Assembly: GCA_951804945.1 (NCBI GenBank)
Contig: OX638152.1
Span: 26,970,001-27,034,000, forward strand
DNA from: Podarcis cretensis
Lineage: Eukaryota
Direction: 5' to 3'
DNA: 64,000 nt
In this document: positions 1 through 64,000 of the stretch, in pieces
Layout of the letters: every line of letters starts with the position of its first letter
How positions within the stretch are numbered: the first letter of the stretch is position 1
Translations under genes and position numbers: made by a program
The notes under the pieces: model-generated
Seen by the model: the letters and a program-made list of their open reading frames with translations, nothing else
Database searches by the model: none
What the model was told of the DNA's origin: nothing

Positions 1-1739
1 AATGAACTATGTCTCATAGCCTAAGAGTTAAAATTTAACTCTATACTTAAAAATCTACCAGAATTTAATTCTTTTCTCTGACTTCTAATATTTATCTTCA
101 CATTTTCAATTATTCTCAACCATTGGGGCCATAGCTGTATAAGACATAAGACAGTGATAGCTAAAACCGTTCCAGGTTTTGCAACTCTTGAGTGAATCGC
201 CCCCACTCCAATGCCTCATATTGCCAAATGCTGAGCAGCATAACACCATAGCATGGATTAGTAACTAATCAAGAGTTGATCAGCATGTTTCCCCTTTTTC
301 ACGTTGGTGTTTTACTGCTTCCTCTTTTCAGTTGTGTATATGCCAATTGTACCCCAGAATATAGGTAATACAAGCATGTTAGAGTTCTATCCCCCCCTTG
401 GCATGCATGTAGGACTGTTTCTGGAAATGTGTTCAATCATGTCAACCCCTCACATGCAGTCTGAAGTGGCAAGACCAGGCACATTTTACCCCTATTTCTT
501 GTGAGAACAAGGTCGCAATATTAGCACTACTTATCCAGTTCTGTTGTTGGTTGTTTAGTCATTAACTACGAAGGTTGCTAAATTGGGCCATGTTATCACT
601 TTATCCAGTTTTAAGCTGAGTATTGGTTTTTCTACAGTTTTTGGGCTTCCAGCTTAATCATAGCCAATGAGGTTAATCCAAGGCATAATTATTGCTAGTT
701 GAAAATTTCCCCATCTTTCATTGATACATACTTGTTACTGAATAAATATGGACTACGCTGAAATTGCCAGACGCAAGGCAAATCCAGTTTCTCATTTTAT
801 CTGTTTCTAAAACCATTAGTCACTGTTGGGACAAAACCAAGAAACAAGTGACCATCATGTGAAAAGATCCATGCAACTGGACACTCAGTTCCCAGTCTCA
901 ATCTTGCCAAATATACATTTAATCAGGTTAGGCTATTCCTGGTTGAATAATAAATGCATCCAGATATTGCAAGGGGGAGGAATGAGCTACCACATTCATT
1001 CATTTTCCTGTTTTTCAGATCAAAATTGCCCTCCAGGGTGTGTTTCCCTTTTTGGACGATTATGCAGCTCTGGATGCTGTGAGTGATTTTGAGCTGAAAA
1101 ATAAGTAGAAGGGAAAGAGTTAGGCAGTTCTTCTCCAGCCACTACTTACTAAAAATTGATTGAGCCTTGGAAGAGACATATATAATTGAGTCCTTGCTTT
1201 GAACAGAGTTGGCTTTATGGAAAAAAATCTTCAGGAGATCTGAATTGCTGCTTAAGTGCTTGCATAGCTGGTAATCTACACTCTTATCAAGATCTGCATA
1301 AAACTAGTTGGACACATACATTAGGTATTGGTAAAGGCATGGTTTCTTGTCCAACTTAGTCATGTTCTTTAAGTTTAGTTTGACAAATGTAGATACGATT
1401 TCTTTTGGCATTCACCTGTTTTATTTGCACGAAAGTGTGTGTATATATATTTAAAAATCTTATCTTCTGTTTTTTGAAAATGAACTGTTTCAGTCGACAT
1501 GCTTCATATGCACACGCTTGTCATATAAGCAATGGTGATTTCAGTGTTCTGGAAAGAACCCCATTTAGAACAGGTTGGATGAAATTTCATTATTAGTTTA
1601 ATATTCCTGTGGATGTTGTCTTCTGACCTTACTTAAATATTCAGAAAACAATCTCATATCTTTTTGCTCTGGGTAATGTTCTTACCTCTTGATGGTTCTT
1701 TAATTATCTTTGTTGATACTGAACTTTGTGCAGCACACT

Positions 1740-1880
1740 TCTGAGATTTTACAATGGGTTGTTCATGCAGAGATTGGATGGCCATCTACCATGGATGCTT
1801 TAATTGAGTTTGCTGCATTACAGGGCGTTGGACTAGATGACCTTTGGCATCCTTTCCAACTCTACAATTCTTTGATTCTC
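1740..1880 (+). mobile_element. Degraded CR1 3' end
   Basis: ttggactagatgacc...ttccaactctacaattctttgattct. Confidence 0.6.
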
Positions 1881-3795
1881 TGTGTGGGGAGAGGTGAACT
1901 AAACAAGTAGATATTGGATTCAAGCATCCATGAGATCTCTGTTTTGGAATTAATATGTCTTCAATGAGGAGCGTAAGCTAAGGTCTGCTTCCAATCTGTT
2001 CCTGTAAAAAAATAATGAGAAGTAATTTTATCATGAGTCCATCCTAGGATAACTACATTGCAAGTATTTTGTATGGGTAGTTGTTCTCCAACTTCATTGG
2101 AGCGTGTGGGGAAGACACCCCTGGTTTAGAATAATTGTGAGACAAGAATTTTCCATGGGTATTTTGAATGGAATGGAATATATACTGGAGGAGCAAGCAG
2201 TACATCTATATCCAGCTAATTTTCTTGATGAGCCACTTAACTGAGCAATGGACAGTAAACCAGCTGTTCAGCTTCAATGTTTTAAAAGTTATCTGCTAGA
2301 AAACTTTATTGCTGCATTTAGTAGTAGGCACTGCACCTTAGGGCCAGCTTTAACCCAATGTCTGACTTCTGCTGTAGCTTACTGAATACTTATTTTGATG
2401 AGCAGGAAGCTTCTCTAGTGACATGAGTTTATGGGTCATTAAGTAAGTGCTTGCTTATTATATACAGCTCAGAGTTCATAATTTTATACTGTCTGAAAAC
2501 TCAGCAGGGCTTTCTTCACGACAGCAAGGATACAGCTTGTAAATAAGGATAGTTGCATTTCATAGTAAACCTTTGAGAGCGTATTGTGTGTGTGTGTTTC
2601 TGAATTGTTGAGTAATCACTGTTCTTGGAATTACTTTTATTACTTCATATTTACTTTGATAGGCAAGATGATACCTTAATTTTATAAACACGTCTGGGAT
2701 TTGAATGTACACCTTCAAAGCTTAAAATTAAAAGTATTTCATTATCACCTGTGTGTACCAGTAAAAACAGTTGTAATAAGAGATTATATGCCTTTCTTTG
2801 TGACCAACTCTTTGCGACTAAATATGTTAACTTGACATGGACAACCTTTCAAGGAAAAATTGTCTATCTCCTTTTGAGACATTTATGCCAGAACTTCCAA
2901 GGTTTCTCTTTTGAACAGTTGGATTGTATTTAATGAAATCTTACTCAGTGTAGACCCACTGAATTTACTGGGCTTAAGTTAGTCAAATCTACTGATTTCA
3001 GTGGGCTTACTCTGCCTATATTTGTTCATTTACAACCCATTATTTCCAAACCCAGTCCTTTCAGTCCTCTGGAATCTGTTCATAAATTCAGGTGTAAGAA
3101 TTTAGTATCCTGGTTGGAGGTATGTAGTAGGCAAAACTTTTGGTTTGACCTAGCACTACATATTTCAAACAAGTCTTAGTTTATTTGAAGTGATATAGAT
3201 GTGACTTTTCTAATGAAATGTCAGAAATATTAGGACCAAACTGTACAAGCCAGCTTGTTCTGCAATCCTATTGGATTTTCCTGGGAGTGAGTCCTATTAA
3301 ATTCCGTGGGACTTACGGTATTTCTGAGTAAATATGCACAGGATTGCACTGCGAGTCAAGGTGGAATCTAACTGGTGTCCCCAATTGGGAAGTGGAGGGA
3401 AAGTGATATTGTCTTCCTACTGCTCCCCATGCTACCCTGTTCTGGAGTGTTTCCCCCATCTCTCTGGCACTGATGTTTTATGGGTGCTGCGGGGGGGGGG
3501 GAATGCCTCCCTTTCTTTTACATTAGTAGGGGTATCTGTCTGCAGGATCAAAAGTTCCTCAGTTAAGTGCAAGGGCACCAACTGGAATCCACTCCAAACT
3601 ATTTTGGCTTGTTGACTCCTCTCAACTTCCTTTTCCAAGCCACGGCAAGTCAGATGACCAGAGTCAGAAATTTTACTTGCAAATTGTTTCCTATTCCACC
3701 AATCAAACCAAATATATGTTCTCATCTAGTTCTAGTTTGAGTTTCAGACTAAGGGATGTTGGGAGTGCCCTGGTTTTTTTCCTTCTTTTCCATAG

Positions 3796-3957
3796 CCAAG
3801 GAAGTATCGACTGGGGATGCTGGAGGAGAGAATAGTTCCGGTGGGATCAAAGGCAAGAAAATCAAAGAACACTATTGGCTGCTTGGCTGACAGGTGTAAA
3901 ACAGGAGTACCCATCAATATGGTTTGGTGGAACAGAGTCACAGAAAACAATTTACAG
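3796..3957 (+). CDS. PAN3: PAN3 cassette exon (human exon 5 equivalent, 54 aa, Pan3L-specific)
   Basis: ttttccatag|CCA...TTACAG|gtaaaa; 162 nt, phase 0/0; translates PRKYRLGMLEERIVPVGSKARKSKNTIGCLADRCKTGVPINMVWWNRVTENNLQ, matching the recalled human PAN3 segment. Confidence 0.95.
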
Positions 3958-5225
3958 GTAAAATTACTTTTTTCTAGTCACTTTAATTAATTTTGGCTAC
4001 TATTTTTATTTTTTCAAAAATGCTGAAGTTAGATACATATGATGGGCAGAAATTTGGCCGAAATCTTCACAGGTCAAATGTACAAATGACAACAAAAGTG
4101 ACTATCTAATAAACTACACACTTCTCAACTAATGTTCTGTATCATCTAGTTTGGGTGGCAAGAGTAATCTATTTTAAGAAAAGACATTAGAAGTTGAAAC
4201 TTATTTTCTTTGAAATAGCTGAAATAATTTGAACAGTATTTAGACCCTCCAGATGTTGCTAGACTGCAGCTCCTGTTATCGCTAAACATAGGCTGTGCTG
4301 GCTGGGGCTGTGAAAAGTTGAGAGTCCATCAACATCTGGAGAACCGCAGATGTTTCAGAGAGCAATCGTAGTGCAAAACTATGTTATCTAGCCCACAGAA
4401 GAAAACTCACTCAGCATCTAGTGACTTAAATTGCCTTTGGTTATCTTTGACGCTACTGTGAGTAGCCCTGTGATTAGCACCCTAGGGACTTTCAAAGGGC
4501 ATTATTGCTATATGTTGTGTTGAGGCTCTAGATGGGTACTTGTTCCAGTGGAATAGAGAGGCACACTCAACCTCTAAGATAAAAACAGACTGAGACAAGA
4601 GTAGTTCACAGAATTAGCATGAGACTGGGAAGAATGGTCACCCAGTGAATTACCCCCCACTTTCTTACAACTCTTGTTTGCTTCTGCTGTATATGGGAAC
4701 AATAGCATTTTTACTGTTCTTTGTGTAAATCATACTAATAGTTTTCTTGTGTAGTGCCAGGTAGTTAATGTAGCTTGTAGGCTATATTGTTGCACAAGTC
4801 AGAGGCGTTACAGAGGATGTTTTCCCCTTTAGGACTTGACTTACTCAGTGTTTGCTTTGGCTGATCTTAGGGTTAGAATGACCTGATTTCAGTTAAACTG
4901 TGATTTGAAGTTAAGTGTGTCTTTGGTTTCACATCGGAAAAGTCATACAAAGAGAGAGAGAGAATGAACTCAAGCTGATTAACTTAGTGTTGCTGTTGTG
5001 GTGGCGGTGTTTGTCAGTAGTTGAACTTAAGTATCCAAGAAGGAAGAATGGTTTACAGCATTCCATATTGTACATTATATAGAGAAGTCACAATGCATGT
5101 GCAAAGGGTACACGCTAAGTAGGTTGCCGAACTGAAAGGTTTTGTAGAAAAATGTGGCCTCTTCAAGTTTGTATTGTCCTCCCCCCCCCCCCCCGTCTAG
5201 TAACCTGTGTTTCTCAGTGCGTGTG

Positions 5226-5260
5226 CACACACACACACACACACACCTATATACACACAC
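5226..5260. repeat. (CA)n microsatellite
   Basis: Direct inspection. Confidence 0.85.
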
Positions 5261-5314
5261 AGATTGCATCCTTGGTTATTTTATTATATGTACACCACAT
5301 TATCTGCTGCTTTT

Positions 5315-5392
5315 ATGGAAATCATGGAAATTTTACTTCTCTATTCCACCGAAGAGCTCAACGTTGTGCGCTCCCCGCGCCCCTCTAAAAGA
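5315..5392 (+). CDS. PAN3: Candidate alternative first coding exon of PAN3
   Basis: ATG-initiated 26 codons MEIMEILLLYSTEELNVVRSPRPSKR ending at AGA|gtaagt donor, phase 0, compatible with exon 11903; locally CpG-retaining. Confidence 0.5.
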
Positions 5393-6485
5393 GTAAGTTT
5401 GCCTGAGAGAATGTCACAACTGTTTTTAGTTGCTAGGTTTATGAATATTGAAAAGAACCAGATTGATGTACATAAACTAAGCACGTTTGCCTTGTTTGTA
5501 TGGATGTTGTACTTCAGTTCTTGCACATCATGTATGATTTAATGGAATTTGCAGCATTAAATCGCTGCGTTGTGGTATAATACACCACTTGCAGCAACAT
5601 CTGCAGTAATTGTAGATTTGGCCTGTACATTCTGCAAATCTCTGTTTTATACATGTTGGTCCCTTAACATGTTTCCATTGCAGCTTGTAAAACAAAGATG
5701 TAGGGTCTCATTGTTAGAACCCAGAGCCATTGCCAAAGGACCAGGCTTCAGCATCAGCATAGCAGCAGTGCTGTTTCAGTACAGAAGTGGGGATAAAAGT
5801 CCCCCCAAGGCAAGAATGATTTGACTTAGGAGAATCTCAAGCTGATATGGCTCTTACAGCCATTTAGACTACAGTAGGTGGCCTAACTTGCCCGTCCTCT
5901 CCCTCATGTTCACCTCCATTCTCTTTATCTGCAGCACAAATGAGCCAGGAAAGGGTGTGTGTACATTGTGTGAATTGCAAGATCTGCAGCCAGTGGATGA
6001 GAATCCAGCCCACTATCTCATGCTACTGAGCTCTTTTAATTGTCGTACTTCTAACTAATTTCACTATATTGTAGAGGTGGTTGATTTGTGGCCAGTCTGT
6101 AACCCTCCCGAGGATTCTGATACTGGAATTAGCCTTATACTGGGATTCTGAGAATCTTAGTGAGGTGGCAAAGCTGATGTTTATGATGTCTGTTATAATA
6201 CATTTTGGCCTTATTCTGTAAACGAGACATAAAAGTCATGATCTGAGGCATAATGGGGTCACATTGTGACCGTTGTGTTTTGAGTTTTTTAACTATCCAT
6301 GTTGATCTCTTCTCAATATAAACTATTCTAGAAAGGACCATGACTTGGTGTTTCATAAGGTCAGTTAAAAAAGGTCATGCATGTGCCATTAACTAGGTTT
6401 TGATCAAGCAGAGTTTGTAATAAGACACATGGTTTCTTGCTGCTCTGTAAATTTAAATAATTTGTTAGTATAAACCTAACATGTA

Positions 6486-6695
6486 GATAAATAGGGACCG
6501 CTTACCAGCGGGAAGGTAAACGGCGTTTCCGTGTGCGGCTCTGGCTCGCCAGAGCAGCGATGTCACGCTGGCCACGTGACCCGGAAGTGTCTCCGGACAG
6601 CGCTGGCCCCTGGCCTCTTAAGTGAGATGGGCGCACAACCCCAGAGTCTGTCAAGACTGGCCCATACGGGCAGGGGTACCTTTACCTTTACCTTT
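6486..6695 (+). mobile_element. Sauria SINE (Squam1), 5'-truncated
   Basis: Body ggtaaacggcgtttcc...ggccacgtgacccgga, (ACCTTT)n tail, 9-bp TSD TAACATGTA at 6477-6485 and 6696-6704. Confidence 0.85.
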
Positions 6696-6830
6696 TAACA
6701 TGTACTAAAGTTAAAAAGGACCAAGCAGATTCCAGAAGTGTAGTTGTGTTAGTCTGTTATGATGCCACAGTCTCTTGACCTTCAAGGCACCGTAACATTC
6801 TTTGCTGAATCTTGAGAAATTCAGAAAAAC

Positions 6831-7977
6831 GGGGGGCCACTAGGGGGCGCATTGGAAGATGGCCGACAATACCATCTCTCCGACCCACACGGGGTAATTA
6901 AGAGGCTGTTATGGGAGTAGGCAGCCTCCCTTGTTGCCCCAAGGAAATGGGGAACACTGCCCTTGCCTGCTGTGCCCATAAATCACCCCCTAATTCGAAA
7001 GAAGGGGGTGAGGGCCCTAGGCAGAATGCCCCCGTGTGGACCTTGGCTCTCCTGGATGCTGTCTCTGATCACGCACTAGTTGCAGCAATTTGGAATAATT
7101 AATTACAAAAGAAGCAAATGCACATATTTCAAGTGAAGAAGGGGAGTGAAGTCTGCTAATTTAAGTGACCTCTGCGAAAGAAGACGACGGGCTGGAGAAA
7201 CAGGAATATTTTACGATGAAGATACACCAAAGGCGGGGTATGTTGACAACGGGGCTGAATGGGGAGGGGAACCTTTTTTACTTTCCTTCTATGTGATTTA
7301 CAAGAACCCCTCCTCATTAGAACCAACGGTTGAACTGACCCAAGCAGGATGATTAAGGTCTGTGTGGAGATAAACTTTAACCAAAAGTATGCTTTATGGA
7401 GACCGAGAAGCAATAAGAGCTTTTGGGAATGGCGCAGCAATTAATTCGGAGTCGCCATCTTGCCAAAGGATTTATAGCCAGGAGGAAGAACGGATTTGTT
7501 TTCAGACTGCATTCCTAGTGAATCTCCTCAGAGGTTTTGAGAAAGGAGGCAGATTGGTGAAGATTAATGACGCTAAGACTGTTTTGATGTATGGAAGTGA
7601 TGTTATATGGAAAACGTCTGGATATGGCTACTGGATAAAAAAAAAAATATCCATGCAGGATTACAAACTGTTCTAACCAGCTTGCGGAGACTATCAGAGG
7701 TCACAAAGAGAAAGGAAAAATATATGAAAATAACAACAAGAGATGTGGAAAAATAATAAGAAAGGACTGGATAGTACTGTGAACATCATAAGGTTAGATT
7801 TGTGGACATTAAAACAGCAGTAAGAAGCAAGAAGTTGATTGGATCCCTTCGGAACTTGAAATATGGGTACCCCCAACAAAAAATTAAAATTCGGCTGTGT
7901 AATTTGGAATTTATGTAATTTGGTTTGATTTGATGTGATTGGTCGGTTAATAAAAAATTATTCTTAAAAAAAAAAGA
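6831..7977 (+). mobile_element. Non-autonomous L1-mobilised retroelement, ~1.15 kb
   Basis: 17-bp TSD GAGAAATTCAGAAAAAC (6814-6830 and 7978-7994); G-run 5' end; AATAAA plus poly(A) 3' end; no long ORF. Confidence 0.85.
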
Positions 7978-8873
7978 GAGAAATTCAGAAAAACACTTCC
8001 AGGATATTTCAGTTTTTTCCTGTATTTTAGAGTCTCATTTCAATTAAGCATTCAGATGTGTACATGATGACAGATTTGGCCCTTGTTTGCTAAATTGTTT
8101 ACTCTTCCATCTAAAGAAGTATGTTGTGGCCCTTAGTTGGAATTTGTGAATGTACTAGTTTGTTCCTGAACAGTTACAGCTTTGAGTTTTCCCCTTTTGT
8201 TGCTTCCTTAAAAAGGAAAGGCAATTCTAGAAAAGCTATTTGAATTTATTCTTCTAGACCATGAATGAAGAACCCAAGGTCTGTAGACAGTAAAAGACTC
8301 TTACACATCATTTCTGTGTAACCACTTGCAACCAGCTACAACATGTTATCTGTTTATTTGGTATCTCTCCCTCTTCCCTGGTCCAGCTGCAGCCCATCTT
8401 CAGTGAGGATGAGAATGTTGTACCTTAAGAAGATACAGAAGATGCTTGCCTTAAGGCTGTGTGTTGTGGGAGGAAGATGCTAGTAATAGACCTGACAATA
8501 GAAGCAGAGCCTGAGGATCATAGTGCTTGTTTGAGAAAACCTACGTTGTGGGGAAAGGTTTTGTGCCTGAGTTCTGGCAGAAAGGGGAGAAACAATGTCT
8601 GTCTGCTTTGAAGAAAATGTGTACATGTCTGTTTTAAGGAAGAGGGAGAATGTTTATTGCTGTGATAGGTGCATACATTGATTTATGTAGAATATATTCA
8701 GGTATTTGTTGAGATTCCCTCAGGGTCCCTTCCAACTCTGCAATTTTATGATTCAATGTGGAAAAAGGAAATGGGAGTAGTGTAATTTTTAACATGTGTG
8801 AAGACAGTTGGCTAATCAGCATTTTTATACTATGTGAACAACTTAGCTTTATATTTTTCATTAAGCTGCATAT

Positions 8874-8956
8874 GTTGTTGTTTAGTTGTTTAGTTGTGTC
8901 CGACTCTTCGCGACCCCATGGACCAGAGCACGCCAGGCACTCCTGTCTTCCACTGC
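8874..8956 (-). mobile_element. Bov-B/RTE LINE 3' end fragment
   Basis: Reverse complement reads ...catggggtcgcgaagagtcggacacaactaaacaactaaacaacaac; flanked by a CTGCATAT direct repeat. Confidence 0.8.
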
Positions 8957-11902
8957 ATATATATTCTGCTAAATAAGTAAAAATAAAATTGGCAATTTGG
9001 ACTTTAAATGCTTGTGTTAACTGTCCTATTTATATCCTGTACTTGAGATTTTATTAATGGTATAAAGATGTAAAATGGGGACCTATGCATTCATTTGAAT
9101 CAAAGAGATAGTGAACAAAATATTTGTTCTTGATTGAATCAACAGCCAACTTGCCGATTTTTTAATTTATAAAAAAACCAGAGAAGATATTCACTAATTA
9201 ATTAACCAGATCAAACTAAAATGAAATCTTGTTTATGAGCAAAACCCTTGTTTATGAATACTGCTTTTGTCTTAGAAGCCAAGTCTCCTACCTAGAACTC
9301 TTTTTTCTCCTTCGGAAAATTGCCTTGGATGTGAAGGGTGACCTTAACATTAGCTGTAATACAACCACTTTGAATTTCCTCCCACCACTTTCATGTATAT
9401 CTTTGGCAGACTATCTGGTATTCCAGCAGGGTTATCTCTCCCCCTTTATTGAAGAATTATCACACCAATCTAAAAACCATATATAAAAAAAGCAAAAAGA
9501 AAAATTGTGATAGCGCTCATTTAACACGAATGGAAAGAGTAAATACTAAATGACATAAGTACATTGGGTAAGACAGATCCATGAGCACAATCACCAGATT
9601 TAAAATACACTCAAGCACAAGTAGGGGTGAAGTGAATTTTAAACTTTATTATTCTGCTAATGAATAAAAATGCTCAATTTAGCTATATCTTGGTCATTTT
9701 ACTGTTTCCCCTCTCTGACTCTAATTATGCTAAGCTTTTGTTAGCTAACTAATGACTAACCATACTGTGATTAATAGATCTATTATCATTTCTCTGACAT
9801 CTGGTAGTATTGTATCTTTTACATAGCCAGTAGAACAACCAGTGGCCCATCGAACTTTTTTGACAGTTTAATGTTGGAAGTGTGGTGCTTAGTTGGTTGA
9901 TAGGGTCAAAGGATACCCTAAATTTATCAGGCAGCAGGTTAACTCTGTCCAGGCCATCTTAGGCACTGACTGAAGACACTCTTTACCACAGACAAAGCTG
10001 AACCCAGGAGTACACACAGACCAGGAACATAGTCCTTTAGGGGAAGTGCAGCCCATCCAGAACAGGTCTCTTTGCTCAAGTGAACCACCTAAACCTAGAA
10101 CTTCTGTTTATTGGCCTGCATCTGTCATGTGATTCTTTCTTTTGCTTTACTAATTCCAGGCACTGGATAGAAGAGGCACTGCCGCTTTCTGCTTTCACAG
10201 GAGGAAGTGCCTGTTCTGAAATGATGCTTGCTATGAAATGTGTACGCATCATTTAAAAATCGTGTGATTTCTTCAGAATTACTTTATGACCATTAAAATA
10301 TATGCAGATTTTATATTTACATGCCTTAAGGGAACTGTTTCTCCCGGTGGCTTAAACAAGTTTGTCCTGTTGTGATGGATTTATTGTGGTTTTTCTCTTG
10401 TGTAAGCAGACCTTTGTCATATTTAACAGAAAGGCAGCATCTACATGTTCTGAATACTGAATTGATTTAATAGGTGTATGATCAACCAAGATGTCTTTAA
10501 TTGGATGATAGCACTAATTAATATCAATGCAGAGTTTATCTCTCAACTCCAAAAACATGAGGGCAAAGTCAAAAATGTAAGTGAAGAATTTGCCACTTAT
10601 TTGCTATATGCTAATATAGGAGAGGGGAATTGGTTCTGGCCAGTGGGCTGGATCCAGAATTCCCCCACTCTTTGTGGGCTACTTTGACAGATGGGTAGGG
10701 CTGCCTACCTGTCAGTCAGTCACCTGGTGTCTTCAGGTAATTCAACTTCAAAGGAAGAATCAGAGGTGTGTTCTAAATGCATTTCTGATACTTCCTTTCT
10801 TCTTTTGTAGCCATGCCTTGAATTGAAGCTGCAGAAGCAAAGGAAGAATCAGGAGCACCATCTAAATGTGCTCTGGATTCTTCCTTTCTGGTTGTAATTT
10901 GGTGTTTTTTGAATATGATGTCAGGTGATGGACAGGTGGATGTGGGCCAAATTGGGAGGCCTGGCAGGTACACTTAGGGGGCTTAAGGTTCCCCACTGTT
11001 GTGATAATGCTCTACATTTAGTTTGCTTGTTAATTTGTATTCTGCCTTTGGTCCAAGTTGCCCAGAACAGTGTTTAACTTCTCAACAACCTTGCAAGAAT
11101 TGTTCTACTGAGAAATTGTAATTTGTTCCAGTTAGCTTTCTGACAGCATCAGGTTTTGAATTAAAATTTCCCAAACACAACTTCAGCTTGTTTAAAAGTA
11201 TCTAATGTAGAAAAATCCTTAGAATTAAAGGGAAATGAACATCTTTAAAAATAATGGAAATGTGGAACAGAGATTAAAATGACTTCGCCAATAAAGTAGT
11301 TTTTGTAACTTAAAATAGGAAGCTTTCCTGAGAGCTGCTTACAATCTAGTTCTCTTAAGCATAATTGATTGCTCTAAGAGCTGGCCATTATTAGCATAAT
11401 TGATACTTCTAATTCCACTTATAAACTCATAGTATTCCCAGTTTCCTTGCCTCAAAATTTAGCTGAGCAGTGTGTAATGCAAACTTGTAGATTATGAAGG
11501 AAGTTGTATGGAAACAGAATTTCAAGTAGGTTTCCTATGACCAGGATTCAAGGAATGCATATCTCCAGTCAAGGGAGCTATACCTAGCTCATAGAATGTA
11601 CAACTCTTTTCTTTGGGCCACAGAAAGCCATGTCTTATTACAAACTCTATTAGGTTTTGAAAGGTTTGCAATGCAGTATGCTGAAAATTGTCGGGGGAGG
11701 GGGGGCAACAGTTCTAAAAAACCCGTTCAACTTTTGGAATTACCGGTAGTTGTAGTTCTTTGGATCCTGGCCTATGTCTGTTAGTTTTTAATAACCTACT
11801 AAAAATGTTTGCGTTCTTAACTTTAAACCCACTAATTTATTCAGTAAACAAATCTATTTTCACACTTAACACATACTCTGTTTTAAATTTTTTTTTAAAC
11901 AG

Positions 11903-12053
11903 ACACCAAATCCCGCGGCAAGCGAGTTTATTCCTAAAGGAGGATCAACCTCCCGACTCAGTAATATGTCACAGTCAAATATATCTGCCTTCTCTCAAGC
12001 CTTGTTCTCTCATCCTTCCATGGGAGGTCCTGCAAACGCTGGCCTAGCTCCAG
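11903..12053 (+). CDS. PAN3: PAN3 exon 6 (PAM2 motif TPNPAASEFIPKG)
   Basis: ttttaaacag|ACA...CCAG|gtaagc; TPNPAASEFIPKGGSTSRLSNMSQSNISAFSQALFSHPSMGGPANAGLAP. Confidence 0.96.
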
Positions 12054-12151
12054 GTAAGCTTAGAGTAATTTATTTGCACTAGCTTATGAATCACAGTAGC
12101 ACTAGGGAAGCTTATTACATCTAGGAACTGACTCTTCCTAAGCTCTATTTA

Positions 12152-12320
12152 CCGTATTTTTCGCTCTATAACACGCACCTGACCATAACACGCACGTAGT
12201 TTTTAGAGGAAGAAAATCGGTAGGCATGCCACCCGTAGGCATTCCCTCCATAACACGGACAGACATTTCCCCTTACTTTTTAGGAGGAAAAAAGTGAGTG
12301 TTATGGTGCAAAAAATACGG
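12152..12320. mobile_element. Tc1/mariner (Tc2-like) MITE
   Basis: TIRs CCGTATTTTT...AAAAATACGG with TA flanks. Confidence 0.85.
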
Positions 12321-12717
12321 TATTTAAAGTCTTACATAGCAGCCGTGTCATCTTCAGGTGTTATCAGTTTTGTACCTGCACTTTGCACATTTCAGCACCT
12401 TAAGTGTAGTTCTTGCAGCCGTCAAGGTTTCCTGCAGCATCTTAGCATTACCAAGTTTTAGAAGGAGCTTGTCTGTCAGCTTTGTTTGCAACCGTTATTT
12501 AAGGGGTCTCTCTTAACTGAATTCATTTTCAGAATGTTTAGAACTATCATTAACATTTTATCTGAAAAACGGAAGTACAAGATTATCTTGGAGGTATAAA
12601 AACAACAACCTACCAGGCAAAGGACAACTCCCCACCTCACCTCCAAAGCCTATGAATAGTTCCCAGCATAGATAATATGTGAACATGTTTAAAGCCTATA
12701 AATCAGAAAGACTAGAT

Positions 12718-12903
12718 CAGGGATAGTCAACGTTTTTATACCAACCACCCACTAATGCATCTTCCTTGATGGTAAAATTTCCTTACTGCCCACCAGTGCT
12801 CGATGGAAGGAGGATTCAGTCTGTACCGTAGAACCCCCTACCGCCCACCTAGAATCCTAAAACACCCACTAGTGGGCGGTAGGGACCAGGTTGACAACCC
12901 CTG
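12718..12903. mobile_element. hAT MITE
   Basis: TIRs CAGGGATAGTCAAC...GTTGACAACCCCTG, 8-bp TSD GACTAGAT. Confidence 0.88.
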
Positions 12904-14848
12904 GACTAGATTATATACGTTCAGGGCTGTTGGAAGGAAGGAAGGAACTTCTAAGTAAAAACGATGGAGAAGAGTCTGCGGGAAGCAGGACTCTGCTCTC
13001 TATAAAAGATTGACAAATGAAACATCGCACATTGTTAAAACAATAATGTGAAGAGAATAGTAAGTGAGCAAGAAGAATCTAAGGTTATGGAACCACCTGT
13101 TAACATGGAATAACCTGACTTTAGGGGCAGAGTTGCTTTCAAAGTAGTACTAGGTACATTAATTTTCTAATTGTCAGTTTCATCTGCTATATCTTGTTAG
13201 ATAATATCGTTGGGAAGGAGTCGTTTAACAAGCCCTGTAAGTGGAAGACCTCCACAATCACTTGCGCTTGCACATGACTTTCTTAACTCGTCCCTTGCTC
13301 CCCTTCCCCCTCCCCCAAAAAATATATGGGGGGGGGGTTGGTTGGTTGGTTGGTTGGTTGGTAAAACTCTCAGGGGAGGGAGATTGTTTCCATTGGACAA
13401 GCTGAGATGCTTGCACAGATGTTAATGCTGGCCATATCACAACTTTGAATTCCACCCTTTGTTATCTTGTGAACCACCCTGAGATCTTTTGATGAAGGGT
13501 GGTATGTAAATCTAATAAATAAAATAATTTGTTCCATATGGTCATGGCTGTAGGTCACATACATGACTGCAGAAACTTTAGCTGCCTCAGAGATTTCAGT
13601 ACCCAGGTTTGGGGAAGTGGGTGGAGGTGGCTAAACAGGTTTATATTTGCAGTGTGCAGTATGCAAACAAGTTCTCTAGATAGCATAGCTCTTAACTCCA
13701 TGTACCATGGAAATAGCATCTCCGTTTTTCATGCTGCAAAGCAGCTGCCTTATTCTCTAGTGCAGACAAAAACTAGTTTCACTTTCAAGTTTGGGGCAAC
13801 CAGCGACGTTTATTTTAAAAAGAGGTCTATTGTCAGAACCATCTTAGGGAAGCAACCTTAGCCTGTCTTGCATGATGGAAAATAATTGAGGGTTGAGGAG
13901 GAAAATTAAGCCTTATAGTTTTATCATAAGTAGTTACCTTAAAAATATGAATCTGCCTTAAATGAAGTCCATTTATCTGCATAGTCCAGTGCTGTCAACT
14001 CTGGCAGTTTCTCTCCAGGATGATGCCTAGGATTTTTCCAAAGTCTTTCTGCCCAGAAATGTCATGGATCTTAAACCTGGATCTTGTTCATACCAAGGTT
14101 TTTCTTTAGCAGTGAGCTATGGCTTTTCCTGTGTGCCCCCCTCCTTTCTGGGGCAGCACCTCATGCCTCATACTGCTTTAAGAAAGGGGCTGAGAAGCTT
14201 CTATGAATAGCACACATAGTGCTTTGAATCCTACAGTTTGTTTTTATTTAAGTTTGGAAAAAACACTTAACATCCATAATCATAGTCACAGGAAACATTG
14301 TAGTTTTATAGTATGTATGTATGTATGTATGTATAAATAAATAATAGATTGCACATCATATTTTGTTTCAGTGCTGAGTAAGTAGTACCTAGTTAATAAA
14401 TTTGTCTTGACAATGAGTATAGTATGGTTAGTTTGCGTAATCATTGCAACCTGGTGGTGGTTTTTTTTAAAAAAAAATACATTCTGTGTAGGTGTCTATA
14501 TAAATCGTTACAAATTATATGGCACAGACCTCAGTATTTTCCTTTCAGATGATTCTAGTTTGGTTTAAATAAGGCGTGGGGAATGTTTTTAGCTCCATGG
14601 GCCAGATTCTTATAAGGATCTGCCTTGCAGGGCAAATTTGACAGGTGTCAGTCAACTGATACCAGGGAATTTGGTGCTTTGAAGTCCCAGGATTTCAAAG
14701 CAGGAAACAAGGCTGTGAAAGTGAAGGCTTCTTCCTTCCTTTTGCAGGACAAACCTTTCCTTTAGCAGCGCCTTGCTGTCTGCTACATGCACAGTCAAAA
14801 TGAGCAGGTTAGGGGGCATGATAGTTGCCTGCAGGTAAACCTCATGTA

Positions 14849-15076
14849 CAGTGGTGCCCCGCAAGACGAATGCCTCGCAAGACGAAAAACTCGCTAGACG
14901 AAAGAGTTTTCCGTTTTTGAGGTGCTTCGCAAGACGAATTTCCCTATGGGCTTGCTTTGCAAGACGAAACCGCTAATAGCCGCTAAGCCGCTAATAGCCA
15001 TGCTTCGCAAGACAAAAAAACCGCAAGACGAAGAGACTCGCGGAACGGATTAATTTCGTCTTACGAGGCACCACTG
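14849..15076 (+). mobile_element. Tigger/mariner-type MITE, family A (short copy)
   Basis: TA|CAGTGGTGCC...GGCACCACTG|TA; internal GCAAGACGAA repeats. Confidence 0.9.
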
Positions 15077-15909
15077 TACCCAGACCAAGCAGGATCCCCC
15101 CTCAATACATCAGCCAATGCACCATTGGGCGGAGGGGATCATGCTTAGCAAAGGGGGGCGTTGCATAAGAGAGCTCCCTGCAGGTTGCTCTCTTGTATGC
15201 TTGGACCAAACAGAATTGCCCTCCTTTCACATCAGGGTGGTTTAAGCAAGCGGGCAGGTGGTTGCAGTGGAGAAGTAGAGCAGACTCTTCTCCCTTACCC
15301 TTCTGCCACTGGCTCTTCTTAAAGACAAAGTGCAAGTTACTCCAAATAGTCCTTTTACAAAGGGCTTTTATCACTGCTCATCAGTGATGAGCAGGGATTA
15401 AATCCTGCTGCTTTGGCTGCATGATCCTGTTCCTTGCTTGGGAATAGGCCATACAGCTAATGTAGGAGGAATAAACCATCTCCTCCCATCCATCAGCAGT
15501 CCCGTGGGTGGACGTGGTTTGGAGTAATTGGCCTGACAAGCCAATCTTGGCCCACCAATCGGAAGTTCCCCATCCTTGGTTTAAAGAGTACTGTGGCAGT
15601 ACCTGGCGCTTTTTGTCTGCCATAGCACAGTGGCACAATTAGATGGAGTTGTAATTGAATAGCTTGAAAATGTTGCAAATATTTGCTGTTGCTTTCCTTA
15701 CCCTTTGGGCAAAAGTTGGTATCTTTGTGGCTAACCATTTCACTTGAATCTTACATGTAAACTGCGAAGTTTTAAAACACCTTGTCCAGCTGTCCCAAGT
15801 CTGTTTTTATCTGCAAGGAAATATACCCCCCACCCCAAGCCTTGGAGTCTGTTATGGCTGCAAATGCCTTTTCACTGCAAGTGTTCTTTTTTCCTTTTAT
15901 TTTCATAAG

Positions 15910-16157
15910 GAATGTCATTGTCAGCAGGATCTTCTCCCCTTCATTCCCCTAAAATTACTCCTCACACGTCTCCTGCTCCTAGACGAAGAAGTCATACACC
16001 AAACCCAGCAAATTACATGGTGCCTACTAGTGCCTCTACGCCAGTTACTAATGCTGTCTCCCAGCCGCCAGCTGCTGGCCAGGTGATTCAGAAGGAAACT
16101 GTGGGTGGCACAACCTATTTCTATACTGACACAACTCCAGCACCTGTAACTGGAATG
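15910..16157 (+). CDS. PAN3: PAN3 exon 7
   Basis: ataag|GAATG...ATG|gtgaga; 248 nt; MSLSAGSSPLHSPKITPHTSPAPRRRSHTPNP...GGTTYFYTDTTPAPVTGM. Confidence 0.97.
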
Positions 16158-17534
16158 GTGAGAATTCCGTTTTACTTATGAAGCTTTTTGTTATAATCCA
16201 TAAATTAATGCTGGTATTCCATATAGTAATTACCACATTTCCAAGCTTGATTTGCATCTTGGCTGTTAGTGTTGACTGCCACTGTGGCTTCCTTTTCTGT
16301 CTTGCAAAGCTTTCCTATTTGCACACAGTTTATATACTGCCCTTTATATCAGAATATTATATTATTAACAAGTAAATAATAAAACCACAGGGCAGTTTAC
16401 AGTATAAACACACAGAAATACATAACATACCAACAAACTAAACAACCTGCACCCAATAGTTCATGAGGCCATAGACCATTTAATTAGCCAAAGGCCTGTC
16501 AGCAAAGGAATATTTTGGCCTGGCACCTAAATATTTGTAATGAAGGTATCAGATTAGCCCCCCCTGGAGAGAGCATGGCACAGAGAAGGGCTCGGATGAT
16601 GATCTCAGGGTCCAGGGCAGTTCATATGGGGAGAGGTGGTCGGAATAAACCATGGTTTATCATGATGGGAATGAACCTACATGAGCCTTGGACTTAAGTC
16701 CTTTGCTTTCCTCCACAAGTGTGGCTGCAAGTAAGAGTGGAAGCTTCCTATTTCAATTAACTTTCATTTAGCAGTCTATCCAAACCCTAAACTGGTCAAT
16801 AATTATGGTTTGAAATTGGCTTTTTCATACAAAGCTTAGGTTGAATGATACGAAAAACTCCAGAAACAGAAATGAAAGCTTCCAAACTCTTTCATCTGTG
16901 TAGTGGAGGAGTACATGAGTCTGAGGCTTGTTGAGTCTCCTTCCTTTCATGATAAACTGATTAAAGAGCAGCTTGGGGAGAGGCATAGGTCTGCTGTCGA
17001 TCACATGCTTTTGCATACGCAATGTTCTAGGTTCTGTTTCTTACATCTTCATTTAAACTATTTCTAGTAGGCAGGGAAAGATCTCTGGCTGAGACCTTGT
17101 TGCCTGCCGGAGTAGGCACTAGTAGACCAGAAAGACCAATGATCAGATTCTGTAGAAGGCAGTTCCATGTTCTCAGAAGAATTACACAGGCGGTTGATGT
17201 ATGAGTAAGCCCTTTATTAGTGGGATGAATGGCATAGAAATCTAAGAGCCTAGACTAGGTGGCATCAGAGATTCCCTCTATGTGAGATTGTATGTGCAGC
17301 TTTGTTGGCTTTTTATTTTAAGGCCATTGCCCCCTAAGAAAACCAGACATGCTCTCTGACATGGCAGAATCTGTTGCATCTTGAGCCCTTAGGGCAGGTA
17401 ACAGCAGCGTTTGGCAAACTTTGTGCATGACTTGGGTAGTTTGCCACCATGATGCTTTCATTAGAATGTTAGATACTTTCTTAAGTATAAGATAAATACA
17501 TCCTATTCCGCCACCCACTCTGTTAGTCTTTATA

Positions 17535-17555
17535 GTCTATCTATCTGTCTGTCTA

Positions 17556-17590
<35 letters not shown>

Positions 17591-17610
17591 ATCTATCTAT
17601 CTATCTATCT
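17535..17610. repeat. Compound (TCTG/TCTA)n microsatellite
   Basis: Direct inspection. Confidence 0.9.
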
Positions 17611-18240
17611 TACCCCACTGTTCAGCTCTGAGAATCTAGGCTAGTGACACTTAAAAGAATTAATGAACAAGAACAGCATCAGCTTAAAAAAAATAATTTC
17701 AAATAATACAACACAAAAAGTTGAGTAAGTATCAGCTTAAACTAAAATTCAATGAAGGATTAAAGCCCGGGCTTGGTACCAATAAGTTTCAGCACCATAC
17801 CTCCTCCATGAATGGGGTGTTGCTACCACTGAAAAGACTCCCAAGCTGCCACCTGCCTTATCTCCCTAAGCCAGGTGCACTCTGAGAAAGGCTTTTGAGG
17901 ATGGTTATAGGACATGTGCAGGCTTGGGATGTGCATTTTATGTAGCCCTTATTACCTAGCCAGATTCATATTCCTTGTGTTTCCTCATGCTGACCCTGTA
18001 CTAATATTTTGCACACTTTCCATACAAACTTATTATTCTCCCAGAATTTCAAGTTTGGATTTTGAAAGTAATTAATTCAGATGCTGATGACTTTGCAGCT
18101 GCAACCATAAATATGCACCCATAAGTATGCTCATACTTTTTTTGATATGGCTTCTGTGGAACCACTTCAGAGGGCTTTTAAAAGATCTCATAACTTTTCA
18201 AATCCTAAAAACTGTCTGTTCCAAATTTTATCTTCAATAG

Positions 18241-18345
18241 GTGTTCCCAAATTACCACATTTATCCTCCAACTGCGCCTCATGTTGCTTACATGCAGCCA
18301 AAAGCAAATGCACCTTCTTTCTTCATGGCAGATGAACTCAGACAG
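18241..18345 (+). CDS. PAN3: PAN3 exon 8
   Basis: caatag|GTG...CAG|gtaagt; VFPNYHIYPPTAPHVAYMQPKANAPSFFMADELRQ. Confidence 0.97.
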
Positions 18346-20072
18346 GTAAGTTCTTTCTAGTAATATTCTAACAGATTTCCTCCCACCACAAAATTTCTCT
18401 GCCACCTTCCGCTTGCCCAATGTTATCTGCAATGCTGTATCATAAAAAAAGAACTTTGTTTCTGGGAAAATTAATGAGATTTAAGTAAGCAGGTGAAATA
18501 GGTATATAAAAACAGAATTGATGGTTTTTGGGATATGTGTCTTCTTTGGCTGCAATCTTATGCACACTTGCTTGGGAGTAAAAATACCTCTTATATCTTA
18601 CCTTTGCCAACCACACCATGGCAGAAGTCTGTGCAAAAGTTATTCTTGTTAACAGCAGGCCTAACTTTTTAAAGATTTCCTACACACACAGTATTGGCAG
18701 AACAGATGGTGAATCAATTTGAAACAGGGTTGGGTTACTGTTTCCTCTCAGATATTGTTGGAATACAACCCCTATCATCCCTGTCTGTTGGTCATGCTGG
18801 CTGGGGCTGATGGTATCTTTGCTACAAGGTGACTTTTTCAAAGCCATCCATGGCATGGAAAATGCCTTATTAAAGAATCTTAACCCACTGCCTCTTTACC
18901 TTTTCCATATCTGCTTTTTGGAGTGGGCTGCCAAGTATGTCTGTTCTTGCTGTGATAGTTGGAAACCTTAGGGCTCTTCCTGCAGCATTGCAATTTGTCT
19001 TCCCTACCTCACTGCACATTTAAAGCACTTTCTGTCATATCAGACTCCATCTTGCGAGACTGAGTTAGAACTCAAAATCATCTCAGTAAATTGGAAACAT
19101 TTTCAGCAAAAAGTAGAAACTTAATAAGGACAAATGCAAGTCTCTTCTTTACTAGAAACAGATTGCTGCCAAAGAAATGTGGGTCAGTCAAGTAACAATA
19201 CGGAAAAGGGCCTTAACCTTAGTTTAAAACAAAGTTTGCCTAAGCATCGCTACAAGGCTTTGCAAAATAATCACAAGGGATATAAAAGGCGACTTCTGTA
19301 CTCTGTGCTGTATTCTGATTTGTTGAGACCTTTGGATTGCCATGTTCAGTACATAGTTTACTTGCCTGCTTTTTACTCATTAGAAGTCTAATGGAGGACA
19401 GGTCAGCCTGGGCTCCTTTGGGAGGAAGGTCAGAACAGAATTTTCATAAACAGAGTTCTGTCCTTCCCCCAGCAGCACACCCACTTTCCTGGATGCAATA
19501 ATTCATTGTTTATCATGAATTCAAAGCCACTCCTGATCGCAGTGTGATAGAAGATAGGAGTTGTTAATGTCTGCCATTGAGCAGAGAAGACTGAGAGCAG
19601 CTTCATTAGTGTTCAGATGAAATTATGGTTGCCCTGAGAAGGATAGAGACTGGCAATGTATAGATGGGGGACAAGAAATAAAACTTGAACTGCAGTCTTG
19701 GCTAGGCTTTAGAAATACCATTCTACAATGAAAGAATAGCAGAACCTTGGTTCAGATTCCCCAGGATGCAGAGGTCTGTGGAGTTACCTGAAGATCAGGT
19801 TTGACAAACAATTTGATGGGGCTGGTTCAGGCGGGTTCAGTAGATGAACTGATTGAGTGACTATAGGATTTCTTAAAGGTTGCTTCCAGCCATGTCCTTA
19901 GACAAGGGTAGCTTTAGTTAGGGATTCTGCTTCTATAAGGGGGTTCTGATAGTCCAAGTCCTTTTTCAGGTCTGTTTCTATGCTTTTGTGATTAACCGAA
20001 GCAGCATATAAGAAACAGCAAACTAGAATTTCATGTCCTTATTGGTAAGACTGCCAAAATGTATTCCTATAG

Positions 20073-20130
20073 GAGCTGATCAACAGACACTTAATTACAA
20101 TGGCTCAGATAGATCAAGCAGATATGCCTG
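20073..20130 (+). CDS. PAN3: PAN3 exon 9
   Basis: ctatag|GAG...CCTG|gtaagt; ELINRHLITMAQIDQADMP. Confidence 0.96.
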
Positions 20131-21043
20131 GTAAGTAACTAAAGATCCTGAATTTAAATTGCATTTTTAAGCCGGTCTTTTGCTTGCTGTGTTTGCTACT
20201 GCAGTTAGATATATGAATAATCAATTTGCATATTAAAGCAAAGCCATTCTGAATGCAGGATTGACTATAATCCAGTGGAGTCTCTGTATTAGGTTCTTTC
20301 AAGCTCCTTTTCAATGCATTTATTCAGTAGTGCACAATCCAAACTTTTCTTATTTATTTCTTTAAATAATTAGTATAATGCAACCCTGAGGAAATATTTG
20401 TTACGTGGATGACACAGTCTGTGAAAATAAGTACTGTACAAAATCTCTCGTGCTTCAGTGGATCTCTTCTGTCTTTTATTTGTTTTTCTTCTTCAGAAAC
20501 AAAATGCATCATATTTGAAATTCAAAGTGATATAGAACAAAAAGTTTTGCAAAATCACATAATAATAACATATGAAACTAGGTCTGCTGCAGACATGGCT
20601 GGGATCACTCCTTTGGGGTGGCCTGTCTGAATAAAAACGTCTTCAGTTCCTAATGAGTGCCAGTTACTGCACTTGATTTAGATGTGAACTGCTATACTGA
20701 AACTCATCAGGGTGCTCCCAAGACAAATTTAACAATGTCTCTGTGCATAAGGCTCTGTCAGGTCTCAGATTTTCCCATTCAGTGCATCAAAGTGTACAAT
20801 GTCTTCAACAAGGCAGGAATAAAAGCTTGCCTTAAACTGATAATGTAAAATTAAAACTCCCATAAGTATCTTCTAGTAGAGTTTACCCTTAGGGTTTACA
20901 CACTCAGGTTTTAGATTTTTGGTTCTTGTCCTACTCTTCTCCCATTATGACCAACTGGCACCAAGCACACTATTTCCTACCCCATCTATAAAATATGTGA
21001 ATCAGGATCTTAGTGCAAATACTGAACACCCTTTTCTTCAGTA

Positions 21044-21397
21044 CAGTGGTGCCTCGCAAGACGAAATTAATCTGTTCCGTGAGGCTCTTCGTATAGCGGT
21101 TTTTTCGTCTTGCGAAGCAAGCCCATTGACAGCTTAGCTGATTAGCGCTATTAGCAGTTTAGCGGCTTTTAGCGATCAGCTGTTAAGCGGCTTATCAGCG
21201 GATCAGCTGATAAGCGGCTTAGCGGTTTAGGAAAAGGGGGGGGAGGGGAAAAACCCCGCAGGAACTCGCAAGACATTTTCGTCTTGCGAAGCAAGCCCAT
21301 AGGGAAATTCATTTTGCGAAGCGCCTCCAAAACGGAAAACCCTTTCGTCTAGCGGGTTTTCCGTCTTGCGAGGCGTTCATCTTGCGGGGCACCACTG
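21044..21397 (-). mobile_element. Tigger/mariner-type MITE, family A (inverted copy)
   Basis: Same TIRs and TA TSD; reverse complement of the 42336 copy. Confidence 0.9.
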
Positions 21398-21636
21398 TAT
21401 TGCAGATTTCTGAATTTTCCAAAGCAAACCTGCGTGTTGTGGTAAAAGTTGAAAAGTTGTATAGGATTTGCATCAAAGTTTGTTGTCAGAGCTTTGTTAC
21501 AGTCTTCTAAACCAATGTGAGTGTGTGTGTGTTTGTGTGTGTGTGTATTGTCTTGTCATTGAATTGCTTTGTCTATAATAACTCTTTTCTTCATAATTTT
21601 AAGTAGTGTCTAATGTATTTCCGTAAACTGGTTTAG

Positions 21637-21798
21637 CTGTCCCAACAGAAGTTGACAGCTACCACAGCCTTTTCCCTTTGGAGCCAGTGCCACCACCCAA
21701 TCGGATACAGAAAACAAGCAACTTTGGGTATATAACATCATGCTACAAAGCTGTAAATAGCAAAGATGATCTGCCATATTGCCTTCGGAGGATACATG
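21637..21798 (+). CDS. PAN3: PAN3 exon 10 (start of pseudokinase domain)
   Basis: tttag|CT...CATG|gtgagg; AVPTEVDSYHSLFPLEPVPPPNRIQKTSNFGYITSCYKAVNSKDDLPYCLRRIH. Confidence 0.97.
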
Positions 21799-22090
21799 GT
21801 GAGGGAAATTACAAGTTCTCATATTTTAAAATTCAATTCTACCAGTACTTAAGCCTCAAAACATTTTTGTTTCTTTGTCGATAAACCTCAAACTGGATTT
21901 AAAATCAAATTGTTCCTTTTAAATAATGGAATGGAATTGGGTATGGCTAATAATCCATAAAGCAGGCTATGATCATATGTGTGTTTTTTGGGTCGTGTCT
22001 TTTACTAGCACTCTAGTACTTTAGAATAAATGTGAAAGCGACATTAAAATAGCCAAAAATCTTTGAAATGTGAAAGATTTTCTTTCTCAG

Positions 22091-22207
22091 GTTTTCGTCT
22101 TGTTAACACAAAGTGCATGGTGCTGGTTGACATGTGGAAAAAAATCCAACACTCAAACATTGTCACATTGCGAGAAGTATTCACCACTAAAGCATTTGGA
22201 GAACATT
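22091..22207 (+). CDS. PAN3: PAN3 exon 11
   Basis: tctcag|GT...CATT|gtaagt; GFRLVNTKCMVLVDMWKKIQHSNIVTLREVFTTKAFGEH. Confidence 0.97.
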
Positions 22208-22300
22208 GTAAGTTTCTTATTTTTAAGATGTTAGCCAATCGTATTGGAAGACTTGCCTCAATTGCATAGCTAATTCTCACCTCGGACTTTTTTTGAAAAG

Positions 22301-22402
22301 CTCTTGTGTTTGCCTATGACTTCCACGCTGGAGGAGAGACTATGATGAGCAGACACTTCAATGATCCAAGTGCTGATGCCTATTTCACAAAAAGGAAGTG
22401 GG
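22301..22402 (+). CDS. PAN3: PAN3 exon 12
   Basis: gaaaag|CT...TGGG|gtaagg after a 93-nt intron; SLVFAYDFHAGGETMMSRHFNDPSADAYFTKRKW. Confidence 0.97.
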
Positions 22403-22941
22403 GTAAGGCCAGCAAATGAGATCTATGTTTTTGTTTTTCCAGTGGACAAAAATTAGGGAACTACAGTTGAAGTATTGTAACTTGGCATTGTACATACCTT
22501 TGCTGCAATTTAGGCTTCTTGAAGTGTTCAGAACATAATGTATACATGGCAGTTGTGCTGGTTATTGCAAACTGGTTTTGATGCTGCATTCACAAATATA
22601 GTTTGGTGGATCAGGCTGGAGGACATTACTCTCTTAGGGTATGGCACCCCCCCCCCCCCCCTAGTGATGACAAGCAGCGTTCTAGAAAGTCTTTTGCCTC
22701 CAAATGGGAGTCACCTCTTTTCCTTTACAGCAAAAAACCTAAAGGAAAGGGGAGAGCAAACAAAGAACCCGTAGGGGAAAGCCTGCACTGACAAAAAGGC
22801 GGCGGCGGGGGGGGGGTATCTTGCACTAAAAACCCCACATTGCTAGGGGGCAAGAGGAAACAAAAGGGAATGAGAGGCAGTTCAGACATGCTAAAAGAAG
22901 ATTCTCAGATTTAAAGCAAAAAGAAGGCCAGCAAACAAGCC

Positions 22942-23192
22942 AAGAAGAAGAGAAGAGTTTGGATTTGATACCCTGCCTTTCACTCCCTTTAAGGAGTCTC
23001 AAAGCGGCTAACATTCTCCTTTCCCTTCCTCCCCCACAACAAACACTCTGTGAGGTGAGTGAGGCTGAGAGACTTCAAAGAAGTGTGACTGGCCCAAGGT
23101 CACCCAGCAGCTGCATGTGGAGGAGCGGAGACGCGAACCCGGTTCCCCAGATTGCTAGACTACCGCTCTTAACCACTACACACCACACTGGC
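22942..23192 (-). mobile_element. tRNA-derived SINE (Squam3-type)
   Basis: Reverse complement starts GCCAGTGTGGTG..TAGTGGTTAAGAGC (A box) and GGTTCGCGTC (B box); (CTT)n tail. Confidence 0.85.
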
Positions 23193-23685
23193 AAGCCTCC
23201 GAGGAGAGCAAGCCAGACCCAGTCATTCCCACCCACAGACTGGGTTGGCCTGATGAGTGGGGTGGCCCTCCCACCAGATAGGAGGCAGAAGACTTTCTAA
23301 GACCCCACCTGTCATCACCAGAGGGAGCTGTCATTCCCTATCAGGGGAACGTCCTCCATCCCAATCCACAAACTAGAATTCACAGTAAGAATTCCCAAGA
23401 AGACTAAGGTATTCAGTGCATTCATTTTTTCACCCTAAGGACTTTTGACTGTACAGTGAAAGTTCTCTTCGCTCTTCTTTCTCCATTCACCCCATAAATC
23501 CGATCTGAGTTTCTCCCAACCCTTTGGAGCTTGGTGGGTTGAGTTCAGTTGCTTGCAGTGTGGCTTGGTTGTTTTTTTTTGGGGGGGGGGGTCCTAAGTT
23601 GTTGGGTCAGGTTAGCCATTTGTAATGGTGGTGTGGTTTTTTTAAAAGAGGCATTTGTACATAGGACAAAACTTACGGAACGTAA

Positions 23686-23735
<50 letters not shown>
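23686..23735. repeat. (CT)n(TG)n microsatellite
   Basis: Direct inspection. Confidence 0.9.
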
Positions 23736-23738
<3 letters not shown>

Positions 23739-25821
23739 AACAGGGTTTTGTTGTAATTTTCTCATTTCCCTTAATTTGCATTTGGCAGCACAAGGCTTTG
23801 TATTAAGATAGGGTCTCTTAGTACATTGTGCTTTAAACAGCTTCATCACTTGTTAGTAAAACTGGTATTTGACAGTTAAAGGAAGAGAATTGTGGTTACA
23901 TGGTGGTTTTTCCACATTGTATTCTGCTGTCACCATGTGGTTAGACTTTTTTTTTGCCTTGTCATTTGTTAACACCATCGAGAATTTTATTGTCTAGGAT
24001 GTGGTATAATAAAGTTTTCTGACAGATGAATGAAGGCATAACAGGTTCGGTTTATTTCTGCACTAGACACCTGTGAAGCAGGGGACTAGTGGTGCCCCGG
24101 TTAGCATCCCTTGAACGTGGCAGCCCCTGTTGGTTTGAGCAGGAAGTTGCTTATCTTCAAACCGGAACAAAAACCCAAACCACTAGAGTGGAGGCAGGGG
24201 GGAGATGCAGAATTGAAAGCAAACATTTAATGTGATCAGGCTTACTGAAAGAAACAAAATCCATTTTTTAACCAATCTCTAGATGTACTATTGATTTAAC
24301 ACAACGGACTGAACCAGCTTTCCACAAATCCGCAGCAGATTGAAGGCAGCAGTGTGTGTTTCCTAAATTGCTGTGTCCTCATTCAGTATTGCTTCTGTAA
24401 AGATCTTCACTTTTGTCAGGCTAAAAGTAGAAAGCTTATTCCGGAAATGCTGTATTTCTGAGTGCACTTGAGAGGCATTTGTATGCACATCTGTGTGACC
24501 CATCAAGGTCGGTTAGATTATAATTGTTTGAAGACCCTCACACAAGTATGGCAAACTAAAGGGGGGGGGGGAATACTCCCTGCAGTTAAAAATGCACTTC
24601 AGGGGGTTGTTGCAAGAGAAAGGTCATGGCAAATAGTATGTTTGCACTGCAAAGTAGCTAAACTGCTCTGGTACCAAACACCAAAGCTTCTCTTCAAACC
24701 TGGGGTACTAAAGAGCTATTTGTGGGAAGTGATCCTTGAGTGGAATTCCTCTTGAGGGCAATGTGCAAGATACATGCCTCTGAATCACAACTCAGATCTA
24801 CATTGTATTTGGGCTTCGTTATTCACAGTTCTGGCGTTAACAAACACACCCAAACACCATTCCTTTTCTTTAGAACTCACGTCATATTAACCTGCTTGGC
24901 TGTCTTTGAAAAACATGGGGAGTTTTTGAAAGATAATAGCTGCAGCATATTGCCAGAAGTACATTATTTCCTCAGCAAAGTGCTTGATTCATTGAAAGGT
25001 TCTTAAAGGGTTACTGTCAAACAACAGTCATGAAACAAAACCCTAGGACGAAAAACGTGAAGCGTTCCAAATCTAATGAGTCATAGTATTTGTTGCTTGT
25101 GTATTTGAGCATGTTTTAAACATGCGATGGGATTTGGGTTCATTAACTTGGATACCTTTTTTGTTTTTATATGGAAATACAGAAACAACATTGCTTCTGA
25201 TGTAGTATGAATAAGGGCTTTGGCAGTGTATGTTTGCATCTTTTGCTGCTTGCTTGGTACATTTGAAGAGCCCTGCTCGCTGTCAGGCCAGTAGCCCATC
25301 TAATCCAGTCTGACATAATATATAACTAGAAATGCTTGTGATAAGGTCACAAGCAGGGCATGGTGCCAGTAATGCTGCCCCTTTGCTGCCATCCAGCAAC
25401 TGGTGCTCAGTGGCACACTGCCTCAAACATTAATATTCTGCTAAGCCATCTTTGCTAATAGCAAGTTATGGGTAAACAAATGCATAATCCGCCTTTAAAG
25501 CTGCTTAAGCTGGTGGACGGTGCAACATATTGTGGCAGCCAGTACCAAAAATTAATTATGATACGCTAAGGGATTGTAGCTGCACAATAAAATTCCACCT
25601 TTATACAGTCTGTCTTACTTTTAGTACAATTAAAAGTAAAACAAAATGGCAGTTGTAATTGGGTTGGGTGGGTTGTTCTTACAATTGCCAGTTGCTTTGA
25701 AATAAAGCAGATAATGATTTTAATTAACTAGCATTTTGAAAGAACTTTTGTATTCATTATCCAAACACTTACACAGCTGAAAGTTGTAGATTTCATTCAT
25801 TTTCTCCCATTCTTCTGATAG

Positions 25822-25987
25822 GTCAGCATGATGGACCTTTGCCACGGCAACATGCGGGGTTGTTGCCAGAATCCCTGATTTGGGCCTACATTGTGCAGCT
25901 CAGCTCTGCATTGCGGACCATTCATACAGCAGGATTGGCCTGTCGGGTAATGGACCCCACCAAGATTCTGGTAACTGGAAAAACAAG
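25822..25987 (+). CDS. PAN3: PAN3 exon 13
   Basis: gatag|GT...AAG|gtaaca; GQHDGPLPRQHAGLLPESLIWAYIVQLSSALRTIHTAGLACRVMDPTKILVTGKT. Confidence 0.97.
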
Positions 25988-26829
25988 GTAACATGAAACA
26001 CGTTTTACCATTGCATTGTTGATAATCCAAGGTGGTGAAGCCAGCTAAATTTTAGGAACATAGATGCAGAGCTTCTCCCCAAGGGCAAGCTTGTTTTGGA
26101 GTGAGAAAATAGAAATGGTGCTATTCCCCTAGTTTGTGAAAACTGTAGCCACGAAACCTGCCAAAGTTCAATTGAACAAAGCCAGAGGCTATCGTGCTAG
26201 GTGATTTTACATTCATTTTAAAATACTGGATAAGTCTTGTCTGGTTGTAGCTGGTTTTTTCTTGCTGTCCTTGCCCCTTCCTGAAAGTATGTTCTGTGAA
26301 ATAAAATAAAAAAGGAGAGAGCTATGATTTTTGTTTGTTAGGGAAAAAATGATTTGGAAAGAAGGCCACCCAGATAGTCCAACTCTGCCACTTGCACGTT
26401 TATTCTCACAGTCAAAACACTGAGAATGACAGTCCATGTTTACTTCCACATCCCTCCCCCTTATCACTCTGATTGGAGGGCCCCCAGAAAATAAATCACC
26501 GTGATTCAAAGCTGCACCTGTTCATCAGAACAAAAGATCCCCCACAGACACACTCAGAAACTTTGGGAGTCTCTTATCCGAATCAAGACACCTTGGCAAT
26601 GCTCTGAGAACCTTTCCTGCATCATCCCAATTTTCCTCATAATTTGGGGTGTGCACAGAATCAGTGCACCCTCATTCTACCCTCACAGATTGATAAACCA
26701 TTGGTATTAATACCAGTTTGTTAGCAAAACTTTGCTGATATGTAACTAAAGAAGTCGCAGAGCAAGTCTAACAAGCAGACTAAGGAGTTTTATAATTCTC
26801 TTCTCCTATATAATCCTTCTCCCATCAAG

Positions 26830-26917
26830 GTTGCGAGTGAACTGTGTTGGAGTCTTTGATGTGTTAACATTTGATAACAGCCAAAACAATCCCCTGGCCC
26901 TCATGGCCCAGTATCAG
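26830..26917 (+). CDS. PAN3: PAN3 exon 14
   Basis: tcaag|G...CAG|gtaaga; RLRVNCVGVFDVLTFDNSQNNPLALMAQYQ. Confidence 0.96.
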
Positions 26918-28490
26918 GTAAGATCACAATATTGTCCCCTTTACTTCATGTTATTTGGTTAGTGAATATTCATCAATGATTGCATTTTTATATTGCTTTT
27001 TCCCTTCCTTAATAACATTTGGTGTTGACATGCTTTTCTTTACTTTGGATGAACTTTATTAAAGCAGCCTCCTCTACTGGTAGCATTAAAACATAAAATA
27101 TTTGCCTTTGCATATAGGCAAGGACTGCTGTTCATTAGTTGCCATTACAGTTTATGCAGCACTAGCAGTGCTTTGCAAAGTTTTGGAAGCAAAATGCAGG
27201 CAAGTCCCTGCCTCTGTAACGAACTTACAATCTAAGATAGAGAGTGCGTGGAAAACAGATTAGAGCAAAGGGTAGTGAGGAATACATTTTAATCAGTGAT
27301 ATCAAACTTGGGTATATTGTGCATAAATTAAAAGAAATGTCTCATCCTTTCTAAAACCCTCTTCAACAACAACCAATAATGGGAGATGGGAGGAAGTCTA
27401 GCTGATTCTCAGAACTAAAGAAACACCTTAGCTTTGTCAACAACAATCACACTAACTTCTTCCAGATGGAATAGAGAGCAAGCAAGTTTGCCATAAAACC
27501 AAGTTGTTTTTTCTTCTTTGTCCTTAACTTTCCACTAAATGAAAAACACCTCAGTCCAGCCGGTAAAGCACAATAAATATTGTTAAGTTTACAACTGTTT
27601 TACATGTTCACCTCTTTGTTTGGAAAGGATTCTCTTCACCTGTTGGCAGAAAAGTGAGAGGGCTGTGTAGGTAGGCATACATACTTTGGACATCGACTTT
27701 AGGAAAATAGGGCCAATTGTTCCTGTGAAGTACTGCATTCAAGAAGCCAATTAATTGTTTTAAGACTTGAAACTTGAAGTGCTACTATATGCTTTTGTAA
27801 TCCATATATTTGTAAATTTAATTTTAAAAAAATCTGAAAAGAATATTTAGCTTTCCAAGGTATGTATAGTTGTTGAGGTGTAAGTTAAGGGAGAGGGAGG
27901 GAGAAAGGAAACTGGATGTTGAGATTGATGGAGAATAGTGAATTGACCTGCTCACAGCCCTAGTAGCTGATAGTAAGTGTTCTAAAAGGGGAATAACGTT
28001 TGTGGGGAGGGACACATGTCCTGAGGCTAATGTCCTCCCTGCCTTGCACTGTACACTTTCGGGTGGAAAGAAAGAGAAAACGCCATGGTTCTCATTCTCT
28101 AAAGGCCTCTTCTTCTTAAACAACTATTTAAATGTGCAGATTCAATGTGCTGGCTGTCGGCACCAAACAAAGCCCTCTAGCTTTGCATAGCACAGCAAAG
28201 AAAAATGTATCAGAACAGAAAAAATGAATTTTCTTCCTCTCTCCCCTCCCCCTCCATAGTTATGCAAATTGGGTAAAGGAGAGAGTTTTAAGTGGAGCTG
28301 AACTTGACTATATGGCATCATATTTCTTAAAAGAAACAATGTGATGAAGTGGTTTGTGATAATTTTTTCTGTTTTGAGCATTATGTTAAATTGGTCCCAT
28401 CTAAGGTATTCTTATCTTTTTTTCCAATGCTAGGAAAGCTAATGATATTCTACTGACCCTGGTTAGACTTATTTGTTCACTTTTCTTTAG

Positions 28491-28630
28491 CAAGCAGACT
28501 TGATCTCCCTTGGGAAGGTGGTGTTGTCTTTGGCTTGCAATTCTCTGGCAGGAATTCAGAGGGAGAATTTGCAGAAAGCAATGGAACTGGTGACAATCAA
28601 CTATTCCTCTGATTTGAAGAATCTTATTTT
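28491..28630 (+). CDS. PAN3: PAN3 exon 15
   Basis: ctttag|CAA...ATTTT|gtaagt; QADLISLGKVVLSLACNSLAGIQRENLQKAMELVTINYSSDLKNLI. Confidence 0.97.
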
Positions 28631-29039
28631 GTAAGTTACTTTGAAATCAACTTATTTTTAAACTAGGCTAAAACGTGCCAGTGACAATTTGCTTACGGTT
28701 TGTTCATGCACATTGTTAAATTGGGAGTGGCGGTTCATGGGATGTTTCTACATCAAATGTGTGTGCACAAGATCCTCTCTTCCGTGATTAGTTTGACCTT
28801 GGTACAGCACCTATGTGGAAGGATTTCTGTATGACTGTTCAGATATAGAGGGATGGCGGTAAGTGGGGAAGGTGTAGGAAGAAAATTAATTTACCCTCCT
28901 AATTAGGAACGTTGTGTAGCTGAATCTCTTGAGTTACTGTTGACTTGTGCTGAAATTAGCATGAACTTAAAAAAAAAATTATTGTCCTTAACCTCGAACT
29001 TAAGCATTTTTCAGATCCTAATATATTTGTTGTTAGTAA

Positions 29040-29259
29040 AAGACAGAGGGCCTTCTCGGTAGTGGCGCCCACCCTGTGGAACACCCTCCCTTCAGATGTG
29101 AAGGAAATAAGCAGCTATCCTATCTTTAAAAGACATCTTTTAAAGGCAGCCCTGTTCAGGGAAGTTTTTAATATTCAACGCTATACTGTTTTTAACACTT
29201 GATTGGGAGCCGCCCAGAGTGGCTAGGGAAACTCAGCCAGATGGGTGGGGTATAAATAA

Positions 29260-29309
<50 letters not shown>
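29040..29309 (+). mobile_element. L2-type LINE 3' end with (TTA)n tail
   Basis: agggccttctcggtagtggcgcccaccctgtggaac (RAFSVVAPTLWN), 3' gccgcccagag...gggtggggtataaat, microsatellite tail. Confidence 0.75.
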
Positions 29310-29311
<2 letters not shown>

Positions 29312-29696
29312 CAGAGTTCAAATTCCCATTCTGCCATGAGGCAGTCACAACCTAATCTGCCTTACAATATTGTTGTGAGGATAAAACATTGGAACCAGGT
29401 GTGCTTCCTGAAGTTCTTGGAAGAAGAGCAGGATAAAAAGAAAAATGGAAAACAACTTTGCAGTACATCATCAGCCAGTCACATAAATAGAGCCTCGAAT
29501 GTCACCTCCTAATGGTGCTACTGTCTTTCACATAGCTGCAGTGGCGTAAAATGTTCTGTATATGAAGTAGAGCTTTGTGCCATATTTTCGCTTTTATAGA
29601 TTAATAAAATTAGCGTTCACAGATGGAACCTCTTTTAAAAGAAACTTATTTCTTTAGCCCTGTTTTTAAAGTAACTTTTAAAAACTGCCTTGTTAG

Positions 29697-29826
29697 GTAT
29701 TTGCTGACTGACCAAAACAGGCTTCGAAGTGTAAATGATATCATGCCTATGATTGGTGCAAGATTCTATACTCAGTTGGATGCTGCCCAAATGAGAAATG
29801 ATGTAATAGAAGAAGACCTTGCAAAG
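29697..29826 (+). CDS. PAN3: PAN3 exon 16 (coiled coil)
   Basis: gttag|G...AAG|gtaaat; LYLLTDQNRLRSVNDIMPMIGARFYTQLDAAQMRNDVIEEDLAK. Confidence 0.97.
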
Positions 29827-30779
29827 GTAAATGCGAAGATAATGCACATTCATCTCTATTTTCTTAGGGAAGCTGATGTTGCCAATAGGTTCCCAAAGTC
29901 TGTAAATGTAGTACGATTGAGACCTGCCCATCTTGCCATAGGGTGATGTACCCATCTGCCCCCCCCCCATTGCTGTTTAAATGATAAGGCATTTGGGAAG
30001 ATACTGTGTTACAGATCAGTGGTTTTCCAGCCTCAGAGTCTCCACAAATGTCACTTTGATCCATACATATTCACATACCTCATTGGCTAATAATCCTATT
30101 TAGTGGAATGGTAAAGCAATTAACTTCTGCCCATTTTAGAAAGGCAATGGTGAGATGCAAGGTATCTCAGCTAAGATGCTAACTGGCTGGCAGTGTTTGA
30201 AACTCCCATTTTTCTAGACGCATTTTGAGATAGGGAATTTCATTAGCATGAGCAGTTTCTGAGTTTTGGTTGCAGTACTGCGCCTAAGATTTAGGTTCAA
30301 ACTGCAGAGTGGAAGGAAAGGAGGACCTTTTTCTGCTTCCCCACTTCCAGCTACTCGCTGAAGACTGGAGGAGAGACCCTCTTAAGAATATTAGGGGGGT
30401 GGGCAGAGGAAGGACTAGACCATGTGAAAAGTGAACATAATATTTTAGCGGCAGTTCATTCATTTTCAGCTTCGTATTCTTGTTATGAAAAAGCGCACCT
30501 AGACATTCCATTGTTGTGCCCATAACCTGGGTTTAAGGTGCCATTTAGCTCCTAGCTTTCATATCTCAGTTTCTAACACTGCCTGCCGAAGGGCACCTTG
30601 CCTTGCAGTGGTCTTCAAATAACAGCACTGATTGGAGCTCAAAATGGATCTTGGAGGCATGATGGAAATCGCTGCCCAGTGTTGTGATACAGCCTTCTGA
30701 AAAATGAAGGCAAACCTACTACTTAGATCATAAAGATGTGGAAGTATATGAAAGTATACTAGTCCTCCTCTGTTCTGTG

Positions 30780-31181
30780 ATGCCTTATGAGGAACGGCTA
30801 AGGGAGCTGGGCATGTTTAGCCTGGAGAAGAGGAGGTTAAGGGGTGATATGATAGCCATGTTCAAATATATAAAAGGATGTCACATAGAGGAGGGAGAAA
30901 GGTTGTTTTCTGCTGCTCCAGAGAAGCGGACACGGAGCAATGGATCCAAACTACAAGAAAGAAGATTCCACCTAAACATTAGGAAGAACTTCCTGACAGT
31001 AAGAGCTGTTTGACAGTGGAATTTGCTGCCAAGGAGTGTGGTGGAGTCTCCTTCTTTGGAGGTCTTTAAGCAGAGGCTTGACAACCATATGTCAGGAGTG
31101 CTCTGATGGTGTTTCCTGCTTGGCAGGGGGTTGGACTCGATGGCCCTTGTGGTCTCTTCCAACTCTATGATTCTATGATTC
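30780..31181 (+). mobile_element. CR1 LINE 3' end
   Basis: PYEERLRELGMFSLEKRRLRGDMI... CR1 ORF2 C-terminus; ends in (ATTCTATG)n. Confidence 0.92.
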
Positions 31182-31451
31182 CTGAATAGTCTTTTTTAAG
31201 ATTAAAAGTAGATAAGGAGGTCTATCTCCATTTTGTATGGAGTGCAAAAACTTAAGTTGAACCAAGTTCTCATTAAAATCAACGTGACAGACATTATTTA
31301 AGTCCCATTGCTTTCAAGTGAAATGTAAGTTTTATTCCCCCCTCCCCCCCCTCCGGATCTAACTGTATGGTTATTTGATTATAATTTATACTTTTAATAG
31401 AAGAGCAAAATATAGTGATTGTCAAGCTTTTATTTTTCTCTTGTCATTTAG

Positions 31452-31516
31452 GAAGTTCAGAATGGAAGATTATTTCGGCTTCTTGCAAAATTGGGAACAA
31501 TCAATGAGAGGCCAGA
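31452..31516 (+). CDS. PAN3: PAN3 exon 17
   Basis: atttag|GAA...CCAGA|gtaagg; EVQNGRLFRLLAKLGTINERP. Confidence 0.97.
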
Positions 31517-32339
31517 GTAAGGAATTCAGCATTTTCTGCATCAGTGTGTTATAAAGAGGCACCACAAAGAGTCTTGAATGTTCACGCATGATGATGGACT
31601 TGCAAAGTATAGAAGCCTCTGAAAGATGGGCTAGGTTACTTTGGTCAGTTTGGTAGCACACTGTCCAGAACTTCTTTGTATGTGAATATGTGTTTACCAC
31701 TCACTTTTCAGTTGGATAATAGATCCTGAGGCTTGTCTGAAGATAGAGAATTATTAGTGCAAGGTGATGTTTCATAAGTTGCAAGATTTCATACGATTTT
31801 AAAACTCCAAACTATTGGTGCATTCTTGGGAAGGTATTTCAGTTTTTTCTCCCAACAGCAGCAAATACTCTCCAAGTGCATACAGTTGCTACAGTGCCAA
31901 CTCTGGAGACTGGGAACAGTAATTGATAATTGTAAAGATTGCATTCTCCTGGACACTGTAAGTCTGACCTCAATGACTAATGATGCCAAACGTAACCTTA
32001 AGCAATAGATTGTTTCATCCAGAGCATTAGGAACTGGTAGGGATTCCCCCCGCCCCGCCCCCCCACGCTTAAAAACCTTATTAACCTGGTTTTCAAAATC
32101 AGCTAAATTAGGATATCAGGAAAGAGATGTGCAGCATAGTTGCTTAAGATGCTTTTAGCCCCATGAAAAGTTTGTTTTTAATTTTAAACTCTGGACTGAA
32201 GGGTGTATCACACATTCCTCCTTCTTAAATTGTGGTGGGGAATAACTTGCTACAAAGCAGAAACTTCTTCAGAAAACACTTAGTCTGAGATGTTTATGAA
32301 CTTGTACTAAGAAACACAAAACGCTCTGTTTTACAATAG

Positions 32340-32478
32340 ATTTCAGAAGGACCCAACATGGTCAGAAACTGGAGACAGATACCTCCTGAAGCTGTTTAGG
32401 GATCATCTTTTTCATCAGGTGACAGAAACGGGCACTCCTTGGATAGACCTCAGTCACATTATCTCTTGTCTTAACAAG
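32340..32478 (+). CDS. PAN3: PAN3 exon 18 (C-terminal knob domain)
   Basis: aatag|A...AAG|gtaaat; [47 protein letters not shown]. Confidence 0.97.
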
Positions 32479-33089
32479 GTAAATGAGTGACTGTATTTTA
32501 CATTTATTGCAGATAAACTATGTAACTAGTCTGTCTTTCCTCCTCCTGTTATTTTTAATTGGGCTGCAAGCAAGTTGTCTTAAAGCAGATATGGTTCTCA
32601 AATTGGTCTTCAGCTGTGTGTGCAGGTGAGTTCACACGGTGTGCATGGTGGCGCTGTTAAAAATGCCCTAGGTGTCAGTGGTGCAAATGAGTGCTTCATT
32701 GGCTGCATCAGAAGCAATGTTTGCATGTGAGACACACTGGCCTGGCTCAGATAGGACACTAAACCCTAGCTTTGTGGCACAGTGATGCATTGTAGGGAGT
32801 CTTGGACTTGCCTGCTCCCCTCTTCATCTGTGTTTTAAAACTAACTGGCTCTACATCTGTCAAGGACAAATGGTTTGTAGTTTAAACTGTGGTTTATTGA
32901 AATATGCTAGGATCAAACCATGGTTTCTGACCACGAATTGTTTCCATAAAAAACGTAGTTTAAACCTACTGGTTTGTTTTTGTCAGATGTGACAAACTGT
33001 GCTCAGCTTAAAAAGCAAATTATTCCAGTTTGGTGGCTGCACTGGAGGAGGAGAAAGGAGGAAAGGGGAGCATGAGCTCAGAGGTAAAC

Positions 33090-33228
33090 CAGGCATCCCC
33101 AAACTTGGCCTTCCAGATGTTTTGGGACTGCAACTCCCATCATCCCTGACCACTGGTCCTGTTAGCTAGGGATGATGGGAGTTGTAGTCCCAAAACATCT
33201 GGAGTTTGGCCGAGTTTGGGGGTGCCTG
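33090..33228. mobile_element. Palindromic hAT-like MITE
   Basis: CAGGCATCCCCAAACT...AGTTTGGGGGTGCCTG, whole element self-complementary; relatives at about 4245, 18735, 47817, 48790, 52995 and 59190. Confidence 0.8.
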
Positions 33229-33589
33229 TGCTAAATTGTGGTTTAGCTTTACATCTGAACCCTGGCCTCTCTTGTACATATTCAGTGAAAATTCTATTGT
33301 TGTGCCTAGTTCAAAACGGTTAACCTCTTACTATTAAATTCAGAAGCTGATAGGGATCTCTACGTTCAGTTTAGACTTTAAGGAACAAAATGCCTAATGC
33401 ACGTAGACTAGACCAATCCCTATCTTTTCCCAGTCCTCTTGCCCTAAAGCTATTTGTTGTGTTGTGTTGTGTGGTTTATGAATGATTGCCTGTTTGACTA
33501 TTCCCACTTGTGTAATCCTGCATATGGAAAACTACTACATGCTGAAAGATTTTGAAGGTCCTTTCAGCGAATCCTATAGTTTTAACTGT

Positions 33590-33900
33590 GCATTGTGTGA
33601 CAAAGTACTTTTCTTTTGTCCTGAAACTTTCATTGGATGGCTCTGGGATCTAGTATTATGAGGGGGAGAAAAACATCTCCATCCATTCCCCCCTCACACA
33701 CATAATTTTATACAGCTCTTATCATAACCCCTCCTTACTTACTCCCCCCCCCCCCCCACCAATAAAAAGCTCCAAATAGTGCAATCTTGCCTCATAGGGG
33801 AGTTGCTCCAGCCCCTTGATGGTTTTGGTTGCCCTTTTCTGCACCTTTCCCAGGTCCACAGTATACTTTCTGAGGTGTGGTGACCATTATTACACATCAT
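33590..33900 (-). mobile_element. Degraded CR1 fragment
   Basis: cctcataggggagttgctccagccccttgatggttttggttgcccttttctgcacc; reverse complement resembles CR1 ORF2 (VQKRATKTIKGLEQLPYE). Confidence 0.65.
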
Positions 33901-34279
33901 TGAAATTGCAGGTATTCCATAGATCTGGATAATGGCATTATGACATGGGCAGCTTTAATTTCAATCCCTTCCCTAGCAAGCCCTAATTTACCCTTTTCGC
34001 AGCTGTCACATCCTGGGTCGATATTTTTATTGAGCTGCCCACCCCTGACCCCACCACATTCCTTCTTGTGCTGCCTCAGAAGGGTTCCCAGCCTCCTGGA
34101 GCAGATTTTTAGTGGGCACCCAAGGCTGCAAGGAGACGTTGATCGGAGTTGCAGGCAGAACTCTATATTCAGGATGCTCCCACCACGTGAGCACACCCCA
34201 AGATCCCAGCCAAAACCATTAATTTTGTAAATATGGTATCAAGTCCTACTAATGGAAGTTTTCTGCCCTTTGATTTCAG

Positions 34280-34420
34280 CTAGATGCTGGTGTGCCAGAA
34301 AAAATAAGCCTCATTTCCAGAGATGAGAAGAGTGTACTTGTGGTGACGTATAGTGACCTAAAACGCTGCTTTGAAAATACTTTTCAAGAACTGATTGCAG
34401 CCGCGAACGGCCAGTTGTAG
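34280..34420 (+). CDS. PAN3: PAN3 last coding exon (19), ends in TAG
   Basis: tttcag|CTA...TTG TAG; LDAGVPEKISLISRDEKSVLVVTYSDLKRCFENTFQELIAAANGQL*. Confidence 0.97.
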   Translation, partial: LDAGVPEKISLISRDEKSVLVVTYSDLKRCFENTFQELIAAANGQL

Positions 34421-37250
34421 TACTTGCTGAAAGCATGCAGGACGTTGCTGAAGAACATAACTAATAGCAAATTGCACTACAGCTGATTGTCGTCATCTCA
34501 TTTCACATTTTGGGAAACAAAACAGCAGGAGATGTTGCACTTCAGTCAGGTACACTGTTACTTGAAGGGAAGAATGTTTTTGCTTACCCTTGAGCTCTGG
34601 CTGCCATTGGAGGCTTTATCTGTGAAGAATTTATTTTAAAATAAGGAACACATCAGGAGTATGATGTTCCTGCTTTTATTTTTTCCACTCGTATATGCAC
34701 TAATTTTAATTTTTTTAAGACTTTTCTGATCTCTGATGTTTTGCCACATTGGATACTTACTAAGGGAATCTCTTTGCAAGGACATTTCTGGGATTTTTAT
34801 TTTATTTTTTGCCACTGAACATACTGCGGAATTTATTTGTTTTGATATTATTTGCACCCCAGAATACTATAAAGGACCAGGTGAATAATTTCATAGAAAT
34901 TGTGTTCTGTAAATTTACAGTGTAGCTTGTAACCTCTGTAAAACCGTGTCTTATGCCACCCACTGTTAGGTTCACCAATCAAAACCAGAAGATGCATATT
35001 TTTTTAAAAAAGGAAGAAAAAAATCAAGTTGGGTATTATAGAAATCTCACATGTAAAATCCCCTTTTATTTGGCTGAAGCTTTGTCTAAGCAAAGCAGCA
35101 CCATTTTGAGATCTGTAACTTTGAGAGCATATCCCAGTTGCTCTAAACACAACCAGCGCCTTTTAAATAAAATACCTGTTTGTATATTTTACTGCTAGTC
35201 AGATGCATTCACATTTATGCAATTTTTAATAGAATTTTTAAAAGGAATTGTGTTACAGACCTGAGGATTCGGGAGTTTATTCATTTAATTTACTTATGGT
35301 ATCCTTTTTTGTATAAAGTTTTGTTCTTTGAACCACAGCTTTATTATGGTACTTTACACTGGATTGGAAGATTAACTACACACAGCAGTTGTCTGGCATC
35401 AAGAGCTTTTGAAGTTTTATAGCCTGATTCTGGAAGAATGGTGGTCTGCTGTGCCTTTGCAGTCACTGCTTAGCCCAAAGTAATATTACTTTTGATAATA
35501 CTCAGCACATGAATATTCGGTCTTCAAGCCTGGGATTTCTTTCCCCGCAATTAACTTTCTGATATTGGACCTGCATTTGTCTGCAAGCTTGGGTATTCAA
35601 GGGAATTTGTAGTGGAACACCTACACTTTGATACTGAAGACTGCCAAATACGTATAATTTTTCCCCTTTCTTAAAGCAGTAGTGAAGACTGTATATCTGC
35701 ATCCTTTTCCCAGCACTGAATGTTTTAATAGCACTGGGTGCTCACCATGAAGACAATGTGGAAACTCTCTCCCAAAGGTGTCAGGACAGACTCAAAGCAC
35801 TTGCAACTGATGTTACTGGCACCCATTTTATTAATTCTCAATATTTGTAATTTCAGGTGAATTTTTAATAATTCTGTCCAGTTTTATAAGCTTTAATGAT
35901 GACACTCCTTTAGATTTGCCTCAAGGAAAGCAGTGCTCTTCAGAAGGAAGGCTGTGGAAGACTAGGGACACCTGTTGCGCCTCTAAATGAGAAATTGCAG
36001 AGCCTGCGGTTTGGTAGCATAAATAAAATCAGTTGTTTTATCTGGAAAAAAATTTAAACGGAGCATAATGTTTAATATTGAGAAGAGAACAGTTGCCACA
36101 CTGTTGTTCTTTTTTTTAATGTCCAAAGGAACAGGGACTTTGAGATACGAACCTGGCAACCAGTCTTTTATCATTCGCTCATGTATATGAGGAAGAGCAG
36201 CTGTCTTTTTATATGTTTTTGAAAAATCATATTGTAATTCTTTTGTACAAAAAGTAGTACTTGTATTCTAGAAGAAATATTGAATGCTTAATTTATATGC
36301 GGGCTGAGGCTTTTTCTTTTCGTTTCCCCACTGTTGTTTTCTTTGAAAATGAAAGGGATCATCTCTTCAGTTGCGGGAACTGGGAACCTTTGACGGATTA
36401 TTTTGTGGACCAATATTTTGGAAAAGCAAAAGCAAAGGGGGGGGGGTGTTTGTAATGCAGGGCCTTCAGTCTCATCCTTGCTGTACCAACATGCCCACCT
36501 CTGAAACGGCAAGCTGCATTTTGCTTATTTGTCTCATTCTGTAAGTGTACATTGCTTTAGCCCCAGTAATCTCAGGACTTGGTTTAAGGTTAAAAAAAAA
36601 TAATAATTTTGAAAAAGAGAGCAGAGAGCCAATAAGTTTCCATAAGTAAACGCCATCCAAGAAATTTCTGCTGTTGGGTAATGCATAGAACAATGTGGAG
36701 TATTGTTTGTTTTTATTTGGTCTGTGTTTTGGAATTTTCTGCTTTGGTGTTTTTTTGGGGAGAGCCCTTCTACTCCAATATAATTCCATTTAGAAGGCTG
36801 TCCAGAAACTAGCATGTTCCACTCATTGGAAGAGTTATGTATGTAATCCCTAAAACAGCGCAGCAATGTTTTTCTTAAACAAGGCATACTTTTTTCATGC
36901 GGGGAAATGATTCTGACCTTCCTATCTTTACAGCTGAAAGCACAGAAAGGACAGCCTTTTGAAATCATGTGATGTTAGTCCATTTAAATTTTCTTACCTG
37001 TTCTTAGGTTGCTTGTTTGGGTTTTTGTTTTTGCTACACTGTAAATACTTTATTCGGGGTACATAATGTCTTTCTTTTCCTTCTAATTTTCCCTTGTTCC
37101 AGTAAAGTTTTAGACGTGAACAGCTTCCCCTAAAAAGCACCAGTGTTACATTCTGATGTCATGATCCCACTCTGTGTTACCTTTTAATCTTGTTTTTCAT
37201 TCTTTTCATGTGTACAGCAGTATTTTTAATAAAGAATACCAGAAATAACA
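34421..37250 (+). other. PAN3: PAN3 3'UTR (approximate end)
   Basis: Repeat-free, U-rich tract after the stop; AATAAA at 35166 and 37228; TGTAAATA (Pumilio element) at 37040. Confidence 0.7.
37228..37233 (+). terminator. Probable main PAN3 poly(A) signal
   Basis: AATAAA with upstream TGTA and downstream U/GU-rich sequence. Confidence 0.6.
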
Positions 37251-38554
37251 CAGCCTTCTTTTGAGCATGCAAAGGTGTGGGTATTGTGTGCCACTTCTTG
37301 TGTAGTTGACTTAAACTATATTTTACTCCACCCCACTCTACTGCAGGGTTTGTGGAACAGTGTTTGGCTTGCAAGCGTTGTTTATCTGGTGTTCAGATAT
37401 AGTATACAGTCTCAAGAGAACAGTGATGTGCATTTCTTGCTAATAGGCAAATGGCAGAGCTGGCCTGTTCGTTATCAAACTGACTCCAGATGCTGAAGTA
37501 GTCCGAAGCCTCCGAAAACTGCTTTTTAAATAACTTCCACTTTTGTTTGAGCTCCCATATCAGATTAAGATACATTTGGCAATTTACTTCTTGGAAAATT
37601 ATGCATGAGTTTTATGTAGTTTTCCATTTTTTATTGATTTGAACTATTAACTGAAAAAAATATATAGTAAGGCATGGTCAAGGCCTTTGAACCTTCAAAC
37701 CTCCCTGTGATATGTTTTATATAAAATGTAAAAAGTCATAGAACTTTATACAATTGCATAAAATTGCCAGTATGCCTTTTTCTTTGCATAAATTAATCTG
37801 GACCACCTGTTGCTTGAAATGAATTTTGTTTAGAAAGTTCATTTTGCAAGTAGGCTAAAATGAAAGTTGCAGCAAGTTTTGCTTCGTACTCTTATCTCTG
37901 GCAGTCAGAGGGCAGAAAAAATTTAGGATCCTGCCAGATATTTTTTTAAACCTGCAAAAAGTCTGCAAGACCAGTTTTCATCTTTACACCTTCTAAAAGT
38001 GCATGCGTGGCCTTGCTGTTCATTGTCCCTGGGTTTTCTTTCTCAAGCTGGAGTATGCTTAACAGGAGAAGCTCCAAGGGCTTCACCTTGTGTAGTATTT
38101 TGTGAGCATGTGGGTTGCAAAAGCATGCTTGCACATCATACTGGCCCATGTGCCAGAGGATAAGGCTTGTCTTCAACTCCTTTCTACAGCTACACACGAT
38201 GGCAAGCACATCTTTCCTGCTGACAGCTTTGAATTCAAACAATGCCTTGGGCAAGTACAGAATTCTGTGCATGCAACTGCATATAGTCCATGGAGAAAAA
38301 ACTCACCTTTAGAAGGGCCCAATGATCCGCAGAATGAAGAAGCATCTCTTTATCACACTACCAGTGACTTAGCTTGAATTCATCCCCTTGAAATAAGGTC
38401 GAACTTCTGACAGGCCCTGACAAATACTTTGGCTACTTGAAATGGCTGCTTCAAGCCCAAACCGACCAAGTCAGTGAGACACTTCTGCAACATTATGGAA
38501 CTATTATAAACACAAGCAAACCAATAATCTCTCAAATGGAGCTTGGAAATAAAT

Positions 38555-38560
38555 TTTATT
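38555..38560 (-). terminator. Probable FLT1 poly(A) signal
   Basis: TTTATT on + (AATAAA on -), followed on - by a GU-rich ggtttgcttgtgttt about 30 nt downstream. Confidence 0.6.
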
Positions 38561-39708
38561 GTGAAACTTTAGGAAGCATATGTAAAAATAGACGGTAAAA
38601 GTTAAGGCACAAGTAGGAGATATTTACATCCAGTTAAAGAGTGCTTTTTAAATTCCAGTTTTTTTAAAAAAGGTTCATTAAAAGCATTAGATTTGAATAT
38701 AAAAAATATTTGTTTTTACAACTACTAATGCCCTACATGAAAATAAACTCAGTTTCACTCCTCAGCTCTTTATAGATCCATTGGCTTTAATAATAGTGTC
38801 ATGGCTGAATAGTTGGCTGATGTTCCATCTGATGAAAGAGCACAAAGGTTACAGACTTACGGCTTTAGAAACTGAGTGTTCTAAAATTCTCCAGCACCCA
38901 ACACTCTTCACTCTATTGGCCTTGATCCAGCTCAGGTTAATTGTGACAAATTGTCATTGAAACCAATGAATCAAGTTTAGGCATAACCAAGTTGGAACAG
39001 CAGGACCGACATCAGCTGCTTTTATAGAACAGCTATCATGGTAGCTTACTGGTCAACCAAGGCAATGGTTCACTACCATAACTACCTGCCTCTTGGCAAA
39101 ATGAATCTAGCAGCACACTCTTATCACTAAATAAATTCAATAGTTGCAATAGCAGCAGCACAAGATTCAACAGGTATTTCAGACAGTGCAAAGCTGCAGC
39201 TGGGTGCAGGTTTTATTGCTGATTAGCTACAGCAGGTTGGCCTGATGCTATGTGCCTCTGCTGTCACTTGCAGATGGGAGTATAAAAGCAGGCTATAGTA
39301 TAATAGATACATAGAGAACTGTGTGTTCTCTCATGAAAAATACTAAGATGCTGTGCCAGGGTGTCCCCAGTATTGCCTCAAGAAAACCTGAATTCTACCT
39401 GTGTTTATTGTGCATATTTACTTTGTGCAGTGTATATGTTGCTTCAGCAAGCTACAAGGTAAAGAGCTATGCAGGGAGCTGAGGCTCCAACACCCTCTGT
39501 ATGGTTTTGAAATGTTTAATAAGGTATTGCAGAGCTACCCTTGCCCCTGATGCATTCATTGTGTCCCCGTTACATCTGCTTGAACTGTTTCTACTGAACA
39601 CACTCCTTCAAAAGCTGAAATAATTCCACAGCAGCACGAGAGCAAAATTGGTATGTATCTACAAAACTCTGTGGGTTAAATAAAAGTGCAATCTCCCTTA
39701 AGCATATA

Positions 39709-39967
39709 TTGTATTTTTCGCTCTATAAGACGCACCAGACCACAAGACGCACCTAGTTTTTGGAGGAGGAAAACAAGAAAAAAAATATTCTGAATCTCAG
39801 AAGCCAGAACAGCAAGAGGGATTGCTGCGCAGTGAAAGCAGCAATCCCTCTTGCTGCTCTGGCTTCTGGGATAGCTGTGCAGCCTGCATTTGCTCCATAA
39901 GACGCATACACATTTCCCCTTACTTTTTAGGAGGGAAAAAGTGAGTCTTATAGAGCAAAAAATACAG
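39709..39967. mobile_element. Tc1/mariner (Tc2-like) MITE inside FLT1 3'UTR
   Basis: gtatttttcgctctataagac...gtcttatagagcaaaaaatac TIRs; same family as 12152. Confidence 0.8.
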
Positions 39968-40305
39968 CAACTAAGTAGACCAGAAGCAGCTTCTAGCCTG
40001 GTCAGTTTCACCATCCTCCCATAGCATTGCCCGAGACCAGTGTAAGGATCTGTACTTAGGAAGTGAGAGAAATACAGTGCACAGGGCTCCCTCCCTACTG
40101 TTCCCCTCACACATTTGAATAGTTACTGGGTTCCTGCCGTTGGGTGGAAGCTAGTGCTACAGCCCAGAAATAGCCTGTACTCTACAGGGGTGCTGTTGGG
40201 TCAGTGAGTAGCAGGAAGGAGCGTTCAGTATTTTAAATGGTGATAGTGAAGAGATGCAGCTCAGTGGAGGAGCAGCTGCTTTGAGTAGTTCAAAGTCCTT
40301 CCTTG

Positions 40306-40507
40306 CTACACTGGAGGAGTGGAATAGCGAACCACCGAGTTATAGCTGGGAGGAGAGAAGCCCTGCATCTGCTTCCCTTCCCAGCCTGTGCTACCGCGGG
40401 TAAATGACAGAGTCACATCGCTGATGTGACCGCAGCTGGAACTGTAAACCTTTGGCTTTGCGATGTCACAAAGGACAGACTCCTTGCTTCGGCTGCCAGA
40501 GAGGAGG
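40306..40507 (-). CDS. FLT1: FLT1 last exon (30), ends in TAG
   Basis: ttgtag|C CTC...; 202 nt; LLSGSRSKESVLCDIAKPKVYSSSCGHISDVTLSFTRGSTGWEGKQMQGFSPPSYNSVVRYSTPPV*, the FLT1-type C-terminus YNSVVxYSTPPx. Confidence 0.93.
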
Positions 40508-41203
40508 CTACAAGCAAAAGCAGACGTGTGTTAGATTAAAATTATGTATCATTAATATGTTTCCACTATCCTCACCAATGCTATAGAGCATGAACTTGTT
40601 TGGGAACTGCATTTAGGATTTCTCATGCCCAAAACAAGATGCAGTCTTTTCTTTTTTTCCTTTTAAGCAAGTCTGACCAACTTCCTTACTGTCCATTCAC
40701 TGCTTAGAATAATTCCTGTTAATACAGCCTTTTCATGGGCAAGCCCTTATTCCCTAGACAGGAGCTAGGCAGAGGAAGGCGGCTAACACAACATGGCAGA
40801 GGGCAGGAACAAAAATAATGCTCTTGCATCCCTCCATTGTCATGTTGCCAAAGGGAAGGGGCACTAAGAACAAAATCCACACCCTGCCCCCAGCTCTATA
40901 ATGTGGTCGTTTTTGTATATTGCTAACTCAAACACAAGGCAGGGACCAAATTGACCAGTGCTGTGGGAGGTGTAAACCTTCCCCCTTTTGCAATCTTCCA
41001 CCTGCCCATAAAAGCCACCCCATAGAACAAGATATACCCATATGATACCTGATACCCATAGGGCAAACAGCAGATGAATGGAAAGTGGTCTTTCTCAGGG
41101 AAATGGTTCACAGGAATAGGGTTAACACACCCTTTAAGTGACACAAGCAAATGTCCCCACTTTGTGTCTCGTTGCATCCTGAATAGTCATTGAAATCACA
41201 TAC

Positions 41204-41295
41204 CCAAAGAAAGTTTGCTTTTGTTTGCTGCCTGTCCATGTAAAACGCTTCCGTTCTTCTGAAGGCAGCACCATCCCACTGTCGGCCTGGTAATC
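41204..41295 (-). CDS. FLT1: FLT1 exon 29
   Basis: ttttcag|GAT...TTTGG|gtatgt; DYQADSGMVLPSEERKRFTWTGSKQKQTFF. Confidence 0.92.
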
Positions 41296-42335
41296 CTGAA
41301 AAAGAACACACCTTCGGTAATGCAACTTTGTTCCTTGTGTGTTCAAGTTTACCACAGTTACACATTGACTCTGAATAACCCATCATCTACATGGCCCTAG
41401 ATTGACTTTTTGGTAAAAGTGCAACCATGTAGGGTGTTCAACAACTGTGCAAAACGTGTACCTGTGTATGCAAAGAGTTGAGTTTGTACACCAATATTCA
41501 CATGTAACATTCAATGACCATAAAGTCTGTGTACACAACAGCTTAGCTGTACAAATCAACAAGGGTACACCCACAAATACTCGTTTATGTTTAGAGACAG
41601 CTTGTACTTGTATTTGGGGTAATATGTGAATAAGCCTTATGTTAGCTGCAAGAAAAGTGGTGTATGAGCAGTGGTAAAAAAAGTATTCCTGTTCCCAAAA
41701 AAGTGATAAATTATCAAATTGTTAACTATTTCTTAGTTGACACTCTTTGTCCACTGAGACTTAAGTAGGACTGCACTTTTTGGTGTTATGGTTTAGCATA
41801 TCTTTACATACCAGAGATATTCTTGGAGTTCTCTGAGCGTAGACTCAGTTACAAGCTTCAGGGACACAAAAAGGAGACCTGGCTCACAGAAGCAAGTTGT
41901 ACATACTCCCAATTCTTCTCTGGCTCATATTAAAATTCCTAGTTTACCTAGCCAACCACCTCACTACTTCTCCATCAGCCCTCTTCCTTCCATAAATTAG
42001 TCTTGGAGCCCCTTCAAGTCAGTGGTGTTTTTTGCAGGTGTATTCTGCAATGTGTTGGGCTCGTAGCTTCTTGCTGAAATGCTGTAACTTTTTATCCCAC
42101 AAACGTTTATTTTTTAAAAATAAATAAATTTTATTTTCAGTTTTTCTTAAAAATATTTTACATCAATAGAAATCCAGTATTACAATACACAAAAATATTC
42201 TGTTTCCCCTCACCCCTTTTGTGGTTTCTTATTTTAATTCATAACACTGCATTTTCTTCGTCATTCTAATTATTAATTACTCCTTCAAAATTTCTTTGAA
42301 CTGTTTGGTTTAAATTAATCCGCCTAATGAACTTA

Positions 42336-42688
42336 CAGTGGTGCCCCGCAAGACGAACGCCTCGCAAGACGGAAAACCCGCTAGACGAAAGGGTTTTCCA
42401 TTTTGGAGGCGCTTCGCAAAACGAATTTCCCTATGGGCTTGCTTCGCAAGACGAAAATGTCTTGCGAGTTCCTGTGGGTTTCCCCCCTTCCCCCCCTTTT
42501 CCTAAGCCGCTAAGCCACTTATCAGCTGATCCGCTGATAAGCCGCTTAACAGCGGATCGCTAAAAGCCGCTAAACCGCTAATAGCGCTAATCCGCTAAGC
42601 TGTCAATGGGCTTGCTTCGCAAGACGAAAAAACCGCTATACGAAGAGCCTCATGGAACGGATTAATTTCGTCTTGCGAGGCACCACTG
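42336..42688 (+). mobile_element. Tigger/mariner-type MITE, family A
   Basis: TA|CAGTGGTGCC...GGCACCACTG|TA. Confidence 0.9.
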
Positions 42689-44011
42689 TATGTGTGTACA
42701 ATGACATTTCAAACAATCTACAAATTTTCCCCAGTCACTGATAAAGTTTTTCATCCCACAAATGTTCTGGGGGTGTGTGTACATGTCCCCTTTTGGTGTT
42801 GCAGAATATACCTGCAGAAAAGCACCAGTTTGGAAGGGTGGTCCTGCCATTGACACAATAATGGCACATTAGTGGTGGATTTACACTACACTGCCCCCTC
42901 CGCTGCATTGGTTATTATGTGCTGCTTTTGCCACGTTGCTGCATTATTGCCATCTGGAGGGGGCACTCTTCCACAACTAAATTGGGCAACAGGGTGGGGA
43001 AACAACCCAGAACTTTTGTGGGACAAAAAGTTACAGGATTTCAGAAGGAAGCTATGGGAAATGGCACTGGTTGGGAATGAAGCAGTATGTCCAAACCTAA
43101 ACCTTTTGCAGGCACAGAGAGCACTGATCGTGTATATCGCTTTTGTAAAGAACTATGCAGAAATTCTGGTTTTAGTATATTGGCTGTTTGGCCGTGATAA
43201 TAAACATTCATTTATTTAACACCACCATGAGCACAAATCACTCTGTATGCACAATAAAAATGACATCAGGAGGTGCCCACTCCATGTTGTGATGGGAGCA
43301 GATGGGGCAGTACCCCCAGCTACAATTAAAAAATTAAAGAACCATTTTTTGTTCACTGCTAATACAGCAGCAGAGAAAGCCACCATAGCTCTTGGGAGTT
43401 ATAGTTTTTCCAAGCTCCATACTCCTACCTCCTTTAATCTGCTGCTCCTATTGAAAGAGGTTTGGGGAGGTAGGTGAGTGACTGATTTCAAAAAGTCAGA
43501 ATAGCTAAGTGATATATTCCCAACTTTTTCCCAAGTCAGTTTGTGGTTTGGGGAGCTTGCCCATCAACTGCCTTGAGGTTCAGGTGGAGGGACTGGATAG
43601 AAATGAATGAGTAATTAGACTAGTTCCACTGTCACACTCTACTGTGACGAACGGAGAAAAGGCCAGCCATGGTGGGGAGTGTGCACTGCATCCCTCCTAG
43701 AGGTCCCTGCAACATACAAACACTCTCTCCACACAGATATATCACACCCAGCACATTATTTACCATTTGGCTAATTAACAGTCTGGGGGAAAAAAAATCA
43801 ATGCTACTTTTAAACATGTTACTCTCGCCGTGCACATCAGCAGGACAATACCAACTTGCACAGCAAAATGAGTCACTCTTCCCACAACATCAGCCCATCC
43901 TGGAGGAAGATGACCACAAAGGATCTGTTGTATTCCTCTTTAGCTCAGCAACACAAGGCTGGATCTAAAATGGCACACACCACACATTTTAGTAGGTTGA
44001 TCATGACTTAC

Positions 44012-44087
44012 ATCACACCCAAGTTTGTTTTTGGGTGAAAGTTCCTCAAAGGTCTTGACTTTCATTCTGAAGGCATTAACGTATCTC
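44012..44087 (-). CDS. FLT1: FLT1 exon 28 (Y1213-equivalent YVNAF)
   Basis: ttttcaag|GAG ATAC...GAT|gtaagt; RYVNAFRMKVKTFEELSPKNKLGCD; start could be 44084 (tandem acceptor). Confidence 0.9.
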
Positions 44088-44143
44088 CTTGAAAAGCAAG
44101 CAGAAGAAAAAGCTTGTTAGATGATCTCAAAACATACCCTATA

Positions 44144-44369
44144 CAGTGGTACCTCGGGTTAAGTACTTAATTCATTCTGGAGGTCCGTACTTAACCTGAA
44201 ACTGTTATTAACCTGAAGCACCACCTTAGCTAATGAGGCCTCCTGCTGCTGCCGCGCTGCTGGAACACGATTTCTGTTCTCATCCTGAAGCAAAGTTCTT
44301 AACCTGAAGCACTATTTCTGGGTTAGCGGAGTCTGTAACCTGAAGCGTCTGTAACCCGAGGTACCACTG
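44144..44369. mobile_element. Tigger/mariner-type MITE, family B
   Basis: TA|CAGTGGTACCTCGGGTTA...TAACCCGAGGTACCACTG|TA. Confidence 0.9.
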
Positions 44370-44629
44370 TATGTACATTGAGCTGCTCTGTTTTATATTC
44401 TTCCTACCTGTGAACATCTGAACAAGGGTGAGACACTCTAACTTTATGGGCAGGATTTAACTAAGTTGTTGCATGAGCAGAATGAGATCCAGTTGTGCAA
44501 CAGGACTTTGCCCCGTCTTTCCCCTCAAATCCCCTAAATCTGTTCTGGATGGTTGGGGAAACTTTAGAGGGCATGCACGAAATCCATTACTTTGCTATGT
44601 ACGTAAAATATCTTGGTATTCCATCATAC

Positions 44630-44772
44630 CCAGTGTTTTCGATGCTTGTGTAATTCAAGGCTGGTACTGAATGATTTCCTCTCTCATGAGGATGAGGGGA
44701 AGTTGGAGAGGAATGGTCAAATTCAGGATCCACTGATAATATAGTATTCAGAGGGATATAGTCTTTGCCATC
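44630..44772 (-). CDS. FLT1: FLT1 exon 27 (Y1169-equivalent DYIPL)
   Basis: atgtag|GAT...ACTGG|gtatga; 143 nt; DGKDYIPLNTILSVDPEFDHSSPTSPHPHERGNHSVPALNYTSIENT. Confidence 0.92.
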
Positions 44773-44937
44773 CTACATAAACAGAAGTATAAAAATCATC
44801 AAACAGCTAGGAATAGTGTGAAAACAATGCCAAGCATTGGAGTCCACAAGCTCCCTAGGGAGTCCATTCCACTGTCAAACAACCATGACCTCCCTGAAAC
44901 ACCATAAACATGGTGTACACTGCATTTTGCCGCTTGC

Positions 44938-45043
44938 CTGCTTTACGTTTGCTTGAAGTAGATCTCCCAATCTCTCCACCAGCTCTGAGAATCTTGGCCT
45001 TTCCTTTGGATCCCCTTGCCAGCAATCCAGCATGATTTGATAT
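44938..45043 (-). CDS. FLT1: FLT1 exon 26 (end of kinase domain), GC donor
   Basis: ttggcag|A TAT...CAG|gcaagc; 106 nt; [35 protein letters not shown]. Confidence 0.93.
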
Positions 45044-47954
45044 CTGCCAAAAGCAAAAGACAGGGTATCATGAGCACTCCTTCTATGATTCACACTTGAA
45101 CAGCAGACTTCAGATCTGGGAGCCACCCTTAACCCAAACTTGCAACATGGGATCCATTTTTAAATTATTTTCTATACACAGCCACCTCCCTCCCTCTCTT
45201 TTCTCTCCTACTTTCTAACTTAAACTCTCTCTGATTTTATGCTCTTCAAACAAAATACAGACATGGTGAAAGTGCTACCGATACCCCCAGAGTTCAGAGC
45301 ATTTGTGTGCCTTGAAGAACCATCAGTGCCGTGCAGTAGAGAACACATCAAACCTCTTGTAGTATTTCAGGCATTTCTACAGAGTTAAGCTACAGAGTTA
45401 ACTGTTGCAGTTTTAATTATTTTTCATAGGATTTAGGTTCTGAGGAAAGTGAGGAAGAAGTCAGTACAGTTATGATGAAACTCCTGCTTTTTCATTCTTC
45501 CTCTTTCCACATGTGAACGATGAACAAATACTTAAACTCCTCACAAGGCTTCATAGCTTGGTCGCTCGCTTGCCAGACTAATCTCAGGGCTAGAAAAATC
45601 TCTGTTGCATTGAAATCTTAAAGCTTCTCTACTGCAGTGTAAGCCCATTATCTCTTGCCCTCCAAGCGCCAGTTACGCCATTGCTCACATCAGCCTTTCA
45701 TGTGTTTGAAAGGTTATCAAGCTGCTTCATCGACCTTCTCTGGCATAAGCCAAACACCAGGAGCCCTCAGCAGCCTGCATCACAGATCTCTGCCCCCAAT
45801 CTCTGATAACCTCTGCTGCTCTTCACTGATTCCTCTCTCAGTTGTTATCCACACACCCACCCCAAAAAGCACACGGGCCTCACAATAGCCAAACCAGAAA
45901 GTTTCATTCTGTAGTTTTGCCATCATAGGACTATTAGTAAATGTGATGGCTGAACAAAGTGATGCTGAAGCATCAAAGGGGGAACGGGATGTCGCACATC
46001 TCATGTGGTATCTCTTGAGAATCCTTGCTTTTATCTACCAACCTCCCCATCCCACTTAAGATAGGATTAATAGTGTGTGGGCAATGTCTGGTAGATTCTT
46101 AGATGCAGGGCTTAGGGATTTGTTTGTGTAACAAAGGAGGTTCAGTTGGCTTCAGACAGGAATTTTAACCCTCACACAACTTTTGGTTTCAGAGTTGAGG
46201 GCAATTGTTCTTGCAGTTATGACATTTATGAAGTTACATCTGACCCGGGGTGTGTGTACAAAAATGCAGAAAAAGAAATAAGAGGGAGGGAGGGCCCATA
46301 CTTTAGGAGGCAGTAGCCATGCATGTGCTACACATTTGAGATGCTGGGGAAGTTCTTCAAGCTCAGACTAGAAACCTAACTTGGGAGGCCTGTAAAAATC
46401 CCTTGCAAAAGAAGAGGTGAGTTTTACAAGCCCCAAATGTCTTCTCCTCCATAGATGAAAACGCCAGCAGGAGAAGACATCCCAGCTCCACCCAACTTCA
46501 CACCGGTATGTTTCTGTCATTTGCCTCACCTGTCCCTGCTGCCTTCCCCATACTCAAAGGTCGCTCCCATTTTTCCTTCCACACACACATATTCCCCTGT
46601 CCCACCAGTAGGGAGCAGCAACAGTAGGAAAAAATGGTAGGTCTCCCCCCCCCCCATCCTCTAACAGCATGGCAGGCAAGGAGAATTATTAGAGTTATGC
46701 TTCTTCCAAGGGCTCCTGCAAATGCACCTGGATTTAAATTAATCTGGAGCCTGTATTCACTGGGATTCCTAATACCACTGATCCTAATCATACTGCATTG
46801 CCATCCATTTGGATTTTTCTGGGAATATCCTGCATACAGGAGTCTGGTTTCATCAGCGGTTGGGAACCTCTAGTCCATGGGCTTCAAGATCAGCCCAGGA
46901 AGTCGTTTTTGGGGCACCACACCCATCTCTCTTAACCTGACGTCTTATATGACATCAAGCATGGGAAAGTTCAAGAGGCAGCTGCTGCAGGGCAAGGCAA
47001 AATGTAGCACTTCTCGAATTTGTCACTTTTTTCTTTTGCTCTGAACAGAGAAATGAAAAAAGCACAGAATTTTGCCTGCAAAAGAAGAAGGGGCAGTGCA
47101 TTCTGAGTGCACTCCCAATTCTTCCTTTAAAGCCACTGCTTGAATTCAAGCTGATGATGCAAAGGAACAAACCATCCTTTGCAGTCATGGCTTGCATTCA
47201 GTCCAGCTGCAAAGGAAGAATTGAGAATGCAACTGCAGATTGAAGCCACAATCACCTGATGTTATGTGATATCAGGTGAATGAGAGGATGTGTGGTCTGT
47301 GTGGGGCTGGCCACTTCCAGACCTGGCCCTCCGGCTTAATCCAATTTCCCAGCTCCAACTTACAGGATAACCACCCCAAAATCGTTTTGATGTCCTTTTC
47401 TGATATCATGTTCTCCGTGAATGTGTCTCCATAGGAATTACACAAAATCATTCTGATTGTGAGACGCACATAGGAACTAGTATACATCCTAAATTGTGTG
47501 TGTGTGGCCCTCCACCCTGTCTGGAGCTTAGGGGAGCTGAAGTCCAAAACATACGGAAGACCACAGCTTAGGCACCCCTGCCTTAAATCCCAAAACCCAG
47601 AGAGCAGATCTTAAGGATAAGTTCCTTTAAGGAAAAAGCTAGCAGAAGGCCTAACTAAAGCCAAAGCCAAATTATGTTTTTAAGGAAAGCAGAAAAAAAA
47701 TGATTCAGAAAGGGGTGACTTAAGAGTAGAGAATGTGGTGCTTAACCTTTTCACCACCTATAATTTCTCTGTTCCAGTTTCTCCCCCTTAAAACTAGGTT
47801 AACTATCTGCCTACAGCAGGGGTGGCTAAGCGGTGGCTCTCTAGATATTGTTGGACTACAACTCCCATCATCCCTGTCCATTGGTCTTGCTGGCTGGGGG
47901 TGATGGAGGTGGAATTCAACATCTAGATGGCCACAGATTAGCTATCCCAAATGA

Positions 47955-48091
47955 NNNNNNNNNNNNNNNNNNNNNNNNNNNNNNNNNNNNNNNNNNNNNN
48001 NNNNNNNNNNNNNNNNNNNNNNNNNNNNNNNNNNNNNNNNNNNNNNNNNNNNNNNNNNNNNNNNNNNNNNNNNNNNNNNNNNNNNNNNNNN
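47955..48091. other. Assembly gap (137 N)
   Basis: Run of N; abuts the tail side of a Squam3-type SINE. Confidence 1.
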
Positions 48092-48310
48092 CGCCTTTCA
48101 CTCCCTTTAAGGAGTCTCAAAGTGGCTAACATTCTCCTTTCCCTTCCTCCCCCACAACAAACACTCTGTGAGGTGAGTGGGGCTGAGAGACTTCAGAGAA
48201 GTGTGACTGGCCCAAGGTCACCCAGCAGCTGCATGTGGAGGAGCGGAGACGTGAACCCGGTTCACCAGATTACGAGACTACCGCTCTTAACCACTACACC
48301 ACACTGGCTC
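48092..48310 (-). mobile_element. tRNA-derived SINE (Squam3-type), tail lost in gap
   Basis: Near-identical to 22942-23192. Confidence 0.85.
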
Positions 48311-48548
48311 TCAAATGAAGACATTTGAAACCCTATGGCACGAAGAGCAACGGGGGAAAGGGTGATATCAAGCATAGAAGTAACAGGCTGGGAAGGTTTA
48401 TGCACCTCTTTCCCAAATCCTACTGTTCTAAATTCCCAAAGCACTTTTATCCTAATGAAGGTTGGTGGCATTTTGTTACATGTGCGCACTGTTTGGTTTG
48501 TCCCAAAGTAATGCATGCCAAAAATGATACTGTCCAAAGCACTCGTAC

Positions 48549-48648
48549 ATCTCTGGGGTTGCAAAATCTGGGGCTTTCATTCTTATGCCTTCTTTTAACT
48601 TGTTGAAAAAGTCTTCATCTATCTGAACACCTGGATAAGGAGATGCAC
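48549..48648 (-). CDS. FLT1: FLT1 exon 25
   Basis: ctttag|GT...GAGAT|gtacga; [33 protein letters not shown]. Confidence 0.95.
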
Positions 48649-50271
48649 CTAAAGGAGAAGAATTAAAAAACACACACTCTGAAATTGGAATGGAGAGAAT
48701 AACAAAGGAAACCACAGACACTTCTGACATGTGAACCTTTACAACATTTGCATCCTATTAGAGACTGAGCGTTTTCTAAATTGAGTTGCTAACCTGTGTG
48801 GCCTTCCAGAAGTTTTGGACTCCAACTCCCATCAGCCCCAGTCAGCATGGGACCTGGTAGCCCATCAACATCAAGAGGCCACAAGCCAGCCACCTTCCTG
48901 CTCTAAAGTAAGCCTGAGATCTATTTTGCTTCCCACCACTCTTCTGTTCTGTTTGGGTGATGGGCAATGAGTTCTGATGTAACATAGGGGCATACTATTT
49001 TCTATATTCTTTTCTTTTAGCTTAGCTTTTCAATTGTTCATCCTTTCTCAGGGTAGTAAGAGTTAATTATGAGGCAAGAGCAATCCCAGCAACAAGTACT
49101 AAACAACCAGAAGACTGTTTGTCTAAGGAACTGCATGCATGGACCAATTTCCTCTGCTGTTGTGTCTGTCTCTTCTACCATTCTTCTTTGATGAATGAAA
49201 TTGCTGCTTCCTTTGCAGGACAGATTTTGTATCCTGCATTTTTAAAAAAGATTATTATTATTATTATTGTCTTGCTCAGCATTTCCATCCTAGATGGCAT
49301 GCTCACCCAAAGATGATAATTTCAGTCTTTGTTTGCCTGTGAGCCCCATGGATTAGTATGAGGAGGAAGCAGCTGTGAATGGCAATGGCTTGGCACTGTG
49401 AGATCCAAGAGCTGATTCTGGTTGTGCTGCTGAAAGTTGCTTGTTTGTTTATTATTAAATTTGTATCTCACCCTTCCTCCCAAAGGAGCCCTGGGTGGCA
49501 AACAACAAGTGATAAAACAATAAGAACATCTTAGAACGTTTTGAAAAAAACAATTCCAGTACAGATGCAGACTGGGAAAGATCTCACAGACTTTATTGCT
49601 ATTATGGCCCGCACAGAAAAGTGCAGGAATGGGTAAGGTCTATCTAAAGAAATATTACCAAGATAGATAGATTATCTGACAACAATTTAAAAACCTCTCC
49701 TTTCATGTGTTCCCGTCATTGTTGAGACACATGGTTCGTAGTTTATTTGCTATTTATAAATAATTGCCATATTTTGTGTAGCATAATAAATACTGATTAA
49801 CAGATTAATACAGTACCACGGTTCTGATGTGAACAACAGTGAAGTCACTAGATCCTGAAAAGCACAAGGACCTCCTCTTGCCCACCCACACATTGAACAA
49901 AGTGGTTTTTTTCTCCCCTTTTCCAGTCAATACCCCAGTACTGCATCATAACCAGCCTTAGAATCTTCCATGCTGAAAGAGCAGCCTGCAGTGTGGCAAG
50001 GGAGGAGACAAGCTGCCTCTTAGAAGCCACACAGATAACAAGGGCTTACTGCATCATTGCCATTCCAAGGCCTCCTAGCCACTGCCTTTCTGCCTTTCTG
50101 GGTTCTGTAAAATGGGGTTAAGCATGTAGCAGGTGATTTTAGATTGCACAATATAAAAAAGTAGGGACTGGGAGAGAAGGTAGGACAATTTTGATGGGCC
50201 CCTTTACTGCCTGCTAGTTGCTGCCATTCAGGTAAAGAAAATATTCTGAGGTCTTGAGTTCTTGCTTTCTA

Positions 50272-51181
50272 CAGTGGTACCTCTGGTTGTGAGCCCTCGG
50301 GTTATGTTTTTTTCGGGTTATGAACGTTTTTAACCTGGAAGTGAGTGTTCCGAGCTCTCGGAGGCCTCCGCGAATGCCCGGAGCCAGGCCCCAACATCCG
50401 CAGGGCCTACGGAGGCTCTGCGATCGGCCTCCAGCCGCAAGAGCTTTCCGAGGCCTTCACAACTGCCCAGAACCAGGCCCCGACATCCTCAGGATGCCCA
50501 GCAGGTCGCACCCCAGCCCCAAAGCTAGGTAAGAAACACTTACCTAACGAAGACCAAGAGCAGTGAAACCGTTAAGAAAACAAAGATGAGCCTGGGCCGA
50601 AAAGCCCTTTACCAACCCTTGCCCCACCCCCAGCTGTAGCAAGATGGGTGGCACCTCGCCAGGTAAGCCCACCTACCCTGTGAGAGGGGGGGAGTGGAAG
50701 ATTTTGGGATTCTGCAAAGGATTTTGGGATTTGTTTATGTGAGTCTGCCCTGTGCCTTTGTCTCTGCTTTGCTCTTCGTTTGGGGGACTTCTGGGGACTC
50801 TGCCTTTTGTCATTGTTTTGGGGATCGTGTGGAGCCCAGTTCAGCTACTGGTTGATTGTGTGACTGCAGAAATGGATAAAATTCCCCCCATCCAAACAAT
50901 GACTATCATCAGTGCATGCAAGAAAAAATAAATGTTAATTTTTTTCATCTACAATACTGTCTTATTTATTTTATAGTACAGTACATTGATTATTGCCTTC
51001 ATTTTATGGATCAATGGTCTTGTTAGACAGTAAAATTCATGTTAAATTGCTGTTTTAGGGGGTGTTTTTCATCGTCTGGAACGGATCAATCCACTTTTCC
51101 ATTACTTTCAGTGGGAAAGTGCGCTTCAGGTTAAGAACAGACTTCTGGAACCAATTAAGTACTTAACCTGAGGCACCACTG
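50272..51181. mobile_element. Tigger/mariner-type non-autonomous transposon, 910 bp, with GC-rich internal segment
   Basis: TA|CAGTGGTACCTC...GAGGCACCACTG|TA. Confidence 0.8.
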
Positions 51182-51418
51182 TATATTCAAAACACATTGG
51201 TTTAACTTCTACTAAAATGTAAGCAGATCATAGCAAGCCCATTTCTGATATATAATATTTAAGCTGCAATCCTTAACACACTTAGGTAGGAGTAAGTCAC
51301 ATTGAACTTGTTGAAGATTACTTCAGAGTAGCATGTACAGGATTGCACTATTAACGATGAATTGGGTACTGTATCCAATTGATTTTGTTTTCAGAGATCT
51401 TAGGATAGAATCAATTCA

Positions 51419-51574
<156 letters not shown>

Positions 51575-51785
51575 TTACTTTTCAAGCAAAATGAAATTAG
51601 CTGTAGATAGCAATGTAAGTGTTTTACAGAGCTAGAATTATTGCTTTAGGCTGCACATGGAAGTTGCCTTCTGCTCACAGAAGGGCCAGAGTGGTGTTGT
51701 GCTAGAAAAATGAGATTAAATGCAGAGATGCAGTTTGTCTTGCACATACAGTACTCCACTCTGACTTTAGAGATCTGCCAGTTTC

Positions 51786-52519
51786 TTTCACCTCTGGTGG
51801 ACCTGCCCTAGAGTGAAGGCTTTCTGGGAAATGATATATAATGAGCTGAAAAAGGTATTCAAGTATACCTTTCCTAAGAAACCAGAGGCCTTCCTTCTGG
51901 GTATCGTCGGCCAGAGGGTGTTAAAGAAGGATCGAACATTTTTTATGTATGCAACAACAGCAGCAAGGATACTCGTCGCCAAGCACTGGAAAACCCAAGA
52001 TTTACCCACACTGGAAGAATGGCAGTTGCAACTGATAGATTATATGGAACTGGCTGAGATGACTGGCAGAATCCGAGACCTGGGAGAGGAGACGGTAGAA
52101 GAAGACTGGAAGGAATTCAAGACCTACCTACAGAAACATTGTAAATTGTATGAATGCTAAGAAGGATGCCAGATTGGAATGTAATTTGGCACCATTAAGC
52201 TAGATGAATTGAAGTATGAAGATAAGCTAAATTGAAGAAAAGATAAACTTTGGATAATTATCAGGCTAAATTTAAACTTTATAGATTTGAACAAAAGTTA
52301 TCTAAAAATAGAGATATAATATTGGAAAAATAGATAATAAGAATGGAAATAAGGGGATAAATTGCTGGTTAGATATTTATAAATCAGGAACGCAGGAGCG
52401 GGAGACGTGAGGGAGTCCAAAGAAGTTAAGAAAATATGTAATGATATGTGTTATTTTGTTTCTTTCTTTATTTGTATGGTAATCAAAAAATCTTTAATAA
52501 ATATCTTTAAAAAAAAAAA
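51786..52519 (+). mobile_element. Young 5'-truncated L1 (ORF2 C-terminus, 3'UTR, poly(A))
   Basis: Open frame FHLWWTCPRVKAFWEMI...AARILVAKHWK...W..F..Y to TAA 52160; AATAAA plus A-tail; 18-bp TSD TAGAGATCTGCCAGTTTC (51768-51785 and 52520-52537). Confidence 0.92.
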
Positions 52520-52994
52520 TAGAGATCTGCCAGTTTCAAGCCAGCCATCACAAATATAAGACTAGAAACTTGGTTTTCAAAAGCTGAGAGTCTCAGGAAG
52601 CTTGGTTGGGTGCCTAGTACCAATTATGTTCTTTTTCCCTGCACTTCTACAAAAGCTAAATACAGACAGCCCTGGATGCAGATAAGTCGGTATGCTGTGA
52701 TTTCCCCAGTATTAAAGAAATGTGCTTTGCATGTGCCTAAAGTTCCTTAATGCTGCTCATATATTCTTCCAGAACATTAAGATCTTTTTTTCAAAGGGGA
52801 AGAAAAGTTTTTTTTTAAAAAAAATAATTGGGTTTTATAAACAAGAATAATGTTATGCAAATAAATATACCAAGTTTTCTCATGTAATTTGTATACCACA
52901 AAAATAGCATAATAAATGTTGAAAAATATCTACAACATATGTTTCATTATTAGTGGCCAATGTATAAATTCTTGGTTTATGACTTGGTTTAAAC

Positions 52995-53130
52995 CAGGCA
53001 TGGCCAAACATGGCCCTCCACCTGTTTTGGGACTAGAGTTCCCATCATCTCTGACCACTGGTCCTGTTAGTTAGGGATGATGGGAGTTGTAGTCCCAAAA
53101 CAGCTGAAGGGCCAAGTTTGGCCATGCCTG
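52995..53130. mobile_element. Palindromic hAT-like MITE
   Basis: CAGGCATGGCCAAAC...GTTTGGCCATGCCTG. Confidence 0.82.
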
Positions 53131-53139
53131 GTTAAACAA

Positions 53140-53572
53140 TTTGGAAAAAGAAGAGGGGGGAAGAAAGGAGTGGGGTGAGGTGGTTATGCCTCTATTATTC
53201 TACTTAGTGTGTGTGAGGGGTTGTGCCAGCGTTACTTGTATGGGTTCTCTTACTATTCACTTGTTGTATTTCCTTGATGGTGAGAGAGGTTGGAGGGTGG
53301 CTTAGGGTGTGGTTGGTTGTCTTTGGTTGGCTGCAGTGAGAATTGTTTTTGTGTGTGAGCAGGGTATGAGTGTGTATTTTTGAATCAGGTTAGCCAAATT
53401 GATTTGTATGCTGTTGGGGGATTCTTGTTGTTGTCTTGTTGGGCTGTGTATGTGATAAAGGGGAACCAAACCGGGGTGAAGGCATCTTCTTCTATTTGTC
53501 CCCGTGTCAGTTTCAGTTTATTGGTTAGTTTTTCTAATAAGGATGTTTCCCATGCTATTTGGGAAGAAAAGT
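53140..53572 (-). mobile_element. L1-type LINE 3' fragment (second family)
   Basis: Minus frame QIAWETSLLEKLTNKLKLTRGQIEEDAFTPVWFPFITY...* resembles the L1 ORF2 C-terminus; C/A-rich 3'UTR. Confidence 0.7.
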
Positions 53573-53974
53573 TATTTCACACATTCCAGGGCTGAGTCCT
53601 AACAGTGCCAACAAATTCCTGAGCTAAACCAAAAGTTTCTGGGGGTAAATTATGATGAGCCATAGCTCAAATTAAGCCCCACTGCACCCCCAGTGAAGAA
53701 ACACAAACTTCTATTTCTTTTGCAAATAAAGTTTAAGCCTTTTTACTGGCGGGCCTAGCAAGGTTAGCCAAGAAACAAATATCAACATGTAAACTATTCA
53801 AAAAACAGAGCTGGCGGACATTTCCGAGCATTGTTGTGGAGGATGCAAACTGTCACAGTGCATACAACTCATCTGGACCGCTCATCTTCACATAAAAAAT
53901 GTACAATCACTTTCAGGGGCCTTTTAGAGTGCAGAGAATGTAAACATTTAGAAAACTCTTCCATGAGCTGTTCA

Positions 53975-54139
<165 letters not shown>

Positions 54140-55254
54140 CTACAAGAAAACATTAAACAATCTCATTGCTGATCCCGATAGGATTCCAAAACACAAAGCT
54201 GAATCTTTTCCATGTCCTTTTAAAAAGCATTAATATACATGCTCATGTATTTAATAGCTCAGTTTACATTTTCTTCTGGAAGTTGCCTAAAGTTTACATA
54301 GAACTACCATAATGAAATGCAAAGGTGCTTTCCAAAGAAACAAAGAATCTAAACATGTGTACCTTTAATCTGTTGAGTTCTACCAAGGGAGAAGTCAGAC
54401 TGCTTTAGGCTTTACAGGTAATGCATTTGGGAATACATAATAAAATCCAAAATCAATTAGATAAGCAGCTATTTTTCCTACCATATGAGAATTTATAGTG
54501 GAGTCCACCTTAACCAGTCCTGTTTTCAGAGAGCCAAACTGAACTGAACAGAAATCTGGACCAAATCTTTAATTTTTCCCAAACCAGAAACTTGTATTTG
54601 TAGAAACACATTTATTTTCAAAAGGAGAGCTGAGATTTGAAGATACTGTGAACATTAAATCATGTTTCTAGAGATGAAGTACTATGACTGCTGGGTTGGG
54701 GTATTGTTTAGGGGGTTTTGGTGGTGGTGGGGTTGCTGTTAATGATATGAATTGTTTATATCTTTATTTTTAGAACTTTTTATGATTTATGTCAAAATGG
54801 TTCAGTTTGGTTGTGTACTTTAGATGTGTTTTAGTTAGCTATGACTACTTTTATTATGTTTGTGATTATGCAAATATTTTTGTTGTACGCCGCCTTGAGC
54901 ACACTTTTTACTATGGAAAGGCGGCATGCAAATAAAATGCTGATGATGACATGCAACAGTCACTGAAAAATGTCCCACACAGTGACCCTAACCATGTGGA
55001 AAGGTGGTCACCTGTAGCCTCTGACCACACCATTACTCCTAGCAGTGACATCGATGGAAATCCAAAGGAGTGGCTGTGTGCTCTCCTTTACAGAAAACAG
55101 TTGTCTAGCTGAAGGGCTACCCAGTTCACATCCGATTTAAAGATGAAGAACTGTAAGCAGCCAGTGTCTGGACAGCAAACTAAGAAGGGGCGTGCACACC
55201 TGTCTGGCAAGAGGAACTACATTTCTATTTAAATTATAATAATTCTTTGCAACT

Positions 55255-55408
55255 GGACTCCTTCATCTGCCCCAGCTGCAACAAAATATGTCTCTCCCAT
55301 ATTGGCCTCTACAACCACAGCAGGCACTGCAACCTTCCAATAGTTTGACTTCACTCTCAAAGGCACACTCCTCCATTGTCTCCCGAGGCAGGCGGATGCC
55401 AACAACAG
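55255..55408 (+). mobile_element. RTE LINE 3' end
   Basis: FICPSCNKICLSHIGLYNHSRHC zinc-finger-like terminus, then ccattgtctcccgag..ggatgccaacaac. Confidence 0.75.
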
Positions 55409-56154
55409 TTTCCATCTGATAAACTGGCATTTGTGCATTTCTCACGAAGGCATATCCTCTTTTCTCTCCCTCTCTTTATTTGGTGATGTGGTAAGTGGCC
55501 CCGCTAGTGGTGACAAGGCATACTTAAGCATGTTGTCAGAGGCTGCAGATGACCATATTCCTGCGTGTTTATTAGTGGCTATTTATGTGGTTCCTGATCA
55601 CCTGGATCTAACCCCAGGCAGAGGAATAACTGCAATGGAAGAACAAGCCTTTTGTTTCTAGTCTGCTGTGTACGCTATGGAGACATGAATAAACATGCAT
55701 TTATTTATAGAGAGAGCCTCAAAAAGAAAACTGCCCTTCCTTCCTTTAGGAGTTCTTGGGAACAAAATTACCATTGAATCACAGAAACCAGTTTGTCTTC
55801 ACCATGATGCAATTTCCCTGATGCAGTTAGTCACAAGGAGGATGAGGAGCCGCTGGTTACTTCAGCAGCCTTGCCCTATGCTTCCTTTGTGCAGCCAGTT
55901 TCCCAGAGTGCAGGGAAAACCCCTCTTTCTCAACAAAGTTTCAGGGAGTAACACAAACATTTTGTATTTAACAAAACAGAAACATGATTCTTAGAGGCGT
56001 TGTTACATCACAAACTTAAACTGGTATAAGAACTACCTTTGGTAGTGCTGTGAAAGGGGTTTGGATTCCATGTATTCATTTAGGCCAGGTGGCTAGGGTA
56101 GGCCATATGCTAGGTGGCTAACAACCAGCAGTTAAAATTGTGTAAAACACTTAA

Positions 56155-56158
<4 letters not shown>

Positions 56159-56209
<51 letters not shown>
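56159..56209. repeat. (AT)n(GT)n microsatellite
   Basis: Direct inspection. Confidence 0.9.
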
Positions 56210-56494
56210 GTGGACATATGCTTCTAATGTATATATGTCTTTAGGGTCACTGGCTCTCCACACCCCCCAATAAGGTCTCTGTCTTAACAAACAGCCAACA
56301 ATTTAAAAGATGGATTTTACAAAGGTGACAGAAAAGCTGGACTTGTGGAATTTCTGTCTGTCATACTAGAGGGCAATATGGGGATAACATTCCCATCCTA
56401 TTATACAGTAGGCTGTTGGAAGCATAATGCATGCAAAACATTACCCCATTATTATTAATCTTCCGGAGGGGAAATGCACAGGAGGTAAACTAAC

Positions 56495-56592
56495 CTTTTG
56501 AGATGATAAGAACTCCATCCCTCTGGCCACCTGAAAACTGTAAGAAATTAGATCTTCCATGGTGAGGGGCCACTTGTAAAATTCATCAGAAT
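56495..56592 (-). CDS. FLT1: FLT1 exon 22
   Basis: tttcag|AT...AAG|gttagt; [33 protein letters not shown]. Confidence 0.96.
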
Positions 56593-56935
56593 CTGAAATC
56601 AATTCAGCGCATACGAGGTTAACATGACTTTGTGCTGCCCGCAGTACAATGGAGTGCCTGAAACTTAGTTTACTAGTGAGAACAAAAACAATTATTGGGA
56701 GGTGCTGAGCACTTCCCCAAGGTTAAGGAAGAGACCCTAGAAACAGTCACACATCTTCCTGTCCGATTGAGTAACGTTGTAAATAAGCTTATTTTAAACC
56801 ATCTTTTCTTGGATCTGAGTATCTCCCAAGGATGTTTATGAGGGTGATAAACGGGGAAAGAAAATGTCAAAGATGCAGATCACGTGGTAAAAATATCCAC
56901 AGACTGCATAGAAAGAGGAAGGAATTAATACGTAC

Positions 56936-57095
56936 CCTCCTCTTCTTCTTCCACATCACTTAAACTTTTATCTTCCTGAAATCCAGAGCTTGCTAAGCTC
57001 TCTCGACTTGGGATGCTCTCCAGCCTTTTTTTCTTACCACCAATGGGCTCCACATCCTTCTCCTCTGTCACCAGCTCTCCTTGAATGGAGGCATC
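56936..57095 (-). CDS. FLT1: FLT1 exon 21 (kinase insert)
   Basis: ctaaag|GAT...GAGG|gtacgt; DASIQGELVTEEKDVEPIGGKKKRLESIPSRESLASSGFQEDKSLSDVEEEEE. Confidence 0.95.
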
Positions 57096-57236
57096 CTTTA
57101 GACAAAAAGAGGGGGGTGGGAGAGGAAAAAATTGGCACAAGATGGAACAGAAGATATTCCAGCCAAAGTTAAGCACTTTTGAGCCCAACTGATTTCAGCA
57201 GGAAAGTTAAGCATGTGCTTTTATCCCTCCGAGGTA

Positions 57237-57474
57237 CAGTCATACCTCGGGTTGAATATGCTTCATGTTGAGCGCATTCGGAAAACCCGGAAGTAACAGA
57301 GCATGTTACTTCTGGGTTTCGCTGCTCACGCAGATGCTCAAAATGACGTCATGCACATGCGCAGAAGCAGTGAAAAGCAATGTGCGTGTGCGCAGACATG
57401 TCACTAGTTACGTTTGCTTCTGGATGCGAACAGGGCTCCGGAACAGATCCCATTCGCATCCCGAGGTACCACTG
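57237..57474. mobile_element. Tigger/mariner-type MITE
   Basis: TA|CAGTCATACCTCGGG...CCCGAGGTACCACTG|TA. Confidence 0.85.
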
Positions 57475-58347
57475 TAATCTAAAAGTGCTTAACTTCATCT
57501 AGATTGTACCCCATGGATTTTGAGGTCTTTTCATTCAATTACTTTTTAAATGTGCTGGTGAGGTCCTGGGACACCACCACTGAAAAACACTGTCCCTTAG
57601 AAAATGATTACAGCAAGGGAGTAGAACCACACATCATGTAGGCAGTTTCTCCTGCTAGAAATATACTTTGCAATAGGCTATTTTCTGCACACACCTTGCT
57701 GTCCCTCATCCAGGCAAACCAAAGGCACTATCAGAGTTCAAGGACACATTCCAGCCAGGCAGAAATACTCAAGGGGAGTGTGAAGTAGGGTGGGATGGGA
57801 GGTGGAGCTTGGAGAAAGGACAGTCCTATCTATCTTTCTCACATTTTTCACTTTGATTTAAATTTAGTGGAGCCAGGAGTAGATGGATAGAATTGCTTTG
57901 GCGGCCAGATCTGGCTCATGGGCAAAGGTGTGCATCTGGAGTTGTATTCCTGCTCCACATTTTTGAGTTAATGGTCTTGTCCTATGGCTTCAACACTGCA
58001 CCTGTGCAAGAATGGGAAGTCCCAGGGTCATGTTGCATAGAATTGCACTTAGGCTGACCCAGAGATTACATATCCTTCCTTACATATCCAAAATACATCA
58101 CTGCTGAACCCTGCAATGAAGTCTTGCAGTGGGGAAGGTACAACCTTGTAAAATTCTTGAGTTACTGCATTGCTGCAACAACCTGGTTATTTTTCTATAT
58201 CTGTACATTAAAGCAACTCATATTTGCACTGGTCAAAGGGCATTTGCACACCTGTTTCTATTTGTACTATGCAGCAAAATACAATTAATGTGATTATTTT
58301 GGTGGATGGTGAACTGAAGAAATAAAATACAGCATTTGAGACATTAC

Positions 58348-58436
58348 CTTGTTGGAAGAAAAGAAATTCCTTTTGCTCTTAAGGTAGCTTGATAGATTTC
58401 CATATTTGCAATATTCAACTATAACCATTAGTGGCC
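58348..58436 (-). CDS. FLT1: FLT1 exon 20 (hinge)
   Basis: tcacag|GG...AAG|gtaatg; [30 protein letters not shown]. Confidence 0.96.
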
Positions 58437-58865
58437 CTGTGAACAAGATGATAAACGTTTTGGTGGGGGGAAATGACAATTTATAACCTCTGTGCCTTTT
58501 GTGTCATTGTTCAAGCACCTGTTTCAGCAATACAGCATAATTACTTAAATCAGAATGCATTTGAAAGAAATCCATAATATTTCCCCTGAAGTCTCTACTC
58601 TCATCTTTGTTTCACACTGATTTCTAGGAAAGTTTGATCTGTGTGTGATTTAATTCAGGCCTGCATCTCAAAAATGTATTTTCACACAGTTATATCAAGT
58701 CATGGTTTAACTCTTGAAGTTAAAACAAGGACAAACCCAGCAGATCTTAGCATTAAGAACCATCTTTCTAGCCTGTGATAAATACAAAAAAAAAGTAAAG
58801 CTATATTTTAAATAAAAATAAAATAGCAAACCAGAACACCATGTTTTTGTCATAGTTGTCCATAC

Positions 58866-58979
58866 CTCCATTTTTTGTGCAAGCGCCCAGCAGATTCACA
58901 ACATTCAGATGATGACCAATATGTGTCAAGATCTTCAGCTCAGTCATCAGAGCTTTATACTCGCTGGCGGTGGCTCCTT
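58866..58979 (-). CDS. FLT1: FLT1 exon 19 (alphaC helix)
   Basis: ttgcag|AA...GGAG|gtatgg; [38 protein letters not shown]. Confidence 0.97.
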
Positions 58980-59575
58980 CTGCAAGGCCAAGCAAAATGG
59001 TTTACTTATTACTTAGGGCACTTCTTACCTGGAGATTTCTTGCCCCGGCTCCTATCACTACTTGTTGTTGATCACCAGCTGCATTCTGTTGGTTGTGAGG
59101 ATGCTTTCCGCAAACCTGAACCCTAGGCAGGAACAGCACCATAAGTCCAGAAGCCTGTAACTGCACCGTTTGGGCTGTGGGCTGCCTACATGAACCTTCT
59201 GCAAACTGGTATCCTGCAGATGTTCTGGGCGACAACCCCAGTCTCCCCTGACCGCTGATTGTGCTAGCTGGAGCTGATGGGGGCTGTATTCCAAAATGTG
59301 GAGGGCACCAGTTTGAGGAAGGCCAGTCAAGACCAACTGGCAGCATCTTTCTTGGCTTTCAGGCAGCAGCCTTGCTCCACTCTGGCTAGAGGATCTAGGA
59401 ACTGAGCCTGTGAGCTTCCACCTGCAAAGATGGCTCTCTACCATTGGGCTATGATCCCTGGCTCAAATGGCAACAGGATTTCAGCTTTACTGCAGATGCA
59501 GGACAGCTGAAAATGGGTGCCCACAGAGTCTGGACACTACAAAGTGAAAGCGGAATTGTTCTACACCATACGTAC

Positions 59576-59680
59576 CTTTCAGCATTTTTACAGCAACTAC
59601 TTTGTACGTGGGTGATTTTTTAATTCCAAAAGCGGCTGCTTGTACTACTTTCCCATAAGCACCTCGCCCAAGGGTCTTTC
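59576..59680 (-). CDS. FLT1: FLT1 exon 18 (P-loop, VAVK)
   Basis: atgcag|GA...AAAG|gtacgt; [35 protein letters not shown]. Confidence 0.96.
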
Positions 59681-62507
59681 CTGCATCAAAAACAAATCAC
59701 AGTTGCTGCTTAGAGAGACATCATCAGATAAACTCACAGTATTGAACGTTTCATTATGTTTAAAGTTCTGACTGTGTGAGAATACATGGAGAGGTCCTGA
59801 ATTTATATGCAACAAATTATACCACTTTCACAGACCTATGCTCAAAGCAATTCACAATATAAATGAAACCCTAAGTAGTCACACAAATGATGGAAGTGTG
59901 AGCGCAGCTGCAAAAGGGGGAGATTATCACACCTGGCTGCTTCTGGTCCAGAGCCTTTCAATAATAATTATTGTGTTTTGGGCTGTGTACACATCATATA
60001 TTTAAAGTATATTTCCCCCTCCCAAAGAATCCTGGGAACTGTTGTCATTTAGGATTCTGGGAAGTGTAGCCCACAATTCCCAGGATTCTTTGGCACGGAG
60101 AACGTGCTTTAAATGTATGGCATGTCTGCATTAGGAATAACAGAAACTGAGCCACATCAGCTAAGATATATTGTTAGAACTGGTCTGTAAAATCCAGGGG
60201 AGTAACTTGCAACAGTTGGGATACAAGACAACAAATATTTATCACATTTAAGCTTATGCTTCAAACTTAGCCCACTGTCAAGCCCTAAAAATGACACTGT
60301 AGCGGCTGTATTAACAATCAAAATGTTGCAAAACTGCTGCAAAGTACTGGCATGAAGCACTCTGCTGCTGCTGAAAAATGCCACAAGGCACAACAGTAAC
60401 CACCAGTGCCAGCTGTTGTTTCATTCATTCATTTCTTCTGCAAGGATTGGAATGGCCTTCAGTACTTGTCTGGCACTCTGTTATTTCATCCATCTCTTGG
60501 TCAGAGATGACCGAAGATATTTTGCTGGATAGGGCAAGAAATTAAATGGTTGTAAAAGTACAGTGCTAAGCCAAATAATGGAATGTTTGCTGCCTTTTAA
60601 GCATGCCTCCCATAATCTACTATTCCCACTGATATTTGCAAGTATTGGGATGGGGGACAAATTCCAGCTGGGATCTCGGCAAGAACAAAGGATTAAAGCT
60701 ACATCCCTTCATTCCATGATTCTAATTCCCCCCAGCTACTTATTTTTAAAAAGACATCAGCTACATAAGGGCAAACTAGATGGCAACATCATACTTAGTT
60801 TGGGCATTAGACCATTTCTCCCTGCCTAAGGGTTGCACCAATCAGATCCCAGCTGGTCCTTTCACTTTTCCGTTCTGCTATCTCCCTGCTTCATTAATTT
60901 CCCTTCTTTCCTCTGATTCGACAGGGTTGCTCGGGTTTTACCACATATCAGGTGAAGACGTGTGGTAAAATGTGTGTTCATCTGATCATCTGTCCACCTG
61001 GATTCACAGAATCACGAGGACATCAGTAAAGTGAAGGAGACAGAGGGCACTGAAACCTGTTGCTTGTGTTGCAGGAGCCTGATTCTGTCATGGAGCCCTT
61101 AGGACCCCCGTGCAGACCAGGCATCCATCTGTTGTAAACCTAACTCCTGGAAGCTCATTGTTTTCTGAGAATTTGGCATTTATTTTGATCAATAATAGTC
61201 CATTTACTTAGGACATTGGAATAAGCAACTTGTAAACTCTCTCTGTACTCAGTAAAACACCACAGGGGTATTGTTGTATTCGGACACTGGCATGTTTTCC
61301 AGATATCTTTTCCATCTGAACAATCTCTGTTTCATGGAAAACTAATAAAACTCTCCCCACCCCCCGCTTTAAAAATCCTCCGATATTCTGGTTTCAGTTA
61401 CATTATGTTTTAGTGCCAAACATTGGCTCCTAAGAACTTGTAGAGAGTATTTGGATATTTGAATTCTTGGACCAAATTCTCCTCACTTTACAAGCCACAG
61501 AAAATCCCTCCAGCAGCTTCAGAAGATAATGGCATACAGAGCAGCGTTATTAGGAATGTGAGGTGCAATTTACGTCCCACTGAAATCTATTTCCCCCATT
61601 GCCCCCTTTTCACCTGGCACAGCAGTATTGAAAGCGGGATCATCTGTATATCTGCCCCAATACCAGCATGAATACAGATTGTCACAAATACACAATAAAG
61701 AGGACATCTGGAAGGGCAATTGAAAAGCAGAGCAAGGGAAAATCAAAGCATAACATCTCGCCTTAGCCTATAATAGCTAATCCTAATATTTAACTCAATC
61801 TCTTAGGGGTTATGTTACTACTACACAGGCTGGTTTTTCCCCACCCCACACCTCCAGGTTCACTTAGGGTAACTGAGATCATGAAAAAGCCACTCTGAGT
61901 CAGGGGAAATGTTGTGTGAGCAGACTTTTGGACTCCAACAACTACACTCTTGGAGGGAGCCACACAAACAAACATAGAATTGCTCTTTTTTTCTTAAAAC
62001 AAGCTGTCATTCTTTCAATGCAGACCGTGCTTGTTATGCCACAATTAAAGATCCAATTAAAATAAAAATCCTAGGTGGGGTAAAGGACCGCCCTAGGTTG
62101 GGTAGTACACTAAGTGATTCCACCCTGGCTACAGGGTTGTGCAAATTCAGGGAGTCTGTTTTCTGCTTGACACAAAGCTGTTTTCTGATTGAATAACTGA
62201 ATGGTTAGAGCACACTGACATTTTAAAAAAGGCCTAAGTGGGGGTGTAATCTGCCATACTGTTTGCAGCTTAATGGGTATCATATGGTATGCTTACAGCC
62301 ACCATAAACAATGGTAGCATAGAACCCTTTGCATATGTTTCTTCATACAGAGACTGTAACAATAGTCATTTGTTTTCTAAACATTTGCAATTTGGTATCT
62401 GTTGCAGAGAGCCAAATTCTGATACAGTATATACTCACACTAGGCTCTTCAGGCTCACATCCTGAAGCTCCTCACACCTTGTGTAGAGACCAGCATATGT
62501 AAGTCTA

Positions 62508-62859
62508 GGTAAAGGTAAAGGGACCCCTGACCATTAGGTCCAGTCGTGACTGACTCTGGGGTTGCGGCACTCATCTCGCATTATTGGCCGAGGGAGCCGG
62601 CATACAGCTTCCAGGTCATGTGGCCAGCATGACTAAGCCGCTTCTGGGGAACCAGAGCAGCGCATGGAAATGCCGTTTACCTTTCCGCCGGAGCGGTACC
62701 TATTTATCTATTTGCACTTTGACATGCTTTGGAACTGCTAGGTTGGCAGGAGCTGGGACCGAGCAACAGGCGCTCACTCCGTCACAGGGATTTGAACCGC
62801 TGACCTTCTGTTCGCCAAACCCTAAGCTCTGTGGTTTAACCCACAGCGCTACCTGCGTC
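62508..62859 (-). mobile_element. Sauria SINE (Squam1), near full length
   Basis: Reverse complement begins GACGCAGGTAGCGCTGTGGGTTAAACC, B box GGTTCAAATCCC, ends (ACCTTT)n. Confidence 0.9.
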
Positions 62860-64000
62860 TAGCTACCATTAAAATCTACTTTACATCTGAACGGATGCCA
62901 TCAAGATAATGAGGGGAAACTTTGAGGCAGGAGGCAGACAAGGATGGCCAGTTTTTGTCATTGCCCACTAGGATTGTATTCTTTCAACTTTTATTAAGCA
63001 AATAAGCAAAGTGGGAAATAGGCAGGAAACTCTGAACAATAAAACCATTGGAATTATAGGAATTGCTCATCTCAAAGCCCCCCTCCCTTCTCCATTAGAT
63101 GACATTGGATTAAAAGCCTTAGATTCTCAATGTTTAGTCAGCTCTCCTAGCTCCAACAAAAAATTTACTCAGAACTCTCAAAGCTCCAATGAAAATTCTA
63201 CTCAGTGCCCTCCGGGAATCCAAAAACCATTTTGCCTGAAGGACAGGTATACCTTTCTTTCCCCTTCTCCATTTCTTAACTTGCTTTCACTGTGGTTTCC
63301 ATGGCAAAATTGCCACACTTACTTTCCTGTAGGCTTATGGGGATAGTTAGATTTTTCACTCTTTAGATCAAGGTGTGTATGCATTGTAGGATTTGCTACC
63401 TGCTTTATTTTTGCTGTCTGAAGCAGCCTTTATATATATTCTGTCACTTTCATTTCATATAATAAACCAAGCTTTATTTATTCCTTTTGTGTAATAACTT
63501 CTTGTGGGCATAAGGTTACTAGATACTTCACAAATGATAAAAAATGAAAAATAATTAAAAAATGAAAACGTATGAGATTTTTACAGAGCTAATGGGCAAG
63601 TTGGAGAAAGAATGACCAATTAAAATTTATCACTAATCACCTAGCAAAAGGAAGATGGCCAGCCCTGTTAACACTTACTCCCAGGTAGAGACAAGCAGTA
63701 TTGCCTTCAATCAAGTCCTTATGACTTTCCTTGCAATCTGAGACAGATTCCAGATGGGAGAACTTCTCCTATATAATAAAACTGCAGATGGCCAACATTA
63801 TGCTAGTGCTAGTTATGTATATTTCTCATCCAATGAAAATGATTGGCCGATGATTCAGGACAGACAAAAAGAAGTTACTTCTTCACACAACACCTAATTA
63901 GTTTATGAAATTCACCACCACAGGATGTGGGGATGGGATGGCCAGTAGCTTTAAACAGGGATTCAACAAATTCACAGTCTATAAGTAACAATGGACACTT

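Follow-up and report, generated by a model that had tools for sequence, protein, structure and literature searches.

PAN3 locus and the candidate tract in intron 5

The window analysed here is a 64,000-nucleotide stretch of Podarcis cretensis DNA (GCA_951804945.1, contig OX638152.1, positions 26,970,001 to 27,034,000 of the forward strand), and on its + strand it carries PAN3 from exon 5 through exon 19, exons 1-4 being further upstream. Exon 1 sits in a CpG island 22 kb before the window begins; it matches a Lacerta PAN3 record at 100% identity over 151 residues and contains the CCCH zinc finger (residues 45-65). Exon 6, the PAM2 exon, is 100% identical to lacertid PAN3 records (Podarcis, Lacerta). 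At ~44900-57200, exons of a receptor tyrosine kinase lie on the - strand, tail-to-tail with PAN3; going by gene order, this gene is probably FLT1. Records from lizards, snakes, tuatara, turtles and crocodilians carry the Pan3L exon (exon 5) and none of the amphibian records examined do, so the exon is amniote-wide and extends beyond the "warm-blooded vertebrates" given in PMC5558910. The features on which the analysis turns are these:

3796..3957, + strand: PAN3 exon 5, the Pan3L-specific exon (54 codons, phase 0)
5178..5203, + strand: C-rich tract with TAG, possible phase-0 acceptor (exon start 5201, 192 bases, first codon TAA)
5226..5261, no strand assigned: CA microsatellite (genome matches)
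5288..5314, + strand: earlier in-frame ATG and frame extension (weak context; frame of 35 codons)
5315..5392, + strand: candidate coding tract, 26 codons (ATG 5315, second ATG 5324, 5 CpGs)
5393..5398, + strand: donor motif GTAAGT, phase 0 (exon-side AGA weak)
10478..10582, + strand: second ATG frame, 33 codons, ending at a phase-0 GTAAGT (no CpG, no strong Kozak; internal chance control)
11903..12052, + strand: PAN3 exon 6, the PAM2 exon (phase-0 start)

A first-pass annotation had proposed that intron 5 hides an alternative first exon that splices in frame onto the PAM2 exon, and its description of the letters largely holds. The tract does lie in intron 5, between the Pan3L exon (which ends at 3957) and exon 6 (which starts at 11903); the 26-codon frame runs from ATG 5315 to 5392, where it meets AGA/GTAAGT (5390-5398) in phase 0, and exon 6 starts in that same phase. 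An in-frame ATG, an open frame and a donor whose phase suits the following exon are what an internal first coding exon needs, and a second site in intron 5, at 10478-10582, has all three as well. The ATG at 5324 has the strong Kozak context ascribed to it (A at -3, G at +4), which ATG 5315 and ATG 5288 lack. The frame does not, as had been thought, first open at 5315, since the earlier in-frame ATG at 5288 lengthens it to 35 codons. ATGs 5315 and 5324 belong to a 9-base tandem near-duplicate (8/9 identical), so they are not independent signals.

CpG retention, another of the proposed features, is real: the tract has 5 CpGs in 78 bases, and 5 or more are found in 2.6% of the 78-base intronic windows of this gene. 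The excess is broader than the tract, with 14 CpGs in 4900-5600 versus 24 in 1-3700 and 18 in 8000-11800, a density about threefold that of the flanks though below island level; 5001-6000 is not a CpG island (GC 0.42, CpG o/e 0.31). The description of the tract as repeat-free stands for 5270-5420, which has a single match in the genome, and fails just upstream, where the CA microsatellite sits at 5226-5261. Across 4500-6100 only that microsatellite matches elsewhere (33/34 matches), so that these 1.6 kb are without interspersed repeats. Farther along intron 5, a young interspersed repeat of ~1.15 kb occupies 6831-7976 and has at least 39 other copies at 96-98% identity.

A threefold CpG excess over 700 bases in repeat-free surroundings, together with the neutral codon usage described below, would be compatible with a regulatory or non-coding element, such as a weak promoter or enhancer, whose CpGs are kept by low methylation and whose frame and donor are incidental or form part of an untranslated leader. 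Set against this, Rfam returned 0 families for 4000-11900, and we consider such an element very unlikely.

A possible acceptor upstream of the tract

Part of the case for an internal promoter had been that no phase-0 acceptor lies upstream. One does: a TAG at 5198-5200 behind a C run would begin an exon at 5201, and in a rough model this acceptor scores 7.6, above 12 of the 16 real PAN3 acceptors. An exon starting at 5201 would open with a stop, its first codon being TAA, and from another acceptor at 5218 the reading frame stops at 5386. The interval 5201-5392 therefore has an acceptor and a donor enclosing a premature stop, the arrangement of a poison cassette exon, in which acceptor 5201 (or 5218) and donor 5393 would place an extra 192 (or 175) bases after exon 4/5 and ahead of exon 6 and lead, through the early stop, to nonsense-mediated decay. 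The strength of the acceptor and the placement of the stops speak for this, but its pyrimidine tract is a C run, which makes a poor U2AF65 site, and the CA microsatellite would fall inside the putative exon. We rate a poison cassette as the least likely of the readings considered here, slightly below the non-coding element.

Comparison with chance expectation

Donors were scored with a rough matrix. On that scale donor 5393 scores 2.67, and 12 of the 16 real PAN3 donors score higher. Intron 5 holds 14 donors that score at least as well, of which two (5393 and 10577) end a phase-0 ATG frame of 26 or more codons; these two are also the only GTAAGT hexamers in the intron. As background we took both strands of 600 kb of adjacent, unmasked sequence, for a total of 1.128 Mb in 3 phases. 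An ATG frame of 20 or more codons ending at a donor of equal quality occurs there 790 times, or 1.84 per 7.9-kb intron per phase, and the bare combination of ATG frame and donor at 5315-5398 is thus ordinary, no more than chance would supply.

Adding a strong Kozak context reduces the count to 222 in 1.128 Mb (0.52 per intron length), and adding five CpGs reduces it to 15 (0.035), 1 of which lies in CpG-poor flanks (0.002). The exact GTAAGT hexamer ends such frames at 62 sites in 1.128 Mb; eight of these have a strong Kozak (0.019), and none of the eight has three or more CpGs. Applied to the 164 kb that surround PAN3, the requirement for Kozak plus CpGs leaves three sites, two at the true exon-1 region and the candidate tract itself. 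The full combination of features at 5315-5398 is therefore unusual, though the package was defined post hoc, the Kozak and CpG criteria having been chosen with the site already known. The CpG excess on its own is less distinctive, as 14 or more CpGs are found in 392 of 1620 background 700-base windows (24%; repeats and islands included).

Codon usage is neutral. The tract sits at the intronic median, with 54% of 6330 stop-free windows scoring as high, and 14 of 15 real exon pieces lie above that median. The remaining piece, from the Pan3L exon, also sits at the median and the tract offers just 25 codons, so the test is a weak one.

Taken together, these results tip the balance slightly toward a tract that resembles a start exon but goes unused. 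We lean, by a little, toward a short intronic open frame that ends by accident at a cryptic in-phase donor. All PAN3 messages would then come from the exon-1 CpG-island promoter and would enter exon 6 from exon 4 or exon 5. What is observed directly is the gene structure, the frame with its donor and phase, and the background rates; that the spliceosome skips 5393 is our inference, presumably for want of a transcript start just upstream and of an open in-phase acceptor to define an internal exon.

The main competing reading, which we consider less likely, has the tract serve as a genuine first coding exon inside the gene: transcripts would start from a weak promoter of restricted tissue range at ~5100-5300, splice from donor 5393 to exon 6 and be translated from ATG 5324 (or 5315/5288). 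The rarity of the joint features and the local CpG excess argue for it. Two of the five CpGs straddle codons and one lies in a CCG, positions at which selection on the protein would not keep them, and this would fit low methylation near a start site. Weighing on the other side are the post hoc choice of criteria, the ease with which background windows reach the same CpG count, the neutral codon usage, the modest donor and the promoter region, since a full TATA, GC or CAAT box was not found in 4700-5400.

Search of protein and sequence records

We gathered 448 proteins from PAN3 searches (best 120 of 292 and best 120 of 489), from cluster members and from a search of 50% representatives; 389 of them contain the PAM2-exon motif. 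The segment directly upstream of the PAM2 exon in these 389 is exon 5 in 188, exon 4 in 151, a bird cassette in 29, an archosaur/turtle intron-5 exon in 8 and something else in 13. A search of protein records for the candidate peptide, which had been suggested as a check, gave no match (0/389, 11 lacertid records among them, with the 90% clusters sampled in part), and this too counts against an internal first exon. The 11 lacertid records (895, 861, 841, 840, 822, 803, 687 aa) all reach the PAM2 exon through exon 4 or exon 5. From the 90% clusters of 852, 321, 291 and 160 members, at most 15 members each were among those listed; a 629-aa form, having 603 residues in common with the long forms, would be hidden in such large clusters, which makes the protein negatives weak.

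A 40-aa query against 90% representatives of 71-2000 aa returned 1 candidate and none that scored, the ESM Atlas gave no usable match to the candidate peptide, and Pfam has no family for the candidate frame; in the 5 proteins scanned with Pfam, the PAM2 family was reported for none. A 30-aa query against 1.84 billion 50% representatives returned one 2339-aa protein without a matched stretch, which we dismissed as noise. Matching the first ten codons with a degenerate pattern yielded 4 metagenome loci, all at 29-30% GC with a stop right after and no donor, which we set aside as chance. A sequencing-run search with 5255-5395 (9 sampled words) found no RNA among the 8 rows listed (6 holders, 2 studies), and we treat this as neutral evidence.

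Known counterparts of a finger-less PAN3

The tract had been put forward as a third class of PAN3 isoform, and as a class it is not new, because databases already list, for birds, crocodile and turtle, finger-less PAN3 models whose start lies in intron 5 and which retain the PAM2 exon:

XP_021141872.1: Columba livia, X6
XP_035758446.1: Egretta, X10
XP_047928801.1: Anser, X3
UniRef100_A0A7M4F3Q3: Crocodylus
XP_039389378.1: Mauremys, X11

As proposed for the candidate, the first exon of these forms (614-655 aa) lies in intron 5 and is spliced straight to the PAM2 exon, leaving out both the CCCH finger and the Pan3L segment. Their start peptide, however, is unrelated to the candidate's (scores 14-17, shuffle p 0.33-0.87), no match to it turned up in the lizard introns searched, and the forms themselves are database models. 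The archosaur/turtle exon is the start exon in 6 models and an internal cassette after exon 5 in 2 of the 8 records; it encodes 32-33 residues in birds and crocodile, with bird-crocodile identity of 24/32, and fewer in turtle. That a different exon of the same intron starts 6 bird, crocodile and turtle models suggests that such an architecture is tolerated, which lends some support to an internal first exon in the lizard. The archosaur exon is a better-supported zinc-finger-less PAN3 than the lizard tract.

Human PAN3 isoform 2 (575 aa; "Isoform 2" in UniRef, X10 in RefSeq) also begins at an internal first coding exon and has no zinc finger. It differs from the candidate in joining exon 7, so that the PAM2 exon is absent as well, and in its unrelated peptide; its first-exon peptide has no trace in the lizard window, and the candidate's phase-0 donor fits exon 6. 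The mammalian 575-aa form has a nearly invariant 21-residue start and a cluster of 52 members. In birds, a further cassette exon of 21 residues follows exon 4 and precedes exon 5/6; in 29 records it abuts the PAM2 exon, and the lizard stretches searched contain no match to it. When archosaur, turtle, mammalian, bird-cassette and cat exon peptides were compared with the lizard introns in six frames, the best scores were 20-41 and the expected intron did no better.

Pan3S and Pan3L resemble the proposed isoform in differing by the segment directly upstream of PAM2, but they arise by skipping or inclusion of exon 5 and not by an internal start (Chen et al. 2017, PMC5558910). Finger loss with retention of the rest has been seen elsewhere: a finger-less Chaetomium Pan3 splice variant is deposited (KJ657771), and once its finger is deleted, the yeast Pan2-Pan3 complex no longer prefers poly(A) and deadenylates slightly more slowly (Wolf et al. 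2014, PMC4158885). Human PAN3 delta-N278, a truncation that stops six residues ahead of the PAM2 exon (residue 285), is active with PAN2 (bioRxiv 10.1101/2025.09.27.678968). These forms are like the predicted product in losing the finger and keeping the rest, but they are a fungal variant or engineered, and they carry no added 26-residue start. By titles and abstract openings, we found no literature on a vertebrate internal-promoter PAN3 isoform; the isoform alignment in Fig. S1 of PMC5558910 may bear on this.

Predicted product and implications

If the exon were used, the consequences foreseen for the protein would follow: the CCCH finger of exon 1 would be lost, the Pan3L exon bypassed and the PAM2 exon kept. 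With exons 1-4 absent, the predicted product has 23, 26 or 35 new residues followed by 603, or 626-638 aa, and keeps PAM2, the pseudokinase and the C-terminal domain, without the finger or the Pan3L segment. PAN3 acts as a dimer and brings PAN2 to poly(A) by way of its zinc finger, PAM2 and pseudokinase region (PMC5558910, PMC4158885). To bind Pan2 it needs no more than its pseudokinase and C-terminal domains, and to bind PABP no more than its N-terminal domain (PMC5558910). A finger-less product, if real, would still form dimers and bind both PAN2 and PABP, with one of the three contacts that recruit the complex to poly(A) gone. It would probably be active and PABP-competent, as this domain sufficiency (PMC5558910), the finger-less yeast complex (PMC4158885) and the delta-N278 assays suggest; that human PAN3 lacking its 278 N-terminal residues is a working construct in PAN2 deadenylation assays (bioRxiv 10.1101/2025.09.27.678968) is a further point in favour of an internal first exon.

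The segment upstream of PAM2 alters the effect of PAN3 on PAN2 (PMC5558910, PMC4158885), and of the two isoforms Pan3S has the stronger affinity for PABP and stimulates Pan2 (Chen et al. 2017, PMC5558910). The first-pass annotation had pointed to a basic, Pan3S-like junction in the candidate, and it is a guess that basic residues before PAM2 set PABP affinity; in the sections consulted, PMC5558910 does not attribute the Pan3S/Pan3L difference to junction residues, and its discussion leaves the mode of action of the Pan3L segment open.

We think it rather unlikely, though worth entertaining, that lacertids have a specific internal PAN3 promoter in intron 5 that yields a zinc-finger-less, PAM2-bearing PAN3 with a new start of 23-35 residues. 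If real, the lizard tract would be one more finger-less PAN3 of the kind modelled in birds, crocodiles and mammals, and a natural PAN3 that lacks the finger and bears PAM2 would test the weighting of the poly(A) contacts in cells. Such a form would be easier to study in birds and crocodile, where the intron-5 exon is conserved. Were this start real, beside the unrelated archosaur/turtle intron-5 exon and the mammalian isoform-2 exon, three amniote lineages would have separately evolved internal starts that remove the N-terminal RNA-binding finger of PAN3, which would point to an unstudied tuning of PAN2-PAN3 through mixed PAN3 dimers.

Follow-up and report, generated by a model that had tools for sequence, protein, structure and literature searches.

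A non-coding insert of 1,147 nt (6831..7977, plus strand), with no ORF above 95 aa, was identified in the window, the whole 64,000-nt stretch of DNA that was analysed. We see about an even chance that it is an ORF-less derivative of an L1 element, consisting of an L1 5'UTR and an L1-type tail, driven by Pol II and mobilised in trans. A CTCF motif stands at its extreme 5' end, and the insert could scatter CTCF sites, judging from its letters alone.

Insertion signature

The insert was bounded by a 17-bp TSD, GAGAAATTCAGAAAAAC, whose copies at 6814..6830 and 7978..7994 (plus strand) were identical at 17 of 17 positions; the chance expectation for such a repeat beside any A-run in the window was approximately 0.0005. 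The top-strand nick context at the 5' copy was TT/GAGAA. GC content was 42% overall and fell from 56% to 34% along the length of the insert. Its first six bases were G (6831..6836), as in full-length L1s, and a G-run with a YY1 site is the ordinary L1 start described in section 9 of PMC5381506. The end of the insert (7949..7975, plus strand) consisted of the sole AATAAA within it (7949-7954), an 11-nt spacer, and an A10 tail (7966-7975), and an extra GA preceded the second TSD copy.

A young 5'-truncated L1 of 734 nt (51786-52519; 51768-52537 on the plus strand with its flanks) was resident in the same window and served as a control. It had an 18-bp TSD, the nick context TTT/AGAGA, and an intact ORF2 C-terminus, the latter 91% identical to a Podarcis muralis UniRef protein. 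The L1 nick consensus is TT/AAAA. TSD length, TT/purine nick, AATAAA, and short pre-tail spacer all agreed between the insert and this L1. Since the TSD, nick context, AATAAA, and spacer match those of the window's true L1, the insertion was almost certainly made by L1 proteins. The original prediction had listed a perfect 17-bp TSD, an AATAAA with a poly(A) tail, and a G-run start and had deduced L1-type mobilisation; each of these features was found, and a long TSD, an A-tail after AATAAA, and a TT/purine nick together bear out the mode of mobilisation. Apart from the TSD, no LTR or terminal-repeat structure was present in the insert; it contained no tandem repeats, and no further copy of it occurred within the 64-kb window.

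Coding capacity and small-RNA origin

The longest ATG ORF of the insert encoded 95 aa, and none of its six frames matched a Pfam family at E<=1. Scored with a profile built from 22 ORF2 proteins of lizards, the insert reached a best E value of 0.69 and the control L1 1e-71, in keeping with the earlier statement that no RT/EN-sized ORF and no coding capacity are present. Candidate ORF2 remnants picked by eye (GVAIL at 7447-7461, QEEER at ~7480, and DWIPSE at ~7838) were rejected, the best tblastn E value being only 0.49. Of 24 tests by frameshift-aware alignment, 22 did not leave the range of the shuffled controls; the other two, which scored 41 and 48 against null maxima of 35 and 38 (10 shuffles each), received no support from the profile. 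A candidate ORF2 C-terminus with a profile score of 28.8 was likewise discarded, the score being equalled by nine of 214 bins of the window.

No ORF1 was detected in the insert by searches of Pfam, PDB, and Atlas. Atlas returned no usable match for either of the two insert ORFs tried, and PDB returned none for frame +3 and two chance matches (E 0.3-0.4) for frame +2. Not one of 65 candidates was a longer protein related to the 100-aa open frame. Cellular protein homology was absent for frame +1 in large protein sets and for frames +2 and +3 in Pfam and PDB.

Five Rfam matches at E 1.1-9.4, far under gathering, led to the rejection of a ribozyme or other RNA family. ARAGORN found no tRNA in the insert, and Rfam no small-RNA head. 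Pol III B boxes with one mismatch were absent from 6831-7050, and two A-box-like words with two mismatches were found. The earlier judgement that the insert is not a tRNA SINE and is without clear A and B boxes is upheld by these searches.

Relatives of the insert

A search of frame +1 against 1.84 billion protein representatives returned three proteins (P0038, P0039, and P0040), and the same three were recovered among 103 candidates in a second protein set. All are spurious, frame-switching ORFs from other copies or variants of the middle region of the insert (7146..7673, plus strand). They derive from contigs of 1,037, 903, and 985 nt, respectively, and from clusters of three, three, and two sequences. 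The relatives were 87-96% identical to the window, with 5/108, 2/67, and 1/61 differing residues (~1-5%), and two of the three shift frame by one base. These one-base frameshifts show the region to be non-coding. At two of the five P0038 differences a CpG is restored where the window has CA or TG, as for a methylated copy.

Close non-coding relatives thus exist (three clusters, eight sequences), all of which lie outside the 5' end and CTCF motif of the insert (6831-6870). Their contigs, slightly shorter than the element, would fit either a repeat collapsed in assembly or a transcript of 1.1 kb, and the relatives could be alleles or orthologues of the insert locus.

CTCF and YY1 motifs at the 5' end

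The CTCF core motif CCACTAGGGGGCGC was located at 6837..6850 (plus strand), within the GGCCACTAGGGGGCGC that occupies 6835-6850. It was the only exact match in 64 kb to a 14-nt CTCF consensus (0.008 exact matches expected), and what had been predicted as a near-perfect core match near the 5' end is therefore exact against that consensus. With one mismatch or fewer, five matches were found in the window, one of them exact, against 0.5 expected; the four one-mismatch sites lie at 12866-12879, 16065-16078, 46605-46618, and 50498-50511. The motif of the insert equals the first 14 of the 16 letters of the site termed canonical in PMC5694663. Methylation sensitivity of CTCF is confined to positions 2-3 (PMC5694663, section 8), and because the insert motif is without CpG there, CTCF binding to it is plausible even on methylated DNA.

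A YY1 start box, AAGATGGCCGA, follows at 6856..6866 (plus strand), its 11 nt identical to the human L1 head; the first YY1 site of the original prediction, AAGATGGCCG, is present at 6856-6865. The second, inverted site, CGCCATCTTG, is also present (7453..7462, minus strand), inside a small CpG cluster. It is weak evidence by itself because YY1-like words with at most one mismatch occurred at chance level in the whole window (7 observed, 8.8 expected); the first box carries weight through its position.

Anole clade-1 L1s start with GACTTCCGG and have ATGGC at about nt 19-21 (PMC5381506). The insert starts with G6-CCACTA-GGGGGCGC and has ATGGC at nt 29, and its CTCF motif stands where the anole elements have GACTTCCGG. 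The word GGGGGCGC forms the 3' half of the CTCF motif and is also the opening word of four frog/zebrafish L1 consensus sequences. An accidental motif is unlikely because six bases that complete it would stand before GGGGGCGC by chance with a probability of ~0.001. Two origins remain for the motif, namely a family promoter that uses CTCF or captured upstream bases. CTCF use has been reported for the human L1 5'UTR (PMC8535693), and full-length L1 copies frequently gain upstream 5' bases through upstream initiation (PMC2912911, section 7). The sequence CCACTAGGGGG had no match in the L1 supplement of PMC5381506, which gives the first ~400 nt per sequence. Only seven CpG (o/e 0.33) were counted in the first 270 nt of the insert, and because of this low number the promoter of the present copy looks decayed.

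Comparison of the head with squamate L1 5'UTRs

The head of the insert was compared by eye with nine anole clade-1 L1 heads, from a distant iguanian, in the supplement of PMC5381506 (first ~400 nt of each). The first ~190 nt of the insert contained the boxes and hairpins of these 5'UTRs in the same order. The region that resembles a squamate clade-1 L1 5'UTR in this comparison, 6859..7011 (plus strand), comprises the boxes ATGGC, CTCCCT (6926), GGGGA (6949), and GCCCATAAA (6974) together with three hairpins. By hand count, ATGGC was followed ~65 nt on by CTCCC in seven of the nine anole heads, and by both CTCCC and, 12-30 nt further, GGGGA in four of the nine. This three-box pattern occurred once in the window, in the insert, where 0.01 was expected, an optimistic figure given that the pattern was picked after both sequences had been viewed. 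Counted from the ATG, the offsets in the insert were +67 (CTCCCT), +90 (GGGGA), +115 (GCCCATAAA), and +124 (hairpin arm); the corresponding offsets in L1_AC12 were approximately +71, +97, +130, and +143. Within the 65,014 characters of the supplement, GCCCATAAA was found twice, both times in lizard L1 heads, and its occurrence in L1_AC12 is in register, directly before a like hairpin. L1_AC14 has ATGGCGACAAGAC and the insert ATGGCCGACAATAC.

Segment 6900-7030 folded into three hairpins with a z score of -3.2, which none of 200 shuffles equalled. The predicted CACCCCC/GGGGGTG hairpin at ~6984-7010 is real; it spans 6983..7011 (plus strand) with a 9-bp stem and an inner GAAA tetraloop, and taken alone it was equalled by seven of 200 shuffles. 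In sliding folds of the sense strand, z < -2 was reached outside 6901-7020 only at 7541-7660. Hairpins at the second and third positions, differing in sequence from those of the insert, were also seen by eye in the heads of anole L1_AC1, 3b, 11, 12, and 14. The hairpins possibly represent a conserved RNA structure of squamate L1 5'UTRs, and such structures seem to have been kept from anole to lacertid. From the boxes and hairpins we infer that the head of the insert descends from a clade-1 L1 5'UTR.

Comparison of the 3' region with L1 3'UTRs

The 3' region of the insert (7543..7965, plus strand) is first A-rich and then T-rich and is a likely L1 3'UTR of marginal similarity to that of the resident L1. 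The last 425 nt of the insert aligned end to end with the resident 3'UTR, from just past its ORF2 stop. When 800 other segments of the window were scored under four schemes, 0, 2, 9, and 0 of them came up to the insert tail, and a second true L1 3'UTR scored below the insert tail in all four. In sets of 500 composition-kept shuffles, 9-31 reached the score of the insert tail by global and 18-82 by local alignment, a marginal result, and the control pair of true L1 3'UTRs was even weaker against shuffles. No similarity was detected between the insert tail and the older L1 3'UTR of the window, whose score was reached by 169-500 of 500 shuffles. The 3' part had a GC content of 34%, and anole clade-1 3'UTRs have 33% (PMC5381506). 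These alignments are suggestive of an L1 3'UTR, and composition may explain them. An ORF2 stub marking a 5'UTR/3'UTR junction was not found in the insert.

An older L1 3' remnant with weak ORF2-end similarity (E 0.17) lies at ~42105-42870 on the minus strand. A 357-bp element, also found at 21042-21399 and 14847-15079, is inserted in it.

Origin of the insert

The proposed mechanism starts from an insertion that bears the signature of the window's true L1 and from a sequence in which ORF1, ORF2, and a small-RNA head were not detected. The by-eye comparison suggests a clade-1 L1 5'UTR head whose first ~20 nt (GACTTCCGG in anole) would have given way to 28 nt that spell a CTCF site upstream of the YY1 box. 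More weakly, the tail may be an L1 3'UTR that was joined to this head through deletion of both ORFs. Pol II would initiate from the internal promoter at a start set by YY1, and the transcript would be copied in trans, via its poly(A) tail, by the proteins of full-length lizard L1s. A small young family is suggested because near-identical non-coding relatives are found on element-sized contigs. Each full-length copy is predicted to deliver a strong CTCF site, which probably serves the element's own promoter, with anchoring of host loops as a by-product. The description of the insert as a non-autonomous Pol II L1 parasite is supported in three respects: it was mobilised in the manner of an L1, it has no coding capacity, and its 5' end is of the Pol II type; in place of an independent parasite, an L1 derivative is the better reading, given the likeness of the head to squamate clade-1 L1 5'UTRs.

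A dead-end product of an autonomous L1, either poly(A)-cut inside a long 5'UTR or spliced from the 5'UTR to the 3' end like human SpIREs, is unlikely, though of appreciable weight. The relatives would then be repeated accidents without a lineage, and the CTCF motif would belong to the promoter of the autonomous L1. Anole clade-1 5'UTRs measure 792-1,465 nt and turn A-rich in their later parts (PMC5381506), and the pre-tail length of 1,135 nt lies within this span; SpIREs arise repeatedly and for the most part lead no further (PMC5860796); the marginal standing of the 3'UTR similarity against shuffles fits as well. However, the T-rich block, AATAAA, and 11-nt spacer are arranged as at the window's two L1 3' ends and in lizard L1 3'UTRs, and an RNA without ORF2 needs mobilisation in trans, which favours a dedicated source. 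It is barely probable that the insert is a decayed HAL1-like element with ORF1 only, to which the A-rich stretch at 7631-7830 and the short amphipathic pattern of a 49-aa ORF might point; Pfam gave no L1 ORF1 match for the insert, neither of two ORFs had an Atlas match, an ORF1 of ~1,066 nt is too long to fit behind the UTR, and relatives 1-5% apart that are already frame-shifted, next to a perfect TSD, leave no time for such decay.

The GC gradient, AATAAA, and tail would suit any Pol II RNA, and element-sized contigs would also suit an expressed transcript of ~1.1 kb, as expected if the insert had been copied from a cellular RNA, non-coding or poorly conserved, whose start lies within an old L1 5'UTR or a CTCF/YY1 promoter. 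One copy or a few would then exist, the short-contig relatives being the source transcript or orthologues, and upstream initiation, which often adds 5' bases to full-length L1 copies (PMC2912911, section 7), could on one occasion have taken up a CTCF site from the genome. This origin is quite unlikely: beyond the three spurious ORFs no protein relative of frame +1 appeared among the 1.84 billion representatives, frames +2 and +3 are without a Pfam or credible PDB match, and the ordered L1 boxes right at the 5' end are left unexplained. The same boxes make very unlikely the strict form of the original prediction, in which the insert, in the manner of Sadhu in Arabidopsis, would be an independent Pol II parasite without ORFs and without kinship to L1, its L1-like boxes due to convergence or chance; four boxes and two hairpins occur in the order and spacing of anole L1_AC12 and AC14, although no formal L1 UTR alignment passes a strict test and the box pattern is post hoc.

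Relation to known elements

The insert, read as an L1 derivative, resembles anole clade-1 L1s (L1_AC12, AC14, AC1, and AC3b; PMC5381506) in the order and spacing of the ATGGC, CTCCCT, G-rich, and CCCATAAA boxes, the two following hairpins, the AATAAA and poly(A) end, and UTR base composition; it differs in having neither ORF1 nor ORF2 and in measuring 1.15 kb instead of 6.4 kb. With the bipartite ORF-less LINEs, or SIDEs (PMC5786205, PMC6740152), it shares absence of an ORF and of a Pol III head, and it would share LINE ends, Pol II transcription, and trans mobilisation and may work like them, a likeness drawn from the by-eye 5' and marginal 3' similarity. Its parent would be L1, a clade absent from the 2018 list: section 23 of PMC5786205 (Kojima 2018) gives ORF-less LINE derivatives for RTE, Ingi (RIME), Vingi, and R2 (SIDE) only, with HAL1 as the ORF1-bearing L1 case. 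PMC6740152 (2019) adds CR1 (Persaeus) and describes such elements as rare and known from insects and trypanosomes. HAL1 is likewise an L1-derived, non-autonomous element with L1 ends retained, but it encodes ORF1p, none of which was detected in the insert. Human SpIREs (PMC5860796) are also shortened L1s with a full-length start, TSD, and tail; they lose parts of the 5'UTR or the ORF1 start and keep most of the L1, whereas the insert would miss ~80%. Arabidopsis Sadhu (PMC2848041) is a non-autonomous retroposon with LINE-type target sites as well, but from a plant, and the insert appears to be derived from L1 UTRs. No description of the element was found in the mostly open literature that was searched, and a repeat database such as Repbase or Dfam may already list the element.

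A self-propagating ORF-less L1 derivative in lacertids, with a CTCF start swapped in and each full-length copy planting a bound, oriented CTCF site, would give polymorphic loop anchors in wall lizards; this extended proposal we regard as doubtful. Mammalian transposons, B2 SINE among them, are well known to carry CTCF sites. The insert shares with these, and with the human L1 5'UTR (PMC8535693), a CTCF motif in a mobile element, and differs in that its predicted site is at the extreme 5' end of a squamate Pol II element. A self-propagating lacertid derivative, if true, would be the first ORF-less one for the L1 clade. An L1-derived ORF-less element in a vertebrate would mean that a promoter plus tail and nothing more can overcome the preference of L1 for its own RNA, and the element would isolate the cis parts of a squamate L1, including the 5'UTR hairpins. 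If the CTCF motif were family-wide and bound, young presence/absence insertions would test the effect of a new site on reptile loops, for which the B2 SINEs of rodents are a precedent as transposon CTCF sites that reshape loops. The insert would be ordinary if it were a one-off truncated L1.

Genomic setting

The insert is sense-oriented in a long intron of PAN3, the exons of which are on the plus strand, ~3.9 kb upstream of the exon at about 11,900. The proposed position between PAN3 alternative exons reduces to this placement in a long intron, no alternative exon having been borne out. Of 68 ORFs scanned, five, all minus-strand and located at 44.9-59.7 kb, correspond to tyrosine-kinase exons, presumably those of FLT1 from synteny. 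The window thus does contain tyrosine-kinase exons, as the suggested proximity to FLT1 would have it, but they are at least 37 kb from the insert, and a relevance of the insert to FLT1 or to PAN3 alternative exons is without support.

Several other features of the window were recorded. A 112-codon open frame at 5204-5539 (plus strand) in the PAN3 intron, without a PDB or Pfam match, is possibly the proposed alternative exon. A U4 snRNA match at 637-780 (plus strand), with 47 bits against an Rfam threshold of 46, probably stems from a retrocopy, now decayed, inside the PAN3 intron. Two copies of a SINE-like repeat, presumably Sauria SINE, lie at 6484-6693 and 62507-62710; they are 77% alike, and one ends ~120 nt upstream of the insert. 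On the minus strand, 751 nt between 13-nt direct repeats beside an A-run (52797-53573) may represent another old retro-insertion or chance. An assembly gap of 137 nt (47955-48091) adjoins a repeat that also occurs at 22975-23192.
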